Below, piece after piece: positions 1 to 64,000 of a stretch of DNA of 64,000 bases. The notes below the pieces were generated by a model that was given only the letters and a program-made list of their open reading frames with translations, had not been told where the DNA came from and made no database searches. The stretch covers positions 5,878,275 through 5,942,274 of the forward strand of contig NC_134032.1 of NCBI RefSeq assembly GCF_964204645.1. The letters run 5' to 3'. Made by a program: the position numbers and the translations under genes. Position 1 is the stretch's first letter; the number at the start of each line of letters is the position of its first letter. This stretch comes from Tubulanus polymorphus (lineage: Eukaryota; Animalia; Nemertea).

Positions 1-533
1 GGGCAATCTGGCCTTCTGGTTCCTTAAAGTTTCTGAGCCACTTTAAAGTGGCGTGGTCTGTCCGGAGGATGAACTTCTTACCCACCAGAGCCAACATTTC
101 TTTTCTAGTGGTGCAGTAATTTTCCTCACCGCTCCGCAACGTGCGACCCGCTACGCGATCACTCGTTCAATGGCTGACTTGTCACGCTGCGATAGGACTG
201 CTCCAATGGTGAAGTCACTGGCGTCACAGTCAACAATAAATGAGGGTCTCTCCGGGCTGAAGTTCGGAAATCCAAGCACTGGGGGATTCATGAGTATCGC
301 TTTCAGAGTTGTGAACGCCTTCTGTTTCTTGAACCACCCTTTTTCATTAGATGGTACAGCGGGGTCACAATGGTCGAGTAGTCTGCGATAAACTTCGAAT
401 ATTACGAGACCAGTCCATTAAATGAGCGAAGCTCAATCATATTGGTCGGTGTTGGCCAGTAAGGGATACGTTTACACTTCTGATGATCTGTCTGTATCCC
501 CTCACCGCTGATGAAATGCCCTAGGAATGTGAC
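1..533 (-). pseudogene. Gypsy/Ty3 pol remnant (RT thumb and RNase H), right part, interrupted by the BEL insertion
   Basis: The minus strand reads VTFLGHFISGEGIQTD..WPTPTN..ELRSF.GL and FIVDCDASDFTIGAVLSQ. It joins in frame to LKLKPKRCNLFRRQ at 16031-16085 once the BEL element and one TSD copy are removed. Confidence 0.88.
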
Positions 534-683
534 TGTCGATATTTCCTCGATATATACAACTACGTCTCTATAGTACGAGAACACCGTTTATTCTGCCTAA
601 TCCCACCAACCCCGGTGAGCGTTGGAGCATGGAAAATATATAAGTTAATCTACCGTTTCAATGACTAAATCATATCTCCAACA
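534..683 (-). repeat. BEL 3' LTR (150 bp)
   Basis: Direct repeat of 15879-16030, differing by about 1 substitution and a 2-bp indel. Preceded on the minus strand by PPT-like CCCCCGGAGAG. Confidence 0.95.
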
Positions 684-728
684 CTCTCCGGGGGTGAACG
701 AGTTACATAATATTAATTAGGAGAAATT

Positions 729-3420
729 TCAAAAAATTCGGTTCTTGGCTTCTGTTTTGGCTCGTCTTGGTAACCGATCATCTTCTGCATGAGTTCTAGT
801 TCGGCCATCTTCTTCTGCATGAGTTCTAGTTCGGCCATTTTCTTCTGCATGAGTTCTAGTTCGGCCATCTTCTGCTGCATGAGTTCGTCTATCGTCTTCG
901 ACGTCTATGTTGGTGTATTTGACATCTGGACTGGCTCGTAGTTCAAGCGGATACAGCTTGGACACTGCTCGGTTCGTGAAACCATTTGCTGTCTTTAATG
1001 CAACAGATCTACATATTCTATCTGGTCCATAGAACAGTTCTGTCACTAGTCCCAACTTCCATTTAAGCCTTGGCGTTTCTTCATGTATGATCACCACTTC
1101 GCCAACCTTTATTTGTTCTTCTTTTCCAGATCGTTGATTATACTCTCTTAGGGCTGTAAGATACTCTTTAGACCATCGACTACGAAATCGCGTTAATATA
1201 TCTTCTAGGTCTCACGTCTGCTTCATTCTTCTGAATCTGGAAGTCTGGATCTTCCAGCTCTTCCGGGGTGATAAAATCATGTGGAAGTGTAGTCAGCCGA
1301 TGACCACACATCAGCTGCGACGGTGTAACAGGGGCTTCATCGTTTATGTCGGTAGAACTGTACGTCAGTGGTCTGTCGTTGACGATAGCCTCTGCTTCCG
1401 ATACCACTGTCCGAAAGTCATCAAACGAGATATGAGCTCTTCCTATAACCTTCTTCAATACCATCTTCACAATGCCAACTAAACGCTCCCAAAAGCCTCC
1501 ATGCCATGGAGCCCTTTTCGTTATGAAGGACCACGCTACTCCTTTCTTCGACACATATTCTGATGCTTTCTTGAAGGTTGCAGCATTATCAGTCAAAACC
1601 TTCTTTGGTAGAGATCTACGGCTTACAAATCTTCTAAAAGCTCTCGTGAACGATTCTGTAGACTGATCTTCTGTGACTTCCAAATGTAAACCTCTACTCA
1701 CTGAGCATGTGAATAGACAGACATAGCACTTCTGAGATTCTGACATCATCTTCACGTTGAAGGGACCAGCAAAGTCAATACCAGTATGGAAAAACGCGGG
1801 AACATCTGCTACTCGCGCACCTGGCAACGGTGGCTCGACAGGAAGCTTGAATGGACGACCTGATAGTTTACGACAGGCGACACATTGACGGACCATACTC
1901 TTCACTAACTGACGTACACACGAAATCCAAAACGACTGTCGGATGAAAGTTACGGTTGAATTAATCCCAAGATGGAAAACTCCCTCATGTGCATCTCGAA
2001 CGACAAGTTGAGCCAATCTGTGAGTTTTCGGCAACAATACTGGGAACTTTGTAGAGAACGGCAGATCCGAGTTACCAATTCGACCATGACATCTAATCAC
2101 GTCATCATCATCGATGTAGAGATTAAGTTGATGAACGATATCAACCTTAATCTGACTACGTCCACGCATCATTTCTCGAGCAGCAGCGAATTCGTCTCTC
2201 TGTGACGCTTTAATCCATTCAATTCTAGCTCTTTCGATTTCAGACGATCTCAAATTTTCTTCTCTGTTTTTCTGATCACCACGTACAACATCAACGAATC
2301 TCATTACCCATGCTGATATTCTAAATAATCTGTTTAAATCAGAATAATCTCGAGCATCAATAATCTGATCAATCCCAATCTTCTCAGGTTCAATGTTCTT
2401 TCCTACTTCTTCAAGTATTGGTAATTGAACATTCAGCAACGTTGACTCAGCAGACCATTTAGGGTGATCACCAGTGCGTAACCATTCTGGGCCTTCCCAC
2501 CATAGTCTATTGCATCTTAGCTCAGATGCTGTACAACCGCGTGTTAATACATCAGCTGGATTCTCTGAACTTGGGCAGTATCCCCAAACAGCATCTGGAA
2601 CTTGACTCTTAATTTCTGTAATTCTGTTCAATTCGAACGACTTCAATGGATTATCAGATTGTAATCTATACAGTACTGACTGGTAATCAGACCACGCAAA
2701 CAGCTTCTTAGGTGTACCAATCGCATCCAAGATAAACTTAGCCAACCGTGACGCAATTACACCAGCGACAAGTTCCAGTTGTGGAATTGATAGTTGTTTA
2801 ACGGGTGCAACTCTTGACTTCGACATCAGTAATCTTGAATCTGTATCACGAACTAGATAAGCGACAGCTCCATAAGCCTTTTCACTTGCATCTGCAAATA
2901 CATGTAACTCGCAGCCATCTATCGAGTCTAAACCATAGTCAAACGTCATACGTCCATAGTCAAAATCCAGAGCTTGAGATGTTTCTTTTGAAATTTTAAC
3001 CCAACGATCTTTAATATCTTTTGGTACTGGATCATCCCATACAAGACTTCTTCTCCATATATCCTGCAGCAGTGCTTTAGCGTTAATCAACAGTGGAGAA
3101 ATAAATCCTATTGGATCGTAGACCTTTGATGAATCACTGAGAATCATTCGTTTAGTCAATGAATCTTGATGAATCGACGAAAATGTAACGGGTAATAGTC
3201 TCAAATTATCATTTTCAGAATCCCATCTGAGTCCAAGTACCTTCACTTTAACCGATTTCTCAGCAACACCATCTCGTTCCGCTCGTTCCATTACTTCTGG
3301 ACAATAACTACTCCATGATCGTAAATTAAAACCACCTTTCTTCAATAACTGACGAGAATATTCGTAAAAATCTGTCATAGATGACTGCTCATTCATCGAG
3401 ATTATGACGTTATCCACGTA
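729..3420 (-). pseudogene. BEL pol 3' half: RT C-terminus, Pao RNase H, integrase and C-terminal domain (frameshift near 1180)
   Basis: Motifs YVDN, HVFADASEKAYGAV, NPADVLTRG, H..H/C..C zinc finger, GIDFAGP, TDNA, WERLV and WKLG..GPD. A 33-bp tandem repeat (RTHAEEDGRT) lies at about 780-890. Confidence 0.93.
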
Positions 3421-3573
3421 TAACACATTATTATTCGAAAATGGAATTATTAAATTCATGGAATCAATTGTAAAGCTGAAAAAAGAAAACGGTAATGCTT
3501 CGGTCAAAGGAATGATAGATAATTTGTTACCTAGCAGTGCGGGTTTGCATAGAACGTGTGATTCAGCTGTTAG

Positions 3574-3680
3574 CACTGACCGAGGCTACAATATTGTAAC
3601 CTAGGTCGGTTCACTGCACAACTTTTTTTGTAAACACTGACCGAGGCTACAATATTGTAGCCTAGGTCGGTTCACTGCAT
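3574..3680. repeat. Left subterminal repeats (2 copies of the palindromic core)
   Basis: CACTGACCGAGGCTACAATATTGTA(A/G)CCTAGGTCGGTT twice, inverted relative to the array at 12611-12960. Confidence 0.9.
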
Positions 3681-6126
3681 GACCTTTGCTTGCGATTACT
3701 GGCCCAACCCCAGTCGGTTGTTTTTACAGTCTTTGAAGTACTGGCCAATTGGATGTTACCATAAATAAACAGTATTTTGAAGATGTGGTGACAGAGAGAA
3801 TCTGTTTTTATTTCGTCTTGAGAAGGTCCTACTGTTCGCTATTCTGTGTCAAAATATGAATTGAAATATAACGGATGAATTTAGTTTCCTTTCCCGATAC
3901 TGTATTTATGCTTTTAATCATGAAGGATAATTATGTTATAGCAATTATAGTGATAACCTACGACAGTTTCAAATTCACGTATTAGAAAACGACAATTTTC
4001 TTTAAATTCCAAATTTCATTTGGAAAGCGGCGTTTATGCGCACAATTCCTAAAATGTCAGAATTCCGAAAACTAGGGATTCACACGGTTAGAATGTTAAC
4101 TAAATAAGTTTCGTCCGAGCAAATGATTACTATGAGAAACTAACGGCGAAACTTCACGGGTTGGTGCGATCTGTGCGCTGCATGAACGGGTTTTTGGTAT
4201 CAAATGTAAAATATCGGCCGTGTTCGGATTTGTACCGATACATTGAGTTTAGTTCAATTTTTTTATCATTATAGTTTAGGAGCTCTGTGTGACGTCACTG
4301 AGCGCGCTGATCAAAAATAGTGTGCACACTGTGAGCATCACATGTTGCTTGGTTTTAAAGGACAGTGTGCTAATTGACTATACACGAAAATGGGCTTGAC
4401 CAAAATTCTCTTCCTGACAGAGGAATGTATAATCGCACTGATATAGCTGTCTTGCTAGGTTGAAGGGTGTTTGAACTTCGCCGAATTCAGTTAAAATTCA
4501 ATGAAATACCATAATTAATAAAATCTTATTGAAGGAAATTTACCGCTATATCTAAGTTATTTTTCAGTGCGTTTTAAAATTACATTGAATTCATCGTTCG
4601 AGGTCAATGATGGCGCAAAACAATTTAAATTGAGTCCAGTTAGGAGAATATTCCTTTACTTTAGGGTGATTTAGTATTTTATGAATCAAGAAATTATTTA
4701 CAATGGACTAATTTTCCGCTAGCAGCAAAACAACACACTGTTATCTGAACTGTCAATCATTACGTCGTGTCTAGTTTAACAAGTAGATATAGACTAAAAA
4801 AGGATGCGTGGTTCCCACGCGAGAATCAAACAAGACGGTTGTTAGTGGACGTACTCAAGTTGGATGGTCAGGAGGAGTCAACAACGGTTTAAATAATTTA
4901 TAAAAACAGATGTAAGCAGTTGTAAACTTGTGAACAGAGGAAATATGAACATATATACACAATTGTGTCTACTTTTCTCCTGTCTGGTTTTATGTTAAAT
5001 ATATATTTTGTTTGAATAAATATTCAAATATCGATCCGGAAGAGCAATGCGGCCAACAACATTTTATTTTGAAAAAATGACCTGTTGACTCGGTAAGACG
5101 GCTGTTCGATTTACCGGGTGCTCACTACTATGTTTTAAATGGCTATGAAAACGGAGTCGAACCAAGAACAGCAATTAAGCTTGATGTCTCGTTTCCCTCA
5201 CAGATGACATATATCAGAATCAGTTTTCTCAAAATCTGTTTCTTATCGAAGTCCTTGATTCGTGCTTGAATATATACATAAGATTTTACAAATGAACACA
5301 AAGATATAACAAGAATTGAGGTCTTGGTTATTTGGTGACAAGTCGAATCGTTTGGAACTAAGAAAAATCCTCAGACTTAGAAACGTCTGACTTAAGTTGA
5401 ATTTCCGAAAGGTACGACTACAAATTGCTTCTGTTATCGGAAATTAAATCAACATCTACATCTAATGTATCTATTGATACGAAACGGTTTTAGGACCGTA
5501 GATTGATTGAAAGTTACGGAGAGGGAGGGGTAGCTCTATCGCATTAAAATATTATTGCTCAGTTATACAGATGGCATTCATCCATTTAGCTCAAACAACA
5601 AACACACTTCTGCGCAGAAAAATACCAAGGCTATATATGATTAATCATGTATTTCATTGATACAGACAATAAAATCGCTGTCCGCATTTTGTCCCCTTGC
5701 TTATAAGTCACGTTTGTTATCTAATACAAATTAATAAAGGTCAGCCGAATTTAAGGGCTTTCACCGTTGAGTAGTAGCCTATCTGTCATGAGGCCTGATC
5801 ATGCACATGTGTTATATTAGAAATACAATATAGCTCTTCAATTTTTTAGGCGAAACGTTGCTTTAAATATATTCGCCGCGTCTTGATTTTCTTGAGGGAT
5901 TTCTCTTGATTGTTAAAACAATATCAAATCATCCTGTCTCAAAAAGTATGAAACCTAGAAATATGTAGCCAATTTGGAATTGGATGAAATGTTCAAATTC
6001 AAAATAAGCCATTCGACCCTGTTATCAAACATATCAGTGTTCTTTAAAACATTTGTTAAATATCGGAGGATTTTTAAGCCGAGCTTCAAACATTTCGACT
6101 CCTGAACTAAAATGATTATGTGGCAT

Positions 6127-6164
6127 CAAAAATTCATAAAGACTATAGTCTTTATGAATTTTTG
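6127..6164. other. Perfect 38-bp CA..TG palindrome with 7-bp TSD (probable P-superfamily excision footprint)
   Basis: CAAAAATTCATAAAGACTATAGTCTTTATGAATTTTTG flanked by GTGGCAT at 6120-6126 and 6165-6171. Confidence 0.75.
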
Positions 6165-6759
6165 GTGGCATGTAATTATCCAAGACTATGAATATGTTTA
6201 GGTGACCGTTTAAGGTGTTCCTTTTATCCGGGAAGGATTTGTTTCAATCTCACTTTTAAGATATCAACAGATCACTATGAAAAGTAACGCTATCGAGTGA
6301 TCGCTGGTAGATTTAGCAGTTAAAATCGCCACACGTGTTAAATGTTTGCATTGAACAGTAGATAGATTTCTGGAGATTTAAAGTTTGGATGCTCTGATGA
6401 ACTCTATCAGCTGTTGGTTGGTTAAAGCATAGCAGTGCTAAATTTCTATGGTTAAAGTACATTGCAGGTGACCCAAATGATTCGCCTGCTGCCTGGATAC
6501 TATAAACCTGGTACCTATGAGCATGGACTCTTTTAGATGGGTCTGGACGTTATAATACAGTGTTCATGACTATAGAACCGGGTGACCCGAATTCCCCACC
6601 TGCCTGAAAATCTCATAGCGGAGGTAACGCGTATATCTTTGCTGCACACCGATCTCCTTGAAAGGTCAAAATGCTATTTTTGTGAAGAAGTACACGGGCC
6701 TCTCCATCTGATTTAACACAGGGTACATAAATATTTAACTAATACTTTCAAACAAGATT

Positions 6760-7951
6760 TCTTCAGAATAAAAACTACGTCCAAATATCTGGCTAAAATA
6801 CTCCCTGGCTCTGGGTACTTTTTCTGATTCTCACATTCGGCACAATATGGATCATTTAGACTAACTCAAAAATCTCAAACCTAAAGGCCAAAAATTTATA
6901 TGTTTCGACGCTATATCCTTGTTCACAAATATACCATTGGAACCAACTCTCAATTTATTAAGAAGAAAACTCCCGGACTCCAATCTTGATCTCCCGGTTC
7001 CTGTAGATTGCTTACTTGAACTTTTGAGCTCTGTACAACCAATCTATTATTCCAATTCCAAGACAAAATCTATGAACAAATTTTCGGTTTCGCTATGGGC
7101 AACCCATTATCCCCCATTTTGGCTAATCTTTTCCTTGAACATTTTGAATGCGAAATTCTTCCGAAATTACGCTGGCTCTAAACATAACTTTTGGATTGGA
7201 TGTGTTGATGACATTCTGTGCTTAGTTTCTGATGATTTTTATCTTAACTCTTTTATTGACTTCATCAACTTTCAATATCCATCTTTGAAATTCACATTTG
7301 AATGGGAACAAAATGACCAAATCCCGTTTTTGGATGTTCTAATTCACAATAAATATTCTTATTTGTTTCTTTCAAGGCCTCTTTCTCCGTGCACTGCGGA
7401 TTTGCAATGAAACCTAAGGCTAAACGTACTTTCTTTAATTCTAAACCTCCTGAAAATAAAAAAACACATTTCAGAATTCATTGTAGTTCCGTATGTACCT
7501 GTTTTGGAAAAGTTTCGTCACTCTCTCCCTTTATTGGATAGACAAATCATTTTCACGTATGAAAACAAAATTAGCAAGACTTTCGTAAACAACAATCAAT
7601 CTAAACCTTTGGACTGCGGAGTTTACAAAATTCCTCGTTTTGGCTGTGATAAAATGTACTTTGGAGAAACTGGTCGTGATTTAAAAACTCAAATTTCGGA
7701 ACACAAAAAGGATATAACAAAGCAAAAACCGGCTAGTGGTGTAGCCAATCATGTTTGGAACACTGGTCATCTGTTTAATTTTGATAAAGCCGAAATTATT
7801 TTTTACTTCCAGCAAATACACTAAACGCCACATAGTTGAGTCTGCCCTAATTACTCGTCACTCAGATATTAGTACCAATTTAAATAATGGCTTTTCTCCT
7901 CACAATTCCCTTCTTTCTAAGTATATTACTTCATGCCTTGCCAAACACTAA
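6760..7951 (+). pseudogene. Penelope-like element RT and GIY-YIG endonuclease, frameshifted and internally deleted
   Basis: FDAISLFTNIP, G(F)AMGNPLSP.LAN, (C)VDDI, EWEQNDQIPFLDV; GVYKIP..GCDKMYFGETGR.LK.(Q)ISEH. Confidence 0.9.
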
Positions 7952-8027
7952 TCAGTTACTCACTCACCAATTTACTCAATTAACCTGTTCTCCTCTTTAT
8001 ATATACCCTTGTTTTTAGTCAATATCT

Positions 8028-8070
8028 CACACCTGACGATGATCTCTAGTGTGAGATCGAAACGCCACAT
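8028..8070 (+). ncRNA. Minimal hammerhead ribozyme motif in the Penelope pLTR (probably degenerate)
   Basis: CTGACGA-T-GATCTC(tagtgt)GAGATC-GAAACG directly downstream of the PLE ORF. Stem I is poorly paired. Confidence 0.65.
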
Positions 8071-9929
8071 TTTAGATTATTTCAATAAATAATTCTCGAT
8101 TTTAGATTTCTTTTAATTTTTAAATAGTGGGTTTTATCTTACATCTGATAATATCATCATTTTTTATGCATGTTGCTTGCTAAAAGTCACGAATTATGTC
8201 ATCTTATATGTAGGTACGCAGCTTAGTAAAAGTCACAGATTATTCAAGATGGATATTGGGAAAAACAACACGGAAAATTTGAAATTTTTGAAACGATTTA
8301 AGCTTTTCAAAATCAGAATATTGAAGTATTTTATTAAATGTTGCTGTTAGCAAGGGGGACATTTACCTAGAGGAGATTTTTACCGGGGGGGGGGGGGGGA
8401 TATTTACTGGGGTATTTTTCCGAAAATAAACCATTTTAATGACAAAAATAATCAAAAATCATGTTGACCTATACTTGAAAAAGCTGCATTTAATCTTCCA
8501 ATTGAATTTTCATTAAATTATTGCCATGAAATATATCGCTCATATATCAATCCTCAAAGTGCATATTCAGAATATTTTAACTGCCCTGAAAACTATATAG
8601 CGTTCGCATACAGTTTTGCACTACTGTTTATACGCTGTTTATATTGTCACGTATCACTGCAAATCTGAAGCATATGTCGCTATTTATAACAGGGAATCTG
8701 GCAAGCGAATCCAAACTGAAAAGAAGACGCTTTTGGAGAGTTGCATGATCGCGGGGGCCAGACTTGAAATAAATGCCATTGAGTAATTCAGTAAAATGTT
8801 CCAGAATCTAGCTTTTGGAGAAAGGGCCACAGGTGCATAAGGCACAAAAGGGGTGTGGTCTTTGAAGAATGAGATGCGTTTAGGTGCTTTCTGAGCACTT
8901 TCTTAGTTGAAATTAGGAATGGTATATGCTCACAATTTCAGGCATGTTTTATGTAAAAAGGATAATAACGATTACAATAGATTCAATGAGGCTAAGATTA
9001 TCTAATGTATAAAATGAAGGTTAAAATCTTTCTAAGCCCACGAACTGTTGAAGAATTTCAGAATGTAACGCTATGCAGAAATACGACAATAACGGTTTTA
9101 CACTGGTATCCTTTAACAGCAGGCGATGAAAAAAATTATGTTCAAGCATCAGAAAAATGGATGAGAGCCTGGCCCCATGTCTCTGTATTGTTCTCTAGAT
9201 CCAAGAACATGTCTATCGCACATTTGAGCCTAAACGTCTACTTTTACTTAGTAGCCACTTAAGATTTGCGGTGATACGTGACAACATGAACACATTGAGA
9301 AACTAGTGGAAAATTCTATACCCACACTATAGTTTGGGATATAGTTGTATTTTGAGTGTCTCAGTTAAGCTCTGAAGATAGTCTAACCAATAAAAATCGA
9401 GATTGGAGTAAATTAGTTTACAAATTGTCATTGGTTATGGAGTTTTACGATGAATCGAAATTTCCTTCTTTTAATGGCGATATTAGTTTAATGCAGAATT
9501 CGATTTTAACAAATACAGCTATTTTCAAGCATGTCTGCATTCATATTTTGATTTAATTTCTTAAATTCAGGCTAACCTCTCATTATTGAAATGGTGGTTT
9601 ATTTTCAACGGGGGTCTGGATGTCTTTGCATCATAAATTTAGATGTGCATTTTGGAGTGTTCGAACCTCCCATGATTTTATATTAATTTCGCTGAAATGT
9701 TGATTCAAAAAGATAAAATATGCTGTATCTATAATAGATTTATGTGGATCTATCAATGCATTCTAAAGAAATCTTCCGAACTGAGGCCGAATTTAATAGA
9801 AATAAGAAATTTCGTATAGTATTCAAGATTTCATTTGGATTACGGTAACGGCCTTTGGTGATCTTCACAGTGAGGTCATGAATGAAGAAATACCGTAATA
9901 GAACTCTTAATATGATAACATGTGTTGAG

Positions 9930-9985
9930 ATGAAACTGCAACGTTTTGACTGTTGACTAACAGCCATCATCAGGTGGAATGTAGG
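9930..9985 (-). ncRNA. Minimal hammerhead-like motif (GAAA mutated to AAAA)
   Basis: Minus strand CCAC-CTGATGA-TGGCTGTT(agtc)AACAGTC-AAAACGTT. Paralog of 27673-27716. Confidence 0.6.
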
Positions 9986-11512
9986 CATTCCAGTGATTTA
10001 AGTCAGATGGCAGTCACTGAAAATCCAAACGTTGTTGCGGTTTAATTTTGATAATTAAATGTCATCGTATAAAATTTTATTGCAGAATTTCTTTATTTAT
10101 CGGATTAGTGTTCTATTCGACTACTTCGGGTCATGTAGTCGTTTAGATAGAAAATCATTACTTGTCGCCACGGAAGGTATATGCAACCGTGTCAGTCGCT
10201 ACGGGAGAGATTCTCTGTATATCGGCATCTTAAATCAGCACCTTTGTTGGTCCCTGCATTCACTTCCAATCTAACGAATTGGTAACGTTATTCTTACCAT
10301 GAATGCCTTTTTGTCGTATCACTGCCACTGATATAAAAGTAGTTTTTATTCTACGGTAATTTGAGAAAATGAGTTATATTGGAAAAAAACTGATTAAGTA
10401 CCTTAAAATTCAGCGATTCATTGGCATTTTATTTCATTGGCATCTTCAAATACAATTTTGAGGTGCTAAGTTTATTACTATTAAGAGGTCATTATTTTTG
10501 GTGGTCAGTGCAGTTTGTTTATTCGTTCATCAATCACTGTCTAGTTAGCCAGTGTAATTCACCTGTTGACTGATAGCTGCTGCTGGGCTTTTGATAACCT
10601 ATACAAATAATTTACTCAACAAAGTAGGAAAGCATGTGAAACTTAAATTTCAGCCTTGCATTCTTTTACTTAGACCAGAAGAGGTTTTTTTTATCAAATT
10701 GGAATAACTGATTTCAAAACTACGTGAACATCTCAACTGAATTTATTTCAGTATTTATTCAATCAATAATGATAATTGTTAGGCTTATTCTCACTAGCAT
10801 ACCCTCAGTGAGTAATGGGTATTAGATTATAATATAATGCACTTTTATTTTGATCTTATATTAGAAGTTGTAATATCATATCAACCAAACTGTATAACTA
10901 TGAAATGAAATTTCGGTTAAGGTATCAATTCTAACAAGCATTAAAGGGTTAATATTCATAAAAGAACAAGCAGAGAACAGCGTGACAAAGTGAACATCAC
11001 ATGGATTACTTAAAAATTGATTGTATCGTAATAAACAATAATTGTAGGTTAATTCTAAGTATTTTAGATACATTTTTTGGGAAAATTTTTTGTAGTCTTT
11101 CATCCAATTAAAGAGATCTAAAGACATAATCCATTTCATGAACATATGATTTTATTTGTATTTTCGTCTCTCATATATCCTTGAAGACAAATGAAGACAA
11201 ATTCAAAAAAGACAAATTCATTTCTACAGAATCAAAGATCTATGACAGTATGAATGCACCAGTATGTTTTATAATCGCAAATATAAAACAAAAATCATAA
11301 AATTCTAAATTAGATCTGGCACAATACTTGTTTTAACGAATGGAATCCATAATGATGTTATATAAATCAATAGTTTTCCTATTGGTTATTCCCATTTTGT
11401 TGAGCGTGATATAATTTAGGGGGTTCTTAGCAACTCAGAAACTAGGATTTCTATTGGCAGAACTGTATTCAAAGCATACAGAGTTCTGTATACAAAGCAT
11501 ATGGGGTTTAAC

Positions 11513-11542
11513 CATGGACTCTAAATCGTTTTAGAGTCCATG
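11513..11542. other. 30-bp CA..TG palindrome with 7-bp TSD GTTTAAC (probable excision footprint)
   Basis: CATGGACTCTAAA-tcgt-TTTAGAGTCCATG with TSD at 11506-11512 and 11543-11549. The paralogous site near 26337 has a single copy of the 7-mer (empty site). Confidence 0.8.
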
Positions 11543-12610
11543 GTTTAACAGTACCTTTGACCCTGTCACGTATCATTGCAAATCTTTAACAGATGTGGCT
11601 ATTTTGAACAGGAAATTACTGTGCCATCTCAAAATGGTCAATTTTCACTAGTTGACTTTTAGAAACGATGTGTTTTGAGAGTAGCTATCGTGGTAGGAGT
11701 TACTATCACTAAGTCGCTGTTAACAATCGGTTGGTTACAGTCACATCTACTGCCAGTGTGCACTATCAAAATGCTAGCACACTAGCACATCAGATGTTTT
11801 ACAACAGTCACTTTTCAGCAGTAGACTTTCAAACAGCTACTGTGGAAAACCAACTGAATTGAAAGGTAGACTATTTCGGCGTCATTTATTTGTTATTTGT
11901 GATTACATCCAGCAGTCAAATGATTTCATTTCAATCGTTGCCTCAACTTACAATCGTCGCGATTTTTTGTATATTTTTCTGTCATATCTGAAACTCGGGT
12001 CCCCAGGGCGAATCACTATTAAAGCCGTGAGACTACATCGAAGTACCGATGACGTAAGCTGAAAGCCGTTACCGCTCTCCGCAAAATACATTCGTTACCG
12101 TAATCCAACTGAATTTTTATAGAATATATGTAATGAAATTTATCAATGAATCGGTCAAATGAAACATATTCTTTAGAATATGTAAAATGTGCATGGATTC
12201 AGCGTAAATTCAAATCAGCGAAATTAATATAATAATCAACGATTTAGTGATTCAGCGAAGTTCGGAAAACCCCCAAAACAATGCACATCTGACTCCAATT
12301 CTATATAAATTGTCATCCGATTCTAGAAACGTTTTCGTATCAATCATGGCAATTGCGCAATATAAGTATAATGCTCGCACTTAAACTTCTTTTAAACCCT
12401 TAATTTGGAATGTGTACGATGTACATTCCTAACTGTTCAAGTCATTCCTCAATGATAGGAGACGTTTGACTGAAACACTTTTGGATTCCTCGTTAGTCAA
12501 AACTACAAATCAACCGACTGATATCGGACTAGCAATAACTTCAAAAACTGATCAAGTTAACTGACTGATCTTAATCTTGGATTAGTGAATACTGCAAATA
12601 TAATGCAGTA

Positions 12611-12960
12611 AACCGACCGAGGTTACAATATTGTAGCCTCGGTCAGTGTATGCAGATAAATCCGCGCGAGTCAACCGACCTAGGTCACAATATTGTAGCC
12701 TCGGTCAGTGTATGCAGATAAATCCGCGCAAGTCAACCGACCTAGGTTACAATATTGTAGCCTCGGTCAGTGTATGCAAATAAATCCGCGCAAGTCAACC
12801 GACCTAGGTTACAATATTGTAGCCTCGGTCAGTGTATGCAAATAAATCCGCGCAAGTCAACCGACCTAGGTTACAATATTGTAGCCTCGGTCAGTGTATG
12901 CAGATAAATCCGCGCAGGTCAACCGACCTAGGTTACAATATTGTAGCCTCCGCCAGTGTT
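12611..12960. repeat. 62-bp tandem array (about 6 units) with ~30-bp palindromic core, right subterminal region of the TA element
   Basis: Units start at 12611, 12673, 12735, 12797, 12859 and 12921. Core GACCTAGGTTACAATATTGTAGCCTCGGTC. Confidence 0.95.
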
Positions 12961-13113
12961 CCACTGATGAATCATACATTTGCCTCAACCTAGTCTGCCA
13001 GGTTACTTATTGCTTTGTCTTTATCCTGACCCAATCATAACCGTATTTCTTTTTTCAGCTTTACAACTGATTCCACGAATTTAATAATTCCATTTTCGAA
13101 TAATAATGTGTTG

Positions 13114-15850
13114 TATATATTCTTAGCAATCAAATCAGTGATTGATGACGTAATCAGCTGTAAATGTTTAAGGACTGTAGCATTAAGAATGAAAGGCGTG
13201 CACGTTGCTCCAAACAATACCGCGCGAAATCTGAATGTCACCAAATTACTTCCTGGATTTTTCGGATCTTCTAACCAGAGAAAACGTGTCATATCTCTAT
13301 CCTGTTCTGCCAGACGGATGGATAGAAAAGCTTTTTCCAAGTCTGAGACCGCAGCATATCTCCCGATTCTAAAACGCAATAACATTCCGACAATATCATT
13401 GTGTAGAGGGGGTCCCGATTCCAGACAGTCGTTGAAGCTTATGGATGAATTTGTCTTACAGCTACAATCAAAGACAATACGGAGCGGTGTTGTACTAGAG
13501 TCTTTTATCACGGCATGATGTGGTAAATAATGACATGATCCATCAGTTGGTGCTGCGTCTGGAACTCGTTCTATAAATCCTCTTCTTTCTTGTTCCGTTA
13601 TTAGACCAGCATAAGTCTCCAACATTGAATTGCTAACCAATCGTTTTATAGTCGACATAGTCCGTGCACGACACATTGTAAAATTGTCATTCAATGGCGG
13701 GTGGTCACTCTTCCATGGTAGACGCGCAACATATTTACCGTCGGTAAATTTAATCGACTCAGCACAGTACTCCTCCATAGAAACTGACTCACGCTTCGAT
13801 GCATCAGGACTTTCAATCCCTATAGATTCCAATTCCCATAGTCTTTTCATATTGAGTTTATCGTCGGTACTGTTAACCAATGTGTCTAGCATTGTCACCA
13901 TTGACGCGGACGAATGACTACTATATGCTTCGCTGATCGGACCCGACAATAAATAACCAATTTTCGAATTAACTGCCACGGGATAAGTTTCACTCGATCC
14001 TCTGATTATCTCATCTTTAACAATATTGTAGTAATAATCCGATCCGATTAGTACAGTGATGTTGAATAAATCGGTATCATCAACGGGATGCGCTAATGTC
14101 AAATTTTCCAAATGAGAAAATTCTTTAGTAATTTTAGACATATTCTTTATCGGTGCTGCAATTTCCGGAACGACAAGTAACTCCATCTCAAAAACTTCTT
14201 CACCTCTGCATATCAACCTTAGTTTAACCACAGGAAGAAGACGTATATCACTTGCCGACTGAGACCCAAAACTAGCCAATCGTAACAGTTCTTCACGCTC
14301 AGTAACAAGTTGAAGTTCTTCAGCCAACGACTCTTGAATAAAACTTCTTTGAGACCCATCATCTAATAAAATATTAGCTTTTGTTCTAATTCCCGATACA
14401 GCATTTTCAACTTGCGAAACAGCAGTTTTCGGTAATCCTCCTTGTAGTGTAACATTACAGTAATTTCCAGAGACAGCAACAGCAACATTCCTGGATACGG
14501 TTGGGGCATCAATATTCTGAATTACATCTACCTGGCTAGAATCAGCATTATCATGGACCGCAGCAGAGACGTGACTTTGACTTTGACCTTGACCTTGACC
14601 ATTTTGTAATAACGAATTTGGTACACCTACACCTGCCAAATCTGAACTCGAACCCTGTCCTCCAGTCTGTGCTTGTCCTCGTGACTGACTTCCGGTACAA
14701 ATACTAGTGTGATGTCTTCCAACATGGCATTTTTTACATTTGATTCTTGACAGACACTGACGTGACTGATGACTCGACATTAAGCAGTTAAAACAAAGAC
14801 CAAGTTGTTTTATTCGATTTTTCCTCGCTTCGACGGTTACGAATTGAATACAGTTGGTAGCTTTATGTCCAGCTGAACAATAGTGACACTTCAAAGGACC
14901 AGTCTGGCGTCGAATACCTGCAGAACCAACGACCATTGTGGAAATTTCTTCGGGCTTTGTGCCAGGTTGGTAACCAGCTCCCATGACAAAAACCTAATTT
15001 TCCAGCCCACTAATAACCTCGCTTCAGCTATATTCACGGTCACCATATTTTCTCGCTAGGTTACGTTGTACTTCACTGGGCAACTTGTCCATAACAATAG
15101 GGACCAATATACCGCCGAAATAATCGTCGTCTTTACTGTATGTTCTCAATGTACGCATATACGAGCCCAATTTATCGGAAAATTTACGGAGACTAATATA
15201 AGTGTATAAAGGCTTTTCCAAATCAATCACGGCACGCATATATGCCTTTGTAACTACGTGTGGCTGTCCGAATCGACTTTTCAAAATTGTACAGGCTTCC
15301 TTATAAGCATTTTCTGTTATTGGCAAACCAGCAATAGCGTCAGCTGCTTCTCCAATGAGCTGGGCTTTCAAATAAGTGAATTTCTGAACATTAGTCATCA
15401 TGGTGGACGAGTTTACAGCGCTGTCAAAGCTATCCCAAAAGCCAGACCATTCTAGTATTTTTCCAGAAAATTTGGGTAGAATTAATTTTGGTAGATTTAC
15501 GTTTTTAGCGTTGTCAGAATTCCTAGATAGTCCTGAATTTCCTTGTCCTGAATTTCCAAGAGGCCAATCGATGAGTTTTGATTCCACTTTTCGCAAATCC
15601 AATTTTTTTGACAATATCCTCCTCCGCTCCTTCGAAAAATGCTGCGAACTGATCATCGGTCGACAATTCACATATCCGTTCAGTCAATTCCTCAATTTTA
15701 GCTTATCTTCCTCGAACGCTTTCCAAAATGATGCAGATTTCTTGCGATTTAGTATAATCAGATGTAGCGATTAATGCGTTAATCTTCGTAATTTGATTAT
15801 CGTAATGCCCCCGGTGGGCGTTCCTAGATCGCACGATCGTATCCCTGCTC
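13114..15850 (-). pseudogene. BEL gag-protease-RT 5' half (frameshifted)
   Basis: Gag LPKF.G...W..FWD.F; three Cys/His knuckles; protease LLDDGSQRSF; RT YLPHHAV, RIVFD, DLEKAF, FGATCTPF. Confidence 0.93.
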
Positions 15851-15878
15851 ATTTTTCCAAGCTCAAGAGGGACCAAAA

Positions 15879-16030
15879 TGTCGATATTTCCTCGATATAT
15901 ACAACTACGTCTCTATAGTACGAGAACACCGTTTATTCTGCCTAATCCCACCAACCCCGGTGAGCGTTGGAGCATGGGAAATATATAAAAGTTAATCTAC
16001 CGTTTCAATGACTAAATCATATCTCCAACA
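15879..16030 (-). repeat. BEL 5' LTR (152 bp)
   Basis: Direct repeat of 534-683, followed on the minus strand by PBS-like TTTTGGTCCCTC. Confidence 0.95.
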
Positions 16031-17808
16031 GTGACCTGCCGCCTGAACAGGTTACATCTTTTGGTTTGAGCTTCAGGTTGGCTACCCAAAAGCAGACAAA
16101 TACTTCACTTAAGCGTCCCAGGTGGCTATCGCATTTTCTGTCCATAATAGTTAATTATGGGCTTCGTCGGATTCTCAGCAGTTTTAGCTGGTACTACTTG
16201 AAGTGCAGCTACATCCTGTTTACCGGAAGTCACCACTTGAGGTACATCCAGGGATCCTGGGATTTCCACTGACTGGTTCGACTGCCCACGAGGCACTAAG
16301 CTGCCATTCCCCTCACCAGGCGTCATCGTTGTTTCCAGTTAGACACACTACAGACTTTAGCCGGAACTATATTTAGTGCGGCCTCTTCTGAATAACCCAT
16401 ATCACCAGGTGCGGTTTATCCGGGATCATCACGATTTATTGCTGTGGCAGTCTGGTCGCCGCTGTGGAATAGTGTATTTCCCAGAAGATGGAGCTAGTGC
16501 TGGTTTGGAGTTCCCCTGCCCCTTGTGGAACCCCGTCGTCCGTTCCCCGGGTTCCCGCTTTTCGGTGCCGGGCAGCTTCGCGAAAAATGAACGCGTTCAC
16601 CGCAGTTGAAACACTGCGTAAGTAAACACTGGCTCCCTGTGTGATTGGAGGCCCTGCAGTGCCAGCAGACGTCGTTTAATGGTTGACTCATCTCAAGTTT
16701 GTCGAGCTGTGATGATAGACCCTGCACCAAAGTTAAAAGTTGGTCCATTTGTAACGGCTTAACGGATGTGGCAACTTCATTTACTGTTTGCTGTTAGTGT
16801 CCCTCAGGCCTTCCGTCATCTAATGAGTCGTGTCCAGCGACCTCGCTTGCATCACGGCCTCGGCCAGGGTTTTTGGCCGATGTACAAACAGGGCTGCCCT
16901 TCTGCTCGGGTTCAGAGAGACAGCATGCTTGAACCTGTCCATTGCAAGCTCGTCCTGTACCCTAGGTGGTATCTCAAGGTATACATTTCGACTCAGTTCG
17001 AGCAGCTCGTCAGCAAAATGCTCGATCGACTCCCCGGAACGCTGCTCCCTCATACTTAGGAGAATTCTAAACGGTCTTCAACTGTTTGAACCTGTCAGAC
17101 AGGCGTGCGCAAAACTCCTTGTAGAAGAGTGTGTCCGGGAGCCAGATTAGGTACGGCCTGATATGCCTCATGGTCTAAATTTTTCTTACGGGATACCCCA
17201 TTTTTCTTCATGGAGCTGTAACCGACGGAATCGGCAAAGTCGTAAAGCGGTTCAGCCAAATCCTGAAGGTCTGCTCGGTACTGTAGGGTCACGGCGGGGG
17301 AAATGATGACGTCGAACACTTAGACGATGAGAAGGCTTTTTAAGCACCCTAGCCAGCTCATCATATTGCCCTTTCTCCTCCTCGTCACTTGAACTACTAC
17401 TGTCTAGCTCAAAACTCTCCCCGTTGATTAGTTTTGGGGACGAGTGCACCCATCGGCAGCCTCTACAGCCGATTCGACAGTAATTTGGTCGTGTTTATCG
17501 TCAGTTTCACTGGATTCTTAACAATAGAGCAGGCCTATAGGCTATGAAATATTCCGATTGACAATAAGGGAAAAATAGAATAAATTCATCAAATTCAAAT
17601 GATAGTGACGGTGACAAGTATTGGTTATGAGTACGGGAGTTCTGCTGTTTACTGCACTACTTCAAGTCAATCACAGTAAGAAACTAGCAACCATAACCTA
17701 TATTCGTTAAGTAGTCACCCAGACTACCCTCTCTCACGGGTCCGTGTAGCCAAATAAACTCAGCGTTTTTGTAAAAAAAACAATATCAAAATTCTACAAC
17801 TGCCACCA
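16031..17808 (-). pseudogene. Gypsy gag (CCHC knuckles) and deleted pol remnant with tRNA-Leu-like PBS
   Basis: Q..GESIEHFADEL..L; CWHC..NH..C and CFNCGE..HF.R.C; RT fragment LKLKPKRC. TGGTGGCAGTTGTAGAATT at 17790-17808 lies next to a probable LTR edge at 17810. Confidence 0.82.
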
Positions 17809-18689
17809 ATGTAAATGTTAGGTCTCATCTTGTCTTATTTAATCGAAACTGAGACAATCATTTTCGCTAGTTTCACGCTTCCTTGTGAAGTAATAGGAAA
17901 CGAACCTGGCGCAGTTTTTGTCATTGTAAATGCGGCTTACCATTACGTGGAGGATGAGCATATAAACGCCCGCAGAAAAAACCACTGTCGTACCACTATA
18001 CAGCTATTCGGGCGAGCGGGTTTTGATTTTTATGAAAAAAGATGATTGATGCTTTGCCGATGCGGGCGAGCGAATTTGTGTAATTAATCTTTATTTGGGA
18101 CTTTTTCATGACGCGGGCGGCATTTTACTTTCTTGAAAAACTAGGGTATTTCTTTGTGTGGTCTGATAGAAAAAATATATTAGTATTATATATTTATTCA
18201 TATACCGTTATTCTCAAATTTTAGCTCTGCGGGATTGCATAACCTGTTATCCCCGAAAATACAGAAGATCCTCTTAAGCAATTATTGACAAAAAACGAAG
18301 AATGCCTGATTTAGGTCTGCAGTTTGAGCTAAAAAGGGTGAAATCAAGACTCACATCTATGAATAATTTTGGGATTGGAACCTAATAGCGCCGCTTAAAT
18401 TGCGACACTGGTCATCAAATTTTAAAGAGGGATCAACTTTTTGTAGGATTCGAACCTAATAAAAACTACGTCGACGCTCTTTGTGGGGTCATTTAAGTTC
18501 ACATGACGCCTGCGCACGACAAAATTAGTTCTGAACCGACTGGAACGCCATCTGGTTACATAATACGTTTATACTTGATGACGTGAGTTGATCCTTCGCG
18601 TTACCACATTACACTACACGTTATGGGTTTATCCTTCAAGCGATGACGTATGCGTCTGTTTGGCGGGGATGGCCGCCCATAAGAAAACA

Positions 18690-18965
18690 CCTTAATGCCT
18701 GATAACTGGAAACTTGATGAAAAAGCAGGAAAAGACTGGTTTGCACTATTTCGGGAACGAATTTGCCAAATCGTCAGCCAGAGCCCACGTCATTAGCACG
18801 TGCAACGGCTTTTAACTTTTCGTCAGCACATTCTACAACAATCAAACAACAAGCGAGAATTCTATATACGAATTCAACCTCACGATATCTACAATATTGA
18901 TGAAAGTGGATGTCACACTGTACAGAAACCTAGAAAGATTGTCAAACATAGAAGCAGGAAGCAAC
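18690..18965 (+). pseudogene. pogo/Tigger-like DDE transposase fragment
   Basis: AGKDWF..F..R and I(Q)P.DIYNIDESG..TVQ motifs, frameshifted. Confidence 0.65.
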
Positions 18966-19082
18966 TTAATTTGTTCTATCTGCTGAGGGGGGGGGGGGGC
19001 TGTTGAAACTACAAGTCTATGACGAGAGAAATCCCACAATAACGAAACCAAGATTGAAAAATTCTATATCAGAACTGTTAGC

Positions 19083-19409
19083 AGTAATAGAGGTAATGGG
19101 CTTTCAAGCCAAAGGTCGAACGGTCGAGCTCATAAAAATGAAAAATATGAAAATAATAACAATTTCTACTTGAATTAGTCGCGAAACTCATAAAAAATGA
19201 AAAATAATTCTCACACACTCGAATTTATTTTTCAAAAAAGTGTGAGTAAAGTGTGAGTGAAATAAATTCGAGCGTGTGAGAATTATTTTTCATTTTTTAC
19301 GAGTTTCACTCCTAATTAAAGTAGAACTTGTTATTATTTTCATGTTTTTCATTTTTTAATGAACTCGACCATTCAACCTTTAACCTGAAAGCCCATTACC
19401 CCTATTACT
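19083..19409. mobile_element. Fold-back pair of Polinton-type termini (MITE-like)
   Basis: AGTAATAG..AGGTCGA..GGTCGAG arm and its inverted copy ending CCCCTATTACT. No TSD found. Confidence 0.8.
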
Positions 19410-19529
19410 CTTAAAATATTCATATACATGAATAAAATATATATGAATAACATATAAATTGATAGATTATTCAATATAAAAGTGTGAGTGAAATAATTCA
19501 TATTTAAAACATTGAATATTTATATTTGA

Positions 19530-20072
19530 ATGAGTTTTAATAAAAATTTTGTTATAAAAATGAAGAAAGAAGAAGAAGAACCCAACTTTAAAATCGAAAT
19601 CAATGAAACCAATAAATCATTTTCACAGTTAAACATAAAAAATTGTATTTCAGCAACAAATTTAGTGTCCGCAAGGTATTATAAAATTGAAAATATTACT
19701 GTAATTAATCAAATATTATCAAATGAAACATATTTAATTACTGAACTAGTAGATACTTTTGATAATGGTGTTAAAAATCCTAAAGTATTCAATACAGTTT
19801 TAAATTTTAAAGGAACTTTAGATGAAAACATAATAAATATACTTCAAACCCCTTTCAATGAAAGAAATGATGATATAATACTTTCAAAAGATTACAATGA
19901 TTTGATTAACTTAAGAATTGAAAAAAGACAATTATATTATTTCAATTTTGATAATAAACAAATTATCTATAATGAAAATTCATCAAATATTGGAATTCAA
20001 TGTGAATTAGATAATGAAAAATCATTTAAAGATATTGCAGTTCAATGTTTTGATAAATTGTTTGACAGTTGA
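19530..20072 (+). CDS. Hypothetical protein of the mini-element, C-terminally truncated by the satellite
   Basis: Highly similar to ORF 24855-25556 up to DIAVQC, then runs into the 24-bp repeat. Confidence 0.7.
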   Translation: MSFNKNFVIKMKKEEEEPNFKIEINETNKSFSQLNIKNCISATNLVSARYYKIENITVINQILSNETYLITELVDTFDNGVKNPKVFNTVLNFKGTLDENIINILQTPFNERNDDIILSKDYNDLINLRIEKRQLYYFNFDNKQIIYNENSSNIGIQCELDNEKSFKDIAVQCFDKLFDS

Positions 20073-20436
20073 AATGATAAATTGTTTGACAGTTAAAATG
20101 ATAAATTGTTTGACAGTTAAAATGATAAATTGTTCGACTGCTGAAATGATAAGACAGTTGAAATGATAAATTGTTTGACAGTTGAAATGATAAATTGTTT
20201 GACAGTTGAAATGATAAATTGTTTGACAGTTGAAATGATAACTTGTTTGACAGTTGAAATGATAAATTGTTTGACAGTTGAAATGATAAATTGTTTGACA
20301 GTTGAAATGATTAATTGTTCGATAGTTGAAATGATAAATTGTTAGACAGTTGAAATGATAAATTGTTTGACAGTTGAAATGATAAATTGTTTGATAGTTG
20401 AAATGTTAAATTGTTTTACTGTTGAAATGATAAATT
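20045..20436. repeat. 24-bp minisatellite (GACAGTTGAAATGATAAATTGTTT)n
   Basis: About 16 tandem units, read directly. Confidence 0.97.
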
Positions 20437-21049
20437 TATGTTTTTATGTCTATATATCTATTCTATAGGGGCTCGTACTCTGACCTGAAAGCCTGATTTT
20501 CTAATTACTTACTTAATTTCTGACTTCGTCGAAAACCCTCTTGAAATTCTGTTGATTATCATTATTATTATATATTTTCCGCCGATTTCGTCAAATAAAA
20601 TTCATCTTCATTCAGATTCGGCAACTGACAGCTTCGAAACGAAATGTATGAATTGATACTGTAATAACGGTCTCTCTGAACCAACAGATTGTCTGAATGT
20701 ACTTTCCATCCTATTTGAAACTTAAAATTACTTATTAGGTTACTGTAAATAAAGAATTGAATTGAATTGTTAGACAACAAGCACCGGCGAAATAACAGTT
20801 TGTGACGTCATTTAGTAAGTAAATTAAGGAGGGCTCCGAGAATTTCCAAATCGCGGGGACTATACTGGGGTTAGACCATTCAACCAAAAAGATGATTGCT
20901 CCGATAATATCCAAATCATCTCATTTTATTTTTTTCCATCGAATACCCGGTAATTAATTTTTCCTTCCGATCACATGCATCCAGAAAACCCGTTATCGCT
21001 GCTTTGCAGCTATATTTTATATTTTATTCATGTATATGATTATTTTAAG

Positions 21050-21246
21050 AGTAATAGGGGAATGTGGCTTTCATATCAAAGGTTGAGGGGCGAGAAATTT
21101 TCCAAATATGAAAATAATAATAATTTCTACGTGAATTAGGAGTGTGCGCGACTAATTCAAGTAGAAATTATTGTTATTTTCATATTTGGAAAATTTTCTG
21201 CTCGACCTCTCGACCTTTGGTATGAAAGCCACATTCCCCTATTACT
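21050..21246. mobile_element. Second fold-back pair of Polinton-type termini (197 bp)
   Basis: AGTAATAGGGGAATGTGGCTTTCAT.. and inverted ..ATGAAAGCCACATTCCCCTATTACT. Arms about 90 bp. Confidence 0.85.
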
Positions 21247-22284
21247 CCTAGGGTCTGCCCGGTTTCAGTTTGGCTCTTGAATGTTTATAATTTTAGAATT
21301 CTCCCTCCTGCTGTATGGGCCTTATTCACCGTCCGCCATGATGACGGCCAAAACAAGGCTGCCACTGCAAACAGAAAGCATATATGGCACATTGTAACGT
21401 GCCGCGCTGCACAAATGATGCGCGCTATCTAAGTGAATTCAAAACATCGTTTCATCAATTCCTCACAGAAAAATAACACAGAAAGCAATGGGTTTATGTA
21501 ATTTGGCGCGACGAAGACCAATTTTTCAAGGTAATGAAGACCAATTTTTCAAGGTAATGATATCACGGATCTAATCCATCCCAGCCCTGTAGGCTCATAA
21601 ATAGGTTACGGTTAGTCCAAGGTCTTATAAAGTTAACAAGAAGAATTGAGTGTGACGACTTCAGAGCTGTCTAACACCCGGTTAGGGAATATTGATGTAG
21701 TTGTCTTTAGGTATGTTATACGGAGAAATAAAGTGGCAAGCAGCACTAAATTTATTTAGACTTTTTAGTCTACCTTAGTTACAGTAGCAAGTAGCCAATA
21801 TGTTTTGTTGGGTTTAGGGTTGGATTTTAGTACACAAGGTGTAGGGACTGGTAGAATATATTTAACAGTTAACCCACAGGGGTAACTGGCCACGGGCGGA
21901 TTGGATTAAGGAAGTTGTATTGGTGGACTTTTGGTAAGGTTGAGGGTTAGTGAATAAAAAAAAACATGTACATGTAGTTTAAAAGTCAAGTGCCCAATAG
22001 AATATTGTATAACACATATTTTCTAAATGTGATATGTGTATAAATGATAAGTGTGTTACTAATTCTGATTTTACTAAAGCCATCACTGAGAAATAAGTCT
22101 TTAAAGTCGGCTATTTTCACCAGTTTGGCGTACACAACAGGTGCACGTTTGCTGGAAAAACCCACGATCGCTGACATCATTGTAGTCAAACACACATTTC
22201 CACCCACGTTGTACTACTGAACAATTAATAACAAACTTTTGGTGCGCTTTATGAATACCAAAGCTATGGCAAAATAATAATTCA

Positions 22285-22750
22285 AACTAGAAATCCAAGA
22301 TGGATGGCAACCCTGGTGGCCATACTTGAACTCAATTTTTAACTCAAGGGGTAGACATTTCACCTACCAAAATTCTAACACCTAGTATCATGAAAATGCA
22401 TCAAGAATTACAGGCCGTTTCGTGCTTGAAATTCAAGATAGCTGACCTGGCGGCCATATTAGAAAGCCGGTGACCTCCATTTACAAAAGACATGGACAGC
22501 TTACCTACCCTGATCTTCACACCAAATTTTGTAGAAATCCATCAAGAATTGCGGGCTGCATCGTGCAAACAAGAAATTCAAGATGGCCACCCCAATTTGA
22601 TCACCAATGATATTTTCTTACAATAGGGGTGGACATCTCGCCAGACCCAATCTTCAAGCTTATTTTCAAAAAGATTCATCGCAAATTAGAGGCGAATTAC
22701 AGTGTCGAAATCGATTCAATTCCAGATGGCCTGGCTCAGGCCTATGCAAC
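22285..22750. repeat. Degenerate ~145-bp tandem repeats (AATTCAAGATGGC motif), Helitron/Helentron-associated type
   Basis: AA(T/A)TC(C/A)AGAT(G/A)G recurs near 22292, 22430, 22575 and 22718, with CATCAAGAATT. The family assignment is inference. Confidence 0.5.
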
Positions 22751-24936
22751 AGGAAGGAGTCAATTAAGATTCCACTTTTTGAAAGACCAGCACAGTTGCC
22801 TTTTCAAATCACATGTAATTAAAAAATTCAGTGCTTCTTAGTTTGATGTCCCTGTTTTCATCGCGCACGTGGTTTATATTATTGTTTACATCAAACGTCT
22901 TCAACAGCTGATACAACCGCACCCGCCTCTGTCGATCAGCAATTGATTCATATACTAAAATGCTCACTATGAAAAAACTATGCGTTGAATCGATCCGGAA
23001 TTTTTCAGTAGAATGTCAGACACTAGGTACCTTTCTTTAAAGGTTTACTTGCTGTATGTCATTAACAATCAGTTATATAATACTTTATTCATAACTTTGA
23101 AGCGGCGCGCCGAGTGCGAACGCTCAAGCAAGGTCAGTCACGATAAAGCCAACGATAACATGAAACAGACCACGGTTTTGCCGGTCAAGAGCGTCTCTCC
23201 ACATAAATTATGTTATTGACCATTCTTGACTGTTATTGACAGTTATTGACCATTCGTTGACACTAACCTTTAATAAACTTCCTATGGATAAAATCAAGAT
23301 AATCCCACCCTAAAATTCCACTATTCAACGATCGACGCGCAGCTTAAACATGGCGCCGCCATCAATACGCTAGTCACGATGTATCTCTACACACATCAAA
23401 ATAACACTTGAATCGAAATCGAAATCTAGCAATTTGATTGGGAAAATAGCAGCACTATAGTTGGAACAAGAAAATTAATTTTAGAAAATTATTTGACGCC
23501 TGCGAAAAAAATGTATAATTTCTGGGCTAAGCTAATGTGGAATTGCAAATTTGAAATCGAAGTTTTAAGAAATTTGGGGAATGATGAGATTTGGCGATTG
23601 GGTAGATGATACAGCGGGTCTTCGACTCTAGTAGTGGTTTAAATTTTTTTATTGAAAATTCTCAATAATTGATCGCGAACTTGCGACCGACTTCATTTAC
23701 TTATGCCTCTAAGCTGGTCTGCAACTTCATTGCCTCCATGGTTGAAGAACGAGCTCTTCTGATGTCTGCTTCATCATGACTTCGAGCATATCGTGTGGCC
23801 TAGCCAGCCGGCCCGGGCCACGGGTTTGGCTGTCACATCCTAGAGTCTTGAGTCTGGGTGGGTTGAAGTAGACATTGTCATTTAAAATAACATGCTTATG
23901 TTGTTCTGTATGAATTACCCGTGTGTCATGTATGTTGTATTAATTTATTTTTTAAAATTTGTATTTATTGAATTTGGGAATTTTATCCCGAAATTTCAAT
24001 GTAATAAGGATCAATAAAGAATTGAATTGAATTGTCACCTAATACACATGCCATCAGAGGACGCGGAGCCGTATATGATAGCTATGCTATTATAAATTGC
24101 TAATCTCACGAAACCTGCATACTCCTAATATCAAACATATTTTCTAAAACGTTTGAATATTGAAATTATATGTTTACACATTTTCATATTGACCGCTTTT
24201 AGCCGCTGATGAAATTCACGCCGGCCCTACACACATCGTAGATAGCTTCGTCATTCCACCGGCATGCCCACGTCAGGGTCTGACTTTTATATCAGACTTC
24301 CAAATCGTGTATACATCCGCCATTTAACCGAATAATCCGATTTACTTATCATTTCTATTTATGCCTGCCCCTTCTGATATAATCATACATCCTTTACTAT
24401 TACAATACGTCTTCTAATGATATTCAATGCAATATAACATTTCGACGTTCAAATATAGGTCATTATATAATCACAGAAAGCCATTCTACATCTATGTCAA
24501 TAATATTTTGCCAGATAGCTTGTTTGTGTACACATAGACCTGTGACGTTTTGCACATCGATTTACGGCTGTCGTTTGTAAAATGACGCTGCATGGTTAAC
24601 ATTGTTTAGGTTTCATAATGGTAACGTTTTATAAGGCGTCAAAAAAGTTGATAAACCACCTCCTACTAGTAATAGGGGTTTAGTTGTTCTATACCAAAGG
24701 TCGATCGGTCGAGCTCATTAAAAAATGAAAAACATGAAAATAATAACAATTTCTACTTGAATTAGTCGCGAAACTCATAAAAGATGAAAAATAATTCTCA
24801 CACGCCCGAATTTATTTTTCATTTTTACTCGCTAGAAAAAAGTGTGAGTAAAGTGTGAGTGAAATAATTCATAAATCATTGAATATTTATATTTATATTC
24901 GTTGGATTCATTTTAATAAAAGTTTTTTTATTAAAA

Positions 24937-25556
24937 TGAAGACAGAAGAAGAAGAACCCAACTTTAAAATCGAAATAAAAGAAACCAATAAATCATTTTC
25001 ACAGTTTAACATTAAAAATTATATTTCAGCAACAAATTTAGTGTCCGCAAGGTATTATAAAATTAATAACATAACTATGATTAATCAAATATTATCAAAT
25101 GAAACATATTTAATTACTGAACTAGTAGATACTTTTGATAATGGAATAAAAAATCCTAAAATATTCAATACAGTTTTAAATTTTAAAGGAACTTTAGATG
25201 AAAACATAATTAATATTCTTGAAACTCCTTTCAATGAAAGAAATGATGATATAATACTTTCAAAAGATTATAATGATTTGATTAACTTAAGAATTGAAAA
25301 AAGACAATTATATTATTTCAATTTTGATAATAAACAAATTATCTATAATGAAAATTCATCAAATATTGGAATTCAATGTGAATTAGATAATGAAAAATCA
25401 TTTAAAGATATTGCAGTTCAATGTAATTTAGATGATGAATTTAGAAAATTCAATCCTAATGAAAAAATGCATTGTTATTGCGGAGGTAAATATTTAAAAT
25501 CACATAAATCAAAGCATTATGAAACAATTAAACATAAAAACTGGCGTAAAGAGTAA
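24937..25556 (+). CDS. Hypothetical protein with C-terminal CxC..H..H zinc-finger-like motif
   Basis: Intact ORF with likely start MKTEEEE inside the TIR. Ends CYCGGKYLKSHKSKHYETIKH. Conserved in the second copy at 19530. Confidence 0.75.
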
Positions 25557-25878
25557 CAATTCTACATTATAATTATTGAATTGAGTTAAATGATTTAAAT
25601 ATCTAATAGACTGTTAAAAAGATTAATTGTTTGACAGTTGAAGTGATAAATTGTTCGACTGTTGAAATGATAAGACAGTTGAAATGATAAATTGTTTGAC
25701 AGTTGAAATGATAAATTGTTTGACAGTTGAAATGATAAATTGTTTGACAGTTGAAATGATGAATTGTTTGACAGTTGAAATGATAAATTGTTTGACAGTT
25801 GAAATGATAAATTGTTTGACAGTTGAACTGATAAATTGTTTGGCAGTTGAAATGATAAGACAGCTGAAATGATAAATT

Positions 25879-28818
25879 GAAAGGCTGAATCCAAGAACAT
25901 GTCTATCGCAATTTTGAGCCCAAACGTCTTCTTTTACTTAGTAGCCACTTGAGAACAATAAGCAATTAACGATATCAGCTACTTTTCCAGTAGTATACCT
26001 TTCAAAACAGTCACTCTGAGGTTGCATTCCTTTCAATTCGGTTGGTTTTCTATAGTGGCTGTTTCGAAGAGTCTACTATTGAAAAGTGACCATTTTAAAA
26101 CATCTGGTTTCGATAGTGCACACTAGCAGTAGAGGTGACTGTAAAACCACCCGTCTGTCAACAGTGACTTTGTGATAGTAACTCTTACCATAACAGCTAC
26201 TCTTAAAACACATCGTTTCTAAAAGTCAACTATTGAAAAGTGACCATTTTGAGATGGCATGGTAATTTCCTGTTCAAAATAGCAGCATCTGTTTTAATTA
26301 AGATTTGCAGTGATACGTGACAGGGTCAAAGGTACTGTTAAACCCTATCTGCTTTCTATACAGAACTCTGTATGCTTTGAATACAGTTCTGTGAATAGAA
26401 AATCAAAGTTTTTGAGTTGCTGAGAATCCCCTAAATTATATCATCATGGATTAAATCCATTAATACGAAAATATAGTGCCAGTCCTAGAATTTTTAGAAT
26501 TTTAAGATTTGCGATTATAAAACATTCTGGTGCGTTCATAAATCTTTGATTTTGTAGAAAAGAAAGACAAAAAATAGATTTGTCTTTTAGGCTTAATTTG
26601 TTTTTAAGGGTATATGAGAGAGAAATATACAAATAAAATTATATGTTGAGAAAATGAATTACGAAAAAAATGTATCTAAAATACTTAGAATTCACCTTGA
26701 ATTTATTGTTTATTTCGATACAAATGATTTTTAAGTAATCCATGTGATGTTCACTTTGTCACGCGGTTCTCTGCTTGTTCGTTCTTGAATATCGTTGTAT
26801 CGTTTGTTAGAAGTGATACCCTAATCAAAATCTTATTTCGTAGTTATATAGTTTGGTTGAAATGAAATTACCAAGTATAATGAAAGATCAAAGGATTAGC
26901 GTATAAGAGTTGAGTGTTGAGATGTTCACGTAATTTTGAAATCAGCAATTTCATTTGATAGAGAAAACTTCGTTTGGCTTAAGAAGTGAAAGAAATGTGA
27001 TTTCTGTAAACTGTAATTTCAGTTTCACATACTTTCCTACTTTGTTGAGTAAATTGTTTATATAGGTTATCAAAAACTCAGCAGCAGCTATCGGTCAGCA
27101 GGTCAATTACACTGGCTAACTAGACAGTGATTGATGAAACAATGAACTAACTGCACTAACCACCTAAAGACCACGAACCAAAAGTAATCACCTCTCTTAA
27201 TTGTAATAAACTTAGCACCGCAATATCTCTATGAGACTATATTTTATTTTCGAATCGATGAACCAATGAATCGCTGAATTATAACATAATCGTCAGTTTT
27301 CTCCAACTAAACTCTTTTTTTCTCAAATTATTGTAAACCAACGTTACCAATACTTGAATTTGGAAGCGAATGCGGGCTAGAACCAACAAGGGTACCGCTT
27401 TAAGGTGCAGATATACAGGGAATCCCTCTCATAGCGACAAACTCGGTTGTATATCCCTTCTGTGCCGAAAAGTAAATAATTTTCGATCTAAACGGCTACA
27501 GGACCCGAAGAAGTCGAATAAAATACTCTAAACCGTGTTAACTGTAGATAAATGAAGAAATTCCACAATAGAATTTTGTATCATGAAATTTATTAAAGTT
27601 GAACCACAACGTTTCGGCTGTTAACTGACAGCCATCTGACTAAAAGCCCTTCTCACTAGGAATGCCTACATTCCACCTGCTGATGGCTGTTAGTCAACAG
27701 TCGAAACGTTGCGGTTTCACCATAACAAATTTTATCATATTTAAAATTCTATTGCGGGATTTCTTCATTCATGACCCCAGGGACGATCACCAAAGGCTGT
27801 TACCGTAATCCAAATGATATCTTGAATACCATACAAAGTTTCTTCTATTAAATTCGATGAAATATGGGCTCTCTTAGAATTTTTAAAATCCACATGGATA
27901 AAGCATATTTTGTTTTAAAAAAATCAATGATTTTGCGAAATTAGGATTCATGGAAATTCGGACACTCCGAAATGCACATCTTAATTTAAGATGCAAAGAC
28001 AACCATGCCCCCGTTGAAAATAAACCACCATTTCAATAATGAGAGGTTAGCCTGAATTCATGATTGTGCTTTTAATCTACGAATTTAAATCAAAAATAAA
28101 TGCAGACCTATGCTTGAAAAAAGCTGCATTTGTTCAAATTGAATTCATGAAAAGAAGGAAATTTCGATTTATCTTAAAACTACATAACTATTGACAATTT
28201 GTAAACAAATTTAATTCCAATCTCGACTTTTATTGGTTAGAGTTGGGAATCGCTCATTACATTTCACATCCTCAAAGAGTATCTACAATATCTTCGGATC
28301 TTAACTGAGTCACTCTTAATGAAACTATACCCCAAACTATAGAGTGAGTAGAGTTTTCCGTATGTTTATATTGTCACGTATCACTGCAAATTTGAAGCAT
28401 ATGTTGCTACCGTGTATTTATAACAGGGAATCTGGCAAGCGATCTCAAAATGGTCACTTTTCAATGGTTGACTTTTAGAAACGATGTGTTTTGAGAGTAG
28501 CTGCTATGGTAGGAGTTACTATCACAAAGTCACCGTTAACAGGCGGGTGGTTTTACAGTCACCTCTACTGCTAGTGTGCACTATCAAAACCAGATGTTTC
28601 AAAATGGTCACTTTTCAATAGTAGACTCTTCGAAACAGCCACTATAGAAAACCAACCGAATTGAAAGGAATACTATTTCAGAGTGACTGTTTTGAAATGT
28701 ATACTACTGGAAAAGTAGCTGATATCGTTAATTGCTTATTGTTCTCAAGTGGCTACTAAGTAAAAGTAGACGTTTGGGCTCAAAAGTGCGATACACATGT
28801 TCTTGGATTCAGCCTTTC
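25879..28818. mobile_element. Non-autonomous DNA transposon with ~380-440-bp TIRs and 4-bp AATT TSD (Sola-like)
   Basis: GAAAGGCTGAATCCAAGAACATG.. and ..CATGTTCTTGGATTCAGCCTTTC. AATT at 25875-25878 and 28819-28822. AWWT TSDs are typical of Sola1, so the family call is inference. Confidence 0.88.
27673..27716 (+). ncRNA. Minimal hammerhead-like motif (CUGA mutated to CUGC), with a partial inverted copy at 27603-27640
   Basis: CCAC-CTGCTGA-TGGCTGTT(agtc)AACAGTC-GAAACGTT-GCGG. The consensus with 9930-9985 gives an intact CUGAUGA/GAAAC core. Confidence 0.65.
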
Positions 28819-29633
28819 AATTGTTTGACAGTTGAAATGATAAATTGTTTGACAGTTGAAATGATAAATTGCTTGGCAGTTGAAATGATAAGACAGCTGA
28901 AATGATAAATTGTTTGACAGTTGAAATGATAAATTGTTTGACAGTTGAAATGATAAATTGTTAGACAGTTGAAATGATAAATTGTTCGACTGTTGAAATG
29001 ATAAGACAGTTGAAATGATAAATTGTTGGACAGTTGAAATGATAAATTGTTTGACAGTTGAAATGATAAATTGTTTGACAGTCGAAATGATAAATTGTTT
29101 AACAGTTGAAATGATAAATTGTTCGACTGTTGAAATGATAAATTGTTCGACAGTTGAAATGATAAATTGTTTGACAGTTGAAATGATAAATTGTTTGACA
29201 GTTGAAATGATAAATTGTTTGACAGTTGAAATGATAAATTGTTCAACTGTTGAAATGATAAATTGTTTGACAGTTGAAATGATAAATTGTTTGACGGCTG
29301 AAATGAAAAATTGTTTGACAGTTGAAATGAAAAATTGTTTGACAGTTGAAATGATAAATTATTTGACAGTTGAAATGTTAAATTGTTTGACTGTTAAAAT
29401 GTTAAATTGTTCGATTGTTGAAATGTTAAATTGTTAGACTGTTGAAATTTTAAATTGTTTGACTGTTGAAATGTTAAATTGTTAGACTGTTGAAATGTTA
29501 AATTGTTTGGTTGTAAATTTAATTGTTATTTGATTTAATTATTTAAAAGTTTAATATTTTAAAAATCATTATAAAATATTTAATTAAAAACTAGCAAATA
29601 TTTTATAAACTGTTTAATTTCTTTCTTAAATAA

Positions 29634-29852
29634 ATGGATGGTTTCATCCAAACTGGGAAAAGTGATTTGAAACATTATTTAGTAGCAGGAGGATTAATAT
29701 TGGCTGCGCTTTTCTTTTATTATGAAAATATCAGTAAGGATTTGATTAATGAAAATATAAAATTGAGCAAGAAATTAAAGAAGTTAAATGGAAACAACCA
29801 CAGAAAGAATAACAATAAAAAAGTTAATGATTTAAATGATTTGGAGGATTAA
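29634..29852 (+). CDS. Small single-TM hypothetical protein
   Basis: Starts at TAAATG. Hydrophobic YLVAGGLILAALFFYY followed by a basic tail. Confidence 0.6.
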   Translation: MDGFIQTGKSDLKHYLVAGGLILAALFFYYENISKDLINENIKLSKKLKKLNGNNHRKNNNKKVNDLNDLED

Positions 29853-29899
29853 AACAGCATCTTTTAATTTAATTTATTCTATATATTTTGACTATAAAA

Positions 29900-30205
29900 A
29901 TGAGTGAAAATAAGGTATTAGAAATATAACATCTAATATATAAAAATCAACAGAATATTAAATCAATTATCATGATTTCAGGTTTATTTTCATTCTCAGT
30001 TTATAGTATAAAACAGTTGTTAGAATTCTATGATTGCTGTAAAATTAGATACACTGAATTAATAGAAAATATAAATTATATTTCAGATAGATTGAATAAT
30101 ATTAAATGCTGTAAAATATGCAATAAAAGATATAAAAATAAAAAGAGTTTGAGTAATCACATGTATATTCATGAACTTGATGAAAAATTATATGAATCAA
30201 AATAA
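29900..30205 (+). pseudogene. Small C2H2 zinc-finger protein (5' end probably frameshifted)
   Basis: CKICNKRYKNKKSLSNHMYIH. An upstream ATG at about 29900 is interrupted by a stop. Confidence 0.6.
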
Positions 30206-31968
30206 GCAATCGACTGTTAAATTAGCTTGTTGGGTTCTTCTTCTTCTGTCTTCATTTTAATAACAAAAATTTTATTAAAATGAATCCAACGCATATAAAT
30301 ATAAATATTCAATGATTTATGAATTATTTCACTCACACTTTACTCAGACTTTTTTCTAGCGAGTAAAAATGAAAAATAAATTCGGGCGTGTGAGAATTAT
30401 TTTTCATTTTTTATGAGTTTCGCGACTAATTCAAGTAGAAATTGTTATTATTTTCATGTTTTTCATTTTTAATGAGCTCGACCGTTCGACCTTTGGTATA
30501 GAACAACTAAACCCCTATTACTCCTACTGTCTAATCATTTAAAAGCTTTGCCTTCACATGGAACTATTTCCGCCTTATCACAGGTGCACTCGTGCCGCCG
30601 TGATTCGCCCATTCAACGATACAAACTTTCTCACGGTCTTACTATCGGCATTTTCTAATAATTTAGGGAAATATTTTTAAAAAATTGCACACCCTGCATT
30701 AATAAGATTAAAATATTCATTCGTTTGACGAATCTCCCTCTGAACTCCCACTTAACTCCCCAATGAACTTAGCTTCATAAGATAGATTTTAAAACAATCC
30801 GTGTTGAAATAAGCTGTGTACGTCTGAAATAATCCAATAGTTTCCAGTCTCTAATCCCGCACCGCATGATCACCATTCGTAGCGTATTTAATCCTTTTAG
30901 AAGTTGTTTAGATTCTTAAATTCTTTCTGATGATACTGTTGATACTGTTATACATAACACAACAAACATATAATGGATAGCCAGCAGTAGAGCTGTGAAT
31001 ATAGTGAAGGAATGATGTTGTTTTATAGATTTTATATATGGCCTATGAGTACTGAGTTCACACACTTGTATGTTTGTTTGGCAACGATGATGCGTGGCTG
31101 CGGTCGAGGTGCATGCGCTATATAGGTCAATGATCCAGTTATTTTATTTTACTGATTTAAGACAAATAAGTGATGATTTTTTTCTATCAGGCTGATCCCA
31201 GGTCGTCATTTATATACTTAAGTATCATTTGGAAAGTAAATCTCAAAATGTATGAATTAGAGATGAATTAGAGGGCACTTGACCTTCATGAACAGCTTGA
31301 GAATACCGTAAAGTCTACGAGGCTCTCGTGACCGTAGCCATTTTAGTAATAGCAGGATGCTGTCATATTGTACGATGATCCCTACAAATTATGTTACTTC
31401 AATCAGGTTCGTTTTTGACTTCTCTTTTCTTTTTCATTCTGATCCACGTTGATGCTTCGAAAAACAATTTCACTTTCCAAAACGAACCAGGTAGCCGAAA
31501 AGAATGAATCAAAGATCCCTTGAAAATTGTGCAAAAGTTATCTTAAATACACTTGGCAAAATATGATATGAAATATATGTATTGTCTATTTTTGGTAAAC
31601 TGTAACATTTATACATTGACATAAACATATAAACATGTGAAAATAGATATTCCGATACAAGACAGGAATGTGTTGACCTTATTGATTTCATTCGGGTTAG
31701 TGGAATTTAGGATAAAATGTCAACATTATTGCGAGGAAATAAACGCCTGCGAAGAAATCTAAAACCAGGATTCGAAACCATGGAATGATCCCAAGTATAA
31801 CTAACGGGGCGAAGTGATGACAGCTTGAGGGTAGCTCAAATTACATCCCAATTACAATCTACATTTGAACATCTGTTTTAAAGGGTGACTTCAGTAAGTC
31901 TATTGAATATTTATATGAAATGGTTTAAAGGCAAAGGGCCAAGGTAGTAATGATGTTTATTTTTTTCA

Positions 31969-32075
31969 GGTGACAAATCGCACATTAAGTTTGTTCTGAT
32001 ATTTTAAGCCAGATGACTTTCAAAGAACTTTCAAGCGATTAAAAAGCTAAAACCTGGAGTTGTTCCAAGTGACCA
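31969..32075 (+). pseudogene. THAP-domain fragment
   Basis: After a splice-acceptor-like TTTTTTTCAG: VCS.(.)F.PDDF and KLKPGVVPS. Confidence 0.5.
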
Positions 32076-32286
32076 TAAACAAATGTTTATCTTCGGTCTT
32101 ATTTGACTACAAAATAATTTTTTAAGAAAGATAAAACACAATTTAAACTTCTAGAACTTTGAAGTCACGAATAAAAAAGATTTTTCAAGCAATACCCTTA
32201 CTCCAAACAACCTCTAGCTTTCAAGGTAAACCGCACATTGCCCATGGGCAATTTATTTTCAGTATTACTGTGGACAATCTCATTTG

Positions 32287-32445
32287 TTGCAACTTCCAGC
32301 ACTAGTGGGCCAAGTGCAACTTCCAGCAATAGTGGGCCAATTGCGACTTCCAGCACTAGTGGGCCAAGTGCAACTTCCAGCAATAGTGGGCCAATTGCGA
32401 CTTCCAGCACTAGTGGGACAATTAAGACTTCCAGCACCAGTACTT
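32287..32445. repeat. 27-bp tandem repeat (about 5.5 units, alternating variants)
   Basis: GC(A/G)ACTTCCAGCA(C/A)TAGTGGGCCAA(G/T)T; reads ATSSTSGPS/ATSSNSGPI on the plus strand. Confidence 0.9.
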
Positions 32446-32479
32446 TTCGATAATTTCAACGGTTCCATTTTTCATCTGT

Positions 32480-33300
32480 TCAAGGTATTTTACTTACGAG
32501 GGAAATACTTTCTGCCTGTGGAAATTTTATCTCCAGGAGGCCATATTTCTCATCACTTTCAGGGTCATAAGGCGAGCAGTCCAAATAGAATACACTCGGG
32601 TTGATGATAAAACCAACTTCATACACATTGATGTCAAAAATCTTCTAATATGCTTCAGCAGCTTTTGTCCCCCTCGACGAGAACAAATATATTTTAATTT
32701 CGATGCAGTCAACCTTGGTTACCTTGATTCGTACCATAATGTGTTGCTGCTCTGATCTCTCGTTTGTTCTTCGTATAAGTATGCTTGTACTGATGTTACA
32801 TCTAGGCTTCTGAATATTCAATGACACTCGTTTGACAGTGGTCCTTGGTAGGTTCTACTCAAATCGAGGAAGTTGAATGATGGGGGAGCAGATATTCCAG
32901 GTATAATGATGTTGTCGGTTGGTTGTACTTCGGAGGCTAACTGATACGAGAGAAGACGCTAGGGACGTCGCCAAAAAACGGTTTTCACCAAAGGGCAATT
33001 TTTTACTGTAGGCGACCATGACTACAAATACTGGGTTGGTGGATCGATCGTCGCCATGTACGGAACCATTTGATCATCTGGTCTAATATCCGAGTGATCA
33101 TCTTCAACCGCTATATGTTGAACGCATTCCATAAGTCCGTTTTCTGACTTCTTAGGCTTCTGGAAAACTATTGAAGGCACAGCTTTTGGTGTCAAGCCTT
33201 CTCGGTGAGATGGAACATGCCATTGCCGAAAAATTGTATCAAAACTTCTTTGAACGGCCATAAGAAACGGACTTTAGATATATGGCAACTACAAAAAATG
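32480..33300 (-). pseudogene. THAP plus YqaJ/lambda-exonuclease-like transposon gene remnant (ISL2EU/Kolobok-type accessory gene)
   Basis: LTPKAVPSI (THAP end); RLTASK..IC; EVGFIINP...L.CSP; GLLEIK.P, across frameshifts. Confidence 0.62.
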
Positions 33301-36300
33301 AGTGTTACCTTGTTTCATCGCATTGGCCGGGTAATTTTGTAAATTCCAATAGAATTTGAAATAGCTGCCTGGTCTATTATTGTTTGCTTGATCCTGATTA
33401 AAAAACGCAATGAACAGGGTAGACATGCGACCGGGCGGGTGTTCTTTTAAGCTCAGCAGACGGAGAAATAAAGTATTATTTTTAGCCTTCAGCAGTAAAT
33501 CAGTTTTTCATTTCAAATGAAAAACTTCCAACTTAAGAACTTCAAAACCTTTTACTTGTTTGTGTACATAAGATTGTATGAGAAAAATGCAAAAAAAGTT
33601 TCATTTGAGTTGCCTCGGGAAATGATGTTTTACTTCTGTATCAAAGTAATTGACCTGCAAAGTAAAATTGAAAAAAGAATTTCGATAATCAATCAAAATG
33701 TTGCTAAATACAACACATTCAACAGAATACAATGAGGTTATAAGAATCGAACAGAATGTAAGCTGGGATATATACCTGTACAGAATGCGGTTTTTCAGTC
33801 TTTTCTGTGACCGATATGATTTACTACGTATGGCCCATTCATTTTGGCCACCCTCATTGTTAAACGCGTTAGTACTACAAAATATAATTTCAAAGACAGA
33901 GGCACACTAGTGTAAAAATCGAGATTTTCAAAAGTTTGGTACGTGAAGTTAAGAAGTTTTGTCTTTGACCTAACCATAAATGGGCTACACTGCTAAATAT
34001 ACGTTTTATTTCTAAAAGTACTCCCCAAACAACCAGTTTAGCTGTACAAGAAATTGTACAAGGGATACACGCCATTTTGACGTCTTGGGTAAGGGAAGTT
34101 CATCTTTTTTGTTGAATATGATAGAATTATCTAATGCAGTGTAAGAATCCAGTTAAAGGGGAACTGCAGTCAAAAAATTGTAATTGGCCATGTATTTCTA
34201 CTCTTGTTGTTGTTTAGCATATTGCTAGTTGAAATTTCCAATTCTTCCTAATTAACTTGTATGCAACGATTTTAATACTGTTATCAGCAGAATTTACGGC
34301 AGTTGGAAGCCGCCATATTTAAATTCCAATGTGAGTCATCTAAACAACGATGACGTATCCCGGCCCATCACCCATTAACATGTATGGCAGTGGGCCGAAC
34401 TACGCCACAGCCGAGAGAAAAGCGTCTGCTACGCGGAGAAAAGGCGGCGGTCAGGCTCTCTACAAATCGTTCTCTGATTTTGCCGAATCTCTGATGACGC
34501 TTTATCGCTTCGGCTAGTCTGATACTTACTGATCATTACATTCCTGTTTGGCCTGCTGGGGAAGTGGGCACATGAAACTGTTCTAGCCTAGTGCTGATTG
34601 CAGGTTCAATCTAAAATGTTATAAAACAAGTAAATATTTGAGAATATGGAAGTTCACCAAGAAGTAAGGTATGAAACCATCCTTGGCAAAAGCAGCCCAA
34701 ACATTTCGAGAAGCCTCGGACATTTTTGCAAAGGTTTCACGCGGCATGGTATCACAACGACATTAGCAATTAAAGCAGCAATTAAAGCAGTCCAAATAAC
34801 TCCAACACAATAACTCTCATAATACAAATAGCCTTCGCCGTTTTGAATCTTCTGATATGATATCCGTCATGCTCTCTATTTTTGAATTCGAAAACCTTAC
34901 CGATGTCAATTTTTTTGAAGATCGAGCATTTTCCGTATCCAAAATATATATGCCCATCTTAGTTTAGTCTTCCGTGACAACATATTGTAGCCCATTAATT
35001 GTATCATATTTATGTCTATAATTACTTGGTACGTTTTATGTGATTTCTTTTTGTGTCAGAAAGATTTTGAATAACATCTTAACCAAATGATAAATGAACC
35101 CACCCGTATCATCCCAGATAGTTCTTCTTGCATCGACTTACTACTAACGATTCTCCCGGTCATCTTCAGCATGATGTTATAGCCCCAATCGAAAAATAGG
35201 ATCACTGCGCTCTCTCTGTTAAACTCAATTCGCGTTGCACTGCGCCAGACACAAACGCCGAAAAAATTATCTGGAAATACGACCAATGCAACCTGGTGGA
35301 GCTTAACCGGAGTATCAATACATACGACTGGAGCCCTATTCTCGACAAGAAAGTGAATGATTGCACACTCCTACTTTCAACTAAACTTATGAATTTCTTC
35401 AAAGCCAACATACCACACGCAATTAAAATCATTAAACCAAATGACCAACCGTGGTTCAGTCCGAAATTAAACACGGCTATTAATAAGCGTCAACGTCTAT
35501 ATAAATCTTTTAAACGTACACAAAGCATCTTCCACCTAAATCGTTATAAAGAACAAGATTCTCTAGTACAGGCAATGATTAAATATTCGCGGATCAGCTA
35601 CCAAAATAACTTGCTTGATCGTCTCGATCACGCCGCGACTAACGTTAAAGGTTACTGGTTCTTAATAAAGAAACTAATGGGAAATAAATTCCAGTCTATT
35701 ATTCCGCCCTTAATTGACCCTGTGTCCAACCGTACAGTTCATAGTCAAGTTGACAAGGCTCATTTATTCCTCAGTAATTTGACAGCGAAATATCACTTAC
35801 CAGTTAATAACGACCCTGCACTCCCTGTTTTTCCAAATAGATGCCCCAATAATATAAACTTACCGCGAACTAATCCAGCTGATGTTCGCAAAGTTATCCT
35901 TAATCTTGATACAAACAAAGCATGTGGCCATGACCTAATGACAAATAAAATGCTGAAACTGTGTGTCGATAGTTTATCCCCTTTATTAGCACGACTTTTT
36001 AACAAACTTATTGATGATAACTCTTTCCCTGAGTGTTGGAAACTTGGAACGGTCACTGTCATCTACAAGAAAGGCTCAGGCAGTAAATCTAACCCGGCAA
36101 ACTACATCCCTATAACACTTCTACCCTCACTATCTAAAGTATTTGAATGAATTGTGTACAACAGTATTAGTCATCACTTATTAAGCAACGACCTTATTTA
36201 CGCTAACCAATCCGGTTTCCTTGCGGGTCACTCGACAGTGGACCAGCTTTTGGCTATTACCTCCTTCTTATTCGATAATTTTAATCGCAACAAATATACT

Positions 36301-36744
36301 CGCTCGGTCTTCTTGGACATTTCTGCTGCGTTTGACACTCTTCCTCATTATCTCATCATCCACAAGCGAAAATCCTACGGTACTACTGTAAATGCGCTGT
36401 CTTTGATTTCAAGCTACCTCGATAACCGCCGGATACGCATTAAAGTCGACTCAACCTGCTCAAAAAGCGTCGTTATGATTTTTAATACCCACAAACATTC
36501 ATCTTTGACGATAATCTCTCGTTTAATGACCATGTGGAGTCTCTAGCAAATAAGGTGCAACAATTAATAAATCCACTGAAGCACTTGTCCCGATTTGTTA
36601 CATCCCGTCATCTCATAGGATTTACTCGTCTTTCATTAGCCCTCATTTCGACTATGGAAGTAATTGGAATATGGCGTTTTCATACCAGAGGTCGAGAGGT
36701 CGAGACACCACTCATCACCACAAGCAATTTTTTTTTCCTAATAA

Positions 36745-39700
36745 ATGGGAGATAATGAACAACACACAGAACAAATTGATGTTAATGAAAATCAATATTA
36801 TTGTACATATTGTAAATACAAAAAAAAATCTCAAAAATCACGCCATGAAAAATTTAAAAATCATATGAAAAATGTTATAGATTTTGAAACTCCAGAAAAT
36901 TCCAATGAAAGAAAAGAACGATTAGAAAATATGAATGTGAATGAAAGAAAATGTAATGTTTGTAATGAATTTATAATAAAAAGGAATTATAAAAGACATC
37001 TCGAATCACAAAAACACAAACAAAATTTAGATAAAAATGTTTTAGGATCAGAATATTTTGATGATAAACCTCAACAAGTAAAAAAATCAACTTCAAAAAC
37101 TAAATCCATTTCAAATAAACCTTACATGGAAAATGTTAGAAATTATATCGGTACTCTACAAATAAAAGATACAATTGAAATTTTAGAAACATTACGTAGT
37201 AAAATTGGTCCAACAGCTATTATATTTAGATTTTTTAAAGGTACAACAATAGAAAATTATAGTAAATTTAATGAAATAATAGAAAAGATACTAGATTTGA
37301 TAACAGATGTTGAATATCCAAAAATTAGTATTTCTGGGAAAGTAAGTTTTTTAAAGTCAGAAGAGAAAATGGATTATAATATTCAATCACATTCTTAAGA
37401 AATAATTTCAAAAACGCAAATAAAAGAGAAGTTAGAAAAAATATTTGATGAATTTAAACGACATATTGAAGAAAGATATTTTGAGGGTTCTGGTTTAACA
37501 TTAAATGAAATTATACTTTTAGATTTAAATGTTTATAATACAAAAAGGAATAAAACATCAAAAAGTAAAACAATGTTTAAAAATGATTCAAACTTTACAA
37601 CAGAAAAGGATATTAAAGCATCAAGTTATATCAAATTACCATTTACAACAAAAGCAGTAATAAATATCCAAAATGAAGATAATAAATGTTTTCTATGGTC
37701 AATTATTAGTTGCTTACACCCAACACAAGATATTACGCATAGTTTTAGAATAACAGATTACCGGAAATATGAAACATTATATAAAATTAATCAATATCCA
37801 GTAACTATAAAAATGATTCCTAAAATAGAAAAAAGATAATTATTTAAAAATAAATGTATTCGAATTAATGCAATAACCAAAGACAAAAGGTGAAAATATT
37901 AAAGATTATACATTAGAAGCTTTATATTTAACAGAATATTATGATGATGATAATGTTATAGATTTGTTATATTACAAAAAAGATGAAAATGAACATTATA
38001 TGTGGTTAAAACAAATTGATTCATTCTTTAGAACAGAAAGTGATTTTAACAGTCATAAAATATATTTATGTAGAAAATGTTTATCTAAATTTAGAACTGA
38101 AAATGCATTACTAAAACATATAGAATTATGTGATAATAAAGATTTTTGTAAATTAATAATGCCAACAGAAAAAGATTTTAAATTGAAATTTACCTATCAT
38201 AAATTTAAAAATATCGTTCCATTTGTAATTTATGGGGATTTTGAATCGTTGAATAAAGAATTAACTAATCAAGATAGAAAAGAAATATATAATAAAAAGC
38301 AAATTTTAAAATCAATGGATAAAGGAAATGAATTAAATGAAGTTATAATTCAAGATCCACCAATTATAAACACAATTAAAAAAGTTCATCAAAGAGCTGC
38401 TGCTTATGGAATTTATATAAAATCAAATTATCCTGAATTATATGTAAGTGAATATATTTCTTTTAGAGGTGAAGATGTAGTAAATGAATTTTGTAATAAA
38501 ATAATTGAAATAGAAAATGAATTTGAAAAATTATTAAACAAAAATAAAAAAGAATAGTTATGACAAAAGAAGATGAAATTGATTTTAATTATGCAACTCA
38601 TTGTTGTTATTGTGAAAAAAGTTTTTATTCATTTGATAAAAAAGTTAGAGATCATGATCATTTAAATTCAAAATATCGTAGAGCTGCCCATGAAGATTGT
38701 AATTTACAAGCTAAGAAAGTTAATTTCGTACCATTATTATTTCATAATTTATCGGGCTATGATACCCATCTATTTATAAAACAATTATCAGGAAAATTGG
38801 GCACAATTAATCAAGAAATAGATGAATATAATGCTATAAATGGTGTAAATTTAAGAAAATATGATTTTAAACTATTGGCTAAATCATCTGAAAATTATAT
38901 TTCATTTCAATTTGGTTGCATGAGATTTTTAGATTCTTATAGATTTCTAGCAAGTTCATTAGATAATTTAGCAAAAAGTTTAGTTGATAATGATTTTATA
39001 ATAACTCGATATTATTACCCAAATGAACAAGATTTTAAATTATTGAGATATAAAGGCGCAATTCCTTATTCATTTTATAAAACACATGATGATTTTAATG
39101 TAACAGAATTATTAAAAGAACAATTTTATGATCAATTAAAAGAGGAATATGTGAAAGATGAAGTGTTTGATAGAACATTAAATATTTGGAATCACTTTAA
39201 GATAAAAAATCATGGTGAGTTAGTAGATTTATACTTAAAATCAGATGTTATGATATTGGCTGACATATTTGAAAAATTTAGAGAAGTTAATTTAAATCAT
39301 TTTAATGTTGATCCTTGTTATTGCTACTCTAGTCCCGGTTTAACCTGGCAGTGTGGTTTGAAATATACAAATGTAGAATGAGATTTAGTAAAAGAACCAG
39401 ACATAGTTTTATTATTTGAAAAATCAATAAGAGGTGGAATTAGTGGTGTTATGGACATTTTAAAGCAAATGATGAATATAAATTAATATGTAATAGATGA
39501 AATCTAAGTGACGGACGCTTCGTCACTGCAGCTTGATTTAATTTTTACGACTAAGATTAAGAAATCATAACGATTCGAAAACAACCTCGCTAAAAATCAA
39601 GACAAATGATATAACAAAAGACTTAAAAACATTAAAACATCATTTTGATTTTAGCAATTATCCCAAAGATCATGAACTATTTAGCAATGATAATAAAAAG

Positions 39701-40033
39701 ATTCCTGGTAAGTTTAAAGATGAATTAGGGGGTGATGAAATGATTGAATTTGTTGGGATAAGAAGTAAAATGTATAGTTATAGAACAAAAGATCATGAAG
39801 CTAAAAAGTTAAAAGGAATAACAAAACATGTGGTTGATAAACACATAGAATTTCAAGATTATATAAAGTGTTTATATAACTCAATTGTAATGAAACATAA
39901 AATGAATTGTTTCAGAAGATCAGAAGATCATGAGATGTACATTAATGAAGTTGAAAAAACTAGTTTGAATCCATTCGATGATAAAAGGTGTATTTCAGAT
40001 GATGGTATAAAAACATTACCTTATGGTTTTTAA
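36745..40033 (+). pseudogene. Protein-primed DNA polymerase B with N-terminal Zn fingers, vOTU-like segment and HNH-like insert; palm deleted
   Basis: SSYIKLP..INIQNEDNKCFLWS; YGDFES; C..C..VRDHDH..AHEDCN; FHNLSGYD; FLDS; YLKSDV; IRGG; GKFKDE; RSKMYS; KLKGI. Multiple stops and frameshifts. Confidence 0.93.
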
Positions 40034-40872
40034 TTATTAATATTTTTATGAAATTGTTTCATTACAAATAAATCATCATCTTCTAATTCTTCATCTTCTA
40101 AAAGTTCTATATTTTGTTCATTAATACATTCAATTAAATATTTATAAATTTCATTCATTAAATGATCTTCATTTTCATTTAATTGTTCTTGCATAATTTC
40201 TTTAGGTTCGTTCATTTCATTTTTCTCATTTAAGTGAAGTTCTATATTGTTCCACATTTCATCTCGCTCTCTTTGTTTCTTTTTGTTCGTTTATTCATCA
40301 AATGGAATTATAATATCGATGTTTAAAAAATTTACAATCTTATTTAAAAAGAATTCATAATTAATTGAATCTGTTATTCTATTATCCACATAATATCTTA
40401 ATATTTGTTTGAATATGTCTTTTATATTTTCCATATCTTCTTCTGTTAATTTGGGTTTTTTTTATAATAATCGTTGGATAATAAATATAAATACATTTTC
40501 TTTTCTTGTGTGTTAAATGTTGATGGAATAATTGTTTTTATAATATCTTTTTTAGTTATTTCACCATTTTCATTTTCTATCATTTTTCATTTTTTCAAGC
40601 CATTTCTTATATTCTGGTGTATGATCTTCCATAGAAAATATCTTAAAAATTTCATCTAGATATTTTGATTTTGGTTCTATAAGAATATCTCTAGTTTTTT
40701 CATCACCCCATAAATTCTTTTGCCATCCACATTCATGACAAAATATCGCAGGACCTTTTCGTCTTAAGTACTCATAAATACATTGTGGGCATTTTTGTCT
40801 ATCATTCTTAGTAATAGATCTTTATTAAGCTCTTGGTATTTTCTTACGTTTTCTTTATGTTTTATTGTTCTA

Positions 40873-41463
40873 TTATGTAGATTTAATTGTTGTAATTAAA
40901 TTACTTGTTGTAATAATCAATTTACAATATTTACAATAATATGTTTTTCTTACTAATTCATTATATTGTTTTTCTAACTTTTCAACTGTTTCTTTATTAT
41001 CTGGTAACGTTTTCTCATATTTTATTTTTTCTAATATTTTATTTTTTCTTTCATTGAATTCTGTTTCAAATTTATTAGAAATTGTATTTATATGTACTTT
41101 ACGAAATTGATGATTCTCCCAATCTTCTATATTTTCAAGGCTATATTTTATTCGACAAGGCTCACAGAAATGATCTTTTATATTATCCTTATCATAGAAT
41201 AAGAAAGGTCTTTTCCAAATAATTTCAGGTTCAACTTCAACAGAATTACTATTACTTTCGTTACTATCAACATTAACCGTTGTGTCATTAATTTTACACT
41301 TCTCTGAATGTTTTTTAACATAATTTCTTGAGAATAATTTATTACATTTTGGGCAGTTTATTTTAGGGGGGTTATAATTTTCATCATGTTTTTTCATATG
41401 TCGAGCCATATTACTTTTTCTGAGAAGTTCACCACAAATTTCACATCCTATCTTCTCATCCAT
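40873..41463 (-). CDS. Multi-C2H2 zinc-finger protein (3' end frameshifted)
   Basis: CEICGELLRKSNMARHMKKH, CPKCNKLFSRNYVKKH, CEPC..H..H. TAAATG start. Confidence 0.75.
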   Translation of the reverse strand: MDEKIGCEICGELLRKSNMARHMKKHDENYNPPKINCPKCNKLFSRNYVKKHSEKCKINDTTVNVDSNESNSNSVEVEPEIIWKRPFLFYDKDNIKDHFCEPCRIKYSLENIEDWENHQFRKVHINTISNKFETEFNERKNKILEKIKYEKTLPDNKETVEKLEKQYNELVRKTYYCKYCKLIITTSNLITTIKST

Positions 41464-41531
41464 TTATTTAGTAAACATTTTATTAAAATTAATTTTTAAT
41501 GGTTCGAAGTAATTTTTTTGTGTTATAAATA

Positions 41532-42283
41532 ATGGTTGAATTAAAAGAATATAGAATATTTGTTGATTCTAGAAGACTTACTAATTATAAATCACATAAT
41601 TTATTAGTACAATTAGATAGAGAATTTAAGAATTGTGTTGATTTAAAATTAGTTAATATAAGTTTATGTAACTCATTTTACAATATATCGGATAAAAGTC
41701 TAGAACATTTAATTTTTTCAATCTTTTACAAAAAAAGGAATAAATGGTTTTTTATGTATTTAAAACCAGGATTATATAATTTAGATACATTAGCACAAGA
41801 AATTAATAGAAAACCTCGAGCTAAATTAGGAAGTGATTCCGGATTTAGTATTAGATTTTCAAAAAGTGATAGTTCTAATAAAATAAAGATTAGGTTAACT
41901 CATGATGAACAATTTAAATTTGCAGTAAGGAAACCTTTAGCTAAACTGTTAGGAATTAACCCAGATTTTGTTACAGTAAACGCAGAAGGTAGATCAAACT
42001 TAATACCTTACACACATTTCTATATTTATTGTAATTTAATTGATCCTACAAAAACATTTGAAGCAACTAAAGATACAATTTGTAATTCTAGTATATTAAA
42101 TATTTTACCATTGAAGAATGTTAAACAATTTGGAACTCAAATAAATTATAATTTAGCTGAGTGTGATTTTTAAACCTTGAATTTCACATTTCAATAATTT
42201 CAAATTAGATGTAAGAAATCATAATGGATACTTAATTGATTTGAATAACTTTCCTGTAATTTATGAATTAGTTATAAGATGTA
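41532..42283 (+). pseudogene. Probable minor capsid (penton, single jelly-roll) protein; frameshift near 42170
   Basis: IFVDSR, ISLCNSFYNI, PGLY, LAKLLG, YIYCNLI, and a downstream GYLIDLNNFPV.YEL pattern typical of Polinton/virophage mCPs. Confidence 0.68.
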
Positions 42284-42307
42284 AAGAGTAATTTTTTCGA
42301 TATATAA

Positions 42308-42665
42308 ATGAATATAATTGTTGGGCCGAGCATATGTTTTGGATTTGATTTTAAGCGTGAGAACGAAATGAAATTTAACATTACTGATGTAATTACACAT
42401 ATTAAAAATATTACATTTTCTAATGAAACAACATTTGAGTATGAAAAAAAAAACAATAGATAAAGAAACTTTAAATGTAGAAAATATTCCTAATTTAATT
42501 AGAGAATCTTTAAGATTTTATGAATTAGATGAAGATTTTATCATCGATGATATTAAAAAAATAATAATTGAAATGTATACAAATGAAACTAGTAATGAAA
42601 TAAATGTTGAAATAATCATCACTAAGATAACTAAATATTTTGAAGATGTTAATTTTTTTGATTAA
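42308..42665 (+). pseudogene. Polinton hypothetical protein (frameshifted)
   Basis: TAAATG start at 42308, continuing into ORF 42423-42665. Confidence 0.5.
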
Positions 42666-42668
42666 TAA

Positions 42669-42895
42669 ATGAGTGATAATAAGTGGATAATAACTGGATT
42701 ATATAATGGAGCCTAACTATCAGTTGGAACTGTTGGTTATTCAATGGTATTTAAAAAAGTATTTAAAATGGGAAGTGTTAATGTTGATAGATTTGATATA
42801 AATGATATTTTAAAATTAACGTTAGCAGTTACTTTATCTAATTTAACAATTGATTATTTAGAAAAACAAAAAATTTATTCCTCCTATATAAATGC
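42669..42895 (+). pseudogene. Small hydrophobic Polinton protein (frameshifted)
   Basis: TAAATG start; LSVGTVGYSMVFKK..LKLTLAVTL..DYLEKQK. Confidence 0.55.
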
Positions 42896-42915
42896 ATAAT
42901 TTATTTATTAAATAA

Positions 42916-43371
42916 ATGGCTTCTGCAATTATAACTATTATAGGATCGGCAATTGTTAACGCTTTAGCATTTACTGGTGGCGGTTATTTGTTTAAGCATA
43001 TTGATAAAAATGGTTCATTATCAGAACAAAAAAGACATAACTTAGCATTAGAAAAATATAAGAAAGCAGCGGAAGAATACAGAGAAAAGAGACAAAATTA
43101 TATGGATTATACCAGGGAAGTGTGATGACACTTCCCTGATTATACTAACAAGAAATTATATGATCAGAAGATTTCACATAGAGATTTTCAATCAGTTGAT
43201 GATGCAATGAGTTTATAAAACGCAGTAACCAATAAAGAAAAATTACATCTATACAAACCTAAATTATCAGATTATTATACCCCAAGTAAAGAACAACAGA
43301 AATATGAAATAATATGGATTTTAGGTGGTACAGTTATTGTTATATTTGTAGCATATAAATTTACTAATTAG
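42916..43371 (+). pseudogene. Polinton membrane-type protein disrupted by a palindromic micro-insertion
   Basis: MASAIITIIGSAIVNALAFTGGGYLF..KRHNLALE. The frame continues after removing the insert (one further stop) to a C-terminal TM segment. Confidence 0.7.
43113..43138. other. 26-bp CA..TG palindrome with 7-bp TSD ATTATAC (probable excision footprint)
   Basis: CAGGGAAGTGT-gatg-ACACTTCCCTG with TSD at 43106-43112 and 43139-43145. Confidence 0.8.
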
Positions 43372-43390
43372 TAATTTTTTTGCTAAATAA

Positions 43391-43825
43391 ATGGATGATA
43401 AAGTTGATAATATTGATATTATTTCACATGATATAAATAAAACTGAATTAAAAACATATTTAGAAGAACAAATATTAGAATTTGAAAGTGATTTAAAGAT
43501 AAAAAAGAAAAAATATTTAAAAAGTAAAATTATATATTATTTTATTATCAGTGGTTCAGTTACAATTAGTTCTGTAATAACATTTCTAGCAATATTCAGT
43601 CCATTAACACCTTTAGCTATATCAATTGGTGTGTTAGGTTTAAGTTCAAGTGTTTTAACTGGTATAAATTCAAAATTAAATATAAAAAGTAATAAAGAAA
43701 AAATGAAAACTAGTATAAAAGAAATTAATAAATTGAAGAATACACTAGATTATATAATAAGTTTAAATGGTCATATAACAGTTGAAGAACAAGATAAATT
43801 ATTAAAAGAATTAGTTAATTATTAA
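43391..43825 (+). CDS. Two-TM, coiled-coil Polinton protein
   Basis: Intact 144 aa with a central hydrophobic hairpin. T7-N6-TAAATG start. Confidence 0.75.
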   Translation: MDDKVDNIDIISHDINKTELKTYLEEQILEFESDLKIKKKKYLKSKIIYYFIISGSVTISSVITFLAIFSPLTPLAISIGVLGLSSSVLTGINSKLNIKSNKEKMKTSIKEINKLKNTLDYIISLNGHITVEEQDKLLKELVNY

Positions 43826-43899
43826 TTTTTTTATCATATGAATGGGTTTTCCAAAAGCTTTCCAATATAATAAATCAATAATAAAATAAATTAATAATT

Positions 43900-45181
43900 A
43901 AAAATTATTATAAATTAAATATAATATTCCCGCAATAGATTTTGATAAAAATAGTACATATAGAAATTTCGTTTTCAATTCATTAACTAATCTAGAAATT
44001 TATGTTACTGAATCACAGTTTTTTATTTCTAAAATGGAAAATATATTTAATACATATGAAGTTACTTTTACTCGAGATGAATATCATATATTTATATAAA
44101 GTAAAATCTAATATGAAATATTGGCAGAATCAATTAAATGTTGCTGTTTATTGTGCAACAACTGGTTGTGGTATAAGTTGGAATGATCATTAAAATAACT
44201 TAGATAAAAATTTGAATTATTCTGATTTAAAATTAATTCACACAATATTTAGATTTCACACATATTTTCAAATCAGAATAATATTAAATGAATTAGAATG
44301 TCCTTTACCCGGATCTAAATATCTTTAAGAATTGGATAATAATAATAATCTATCTAAGTTTTATAAAATATGTAATGAATTTAATATAAATATTAATTCC
44401 GATTTTAGAGCGCATGGTAAATTGCAAGGTATTGGTGAACAGTATGAAATAAAAAGAATTGATTATATGCATAGAATTGGAGCTTATCATAATTATAAAA
44501 TTGATAATAATAATGGTTGGATTAATTTCATTTAATTTTAGAAAATAGTGAAGGTTTTACTATAAAGCTGGAATACAAAGAATAAATCAATCAATTAGAA
44601 CTTATTTGATATGCATTTTAGGCGCGCAAGTTGAAACAAGATCACCAATAGCTGGAAATGATAACACTTCATTTGATACACAGAAACAATTCAAAGTATT
44701 ATTTGAAGATTCAATTCATAATGATAAAAATAGATCGATTCCAGAAAACATAGTAAGATATCAAAATTATTTAGATAAATCACATATTAGATTAAATTAT
44801 TGTATAGGCCCTAATCTATTAATCATTTCTTATGATTTAGTATTAAAGATGGGAAATATAATTGGTTATAATAATCTAATTAAAACTGCAACAATAAATA
44901 ATTCATTTGGATTGAATGATATAAATAAAAAAGATTATTACTGCTCCAAAATTAAGGTGAAAAAAATAAAAAAAAATATTCAATCAACAGAAACTAAAAC
45001 TAAGAATATTAAATTAAATAATGATTCTAAAATAAAAGATTATAATACTTCAGAAAATGGTAAAACTCATATTATTCAACATGAAATAGATAAAACTGAT
45101 TATGATAATAAATCCCATGAAAATGCTAAATTAGCTATAACTTGTATAGGAATTGTAATCGGAGTAATATTATATTTTTAA
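43900..45181 (+). pseudogene. Conserved Polinton hypothetical protein with C-terminal TM, multiply disrupted
   Basis: YWQNQLN.AV.CATTGCGIS, RFH.YFQ.R.IL, RINQSI..Y..CILGAQV.TRS, recalled as a recurrent invertebrate Polinton ORF. Confidence 0.65.
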
Positions 45182-45203
45182 TTTTAATTTTTTTATTATA
45201 TAA

Positions 45204-45814
45204 ATGGCAAAAGTAGATATTCCATTGGATCCTTTAGATGACGCTCCTGGTATAAGTGATGAACCACAACCTGATTTTGATGAAACAAGTTTTGGTAACG
45301 ATAATGAAACAGCATATAATTCTAATTTAGCAAGACCTGATACTAATGGATTTGTTAGTAAAGCACGTTCAAGATTGGATATTGAAAATGAAAATAAAGG
45401 TTTAATAAAAAAAGAATTAGAATATGAAGAATTAACTGATAAATTTAAACCAATATTAAAAAATTCTGGTTTCAATATAACTAATAAAGGTATGAATTAT
45501 TTAGTAAAAGATTTGAAATATTTAAATGGTGACTATTATTGGCATTTGAAAGATGACTATTATTTTAAGATATCTTCGAATAAAAGTCTCGATAAAATAA
45601 TAACAAAACCAACTTTAATTAAATTAGAACAATCTAGAATTAAGAAAATCAATAATGATGTTATAACTGATGTTACAGAAGAAGAGATAACTCTAAATAG
45701 AATAGAATTTAAACGAAGAAATGATGATTTTTTGAAGATAATTAATGAAAATTTAGAACCAGAAACAATTCCTAAAGAAGTTATTAATTCTAAAACTAGT
45801 AAACTTAAATCAAC
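45204..45814 (+). pseudogene. 5' part of a Polinton hypothetical gene fused by deletion to the capsid gene
   Basis: T7-N6-TAAATG start and acidic N-terminus; sequence character changes near 45815. Confidence 0.55.
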
Positions 45815-46534
45815 TGCAATTCAAGAAGATATTATATTTGAAATAACATTTGCTCCTGTAAATGAAATTGTATTATCTAGCGTTGTTAAAGATATGGGTT
45901 ATAAATTATCGAATATATGTTTAGAATATGATACAGTAACTAATGAAAATATTGTATTAACACAATTCAAACTCAATACAAAGGATTTTCATTATTATAT
46001 GATTATATTGATAAGTTTAAAACTGTAACTATTAATGCAAGTGATGAAATAATTGATGAGAATATTAACTTCCCAAGAAGATCTATTAAAGGTATATTAA
46101 TATTTTTCACAATTGCAACATATTCTAATGGCGCAATAAATGTTGATAATTATTATAATCCTGAAATAACTAAAGTAGATATAACTATCGAAGGAATAGC
46201 AAATTAAATATTTTGTCAAGGAATGAGAATGATAGATCAAAGGCCAGAAATTAGAAAACATTTTATGAATGAAAAATTAAAATCATCTGAAAATTGTAAT
46301 ATTAATCAAATTGATTATTATACCGGTAATAAATATGCATAATGGTTAGATTTTAGAACAACAGAGGATAACTTATTACATGGTTCTGGGAAAAAACTAC
46401 AAAATACAAAAGATGGAATACAATTATTCATGAAAAAGAAAAAAAGAAGCTTAAATTTCAAAATGCACATTTATATTATATCTGACGCGCAATTAAATAT
46501 TATGAATTCTCAATTAGAAAGTATTCAATATTAG
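45815..46534 (+). pseudogene. Major capsid protein (double jelly-roll), C-terminal half only
   Basis: FEITFA, YKLSNICLEYD, INFPRRSIKGILIFF, NPEITKVDITIEG, WLDFRTTEDNLLHGSG, ISDAQLNI match the pattern of invertebrate Polinton MCPs. From recall, not searched. Confidence 0.7.
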
Positions 46535-46594
46535 AAATATTAATTAGAAAGTATTCAATATTAGAAATATAAAGTTAAAATTAACGATATATAA

Positions 46595-47722
46595 ATGGGT
46601 GGTGAAAAAACTCCTAATACTAAAGAACAATATTTAAGAAATCTATATTACAACCCTGAGATTTCGGTTGCTTATTTTTCTATAAAAAATATATGGCGCC
46701 AAGTAAAACAAGATAAATTAGATAAGATAATCCCACAAAATTTAGTTAAATATAAAGATATAAATGATTTTATGTTAGAACAGCCAACATATACAACACA
46801 TAAAAAAATTGTTAGAAAATATAAAACTCGTAAAACTATGGTAAGTTATGTAGATCAACAGTGGCAAGGAGATTTAATTGATATGAAAAATCTTAAAAAA
46901 GATAATAATGATTATTGGTGGATATTGAATATAATTGATATTTTTAGTCGTTATGTATGGAGCTTCCCACTTTATAGAAAAGATGCTGCACAAACATCAC
47001 ATGTTTTAAGAAAATTTCTTTCAGGTGGTAAACTAAAACCAGAAAAAATTCAATTTGATGATGGAAAAGAATTTGATAATTCATTAGTTCATGGACTTTT
47101 AGATTTTCATAATATTAAATATTTTTCGACAAAATCGGATAAAAAAGCAGCAGTTGTTGAACGATTTAATAGAACATTAAGAACAAGAATGTGGAAATAT
47201 TTCACAGCAAATAATACTTATAAATTGATTGATATTTTACCAAAATTGATAGAAGGTTATAACAATTCTTGTCATTCTTCTATTGGAATGAAACCTATTG
47301 ATGCTAAAAAACCTGAAAATGCTGAAATTGTTTGGAATAACTTGTATGGGGCATTTCTTGTAGATGATTTTGGTGAGCCCAAATTTAAAGTTGGTCAAAA
47401 TGTTAGAATTTCAAAGTATAAAAAGATATTTGACAAAGGATACGATCGAAATTTTACTAGGGAAATATATAAAATAAAAAAGGTAATAACAACAAAACCA
47501 TATGTCTATAAATTAGAAGATTTAGATGGTGAAGAAGTTGATGGGTATTTTTATGAAGAAGAATTGAATTTACCTACTGAAAATCTAGAACAAGAATATA
47601 AAATTGAAAAAGTATTAAAAACAAAAACTGTTAAAAGAAAAAAATATTCTTTAGTAAAATGGGTTGGATGGCCAGATAAATTTAATGAATGGATATTATC
47701 AAGTAAAATTAAAGATATATAA
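46595..47722 (+). CDS. Retroviral-type (rve) integrase with C-terminal chromodomain
   Basis: WQGDLID, IDIFSRY, QFDDGKEF, VERFNRT, F.KGY..NFT.E, IEKVL..LVKW.GW..FNEWI. ORF intact. Confidence 0.96.
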   Translation: MGGEKTPNTKEQYLRNLYYNPEISVAYFSIKNIWRQVKQDKLDKIIPQNLVKYKDINDFMLEQPTYTTHKKIVRKYKTRKTMVSYVDQQWQGDLIDMKNLKKDNNDYWWILNIIDIFSRYVWSFPLYRKDAAQTSHVLRKFLSGGKLKPEKIQFDDGKEFDNSLVHGLLDFHNIKYFSTKSDKKAAVVERFNRTLRTRMWKYFTANNTYKLIDILPKLIEGYNNSCHSSIGMKPIDAKKPENAEIVWNNLYGAFLVDDFGEPKFKVGQNVRISKYKKIFDKGYDRNFTREIYKIKKVITTKPYVYKLEDLDGEEVDGYFYEEELNLPTENLEQEYKIEKVLKTKTVKRKKYSLVKWVGWPDKFNEWILSSKIKDI

Positions 47723-48331
47723 ATGAATAAGGAATTATTTATATTTGAACCTCATAATATGTTAATTTCTGGCGTAACAAATTGTGGAAAAACTTATTTT
47801 ATATTAAATTTATTAGAAACTATTTATAAAAACTATTTTGATAATATAGTATTATTTTGTCCAACATATGAATTTAATCAAACTTATGATAGAAATATTA
47901 CTAGAAATAATAAATTTATTATATTAGATCCTAAAACAGTTAAAGGAAATTTAGATAATTGTATTAAAATAGCAATTGATATTTACAAAGGATCTAATAC
48001 ATTATTTATCATAAATGATTGTGCAAATTTACATGATTCAAAAGTGAGAGAAAGTGAGTTATGCTATTTAGCTTTCTCTGGGAGACATTTTGGGATGACA
48101 ACTTGGGTTTTAAATCAAAAATATAATTCAATTGTTAAAGATTTTAGAGAAAACATTAGATTTTTAGTTTTATTTTATAACAAAGATAGGAAATCGATGA
48201 AAAATGCACTTGAGGAAAATGATATTATTCCACATGATTTACATAATGAATATATGGATAAATTGAAAAATAATAAAAGATCAAAATTACTATTAAGATT
48301 ACAACACCCATTTAAATATGAATTTATTTAA
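47723..48331 (+). CDS. A32/FtsK-like DNA packaging ATPase
   Basis: Walker A GVTNCGKT, Walker B FIIND (D-to-N variant), GRH, NQKY, REN. Confidence 0.92.
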   Translation: MNKELFIFEPHNMLISGVTNCGKTYFILNLLETIYKNYFDNIVLFCPTYEFNQTYDRNITRNNKFIILDPKTVKGNLDNCIKIAIDIYKGSNTLFIINDCANLHDSKVRESELCYLAFSGRHFGMTTWVLNQKYNSIVKDFRENIRFLVLFYNKDRKSMKNALEENDIIPHDLHNEYMDKLKNNKRSKLLLRLQHPFKYEFI

Positions 48332-48650
48332 ACTCAACTAGCTTGTTAATCTAGTATATTTTAGTTACAATCTAGTTGAATTCTAGTTATTGGTAGTTGG
48401 AACAAAAATCAACTAGATTTAACAAGAAATAAATAAAAACAACAATATTTCAACTAGCTTGTTAATCTAGTTTAATTCTAGTTACATTCTAGTTAAATTC
48501 TAGTTGAATTCTAGTTGTAAGTAGTTGAAACAAAAATCAAATAAAATTCAACAATAAATAAATAAAAACTACAATATTTCAACTAGTTTGTTAATCTAGT
48601 TGAATTCTAGTTAAATTCTAGTTGAATTCTAGTTGCAACAACACAACTAA
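48332..48650. repeat. Intergenic CTAG-rich tandem repeat (about 120-bp period, about 2.6 units)
   Basis: TCAACTAG(C/T)TTGTTAATCTAG near 48334, 48450 and 48579, with nested 11-bp TTCTAGTT(G/A)AA units. Confidence 0.85.
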
Positions 48651-48666
48651 TTTGTTTGTTATATAA

Positions 48667-49257
48667 ATGGGAGGTGAAAAGAAAATAAAATCTAAAAATG
48701 GTGATGTTCTAATTGAAAAAACTTTAGATGATTTAGGAATGATAGAAACAAAATTAACTCCAGATGATGGTGCTTTAAATAATGTTACAACAAATATTAA
48801 TTATGAATATTATCTTTATTGCAAACATCAATTAGAAATATTAATAGCGTCTGGAAAATGTAAAAATTTTATCGGTAAAAATTTAACTTATAATGAATTA
48901 GACACAATGAAATCAGATGAAATTATTATATTATTTAAGATTAATGAAACCGCGAGAATAGCTAGAATTAATGATGCGATATCAGAAAATGTAGTAAAAG
49001 GTTATAGTAAATTATGTAATTATATGCTGCCAATTCAAGATGAAAATAGATTATATGCTGATTTAAAAAATGATTATTTAGTTATGACTGAATTGAATAA
49101 ATGGATTGGATATTTATCATTTCAATTAGGTGGATTTATGACATTATTATCAACTGGAGTTATAACATTTTCAAATATTGAAAGTAAAAGTGTTTCTATA
49201 ATAAATGAGCGAGGTGGAAGAAGTGAAGAAAAAACCGAGAAGTCCAAAACAAATTGA
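48667..49257 (+). CDS. Polinton hypothetical protein
   Basis: Intact 196 aa with TAAATG start; L..DLKND and a hydrophobic C-terminal segment. Confidence 0.7.
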   Translation: MGGEKKIKSKNGDVLIEKTLDDLGMIETKLTPDDGALNNVTTNINYEYYLYCKHQLEILIASGKCKNFIGKNLTYNELDTMKSDEIIILFKINETARIARINDAISENVVKGYSKLCNYMLPIQDENRLYADLKNDYLVMTELNKWIGYLSFQLGGFMTLLSTGVITFSNIESKSVSIINERGGRSEEKTEKSKTN

Positions 49258-49525
49258 ATGGTCTCAGCAATTAGGAATTAAATCACAAGAATATAAAAAA
49301 GCTGTAAAAGAAAAAATAAGTAATAAAAATGGTGAAAATATTGTTATTTCTTCTCCTTCTAATAATAGAATATTTGATAAATATCTATATTTTACGGCTG
49401 GATTTGTAATTGTATTCATTTTGATTGGGTGTAGTTGGTATAAGAAATCAAATAAAATTCATGATATTAATAATTCTGAAATAACTGCTATTAAAATGAA
49501 AATACTTCTGAAATTCAAAAATTGA
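49205..49525 (+). CDS. Small single-TM Polinton protein
   Basis: TAAATG start, basic N-terminus, TM YLYFTAGFVIVFILIGCSW. Confidence 0.65.
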   Translation: MSEVEEVKKKPRSPKQIEWSQQLGIKSQEYKKAVKEKISNKNGENIVISSPSNNRIFDKYLYFTAGFVIVFILIGCSWYKKSNKIHDINNSEITAIKMKILLKFKN

Positions 49526-49747
49526 TAATAAAAAAATGGATTAATATTTTAGAAAAAAAGCAAAAAAAATAATTTTTTTAATTAATTGAATTGTCCAGAT
49601 AAGTCATTTCGGATTCTAGATGTTCATTATTTTTATTATTTTATTTTCTATTTAATCAACAATTTCTAAATCATGATGACCGTCTTCATTTTTTCCATGA
49701 TAGATTATTTTAAATCATTCTAAATCTTTTAATTCCTCTGTACTCAA

Positions 49748-49978
49748 TTAAACCCATTTATCAGGTAAAAATACTTGAAATTCTCGCGTTGTACTAACAT
49801 TACAGTAGCTTAAATTTGCTGATACTTTCTCTCCATATTTAGTTTTTATCTTTTCTAATTTTAATATTTTGCGTTCAATTTCTTTTGTAACATCAGCTAA
49901 CTTTTTTATTTCAATTTGTTTTTTTGCTGGTTTTATTCTGTTATTTATTGTTGCTAAGAATGCTTTTCTATCTCCCAT
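49748..49978 (-). CDS. Basic hypothetical protein starting inside the right TIR
   Basis: Uses the TIR-encoded TAAATGGGAGATA start, mirroring the pPolB start. Confidence 0.55.
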   Translation of the reverse strand: MGDRKAFLATINNRIKPAKKQIEIKKLADVTKEIERKILKLEKIKTKYGEKVSANLSYCNVSTTREFQVFLPDKWV

Positions 49979-51606
49979 TTATTAGGAAAAAAAATTACTT
50001 GTGGTGATGAGTGGTGTCTCGACCTCTCGACCTCTGGTATGAAAACGCCATATTCCAATTACTTATGGAGACATATTGTACAACAGTGCAAGTAAAGCCT
50101 CCCTCGCAAAACTGGACCGAGTCCACTACTCAGCAGCTCTTTGCGTTTCCGGGTGTATCCGTGGCTCGAATTCTAGCAAAGTCCTTTCTTGTCTCAACTG
50201 GAAAACACTCGGTACTCGTAGGAAAGAACGACTTCAAACATATATGTACCGAGTCTCATCAGGAAATATTCCCACTCACGCCTCTTCTATCTTTAATACA
50301 TACAAATCGGTTCGACCTCGCTTCATCAGAAATCCTCGACCCTTCACCATACCAGCCGGCACTAGTGCGAAAATTCGTTCGTCTCCCTCCTTTTTACTCA
50401 TGGACACCTGGAACAACACCGACAATAATCTTCGCTCGCTGACTACGCTTTCCCTATTCAAGTCTCGTATCAAACATAAAGTTTAGACTGCTGTTCCAAC
50501 CTACTTGATTAACGACATAAACCGAGATGAAGAAATTTCACTTAACCGATTACGCACCGACCTCCTTTTAAAATCTCAATTTTATGTTCACAACTTTATT
50601 AATGTCCGTAATCCAACATGCAACTTGTGTAAAAAAACCAGCTAACACTAAACACTTTATGCTTAAATGCCAGTCACCTGGTCACAAAACAAAAATCGAC
50701 GCTCTGTTTTCCTCATTCGACAATAAAATAACTGATCACATCTCAAATCTCACTGAAACCAATAAGATAAACTTCCTACTTAACGGCGAAATCTCCCTTT
50801 TCGACCTCCGTACTAACACTCAAATGCTAAAAAATGTTTAAAAATGTATTCTTAGTAACTACCAACAATTCCAACATTAGACACCTACACTTGTACAGTA
50901 CCTGCTCTGTTAGCCATTTCATATAAACCATCGTGTAACATTTCTAAATTTATGTCTGGTTTACGCCGAATTTGTAACTTGTAAATGTTTAACTTAACTT
51001 TTGACTTTTGCCTATAATTTACTTGTACCTTGGCACTGGAACTTATATTATAATGTATATTAATATTCGGAATAAACATCTTGATAACTCAAAAAAAAAG
51101 ATTTTGAATGGCGCAACCCGTCTACAATTGACACCTAAAGCGGTTTCTGCGTGTGAACATCTATTATTGCAAAACTGGTTACCTTGGAACCATTAATTTG
51201 CTATTCCACCAGCATAAACATAATTCCGACCATACACCCTGGCACCAGATGCTAGCGCAATCGTCATGGTTCGGATGTTCCGCGTGTATTGTGGCACTAT
51301 CCTTGGACTGCCCATTTAAAAAAAGTTGAACTTCGTATAATTCAGTTTTTCACTTATGCTACGGAAGCGATATTTTTTGGTGGCAATTTTTTGCTCATTA
51401 AAATAACTGCTGTACATCTTTCAGACGAGGCTACGTTGTTTTATATATATATATATAACGTTCCGCTACAATAGATTTCACTAAATTTATAATGGTCATT
51501 ATCTTAAACTATTAAAAGTTCTAAAGTATGAGTGCTTAAATCTTTTTTTCAATATTGTTTAAACTCATAGCGTTGACAGATTACCTGTTATTGCGCCTTT
51601 ATGGGT

Positions 51607-51723
51607 TGTTAACTTTTCGTAAAACGAAGATATTACAATATTTTTGAAACGATTTTCAATTAAGTTAACTTTTCGTAAAACGAATAGATATTACAATATT
51701 TTTGAAACGATTTTCAATTAAGT
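51607..51723. repeat. Tandem duplication of about 58 bp
   Basis: GTTAACTTTTCGTAAAACGAA..GAAACGATTTTCAATTAAG twice. Confidence 0.9.
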
Positions 51724-52539
51724 TTCAAGTGACGTTTTTTAACCTCCGATGACTGTTTGTTGTGGCTGTTCTGGTTTTAGGAGGGATCCAGTGATGTGAA
51801 CTTTATTGCTAGAATTATTGGACAGAGTATCAAGCATTCAAAAAACGAATAATTAGCCAGAAGGTTCTGGCAGGAGCCCTGATAAAAAGAATTTGGAACT
51901 TTTGTTTGCTGTCTAGCTCTGTGCCCGTATACAAGGATTTCTACAAGTCGTCTATTGCTAGTAAAAATAGGGTCTCTTTTTAAGTCACCCCGGTCTTATA
52001 CCGATAACAACATTTGGTTACTGTACTTTAACAATGCAAAAAAGAATTTTTCCAAGAATGATGTCACCTAGTTATACATATGCCAATGAAAACCATTATA
52101 ATCGAAGGCCTATGGGCCTCTTATTGAGAAATCAATTAAATCTGAGAAGAAATCAGGGCTCCGTAAGATGATATTAGATAAGGATGAACTGTAACTTAAT
52201 TCTTCTGACTGATACAAATGAACATGCATCCAATTTGCGTCACTGAAGGTCAGTCGCATCATAGTGATTTATGTGGTGCACATATTGGTCCTACGTTTAC
52301 AGAATTGGACATTTCAACCGATATTGGCCTTCAAGCGAATGAAATTTGATATGATCAAATCCGGTGCCTAAAACCGTATACAGAATGCTTGACAATTGGC
52401 ATGATTTCTCAAAACTTTTAGAAAGGGGAAGGAGAAGTGGGCAAACGCTTTTCCCACATTTTGTTTCAAACCCACATCTGTAGATGAACGATAAGTTCAG
52501 GTTCGGTGGATACCCCAGGGCCCGGTTTCACGAACATAT

Positions 52540-52750
52540 TCTACATGGTGAAATTCGATTAGTGCCGAGGAAAGCCTGCACTGTTATTACAGCATGTGCA
52601 ATTCTTCATAACATTGCTATAACGATGGGAGAACTCGACTTAGATGTGGGTTTTAATGTTGACGACGAAGTTGGTGAAAATGATGTAGTTGATGCCGCAA
52701 ACGCACGACAGACGGTCGGAGAATTTATCGTCAGCGAATACTTCGACTGA
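52540..52750 (+). pseudogene. Harbinger transposase C-terminal fragment
   Basis: LHGEIRL.P.KAC.VI.AC.ILHNIA. Confidence 0.8.
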
Positions 52751-52874
52751 GAGAAATGAAAAGCAGCAGAATTTCTTGCAATAAATGACTAAAAACTATT
52801 TAAATATATTTAAACATATGAATTAAATCTTCAAAAAATATTTCAAAACGTTAAAGTTTATAAGTTAATTTAAT

Positions 52875-53901
52875 TAATAAAATTCCTGTTTGCTCTTCCT
52901 GAATTACAATTTCCACCCCGGTTTCTTTCTGCAATTTAGCGATCTCTAGCTGCAACTTTACGTTTTCGAGGGTCAACTTCTGACACGCTAACTTGATTTT
53001 CTTGTTATCTTCGATTAGATTCAACCATTGCTGATGATTAATGTCAGCTGCAGTTATACGTTTGGTGTTGTTGACTGCTGTAGTGCTAGTGGTTGTAGGA
53101 GTGGAACTTGGTACCGGTTAGACTGCTTTCAGCGGATGATTTTGGTGACCGTCAGTCTCTTCGGTCTCATTCTAATCAAACCCTAAAAATTGTAAATTAC
53201 AGCACCGGTGTTAAAGTGCATAGAATAAATTAATAAATATACGTAATCAGTGGGATTCGAACATTAAATTGCCGAGCAATAACGCCTACGATTAAGTGTT
53301 AAGCAAGCTCAGGCACACGCTCTCTGAAGAATTGGACTGGCCCAACGCTCAATCTGAACTAGTTTACCGCAGAATTTCGGAATGAATATATGGATACTGA
53401 AGGATGATATACTACCTAAATTATTACAAAATAAATAAAGTTCCAAGGTCGGAGATATGAATTGAAGCTATTGTCTTAACGTGTTAACCTACCTTTACTT
53501 TCGATTTGGTTGACAGCTGATATCCCATCCCAATTTGGCGCTCCAACAAAAAATTCGACTATCGCCGAAGTTGCCTCGTCCAACGATTTTGGAGGTGGCC
53601 CACCACCGGTTTTTGCGGCTACGTTTTTCATGGTCATCTTCTCTTGTTTCGCCTTTTTTTGACAGTTCTTCCAACAAATTTTTATTTCAAGGCCACTCCT
53701 CGTGGCGACTCCTAAACTAGAGACGGATCTTGCAATTTCGCTCCATTTCTTTTGTTTACTTACGTTCGTAATTCTTTTCGCGTAGTCAAAATGACCATAC
53801 AGCACATCGTAATTGTTTTTGACTAGATCTACTATCATGTTCTTCTCCTCTCGAGTGAAATTTTGTTTACGCTTGAGATCCGCGCTCTCCATTTTTTGCA
53901 T
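52875..53901 (-). pseudogene. Harbinger Myb/SANT-like DNA-binding protein (two exons probable)
   Basis: RKQNFT.EE..I...V..N..VL.G, K..W..IA..V, R...EIK..W.N, KTGGGP. Coiled-coil second exon at about 52875-53183. Confidence 0.85.
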
Positions 53902-54433
53902 TGGTTGACGTCTATGACGTCATGCCAATGCTAGTAAAATGGATCGAAAATAGTAGTACGAAAAAATAGCGCCGACTCTTCTCATTTTCATAGTAACTTC
54001 AAATTATCACTCCGTTCACGTAAAACATTAGAAACAGCTGAAAATGACTAAAAAAATTGTTTCAATTATTCCCCACAACATAGCGTCGCCAGATTTCTGA
54101 TTAAATGGTCCAAAAAGGTATTCGATCGCATTTTTCTCGTTCATTATCTGGTAGATGTGAGCGGGTTAAACAATCGCGTAGCGATATGTCCGCATTGACA
54201 TTGGCAGTAAAGAATGGGGAACAGCGTCTTCTGAATAGAAAAACCTAAAATTATGTACCTCCGGTTTATAAATATCACAGTGTTTGGATATCACTGTTAT
54301 TCCAACTATCAGTATCCATGGGATTAGTTGGGATTAATTCTCAGCGTCAGAATACGTATTTCTAGAGCAGTGGAACGACAGCCTACTCGTGACTGAAACC
54401 CGTATGTGATCGTGCGGGAACGCCTTTACTTAA

Positions 54434-55184
54434 AGGCCGACTCAAATGGAGGTCCAAAAACCCACCGGTTGGTACTTGAGATTTGCAGTGCAGGCCACAT
54501 CCCACTAGCAACTAGCAAGCGGTAGTTTGTTTATAGTGTTTACTGGAACACATCTGGCTCACACCAGTATCACACAGTATCACAGTGACACATAAAAAAA
54601 AAACTTTTTTCGTATACGTTTGATATCATTGCTCTGATTTTGTAGATGTTTTTTATAAGAATTCCTCCAGTAATAATGGAGTTGAACATAAAATCTGTAT
54701 TTTCAATTTATTCAATTTTTGTCCAATTTTGATGAAATTTTCACACATTGTTACTCATGAGGAGTTAAGATGATATATAAATTTTCAGTTTGATACAACT
54801 TTCAGGTCAAAAGTTTTCTAACCCCCAAAATTACGCACTAGAGAGCTGCAACTGTTTTGTTTATATAGGTTTATGACTACAGGTCACTGTGCTCTCTGTG
54901 GTGAGGTGAATAACTCCTCCCAGCTTGTCATTCAAAGATTACAAAATTTGAAGAACGCACTGAGTAAATTGCTAATTTATGCATGAAGGAGGGCTTAAAC
55001 TAAATTTTAAGCCATAGATATGACTATATTACATGTATACACATATCCCTGACAAAAAGGAGGGTCCAAATCGGTTAACTGACAGAGATATTACGGAAAT
55101 TCCAGTTTCAACGGCGGAGCTCTTGGGTTCACAGATACTGCCATGTCTGACAGATGATGAGCCTTTTATACTCGAAGTCGGCCT
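54434..55184. mobile_element. Kolobok-like non-autonomous element
   Basis: TTAA|AGGCCGACT..AGTCGGCCT|TTAA: TTAA TSD, purine termini, short TIR. Confidence 0.65.
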
Positions 55185-55669
55185 TTAAGTTAAAACCATT
55201 TCATGATGACACGAAACATCGAACGGTAAACGGTAGGCTACCACCATGATACGATATCACCAATAAAGATGGATCATTTTATTCAATTTTACCAGAGTTG
55301 TTTATTGGAGGAAAAATATTATTGTTAAGTACGCCGAAAACAACCATGTTGTATTATCGATTGTAAAATTAGATTCGGCTATATTCTAATATAAGTTTTC
55401 TTTTTAGGACGCCCTACCCGCCTGCTGCGCACTCATAAGGTGGTAGCACCCTCTTTCGCTTTGTAATGCGCGCCGGGAAAAATACCTTTTATTATCATTT
55501 CCATGTGTTAAACATCAGTGATTGAATTTACGCGTTCTTTGTCGTAAATTGCAATATTGCGATGGTTATTTGCCGCAGCTGTAGTTTTTTGGAATTGAAT
55601 CGAGCGGCCTCGGTAGCTCAGTGAGATAAGGCGTGATGCTGTTGAATCCACTATCATTGCTGAGTGACA

Positions 55670-56700
55670 GATATTAGATCTAAGTTTTCGGCTTAGCAGT
55701 TTCAGTGGATTTAGGAGTTTTTGAGTTTTAGTAACCAGATGTACGATGTGTTCATGAAAATTAAGGTTTTGATCAAGAATAAGGCCTAGGTGTTTGTGGG
55801 ATTGTTTTGTAGGGATTATTTCCCCGTCGAAGATGAGATTTGCGTAGTTTGCAGTATTACGTTTCGTAAAGTTGATATTGCAACAGTTGACGGTTTGAAT
55901 TGGAGCCGCCAGATTTTGGCCCAAGATTCAATCTTATTAAGTTCAGTTTGTAGGATTAAACTATTCATATTTGGGTTTTGAGGATTGACTGGCATATAGA
56001 TAGACGTATCGAAATAAAGGTACTGTTAAAACTGTCTGGTAAGTCATTTATATATAAAAGGAATAACAGGGGCCCTAAGATAGATCCCTGGGGTACAGAG
56101 GTATTAACGTATCCGATGGGGGTAAGTTCAGAGAAGATTCCATTCACTTTCACTTGGATTCGGCAATTAGATAGGTAGGAGGAGATAAGATCATGTATTT
56201 TGCCGTCAAATCCATATGCTTTTAGCTTGTTAATAATTTATGAGGTAGTGTATCAAAGGCAGCTGATATGTCAAGAAAAGCCGCCCGAACATCAAGTCCC
56301 TGTTCTAATTTGGAATTAATAAAGGCCGAAATAGATAGTAGTTGGTCAGTAGTACTATGACCAGGAAGAAAACCTGACTGGTTTGAGAAAATTAAATTAT
56401 TATTTATAACATGATTGTATATATTTTGATAAATCAATCTTTCAAACAGTTTTGAAATGGTGCAGAGAAGAGAAATTGGTCGATAATTGTTAGGGTCATC
56501 ACGAGCGTCCTTTGTATGGATTTTACTGAAACTTGAGCGATTTTCCATATATCGGGAAAATTACTGCGATCGGCTAAAGTATTAAAGAGACGTGCTAGCA
56601 CTGGTGAAATGGCATTAGCAGACAATTTCAACATACTATTAGTTATTCTGTCATGACCGCGCGATTTGTTGACATCAAGTTCTAGCCAAGTTATAACCAC
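55670..56700 (-). pseudogene. CR1/L2-type LINE RT fragment, related to the LINE at 35-51 kb
   Basis: NYRPISLL..SKLFE, NQSGF, AFLDISAAFD, VPQGSILGPLLFLLYINDL, HKHLGL.LD. Confidence 0.9.
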
Positions 56701-58755
56701 TTAATACCACAGTATAATCTACCAATGATTCAAGGCCCACGGGCCTCTTGTGCGACAATGTATTACGAGGAATGATACCTTATGGGTAGCTAATTCTGAA
56801 TTAACTTCGGAGATAATTCGAATAAGTTAATTTTTCGCTAATTCGCGTTTGTGAAACAGATTTAATCATCGAATTAACTTATTCGAATTAAGCATTTTTG
56901 ATTCGAATTATTACATATTTCGAATCAAAAGTTAATTCCCGTTCGTGAAACCGGGCCCTGATATCGGTCTCAACGACTGTCAGACCACATCACTGCATAG
57001 TCGATATAAGCTACCGATCGGCACGGAGGTCAACTTACTACCGTTCAGGAGTTCTCAACATCAACCGATGAGGACCTTGCACCACCAACCATCCCGCTAG
57101 ATGGCGTGCGTATCAATAGGGCAACTCTATCAAAATTTAGTTCATTTCCAACCTTCAGCTAGATTTTTTAACCTCCAACAAAATAAGAAACATTGGTCGT
57201 ATCGTTGTTTGAGATTAAAAAGAAAAAAATTTTTGTTTAAGATGAATAGAAGATCCAGCATTAAGTCGAGAAAAAAGACGAAAACTTCTGTAGAACGTGA
57301 ATAATGAAGAAGGTCTTCTTTGCTTAACGTCATTCAGATCTTGGTTTCCCAATTAGAAAAATCCTATTTGTTTGTTCACAGCCATTGAAGTGTTGCCCGC
57401 ACCCTGTTAGCAGCCATCAGGACTCGCTTTTCATTCATTCCCACGCCTAAACCTTTGGCTTGTTTATTTGCACATGGTATTTTGCAGCCATAAGAATTCA
57501 ACTTGCTTGTTGCTCAGCATTGATAGCGAATGCAACAGCATCACGCCTTACCGCGCTGAGTTCTTGGTGACTTCTTACTGCCTTGCAGCTGTATTGAAAT
57601 TTGAAAATAACCAATGACCAAAAAGACTAGCATGCACACATTTTGTATCAACGGTCGTTGGTGATACCTTAAATATTTGATATGACATGCCTTAAACCGT
57701 TCCTTGGTTGAAGTAGTTTCTTTGGAGCTTCCGCGTCAACCATACCGTAATGGGCATCGCGTGCGTACGTGCTGTTGCGTGCTGTAAATTGCTACTTTCA
57801 TCCGCCGTACAATTAATAAACCACAATTAGTGGGCTACTGCCGTCTTGAACCGTAAAAGACATTTTTACAGATCACTTTTTGTCAGTTAAATTCATCGTC
57901 AATTGATATACCCGTGATCTGAAGAAAAAAAGGCTTAACGAATTCTGGAATTATCATTACGAAAAAAAGATCGCTTTTTAGAATCTATGGTAATGTCTAA
58001 TGGATGACTTTTGTTTTTTTCAGCGAAGTTTCGCTTAATTTTATGAGTAAATGTATAGGCAAACGGTCTTTATAGTAAGACTCCAAAAATTGGGAATGCA
58101 CGGGCTTGATCATCAATATATTACATATACCAGTTTGGTACCGATTCGAAGAATTGAAAGAATCTCAAGAAAATGGACCCATTTTGTGAAATTTCGTGAA
58201 TTTTACCATTTTCGCAGGTCTCTTTTCACAACTTGGACATGAAAAAGATTTCACCCTCGCTATTGTGGAATCTCTGTAATGTGATTGAAAGCATTTTTAT
58301 CATCTAGAATCGATAAAGTAGTGCAATCAAAAAGATCTAAGTTGTTTTCATTGTTCAGTTTACGGCATGAGAATACTGATATATTGGCTGGGAAATAAAA
58401 TTTGGGGATTTTTTACCTCGAGGGATTTTCTGGGAAGGATTTTTCCCTAGGTATTCTGTTAACCCATGGGATTTCTATCTAAATTCGTATCATATATATC
58501 CACCTTTTACTTCTTAGAATCAAATTGTCATAATACTGGTTTCATATACGCTGTCATGTTTTATTAGCATTGTCTCCGTACTAATCATTTTTGCAAATAT
58601 TATATAAAATCGAAGTATTTGAATAACAAACCTTTGTTTTGACAAACATCCGACATATCACGATATTGACCATGTATATTTGTTTTAAAATATGTCGACA
58701 TTACATTGTTGTAATCAGCATTTATACCATCAACGGATTCAGGACCCATTTCCAC

Positions 58756-58905
58756 AGTTATCGTGATCCAGCTCCACACAGTGGGATCCAGTTCAATAGT
58801 TGTGAGTTAAAATTTGACTCGACAGACTCATCAAAAATGAGCTAACTTAATCTTTAACACGGAAATTTGGAACTGGATCCCAATGGGAACTGGATCACGA
58901 ACTGA
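58756..58905. repeat. ~150-bp imperfect fold-back (MITE-like)
   Basis: TCGTGATCCAGCTCC..TGGGATCCAGTTC versus GAACTGGATCCCA..GGAACTGGATCACGA. Confidence 0.65.
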
Positions 58906-61900
58906 GTTAACAGTTGGCCCTAGCCTTTAGTAATCATTTACTCCAAGTTCAAGCTCACAACTTCGCCACTGGATCTCGTTTTACATCGTGTGTATATTTT
59001 ATGTAGAACCTGGGAGTTTTGCAATAAATGACTGTTGATATATTGGTGTGAAACCTTTGATCCTGTATATACCCAAGACCATATAATAACCATAATGTAG
59101 GTTTTATATAATTTTTCGATATTGAGGATGAGTACCATTTTGTCTTAATCTCACCTGCATTTTCTGACTTGAGGCTAGATTATAATATAGCGAGAAATTG
59201 CTGGACAAACGGGAATAAAGATATATTCACATCACTTGATTTCCAGTACCAACAAAATCAGGATATCCAATTTAGAATGTTTGATATATCAGCAGTATTT
59301 CGGACTTTTGCTATTTGATAAATGTCCGATAGAAAAGATGATAGTTTAGGTAGGGCCGAATGGTTAGACTAAAAGTTAATGTAATTGTGTCAATATCTTA
59401 ATACGCGATGAAAACTGTGGTTTTTCTGTATAATATGCCGAGTATCTGGGACAATGATGGCTAAAGCTAGTTCGGGGCGAGTAACGCGATGATTCTAGTT
59501 CCCCGTGTTCAATTAACGTCCAGTGGTCTTCATCTATTTGTTCAACAAATGAAGTTTGCGCGTGAAATTGTTCCGACGGCGTCCAAGAGACATTCAATTA
59601 GTCGTGAGTGCGCGAAAAATGGAAATCGAAGTATATCAATTGTGGACGATAATGCGACGAATGGACTCGGCATGTAAAGACTAAAAGACAATGATGTTTA
59701 CTTCGTATGCACGTAATACATTTTGTATATTGCTTTAATGGGTTAGCGGTAATATTCTTCTAAGAATTCCCTTAGGTAAGAATGTCCTTAGGTAAAACAG
59801 AATAGAATATCTGTATTTCGAACCAGTAATTGATTCCCAAAATAAAATACCACTCCATATACTGCAAGAAAATGCTAAAGCAAGGCTTGACTGTACTCGC
59901 AAGAAGACTACCTCATTCTAAGAAGCTAAATCAGAGCGATGTGCAAGAAAATAACGTGTGTCCGACGAGATTGGATAACACTTAACTGGTATACTCATGT
60001 GATTTGAGTTTTCAAGTTGATGAGCGCAGCTTAAACTGATGATTGTAGTACGTAAAAGGGTAATCCTCTTACGTGTCTTCTAATAACCTTTATCAATTTC
60101 TTTGATAATGAGGCTTACTTAAAACCTTGAAACGTTTCGGTTAGAAGAATAAATCTATTCGAACACCGTTGATTTCGGGTTCGTTTATCCATGGTGTTTA
60201 TACTGAAATGATCATAATTATGAATAATGGTGAGTAACATCAAATAAGAATGCAACTTTTCTAAAAAGTTATGTTTTTAGATTTAAGAAACGCAGTCCCA
60301 CGAAGACTGATTAACGTTCCATAAAATGTTTCAATCCGAAATAACAATAATGGAAATTTCGTACTAATGGACCGGACGGTGTAAAAACGGCTTCTGCTAT
60401 ATTTCAAGGCGTCGATAAGCGTTCAGGTCAACTAACTTGCTAACTTAAATCATTGTTGATTTAACGATTTAAATCTACGAAGTTGATTGATGATTTCCTG
60501 AAGATATACGAATGTACAGTGAAACGTGCCTTAAGTACCGGACACACCGTATATTTCCACGAAATAGGAAGATTGTCGTAGTTCATTTTTATATGTAAGT
60601 TGACTTGTGTAATTGCGATCGTTTCACCAATCAGCCAAGTCTTCCGAAGCGCAGGTACGTGACCAACTAGTGACATTAATTTCACGGCCATTTCGCCATA
60701 TGTATAATATGAATCCCAGCGGTTACAATAACATTTAAGTGGTCGTTACACCGTCCGTATGTTCCTGACTTTTGTGCGTGACTATAAAGGCTAATTCGTT
60801 ATGGATGGAATCCCGATAAACCTCGAAAAAATTCGCAACTTATATATCGCAATAGCCACTTACTGCAAGAAGAGCGTGGCCATAGAAAGTGTAGTACTGG
60901 ACCTACACGTATCGGACTAGTTCCACAGTTCTAGGACTGACTTGACTCAAGATTTGTCTAACACCTACGGCCTTTGACGCCATTTATTCAAAATTACTGG
61001 ATCCGCTTCTTTGGTGCACGAAATCCAAACCTAACACACAAATAAAGAAATGCACAGTCCTCGGATGGCTTCGGCGTTAGAACATCAGATACGACGAATA
61101 GACAACATACCTCCACATATTGAAATTTCAACAGTTATATGCTTTCGGCGTCGGGAAAATTACGCGTTGTGTCATAATGCCCTAATCAGGTTCATAACAG
61201 TTCTATAATTTATACTAGGTACTAGTCGGTTTTCCAATTGAAATAAGAGGCCCTGTTTGATGAAGTTTTATGCCGCGTAACGCTGTGTAGTACATACTGT
61301 ATATGCTCGTCAGCACGAGTCTTTCAAATTTTTTTTTACGGAGAATCTAGAAGGATTTAGATGTATGTGATATCTGCGTATTAGTATTACGAATATAGGG
61401 AAAAAGGTGCCAAGGAAATAATGGCCGATGAAAATTTGACGAAGTAAGATTTATGAGAATTGGGGATGAAACTAACTACCAGCAATGTTAATAATGACAT
61501 TCGTTCAGCTTTATATTCAATGATATTATTTATTTTTGATGAGGGATATTATATAGTTTGAGTAAAACAATACGGATTCATAAGATGAATTCAGAATAAT
61601 ACATAGAGATACGAAAAGCTGGAATTTACTGTAAGCCAATCGGTCGATCTTGTATGCAACATCAAAGTGGAAATCATATTCATTGTAAAACAGCAAAAAC
61701 AAGTCAGTAGTAAGACATTTAGAATTTAGTAATATTAACTGTAGAATTCATATGAACTGATGACATATCTGGTAACAAATATACCTAGAATACCTGTTAG
61801 AAATTAGTAAAGATGTCGGATTTGATAGTCATACGTGTACATTTGAGTAGATAGCAGAAATACATGAAGTAGGTATATTATTAGGTATTAAGTAGTAATA

Positions 61901-62034
61901 ATAGTTAGTAATATGCGGTGATTTAACGGTAATACCAGCAGAATAAAGTACTCGTACCAGCAGGTCGGACTAGGTATTTTTGCTAGTGGAATTAACTGCA
62001 GAATTTTGCCTGAATAAATTCGCAGAAAGAAGTA

Positions 62035-62205
62035 ATCTTACGTGTAGAATTTAGTGCTAATACGTGTAGAATCTAATATTAATACGTGTAGAATTTAGTA
62101 CTACGTATATAATTCAATATCAATACTTTTAGAATGTAGTACTAATACGTGTAGATTGTAGAGCTAACACGTGTAGAATTTAGTACTAATACGAGTAGAT
62201 TATAG
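62035..62205. repeat. ~22-bp minisatellite (ACTAATACGTGTAGAATTTAGT)n
   Basis: About 7-8 degenerate units. Confidence 0.85.
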
Positions 62206-62219
62206 ATATTTATTTCGAT

Positions 62220-64000
62220 ATTTATTCATTTCGTCAAAGTAATTATAATACTTGTATGACAATCTTTCATTGATTTTACCACTGGCGTTCTATCTCAAAA
62301 TGTACATACATATCTTTTACATTTAAGTAACCCTTAGAAGCAATTTTCGTCCCTTAAACATCTGTCGGAGAAATTTTCCAATACGCTTTAAGAGATGGTT
62401 GGATGTTGTGTTCATCAAATCTATGAATTTATAAATGCTCGGATTATTCCAATAGTATTGGGGAAGAAAATTACTTCTTGGGGTGTTATAGTGGGTATTC
62501 ATCTTCAATTTGAATCGAGTTCAACTACACAAACGGTTTTCGCGTGGGATCCGTGGCCTGGTCCATCTACCACTTTCTATCATAAGGTCATGGCTTCCAC
62601 GGCGGAATTTACTGAAAGCAGTTACTAAACTAGGATCATTAATATCAAGGTATTTCTCGTAGATAAAGGATGACTTAAAATACTTATATGTATAACATTT
62701 GCGGCTGGTTTCAAAAGAGTTAGACCAGTTTTGGATAAATTGGTCTTTTGCTCGACAAGTTTTATAAGAAAGGTGGCATTTCCTGCAACCTGGGAAATCC
62801 AAAAATTCCCAAGACCTAAATTATTAAATAAATCACGCATTTTGGACGCCCAATGAGATATGAGAGGGTTGTTGTTAATCTGGTTCAGGAGTAATTGGTA
62901 GCTTTTGTGGAGCAGCGTCGAGTGTGGGGCTTTCAATATTTTCACCCAAAATTCGGTAGCATAAATTTTAGCATGAATATACAGCGGGAAACGACCAAGT
63001 TCTCCGTAAACCATAACATATAGGAGTACTACTGCGGACACGAAGCAAATATTTGCAAAATGTTGGATGTATAGACTCAATAGCGTTAAGGTTATCAAAA
63101 GCCCATATTGGACTACTATAAACCAATACAGACTTGACTAGAGACTCAAAAATATCTAGTTTAACCTCAGGAGATAGAGGTCTAGCATTCAGCAGGTACT
63201 TTTTTCAGCGATAAGAAGGCTCGCGATCCTTGATCAGCAAGGGCTTTGATGGCTGCTGTGTGTTTACCATTATTTGATATCATAAGTGCGATACCGTTAT
63301 AGTAACAAGCTAGAGCATTTCTGGTATTTCTTCTTAGTCCTATTTTCATAACTTTGGTCTTTTCAGTATTTACATTGAGTCTCATCTTTGTATAATATTC
63401 AAATAGAATGTCCATACATCGCTGTAGAGCTTCAGGGGATTCTGCCAGAATAACAGTGTCATCTGCGTATAAGAGGATATAGAGTTTAAAAAGTTGCAAA
63501 TCGATCCCTGTGTGACCATTATCAATGAAATATTGCTCCATATCGTTGATATATAAATTAAATAATACAAGGGAGATGCATTCGCCTTGTCTGACCCCGA
63601 TGGTACATTTATAGAAACTGGAATTAAACCCATTATTTTTTACACACGATTCGTTGTTGGCGTACATAGATTTTATAATATTATATAACTTACCAGTAAT
63701 ACCAGCTTCTAGTAATTGTTTCCAGAGAATATCATGGTTTATTGAATCAAAAGCTTTGGAAAAATCCACAAACCCTAGACAGGCGTTCGTTTTGTTGTTC
63801 TTTACACTATAGTAAATAGCAGACGACAGGACGAACGATTGCTGTGTTTTACCATTGTTTGATCGAAAACCAGCCTGGGAATTTATAAACAACGTGATAA
63901 GTTTCAGTCCAGTGAATAAGACGTGTGTTTAGAATTAGGAAATGATTTTTCCAAAGCAACTTAGAACTGTGATTCCGCGGTAGTTGTTTGGATCAGAAGT
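62220..64000 (-). pseudogene. Non-LTR retrotransposon ORF2 RT remnant (RTE-X-like), running off the window end
   Basis: NYRGIT, QAGFR, FVDFSKAFD, GVRQG..S..LF..YIND, LLYADD, VYGELGRFPL, KFR..SH.L.IE.GRW..IPRENRLC. Confidence 0.9.

Follow-up and report, generated by a model that had tools for sequence, protein, structure and literature searches.

Pox-type promoter-like signals at the gene starts of a Polinton in a nemertean genome point to a probable pox-type helper virus

Introduction

How is an integrating virus-like element transcribed when no RNA polymerase gene is detected in it? The question is raised by a 64,000-nt stretch of the Tubulanus polymorphus genome (the window), which contains a Polinton of 13,405 bp (36659-50063). 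The original prediction was that the genes of this element begin at poxvirus late-promoter-like signals, and that the element was possibly a satellite of a cytoplasmic giant virus. As described in PMC5294985, a vaccinia late promoter has a T-containing core, a gap of 5-7 bp, and TAAAT(G/A) overlapping the start. We analysed the element, its relatives and a sister clade for such signals, and weighed a pox-type helper against other readings.

Results

The window element descends from an integrating Polinton virus and has decayed. It has terminal inverted repeats beginning 5'-AG and ending CT-3', a 6-bp target duplication, a protein-primed PolB (broken), an rve integrase (Pfam above cut-off), a packaging ATPase, and a double jelly-roll major capsid protein (MCP), of which the window copy has only the C-terminal part. 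Sequencing reads indicate tens of copies of its family. Runs X1-X3, as well as 46 reads of X5, contain the empty-site joint 36652->50064. Four further runs with the same species label gave 0-4 short pieces each, and are not counted as evidence. The features are as follows (basis in brackets; L001 is a locus with homologous genes).

36653..36658, no strand: left target-site duplication TATGGA, 6 bp (sequence; empty-site joint)
36659..36754, +: left terminal inverted repeat, holding a T9-N5-TAAATG promoter and the first PolB codons
36745..40033, +: protein-primed DNA polymerase B, broken by stops and frameshifts (Pfam DNA_pol_B_2, E 8.5e-9, one piece)
40030..41463, -: broken gene with C2H2 zinc fingers, A2L-like zinc ribbon and VLTF3 domain; TAAATG start (PF04947; homologue P0110)
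41532..42285, +: probable minor capsid protein, frameshifted; T7-N6-TAAAT promoter (homologue L001:565; labelled by resemblance)
42308..42665, +: small gene, frameshifted; T6-N7-TAAATG (homologue L001:1333)
42669..42899, +: small conserved hydrophobic gene, internal stop; T7-N6-TAAATG (homology)
42916..43372, +: conserved small gene, broken; imperfect T-run and TAAATG (71% identity to L001:2014)
43391..43825, +: intact 144-aa hydrophobic protein; T7-N6-TAAATG (homology; weak SLATT match below cut-off)
43842..45181, +: conserved gene of ~440 aa, broken; T7 run, 6-nt spacer, one initiator mismatch (homology)
45204..46534, +: conserved-gene start (T7-N6-TAAATG) running into the MCP C-terminal part (tblastn)
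46595..47722, +: intact rve integrase with chromodomain; TAAATG (Pfam rve, E 1.1e-8)
47723..48331, +: intact A32-like packaging ATPase; TAAATG (Pfam Pox_A32, E 2.7e-12)
48667..49257, +: intact conserved 196-aa gene; imperfect T-run and TAAATG (homology)
49205..49525, +: intact conserved 106-aa gene; TAAATG (homology)
49650..49978, -: small conserved gene, broken; T8-N5-TAAATG in the right terminal repeat (70% identity to L001:125)
49969..50063, -: right terminal inverted repeat (sequence)
50064..50069, no strand: right target-site duplication TATGGA (sequence)

The PolB pieces cluster with the 1394-aa PolB of locus L054. The minor capsid candidate has a weak match to DUF5901 in Pfam, and the homologue of the gene at 42308 had no usable Atlas match. 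The 5' part of the MCP gene is absent from the window copy together with its promoter: tblastn with the MCPs of L001, L003 and L005 covers only ~45720-46531, and 420 reads diverge within this region, at 45816. What remains shares 70% identity with the MCP of L001; the predicted structure of the latter (pLDDT 88) matches the double jelly-roll capsids of PBCV-1, iridovirus and mavirus (E ~1e-16). No RNA polymerase gene was found among the scanned ORFs of the window or L001, or among 17 accessory ORFs of relatives. No protease family, adenain included, was found in the ORFs of the window copy, which has a deletion, or of L001, which is partial. An Rfam search gave 0 matches, and PDB sequence searches gave nothing useful.

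All 12 starts that had been listed as TAAATG read so in the sequence, and at 41532 TAAAT (41526-41530) lies one base 5' of the ATG, as first described. At seven starts (36745, 41532, 42308, 42669, 43391, 45204 and 49978(-)), the distance from the end of a T6-T9 run to TAAAT is 5-7 nt. The element has 239 TAAAT sites, 13 of them at gene starts, and of the 232 sites other than those seven only 2 have such a run. A fourteenth start, ATG 43842, had been overlooked. Starts were verified by tblastn of intact L001 genes or P0110 beginning at or near them; those of PolB and the gene at 45204 had no such match. The starts at 36745 and 49978 count once, because they represent one promoter duplicated in the terminal repeat.

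The enrichment of the motif at gene starts held in the comparisons that had been proposed for it. TAAATG always opens an ORF, so we used the first ATG after a stop as the control, which removes that bias: TAAATG is found at 12/14 starts and at 33/362 of these other ATGs (Fisher p = 1.6e-10). Among all 522 other ATGs of the element, 33 are preceded by TAA. There are 9 occurrences of T6-N5-7-TAAAT; 500 block shuffles gave 2.0 +/- 1.4, and none of them reached 9. Two promoter classes are visible in the window, an intermediate-like A-core (integrase, ATPase) and a late-like T-core (the rest), but the split is not conserved gene by gene in relatives, and we therefore treat both as one A/T-tract motif. 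A trans-splice acceptor was ruled out, since no AG follows the T-run.

The motif recurs in the relatives. Across 39 related loci (GC 20-45%), TAAATG is present at 152/163 homology-defined starts and at 174/4,704 other ATGs; neither related loci nor genes of one locus are independent, so p-values overstate the effect. In a sister clade the motif is absent (3/98 starts; 1/29 in its 8 loci with GC <=38%). In the relatives the T-tract keeps a constant position, about -15 to -12, where it peaks sharply: TTT occupies -14..-12 in 69/152 start-TAAATG and 7/144 non-start TAAATG. The base at -3 of motif starts is T; in the sister clade, A stands there in 58% of starts.

Because TAAATG includes a stop codon, it might be a translation signal rather than a promoter, with an in-frame stop shielding the start, or with stop-start re-initiation on polycistronic RNA. 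Indeed, the TAA of the ATPase start at 47723 doubles as the integrase stop codon, and in relatives TAA is the stop of the upstream ORF at 14/152 starts. The other 138 starts, however, are uncoupled from an upstream ORF, head-to-head genes carry the motif on both strands, TAA is the only stop used, and the T-tract keeps a constant spacing of roughly one helical turn. We consider this explanation highly improbable.

The head-to-head genes also bear on where transcripts begin. Among 12 head-to-head pairs separated by <80 nt, those of L013, L014 and L011 have only 4, 4 and 6 nt between their ATGs, which implies leaderless starts. Upstream ATGs show no depletion beyond -20 (1.6-2.1 per 100 nt).

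The signal could alternatively be a relic of an ancestor that used a pox-type polymerase, with genomic copies now spreading as transposons without it. The decay of the window copy, its incomplete capsid gene and the tens of copies in its family would fit. Nonetheless, ~93% of starts retain the motif across loci with ATPases only ~41-81% identical to that of the window, and such retention requires continuing selection; for the lineage as a whole, a relic is a very unlikely explanation. We note that it can hold for the window copy without altering the reading for the lineage.

In seven loci of two subclades, TATA lies <=8 nt from the ATG in 20/27 starts, compared with 68/868, both the subclades and the pattern having been set apart after the data were seen. 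With their TATA-type initiator, these starts resemble the late promoters of ASFV (PMC5294985, PMC12917281). A Pol II TATA box was ruled out, as TATA is 0-8 nt from the ATG and not 25-30 nt before a start site. The ATPase tree is a quick one.

Pol II signals in coding sequences were compared with codon-shuffle controls. AATAAA occurs 221 times (229 expected), and there is no avoidance of AATAAA or ATTAAA, nor is there in the motif-less sister clade. Since the sister clade behaves alike for AATAAA and for splice-donor words, this test cannot tell the readings apart. T5NT is depleted on both strands.

The element's broken VLTF3 (poxvirus late transcription factor 3-like) gene offers a further line of evidence. 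Its C-terminal piece, with the stop read as X, matches PF04947 at 30.8 bits (cut-off 25); neither the whole-frame read nor the intact homologues P0110 and P0111 gave a Pfam VLTF3 match. P0110 aligns over 41460-40129, and the alignment places a zinc ribbon upstream of the VLTF3 domain. Among 1.84 billion representatives there were only 4 matches: P0110 and P0111, which are zinc-finger/VLTF3 fusions, then P0112, then a generic VLTF3. P0110 matches the Polinton gene of L001; P0112 shares 60-63% identity with three proteins named as entomopoxvirus VLTF-3. The best non-Polinton match of the element's gene is an entomopoxvirus VLTF-3. HHalign gave the Polinton VLTF3 a probability of 96% with an entomopox profile, 51% with a generic protein and 0.5% with an L054-type profile, and 0/300 shuffles reached the real score. 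A 13-row tree unites Polinton-type and entomopox VLTF3 (support 97/94), although this affinity depends on a small number of sequences, on long branches and on proteins of similarly low complexity. A poor structural model (pLDDT 60, pTM 0.32) also matched VLTF3 proteins in Foldseek, with a Tetraselmis virus above cowpox and entomopox. Of 84 loci, most of them short contigs, just three match the Polinton-type VLTF3 profile: the window, L001 in its zinc-finger part, and L050.

An element with its own VLTF3 fused to C2H2 fingers could be an autonomous nuclear virus that does without a helper, with TAAAT serving as a compact initiator for host Pol II assisted by that protein or by a host factor. 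Integration is a nuclear step, which we counted against a helper. VLTF3 has already been recorded in a polintovirus subgroup (PMC11131425), and mriyaviruses, thought to be nuclear, retain VLTF3 without an RNA polymerase of their own (as described in PMC11253617), so VLTF3 alone is no proof of a helper. We nevertheless regard autonomy as unlikely. In the near-complete locus L027, PolB and all 11 family-assigned genes start at TAAATG, and the profile finds no VLTF3, indicating that the signal is independent of the element's own factor; the VLTF3 gene itself lies behind the same TAAATG motif. Moreover, a Pol II mRNA that began in TAAAT would be nearly leaderless, and any longer leader would run through the upstream ATGs.

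Discussion

We propose that the window Polinton is probably a satellite transcribed by the RNA polymerase of a pox-type helper. The sequence tests, the head-to-head genes separated by 4-6 nt and the entomopox-like VLTF3 all support the core of the original prediction; its "giant virus" is better described as a pox-type (Pokkesviricetes) virus. The two-part signal, an A/T tract at a fixed distance from a TAAAT on the ATG, is likely read by a co-infecting pox-type RNA polymerase. Transcription would begin inside TAAAT, where polymerase slippage, which yields poly(A) leaders at this sequence (PMC6211774), would add such a leader as in vaccinia and thereby turn the unfavourable T at -3 into A. PolB, the integrase and the VLTF3 gene all have a post-replicative-type signal, with no separate early class, and expression would therefore need a helper already in its late phase. 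Integrated copies may be silent until a pox-type infection, as with mavirus. The zinc-finger/VLTF3 fusion may have been captured from a pox-type virus, and would bias, or compete for, the late machinery of the helper. We found no helper virus. Single-protein scans of viral contigs with the ATPase and the generic VLTF3 gave nothing, and scans for the promoter pattern gave single matches only among those listed, too unspecific to indicate a helper.

More tentatively, a large clade of integrase-bearing, animal-endogenous Polintons might be satellites of Pokkesviricetes, their start motif recording whether the helper is pox-like (TAAATG) or asfarvirus-like (TATA), with switches between subclades, and some of them redirecting the helper polymerase with a captured, zinc-finger-fused late factor. 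On this reading, their copies would mark hosts of undiscovered pox-type viruses and could serve animals as an inducible defence against viruses, a role that mavirus has in a protist. We think this possible, with the balance somewhat against it.

If the helper reading is correct, the provirophage lifestyle would extend from protists to animal genomes, and the motifs would be a sequence marker by which to look for viruses of pox type and asfar type in hosts not known to have them. The promoter signature shared with poxviruses makes the transcription and autonomy of animal Polintons testable with a short reporter construct. We found no paper describing these promoters; in the main texts of PMC8502044, PMC11131425 and 10.1101/2023.08.22.554363, the word "promoter" is absent.

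Several known systems resemble the window element in part. Polintons/Mavericks (Polintoviricetes), including the adintoviruses of PMC8502044, share its inverted repeats, 6-bp duplication, protein-primed PolB, rve integrase, A32-like ATPase and double jelly-roll MCP, but adintoviruses as delimited there have an adenain protease. Mavirus with CroV (10.1101/068312) and Gezel-14T with PgV (10.1101/2022.07.28.501842), integrating or Polinton-like small viruses, are described as lacking an RNA polymerase and having a promoter motif in common with their helpers. Their hosts are protists, their helpers are Imitervirales and the proof is experimental, whereas our element probably has an animal host, bears a pox-type motif and is characterised here from its sequence. 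The entomopoxvirus-associated PLVs of Barth et al. (2024; PMC11296320) were proposed to be poxvirus hyperparasites that exchange genes with entomopoxviruses; they come from occlusion bodies, have divergent capsids and have no rve integrase, and the accessible text of that paper does not contain the words "motif", "upstream" or "transcription". The yeast linear elements pGKL1/2 have a TAAAN initiator and poly(A) leaders made by slippage; however, pGKL2 carries genes for a polymerase and a capping enzyme of its own (PMC6211774), and the window element, as far as detected, encodes neither. The vaccinia intermediate and late promoters as described in PMC5294985 and PMC12917281 resemble the Polinton signal, with an A/T-rich core, a spacer of about one helical turn and TAAAT(G) on the start codon. 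The Polinton signal is the more pervasive: it precedes ~93% of genes in the window clade, including the DNA polymerase, whereas in an entomopoxvirus-type control contig (L205) TAAATG is found at 7/19 ORFs, compared with 38/699 other ATGs.

TAAATG at the start codons of a Polinton clade

The original prediction placed TAAATG or TAAAT at the start codons of the Polinton's genes, and every one of these positions was confirmed in the sequence. With a 14th start (43842) included, TAAATG lies over 12 of the 14 starts; of the other two, one has TAAAT one base earlier and one departs from the motif by a single mismatch. An in-frame TAA guarantees that the ATG of TAAATG comes first in its frame, so the other first-ATGs within the Polinton served as the control; 33 of these 362 carry the motif (p = 1.6e-10). 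The predicted T-tract is likewise concentrated at starts, with a run of six or more T residues 5-7 nt upstream of seven of them; elsewhere in the element such a run precedes just two TAAAT sites. The promoters at both termini are one and the same sequence.

Both features extend to relatives. We retrieved 84 loci by ATPase alignment, set their genes by homology clusters, and scored motifs at the first ATG. Nine near-identical twins were left out of the start counts (L006, L016, L020, L024, L027, L053, L055, L074 and L078; L016 has TAAATG at 0/2 starts). We also excluded eight loci whose ATPase pieces were short, and L081, which is remote. A quick ATPase tree separates a 53-row clade that includes the window Polinton from a 23-row sister clade (SH-aLRT 99). 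Across 39 loci of the window's clade, TAAATG occurs at 152 of 163 starts, compared with 174 of 4,704 other ATGs. The T-tract peaks at -15 to -12, and TTT occupies -14 to -12 at 69/152 start TAAATGs versus 7/144 non-start TAAATGs. Twelve head-to-head gene pairs are less than 80 nt apart; in three, the ATG-to-ATG gap is 4-6 nt, which leaves no space for templated leaders unless transcripts begin within the opposite gene. Two nested subclades, comprising seven loci, have TAAATG at 0/27 starts, such that the figure for the whole clade is 152/190; the sister clade has it at 3/98 starts, or 1/29 once matched for low GC. In the motif-less subclades, TATA lies within 8 nt of the ATG at 20/27 starts versus 68/868, a pattern selected after inspection of the data, and a T-tract is often present farther upstream of the TATA. 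A deoxynucleoside kinase gene with the same promoter is found in the closest relative (L001:10343-10981, minus strand; Pfam dNK, E 1.7e-31).

Probable transcription by a pox-type virus

One alternative is that TAAATG acts in translation. The TAA of TAAATG is the stop codon of an upstream ORF at only 14 of 152 starts. A translation signal is a poor fit, and we consider it very improbable.

The TAAATG and TATA motifs of these Polintons resemble the late promoters of the two classical Pokkesviricetes families. According to a review, vaccinia late promoters consist of a core that contains T, followed after 5-7 bp by TAAAT(G/A) on the start, and ASFV late promoters have TATTT at -15 to -11 with TATATA at the start (PMC5294985); the two Polinton motifs therefore match the late promoters of both families. 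Other work describes contacts of vaccinia polymerase with TAAA, the spacer being about one turn (PMC12917281), slippage at the TAAAT initiator that yields poly(A) leaders (PMC6211774), and a fish poxvirus in which many genes have an annotated TAAATG (PMC4542343). We found TAAATG at 7/19 ORFs of an entomopoxvirus-type contig (L205). The T at -3 makes a poor translation context for a Pol II mRNA; A occupies this position at 58% of sister-clade starts.

The original prediction read the element as a virophage-like satellite transcribed by the machinery of a pox-like helper virus, and we think it likely that the window Polinton does rely on a pox-type virus for transcription. No polymerase subunit was found among the ORFs scanned (the window, L001, and accessory ORFs of relatives). 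Every gene, including those for PolB, integrase and the VLTF3 (poxvirus late transcription factor 3-like) fusion, stands behind a post-replicative-type promoter, and a relative lacking VLTF3 (L027) uses the same signal. The Polinton, with no polymerase of its own, would be transcribed by that of the virus. Mavirus has promoters that match the late motif of CroV, and infection with CroV induces its integrated form (10.1101/068312); by analogy, integrated copies of the Polinton may be silent until infection.

The chief alternative is a nuclear cycle, in which host Pol II acts together with the Polinton's own factor, as likewise proposed for mriyaviruses. Tests for avoidance of Pol II signals did not discriminate between the readings. 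We regard a nuclear cycle as unlikely.

A side observation concerns the PolB N-terminal ORF of L027 (171-4200), which has no tblastn match to the window PolB. Since the remaining genes are homologous, this suggests that the polymerase may have been exchanged inside the TAAATG clade.

A VLTF3 gene

A broken gene of the window Polinton (41463-40030) terminates in a VLTF3 domain. Its C-terminal piece, with X at the stop, matches PF04947 at 30.8 bits (cut-off 25); neither the whole-frame read nor the intact homologues reached a Pfam VLTF3 match. A search among 1.84 billion representatives gave four matches:

Matches 1 and 2: zinc-finger/VLTF3 fusions, P0110 (which matches the L001 gene) and P0111
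Matches 3 and 4: P0112, and a generic VLTF3

Relatives of P0112 are named entomopoxvirus VLTF-3 proteins. P0112 and P0116 are themselves unnamed proteins of this type, 76% identical to each other and 60-63% to the named ones, a sign that public assemblies contain pox-type viruses not yet described. A link between the Polinton gene and entomopox VLTF-3 is favoured by comparison of profiles, by controls with shuffled sequence and by a 13-row tree, but outgroups were few and branches long, and Foldseek confirmed the family alone.

VLTF3 in some Polintons is already known (PMC11131425), as are PLVs in entomopoxvirus occlusion bodies (PMC11296320) and, in protists, promoter sharing between small viruses and helpers. 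We found no description of pox-type promoters in Polintons in searches of mostly open-access literature, including passages of 10.64898/2026.07.28.741278, 10.64898/2026.10.13.758929, 10.64898/2026.06.19.733378 and 10.1101/2024.03.23.586382. The new findings are the clade-wide start statistics, the switch between TAAATG and TATA, and a VLTF3 that resembles those of entomopoxviruses.

A sister-clade Polinton (L054), with TATA at 8/8 starts, has a stand-alone VLTF3 of a different kind (5749-6387, minus strand; PF04947, E 1.3e-16). This gene falls outside the entomopox VLTF-3 group and is probably a second, independent capture. Separately, a zinc-ribbon ORF (P0101; L025:4144-4746, minus strand) resembles a VLTF3/TFIIB-type protein by eye and has no Pfam match.

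Structure and copies of the element

The Polinton spans 13,405 bp (36659-50063) and is inserted in a LINE remnant. It has 5'-AG...CT-3' ends flanked on both sides by a TATGGA duplication, and at each end the inverted repeat takes in a promoter and the first codons. An empty-site joint, 36652->50064, is present in both reads and contigs. Depth in the raw-read run X5 is ~170-890 over the Polinton and 5-8 in the flank bins farthest from it. Reads exiting its right end have dissimilar sequences (agreement 0.38); together, these figures indicate a family with tens of copies at many sites. The integrase and ATPase genes are intact, PolB and several further genes are broken, and the capsid gene is without its 5' part; the intact L001 capsid protein has a double jelly roll fold. 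A non-coding repeat block of ~120-nt units lies between ATPase and the next gene (48340-48660).

Other elements in the window are:

729-3585 and 13035-15683: BEL/Pao retrotransposon, in two separated parts
19040-21260, 24670-26300 and 28360-30530: copies of an AT-rich element

The BEL/Pao family is essentially animal-specific, and on this basis the host is probably an animal. Inverted repeats are nested in the AT-rich copies, which also have 24-nt tandem arrays and an ORF of 180-230 aa with weak Pfam matches only. Because their ends resemble the terminal repeat of the Polinton, being grouped with 50017-50073 as repeat family D7, these copies may be non-autonomous Polinton derivatives.
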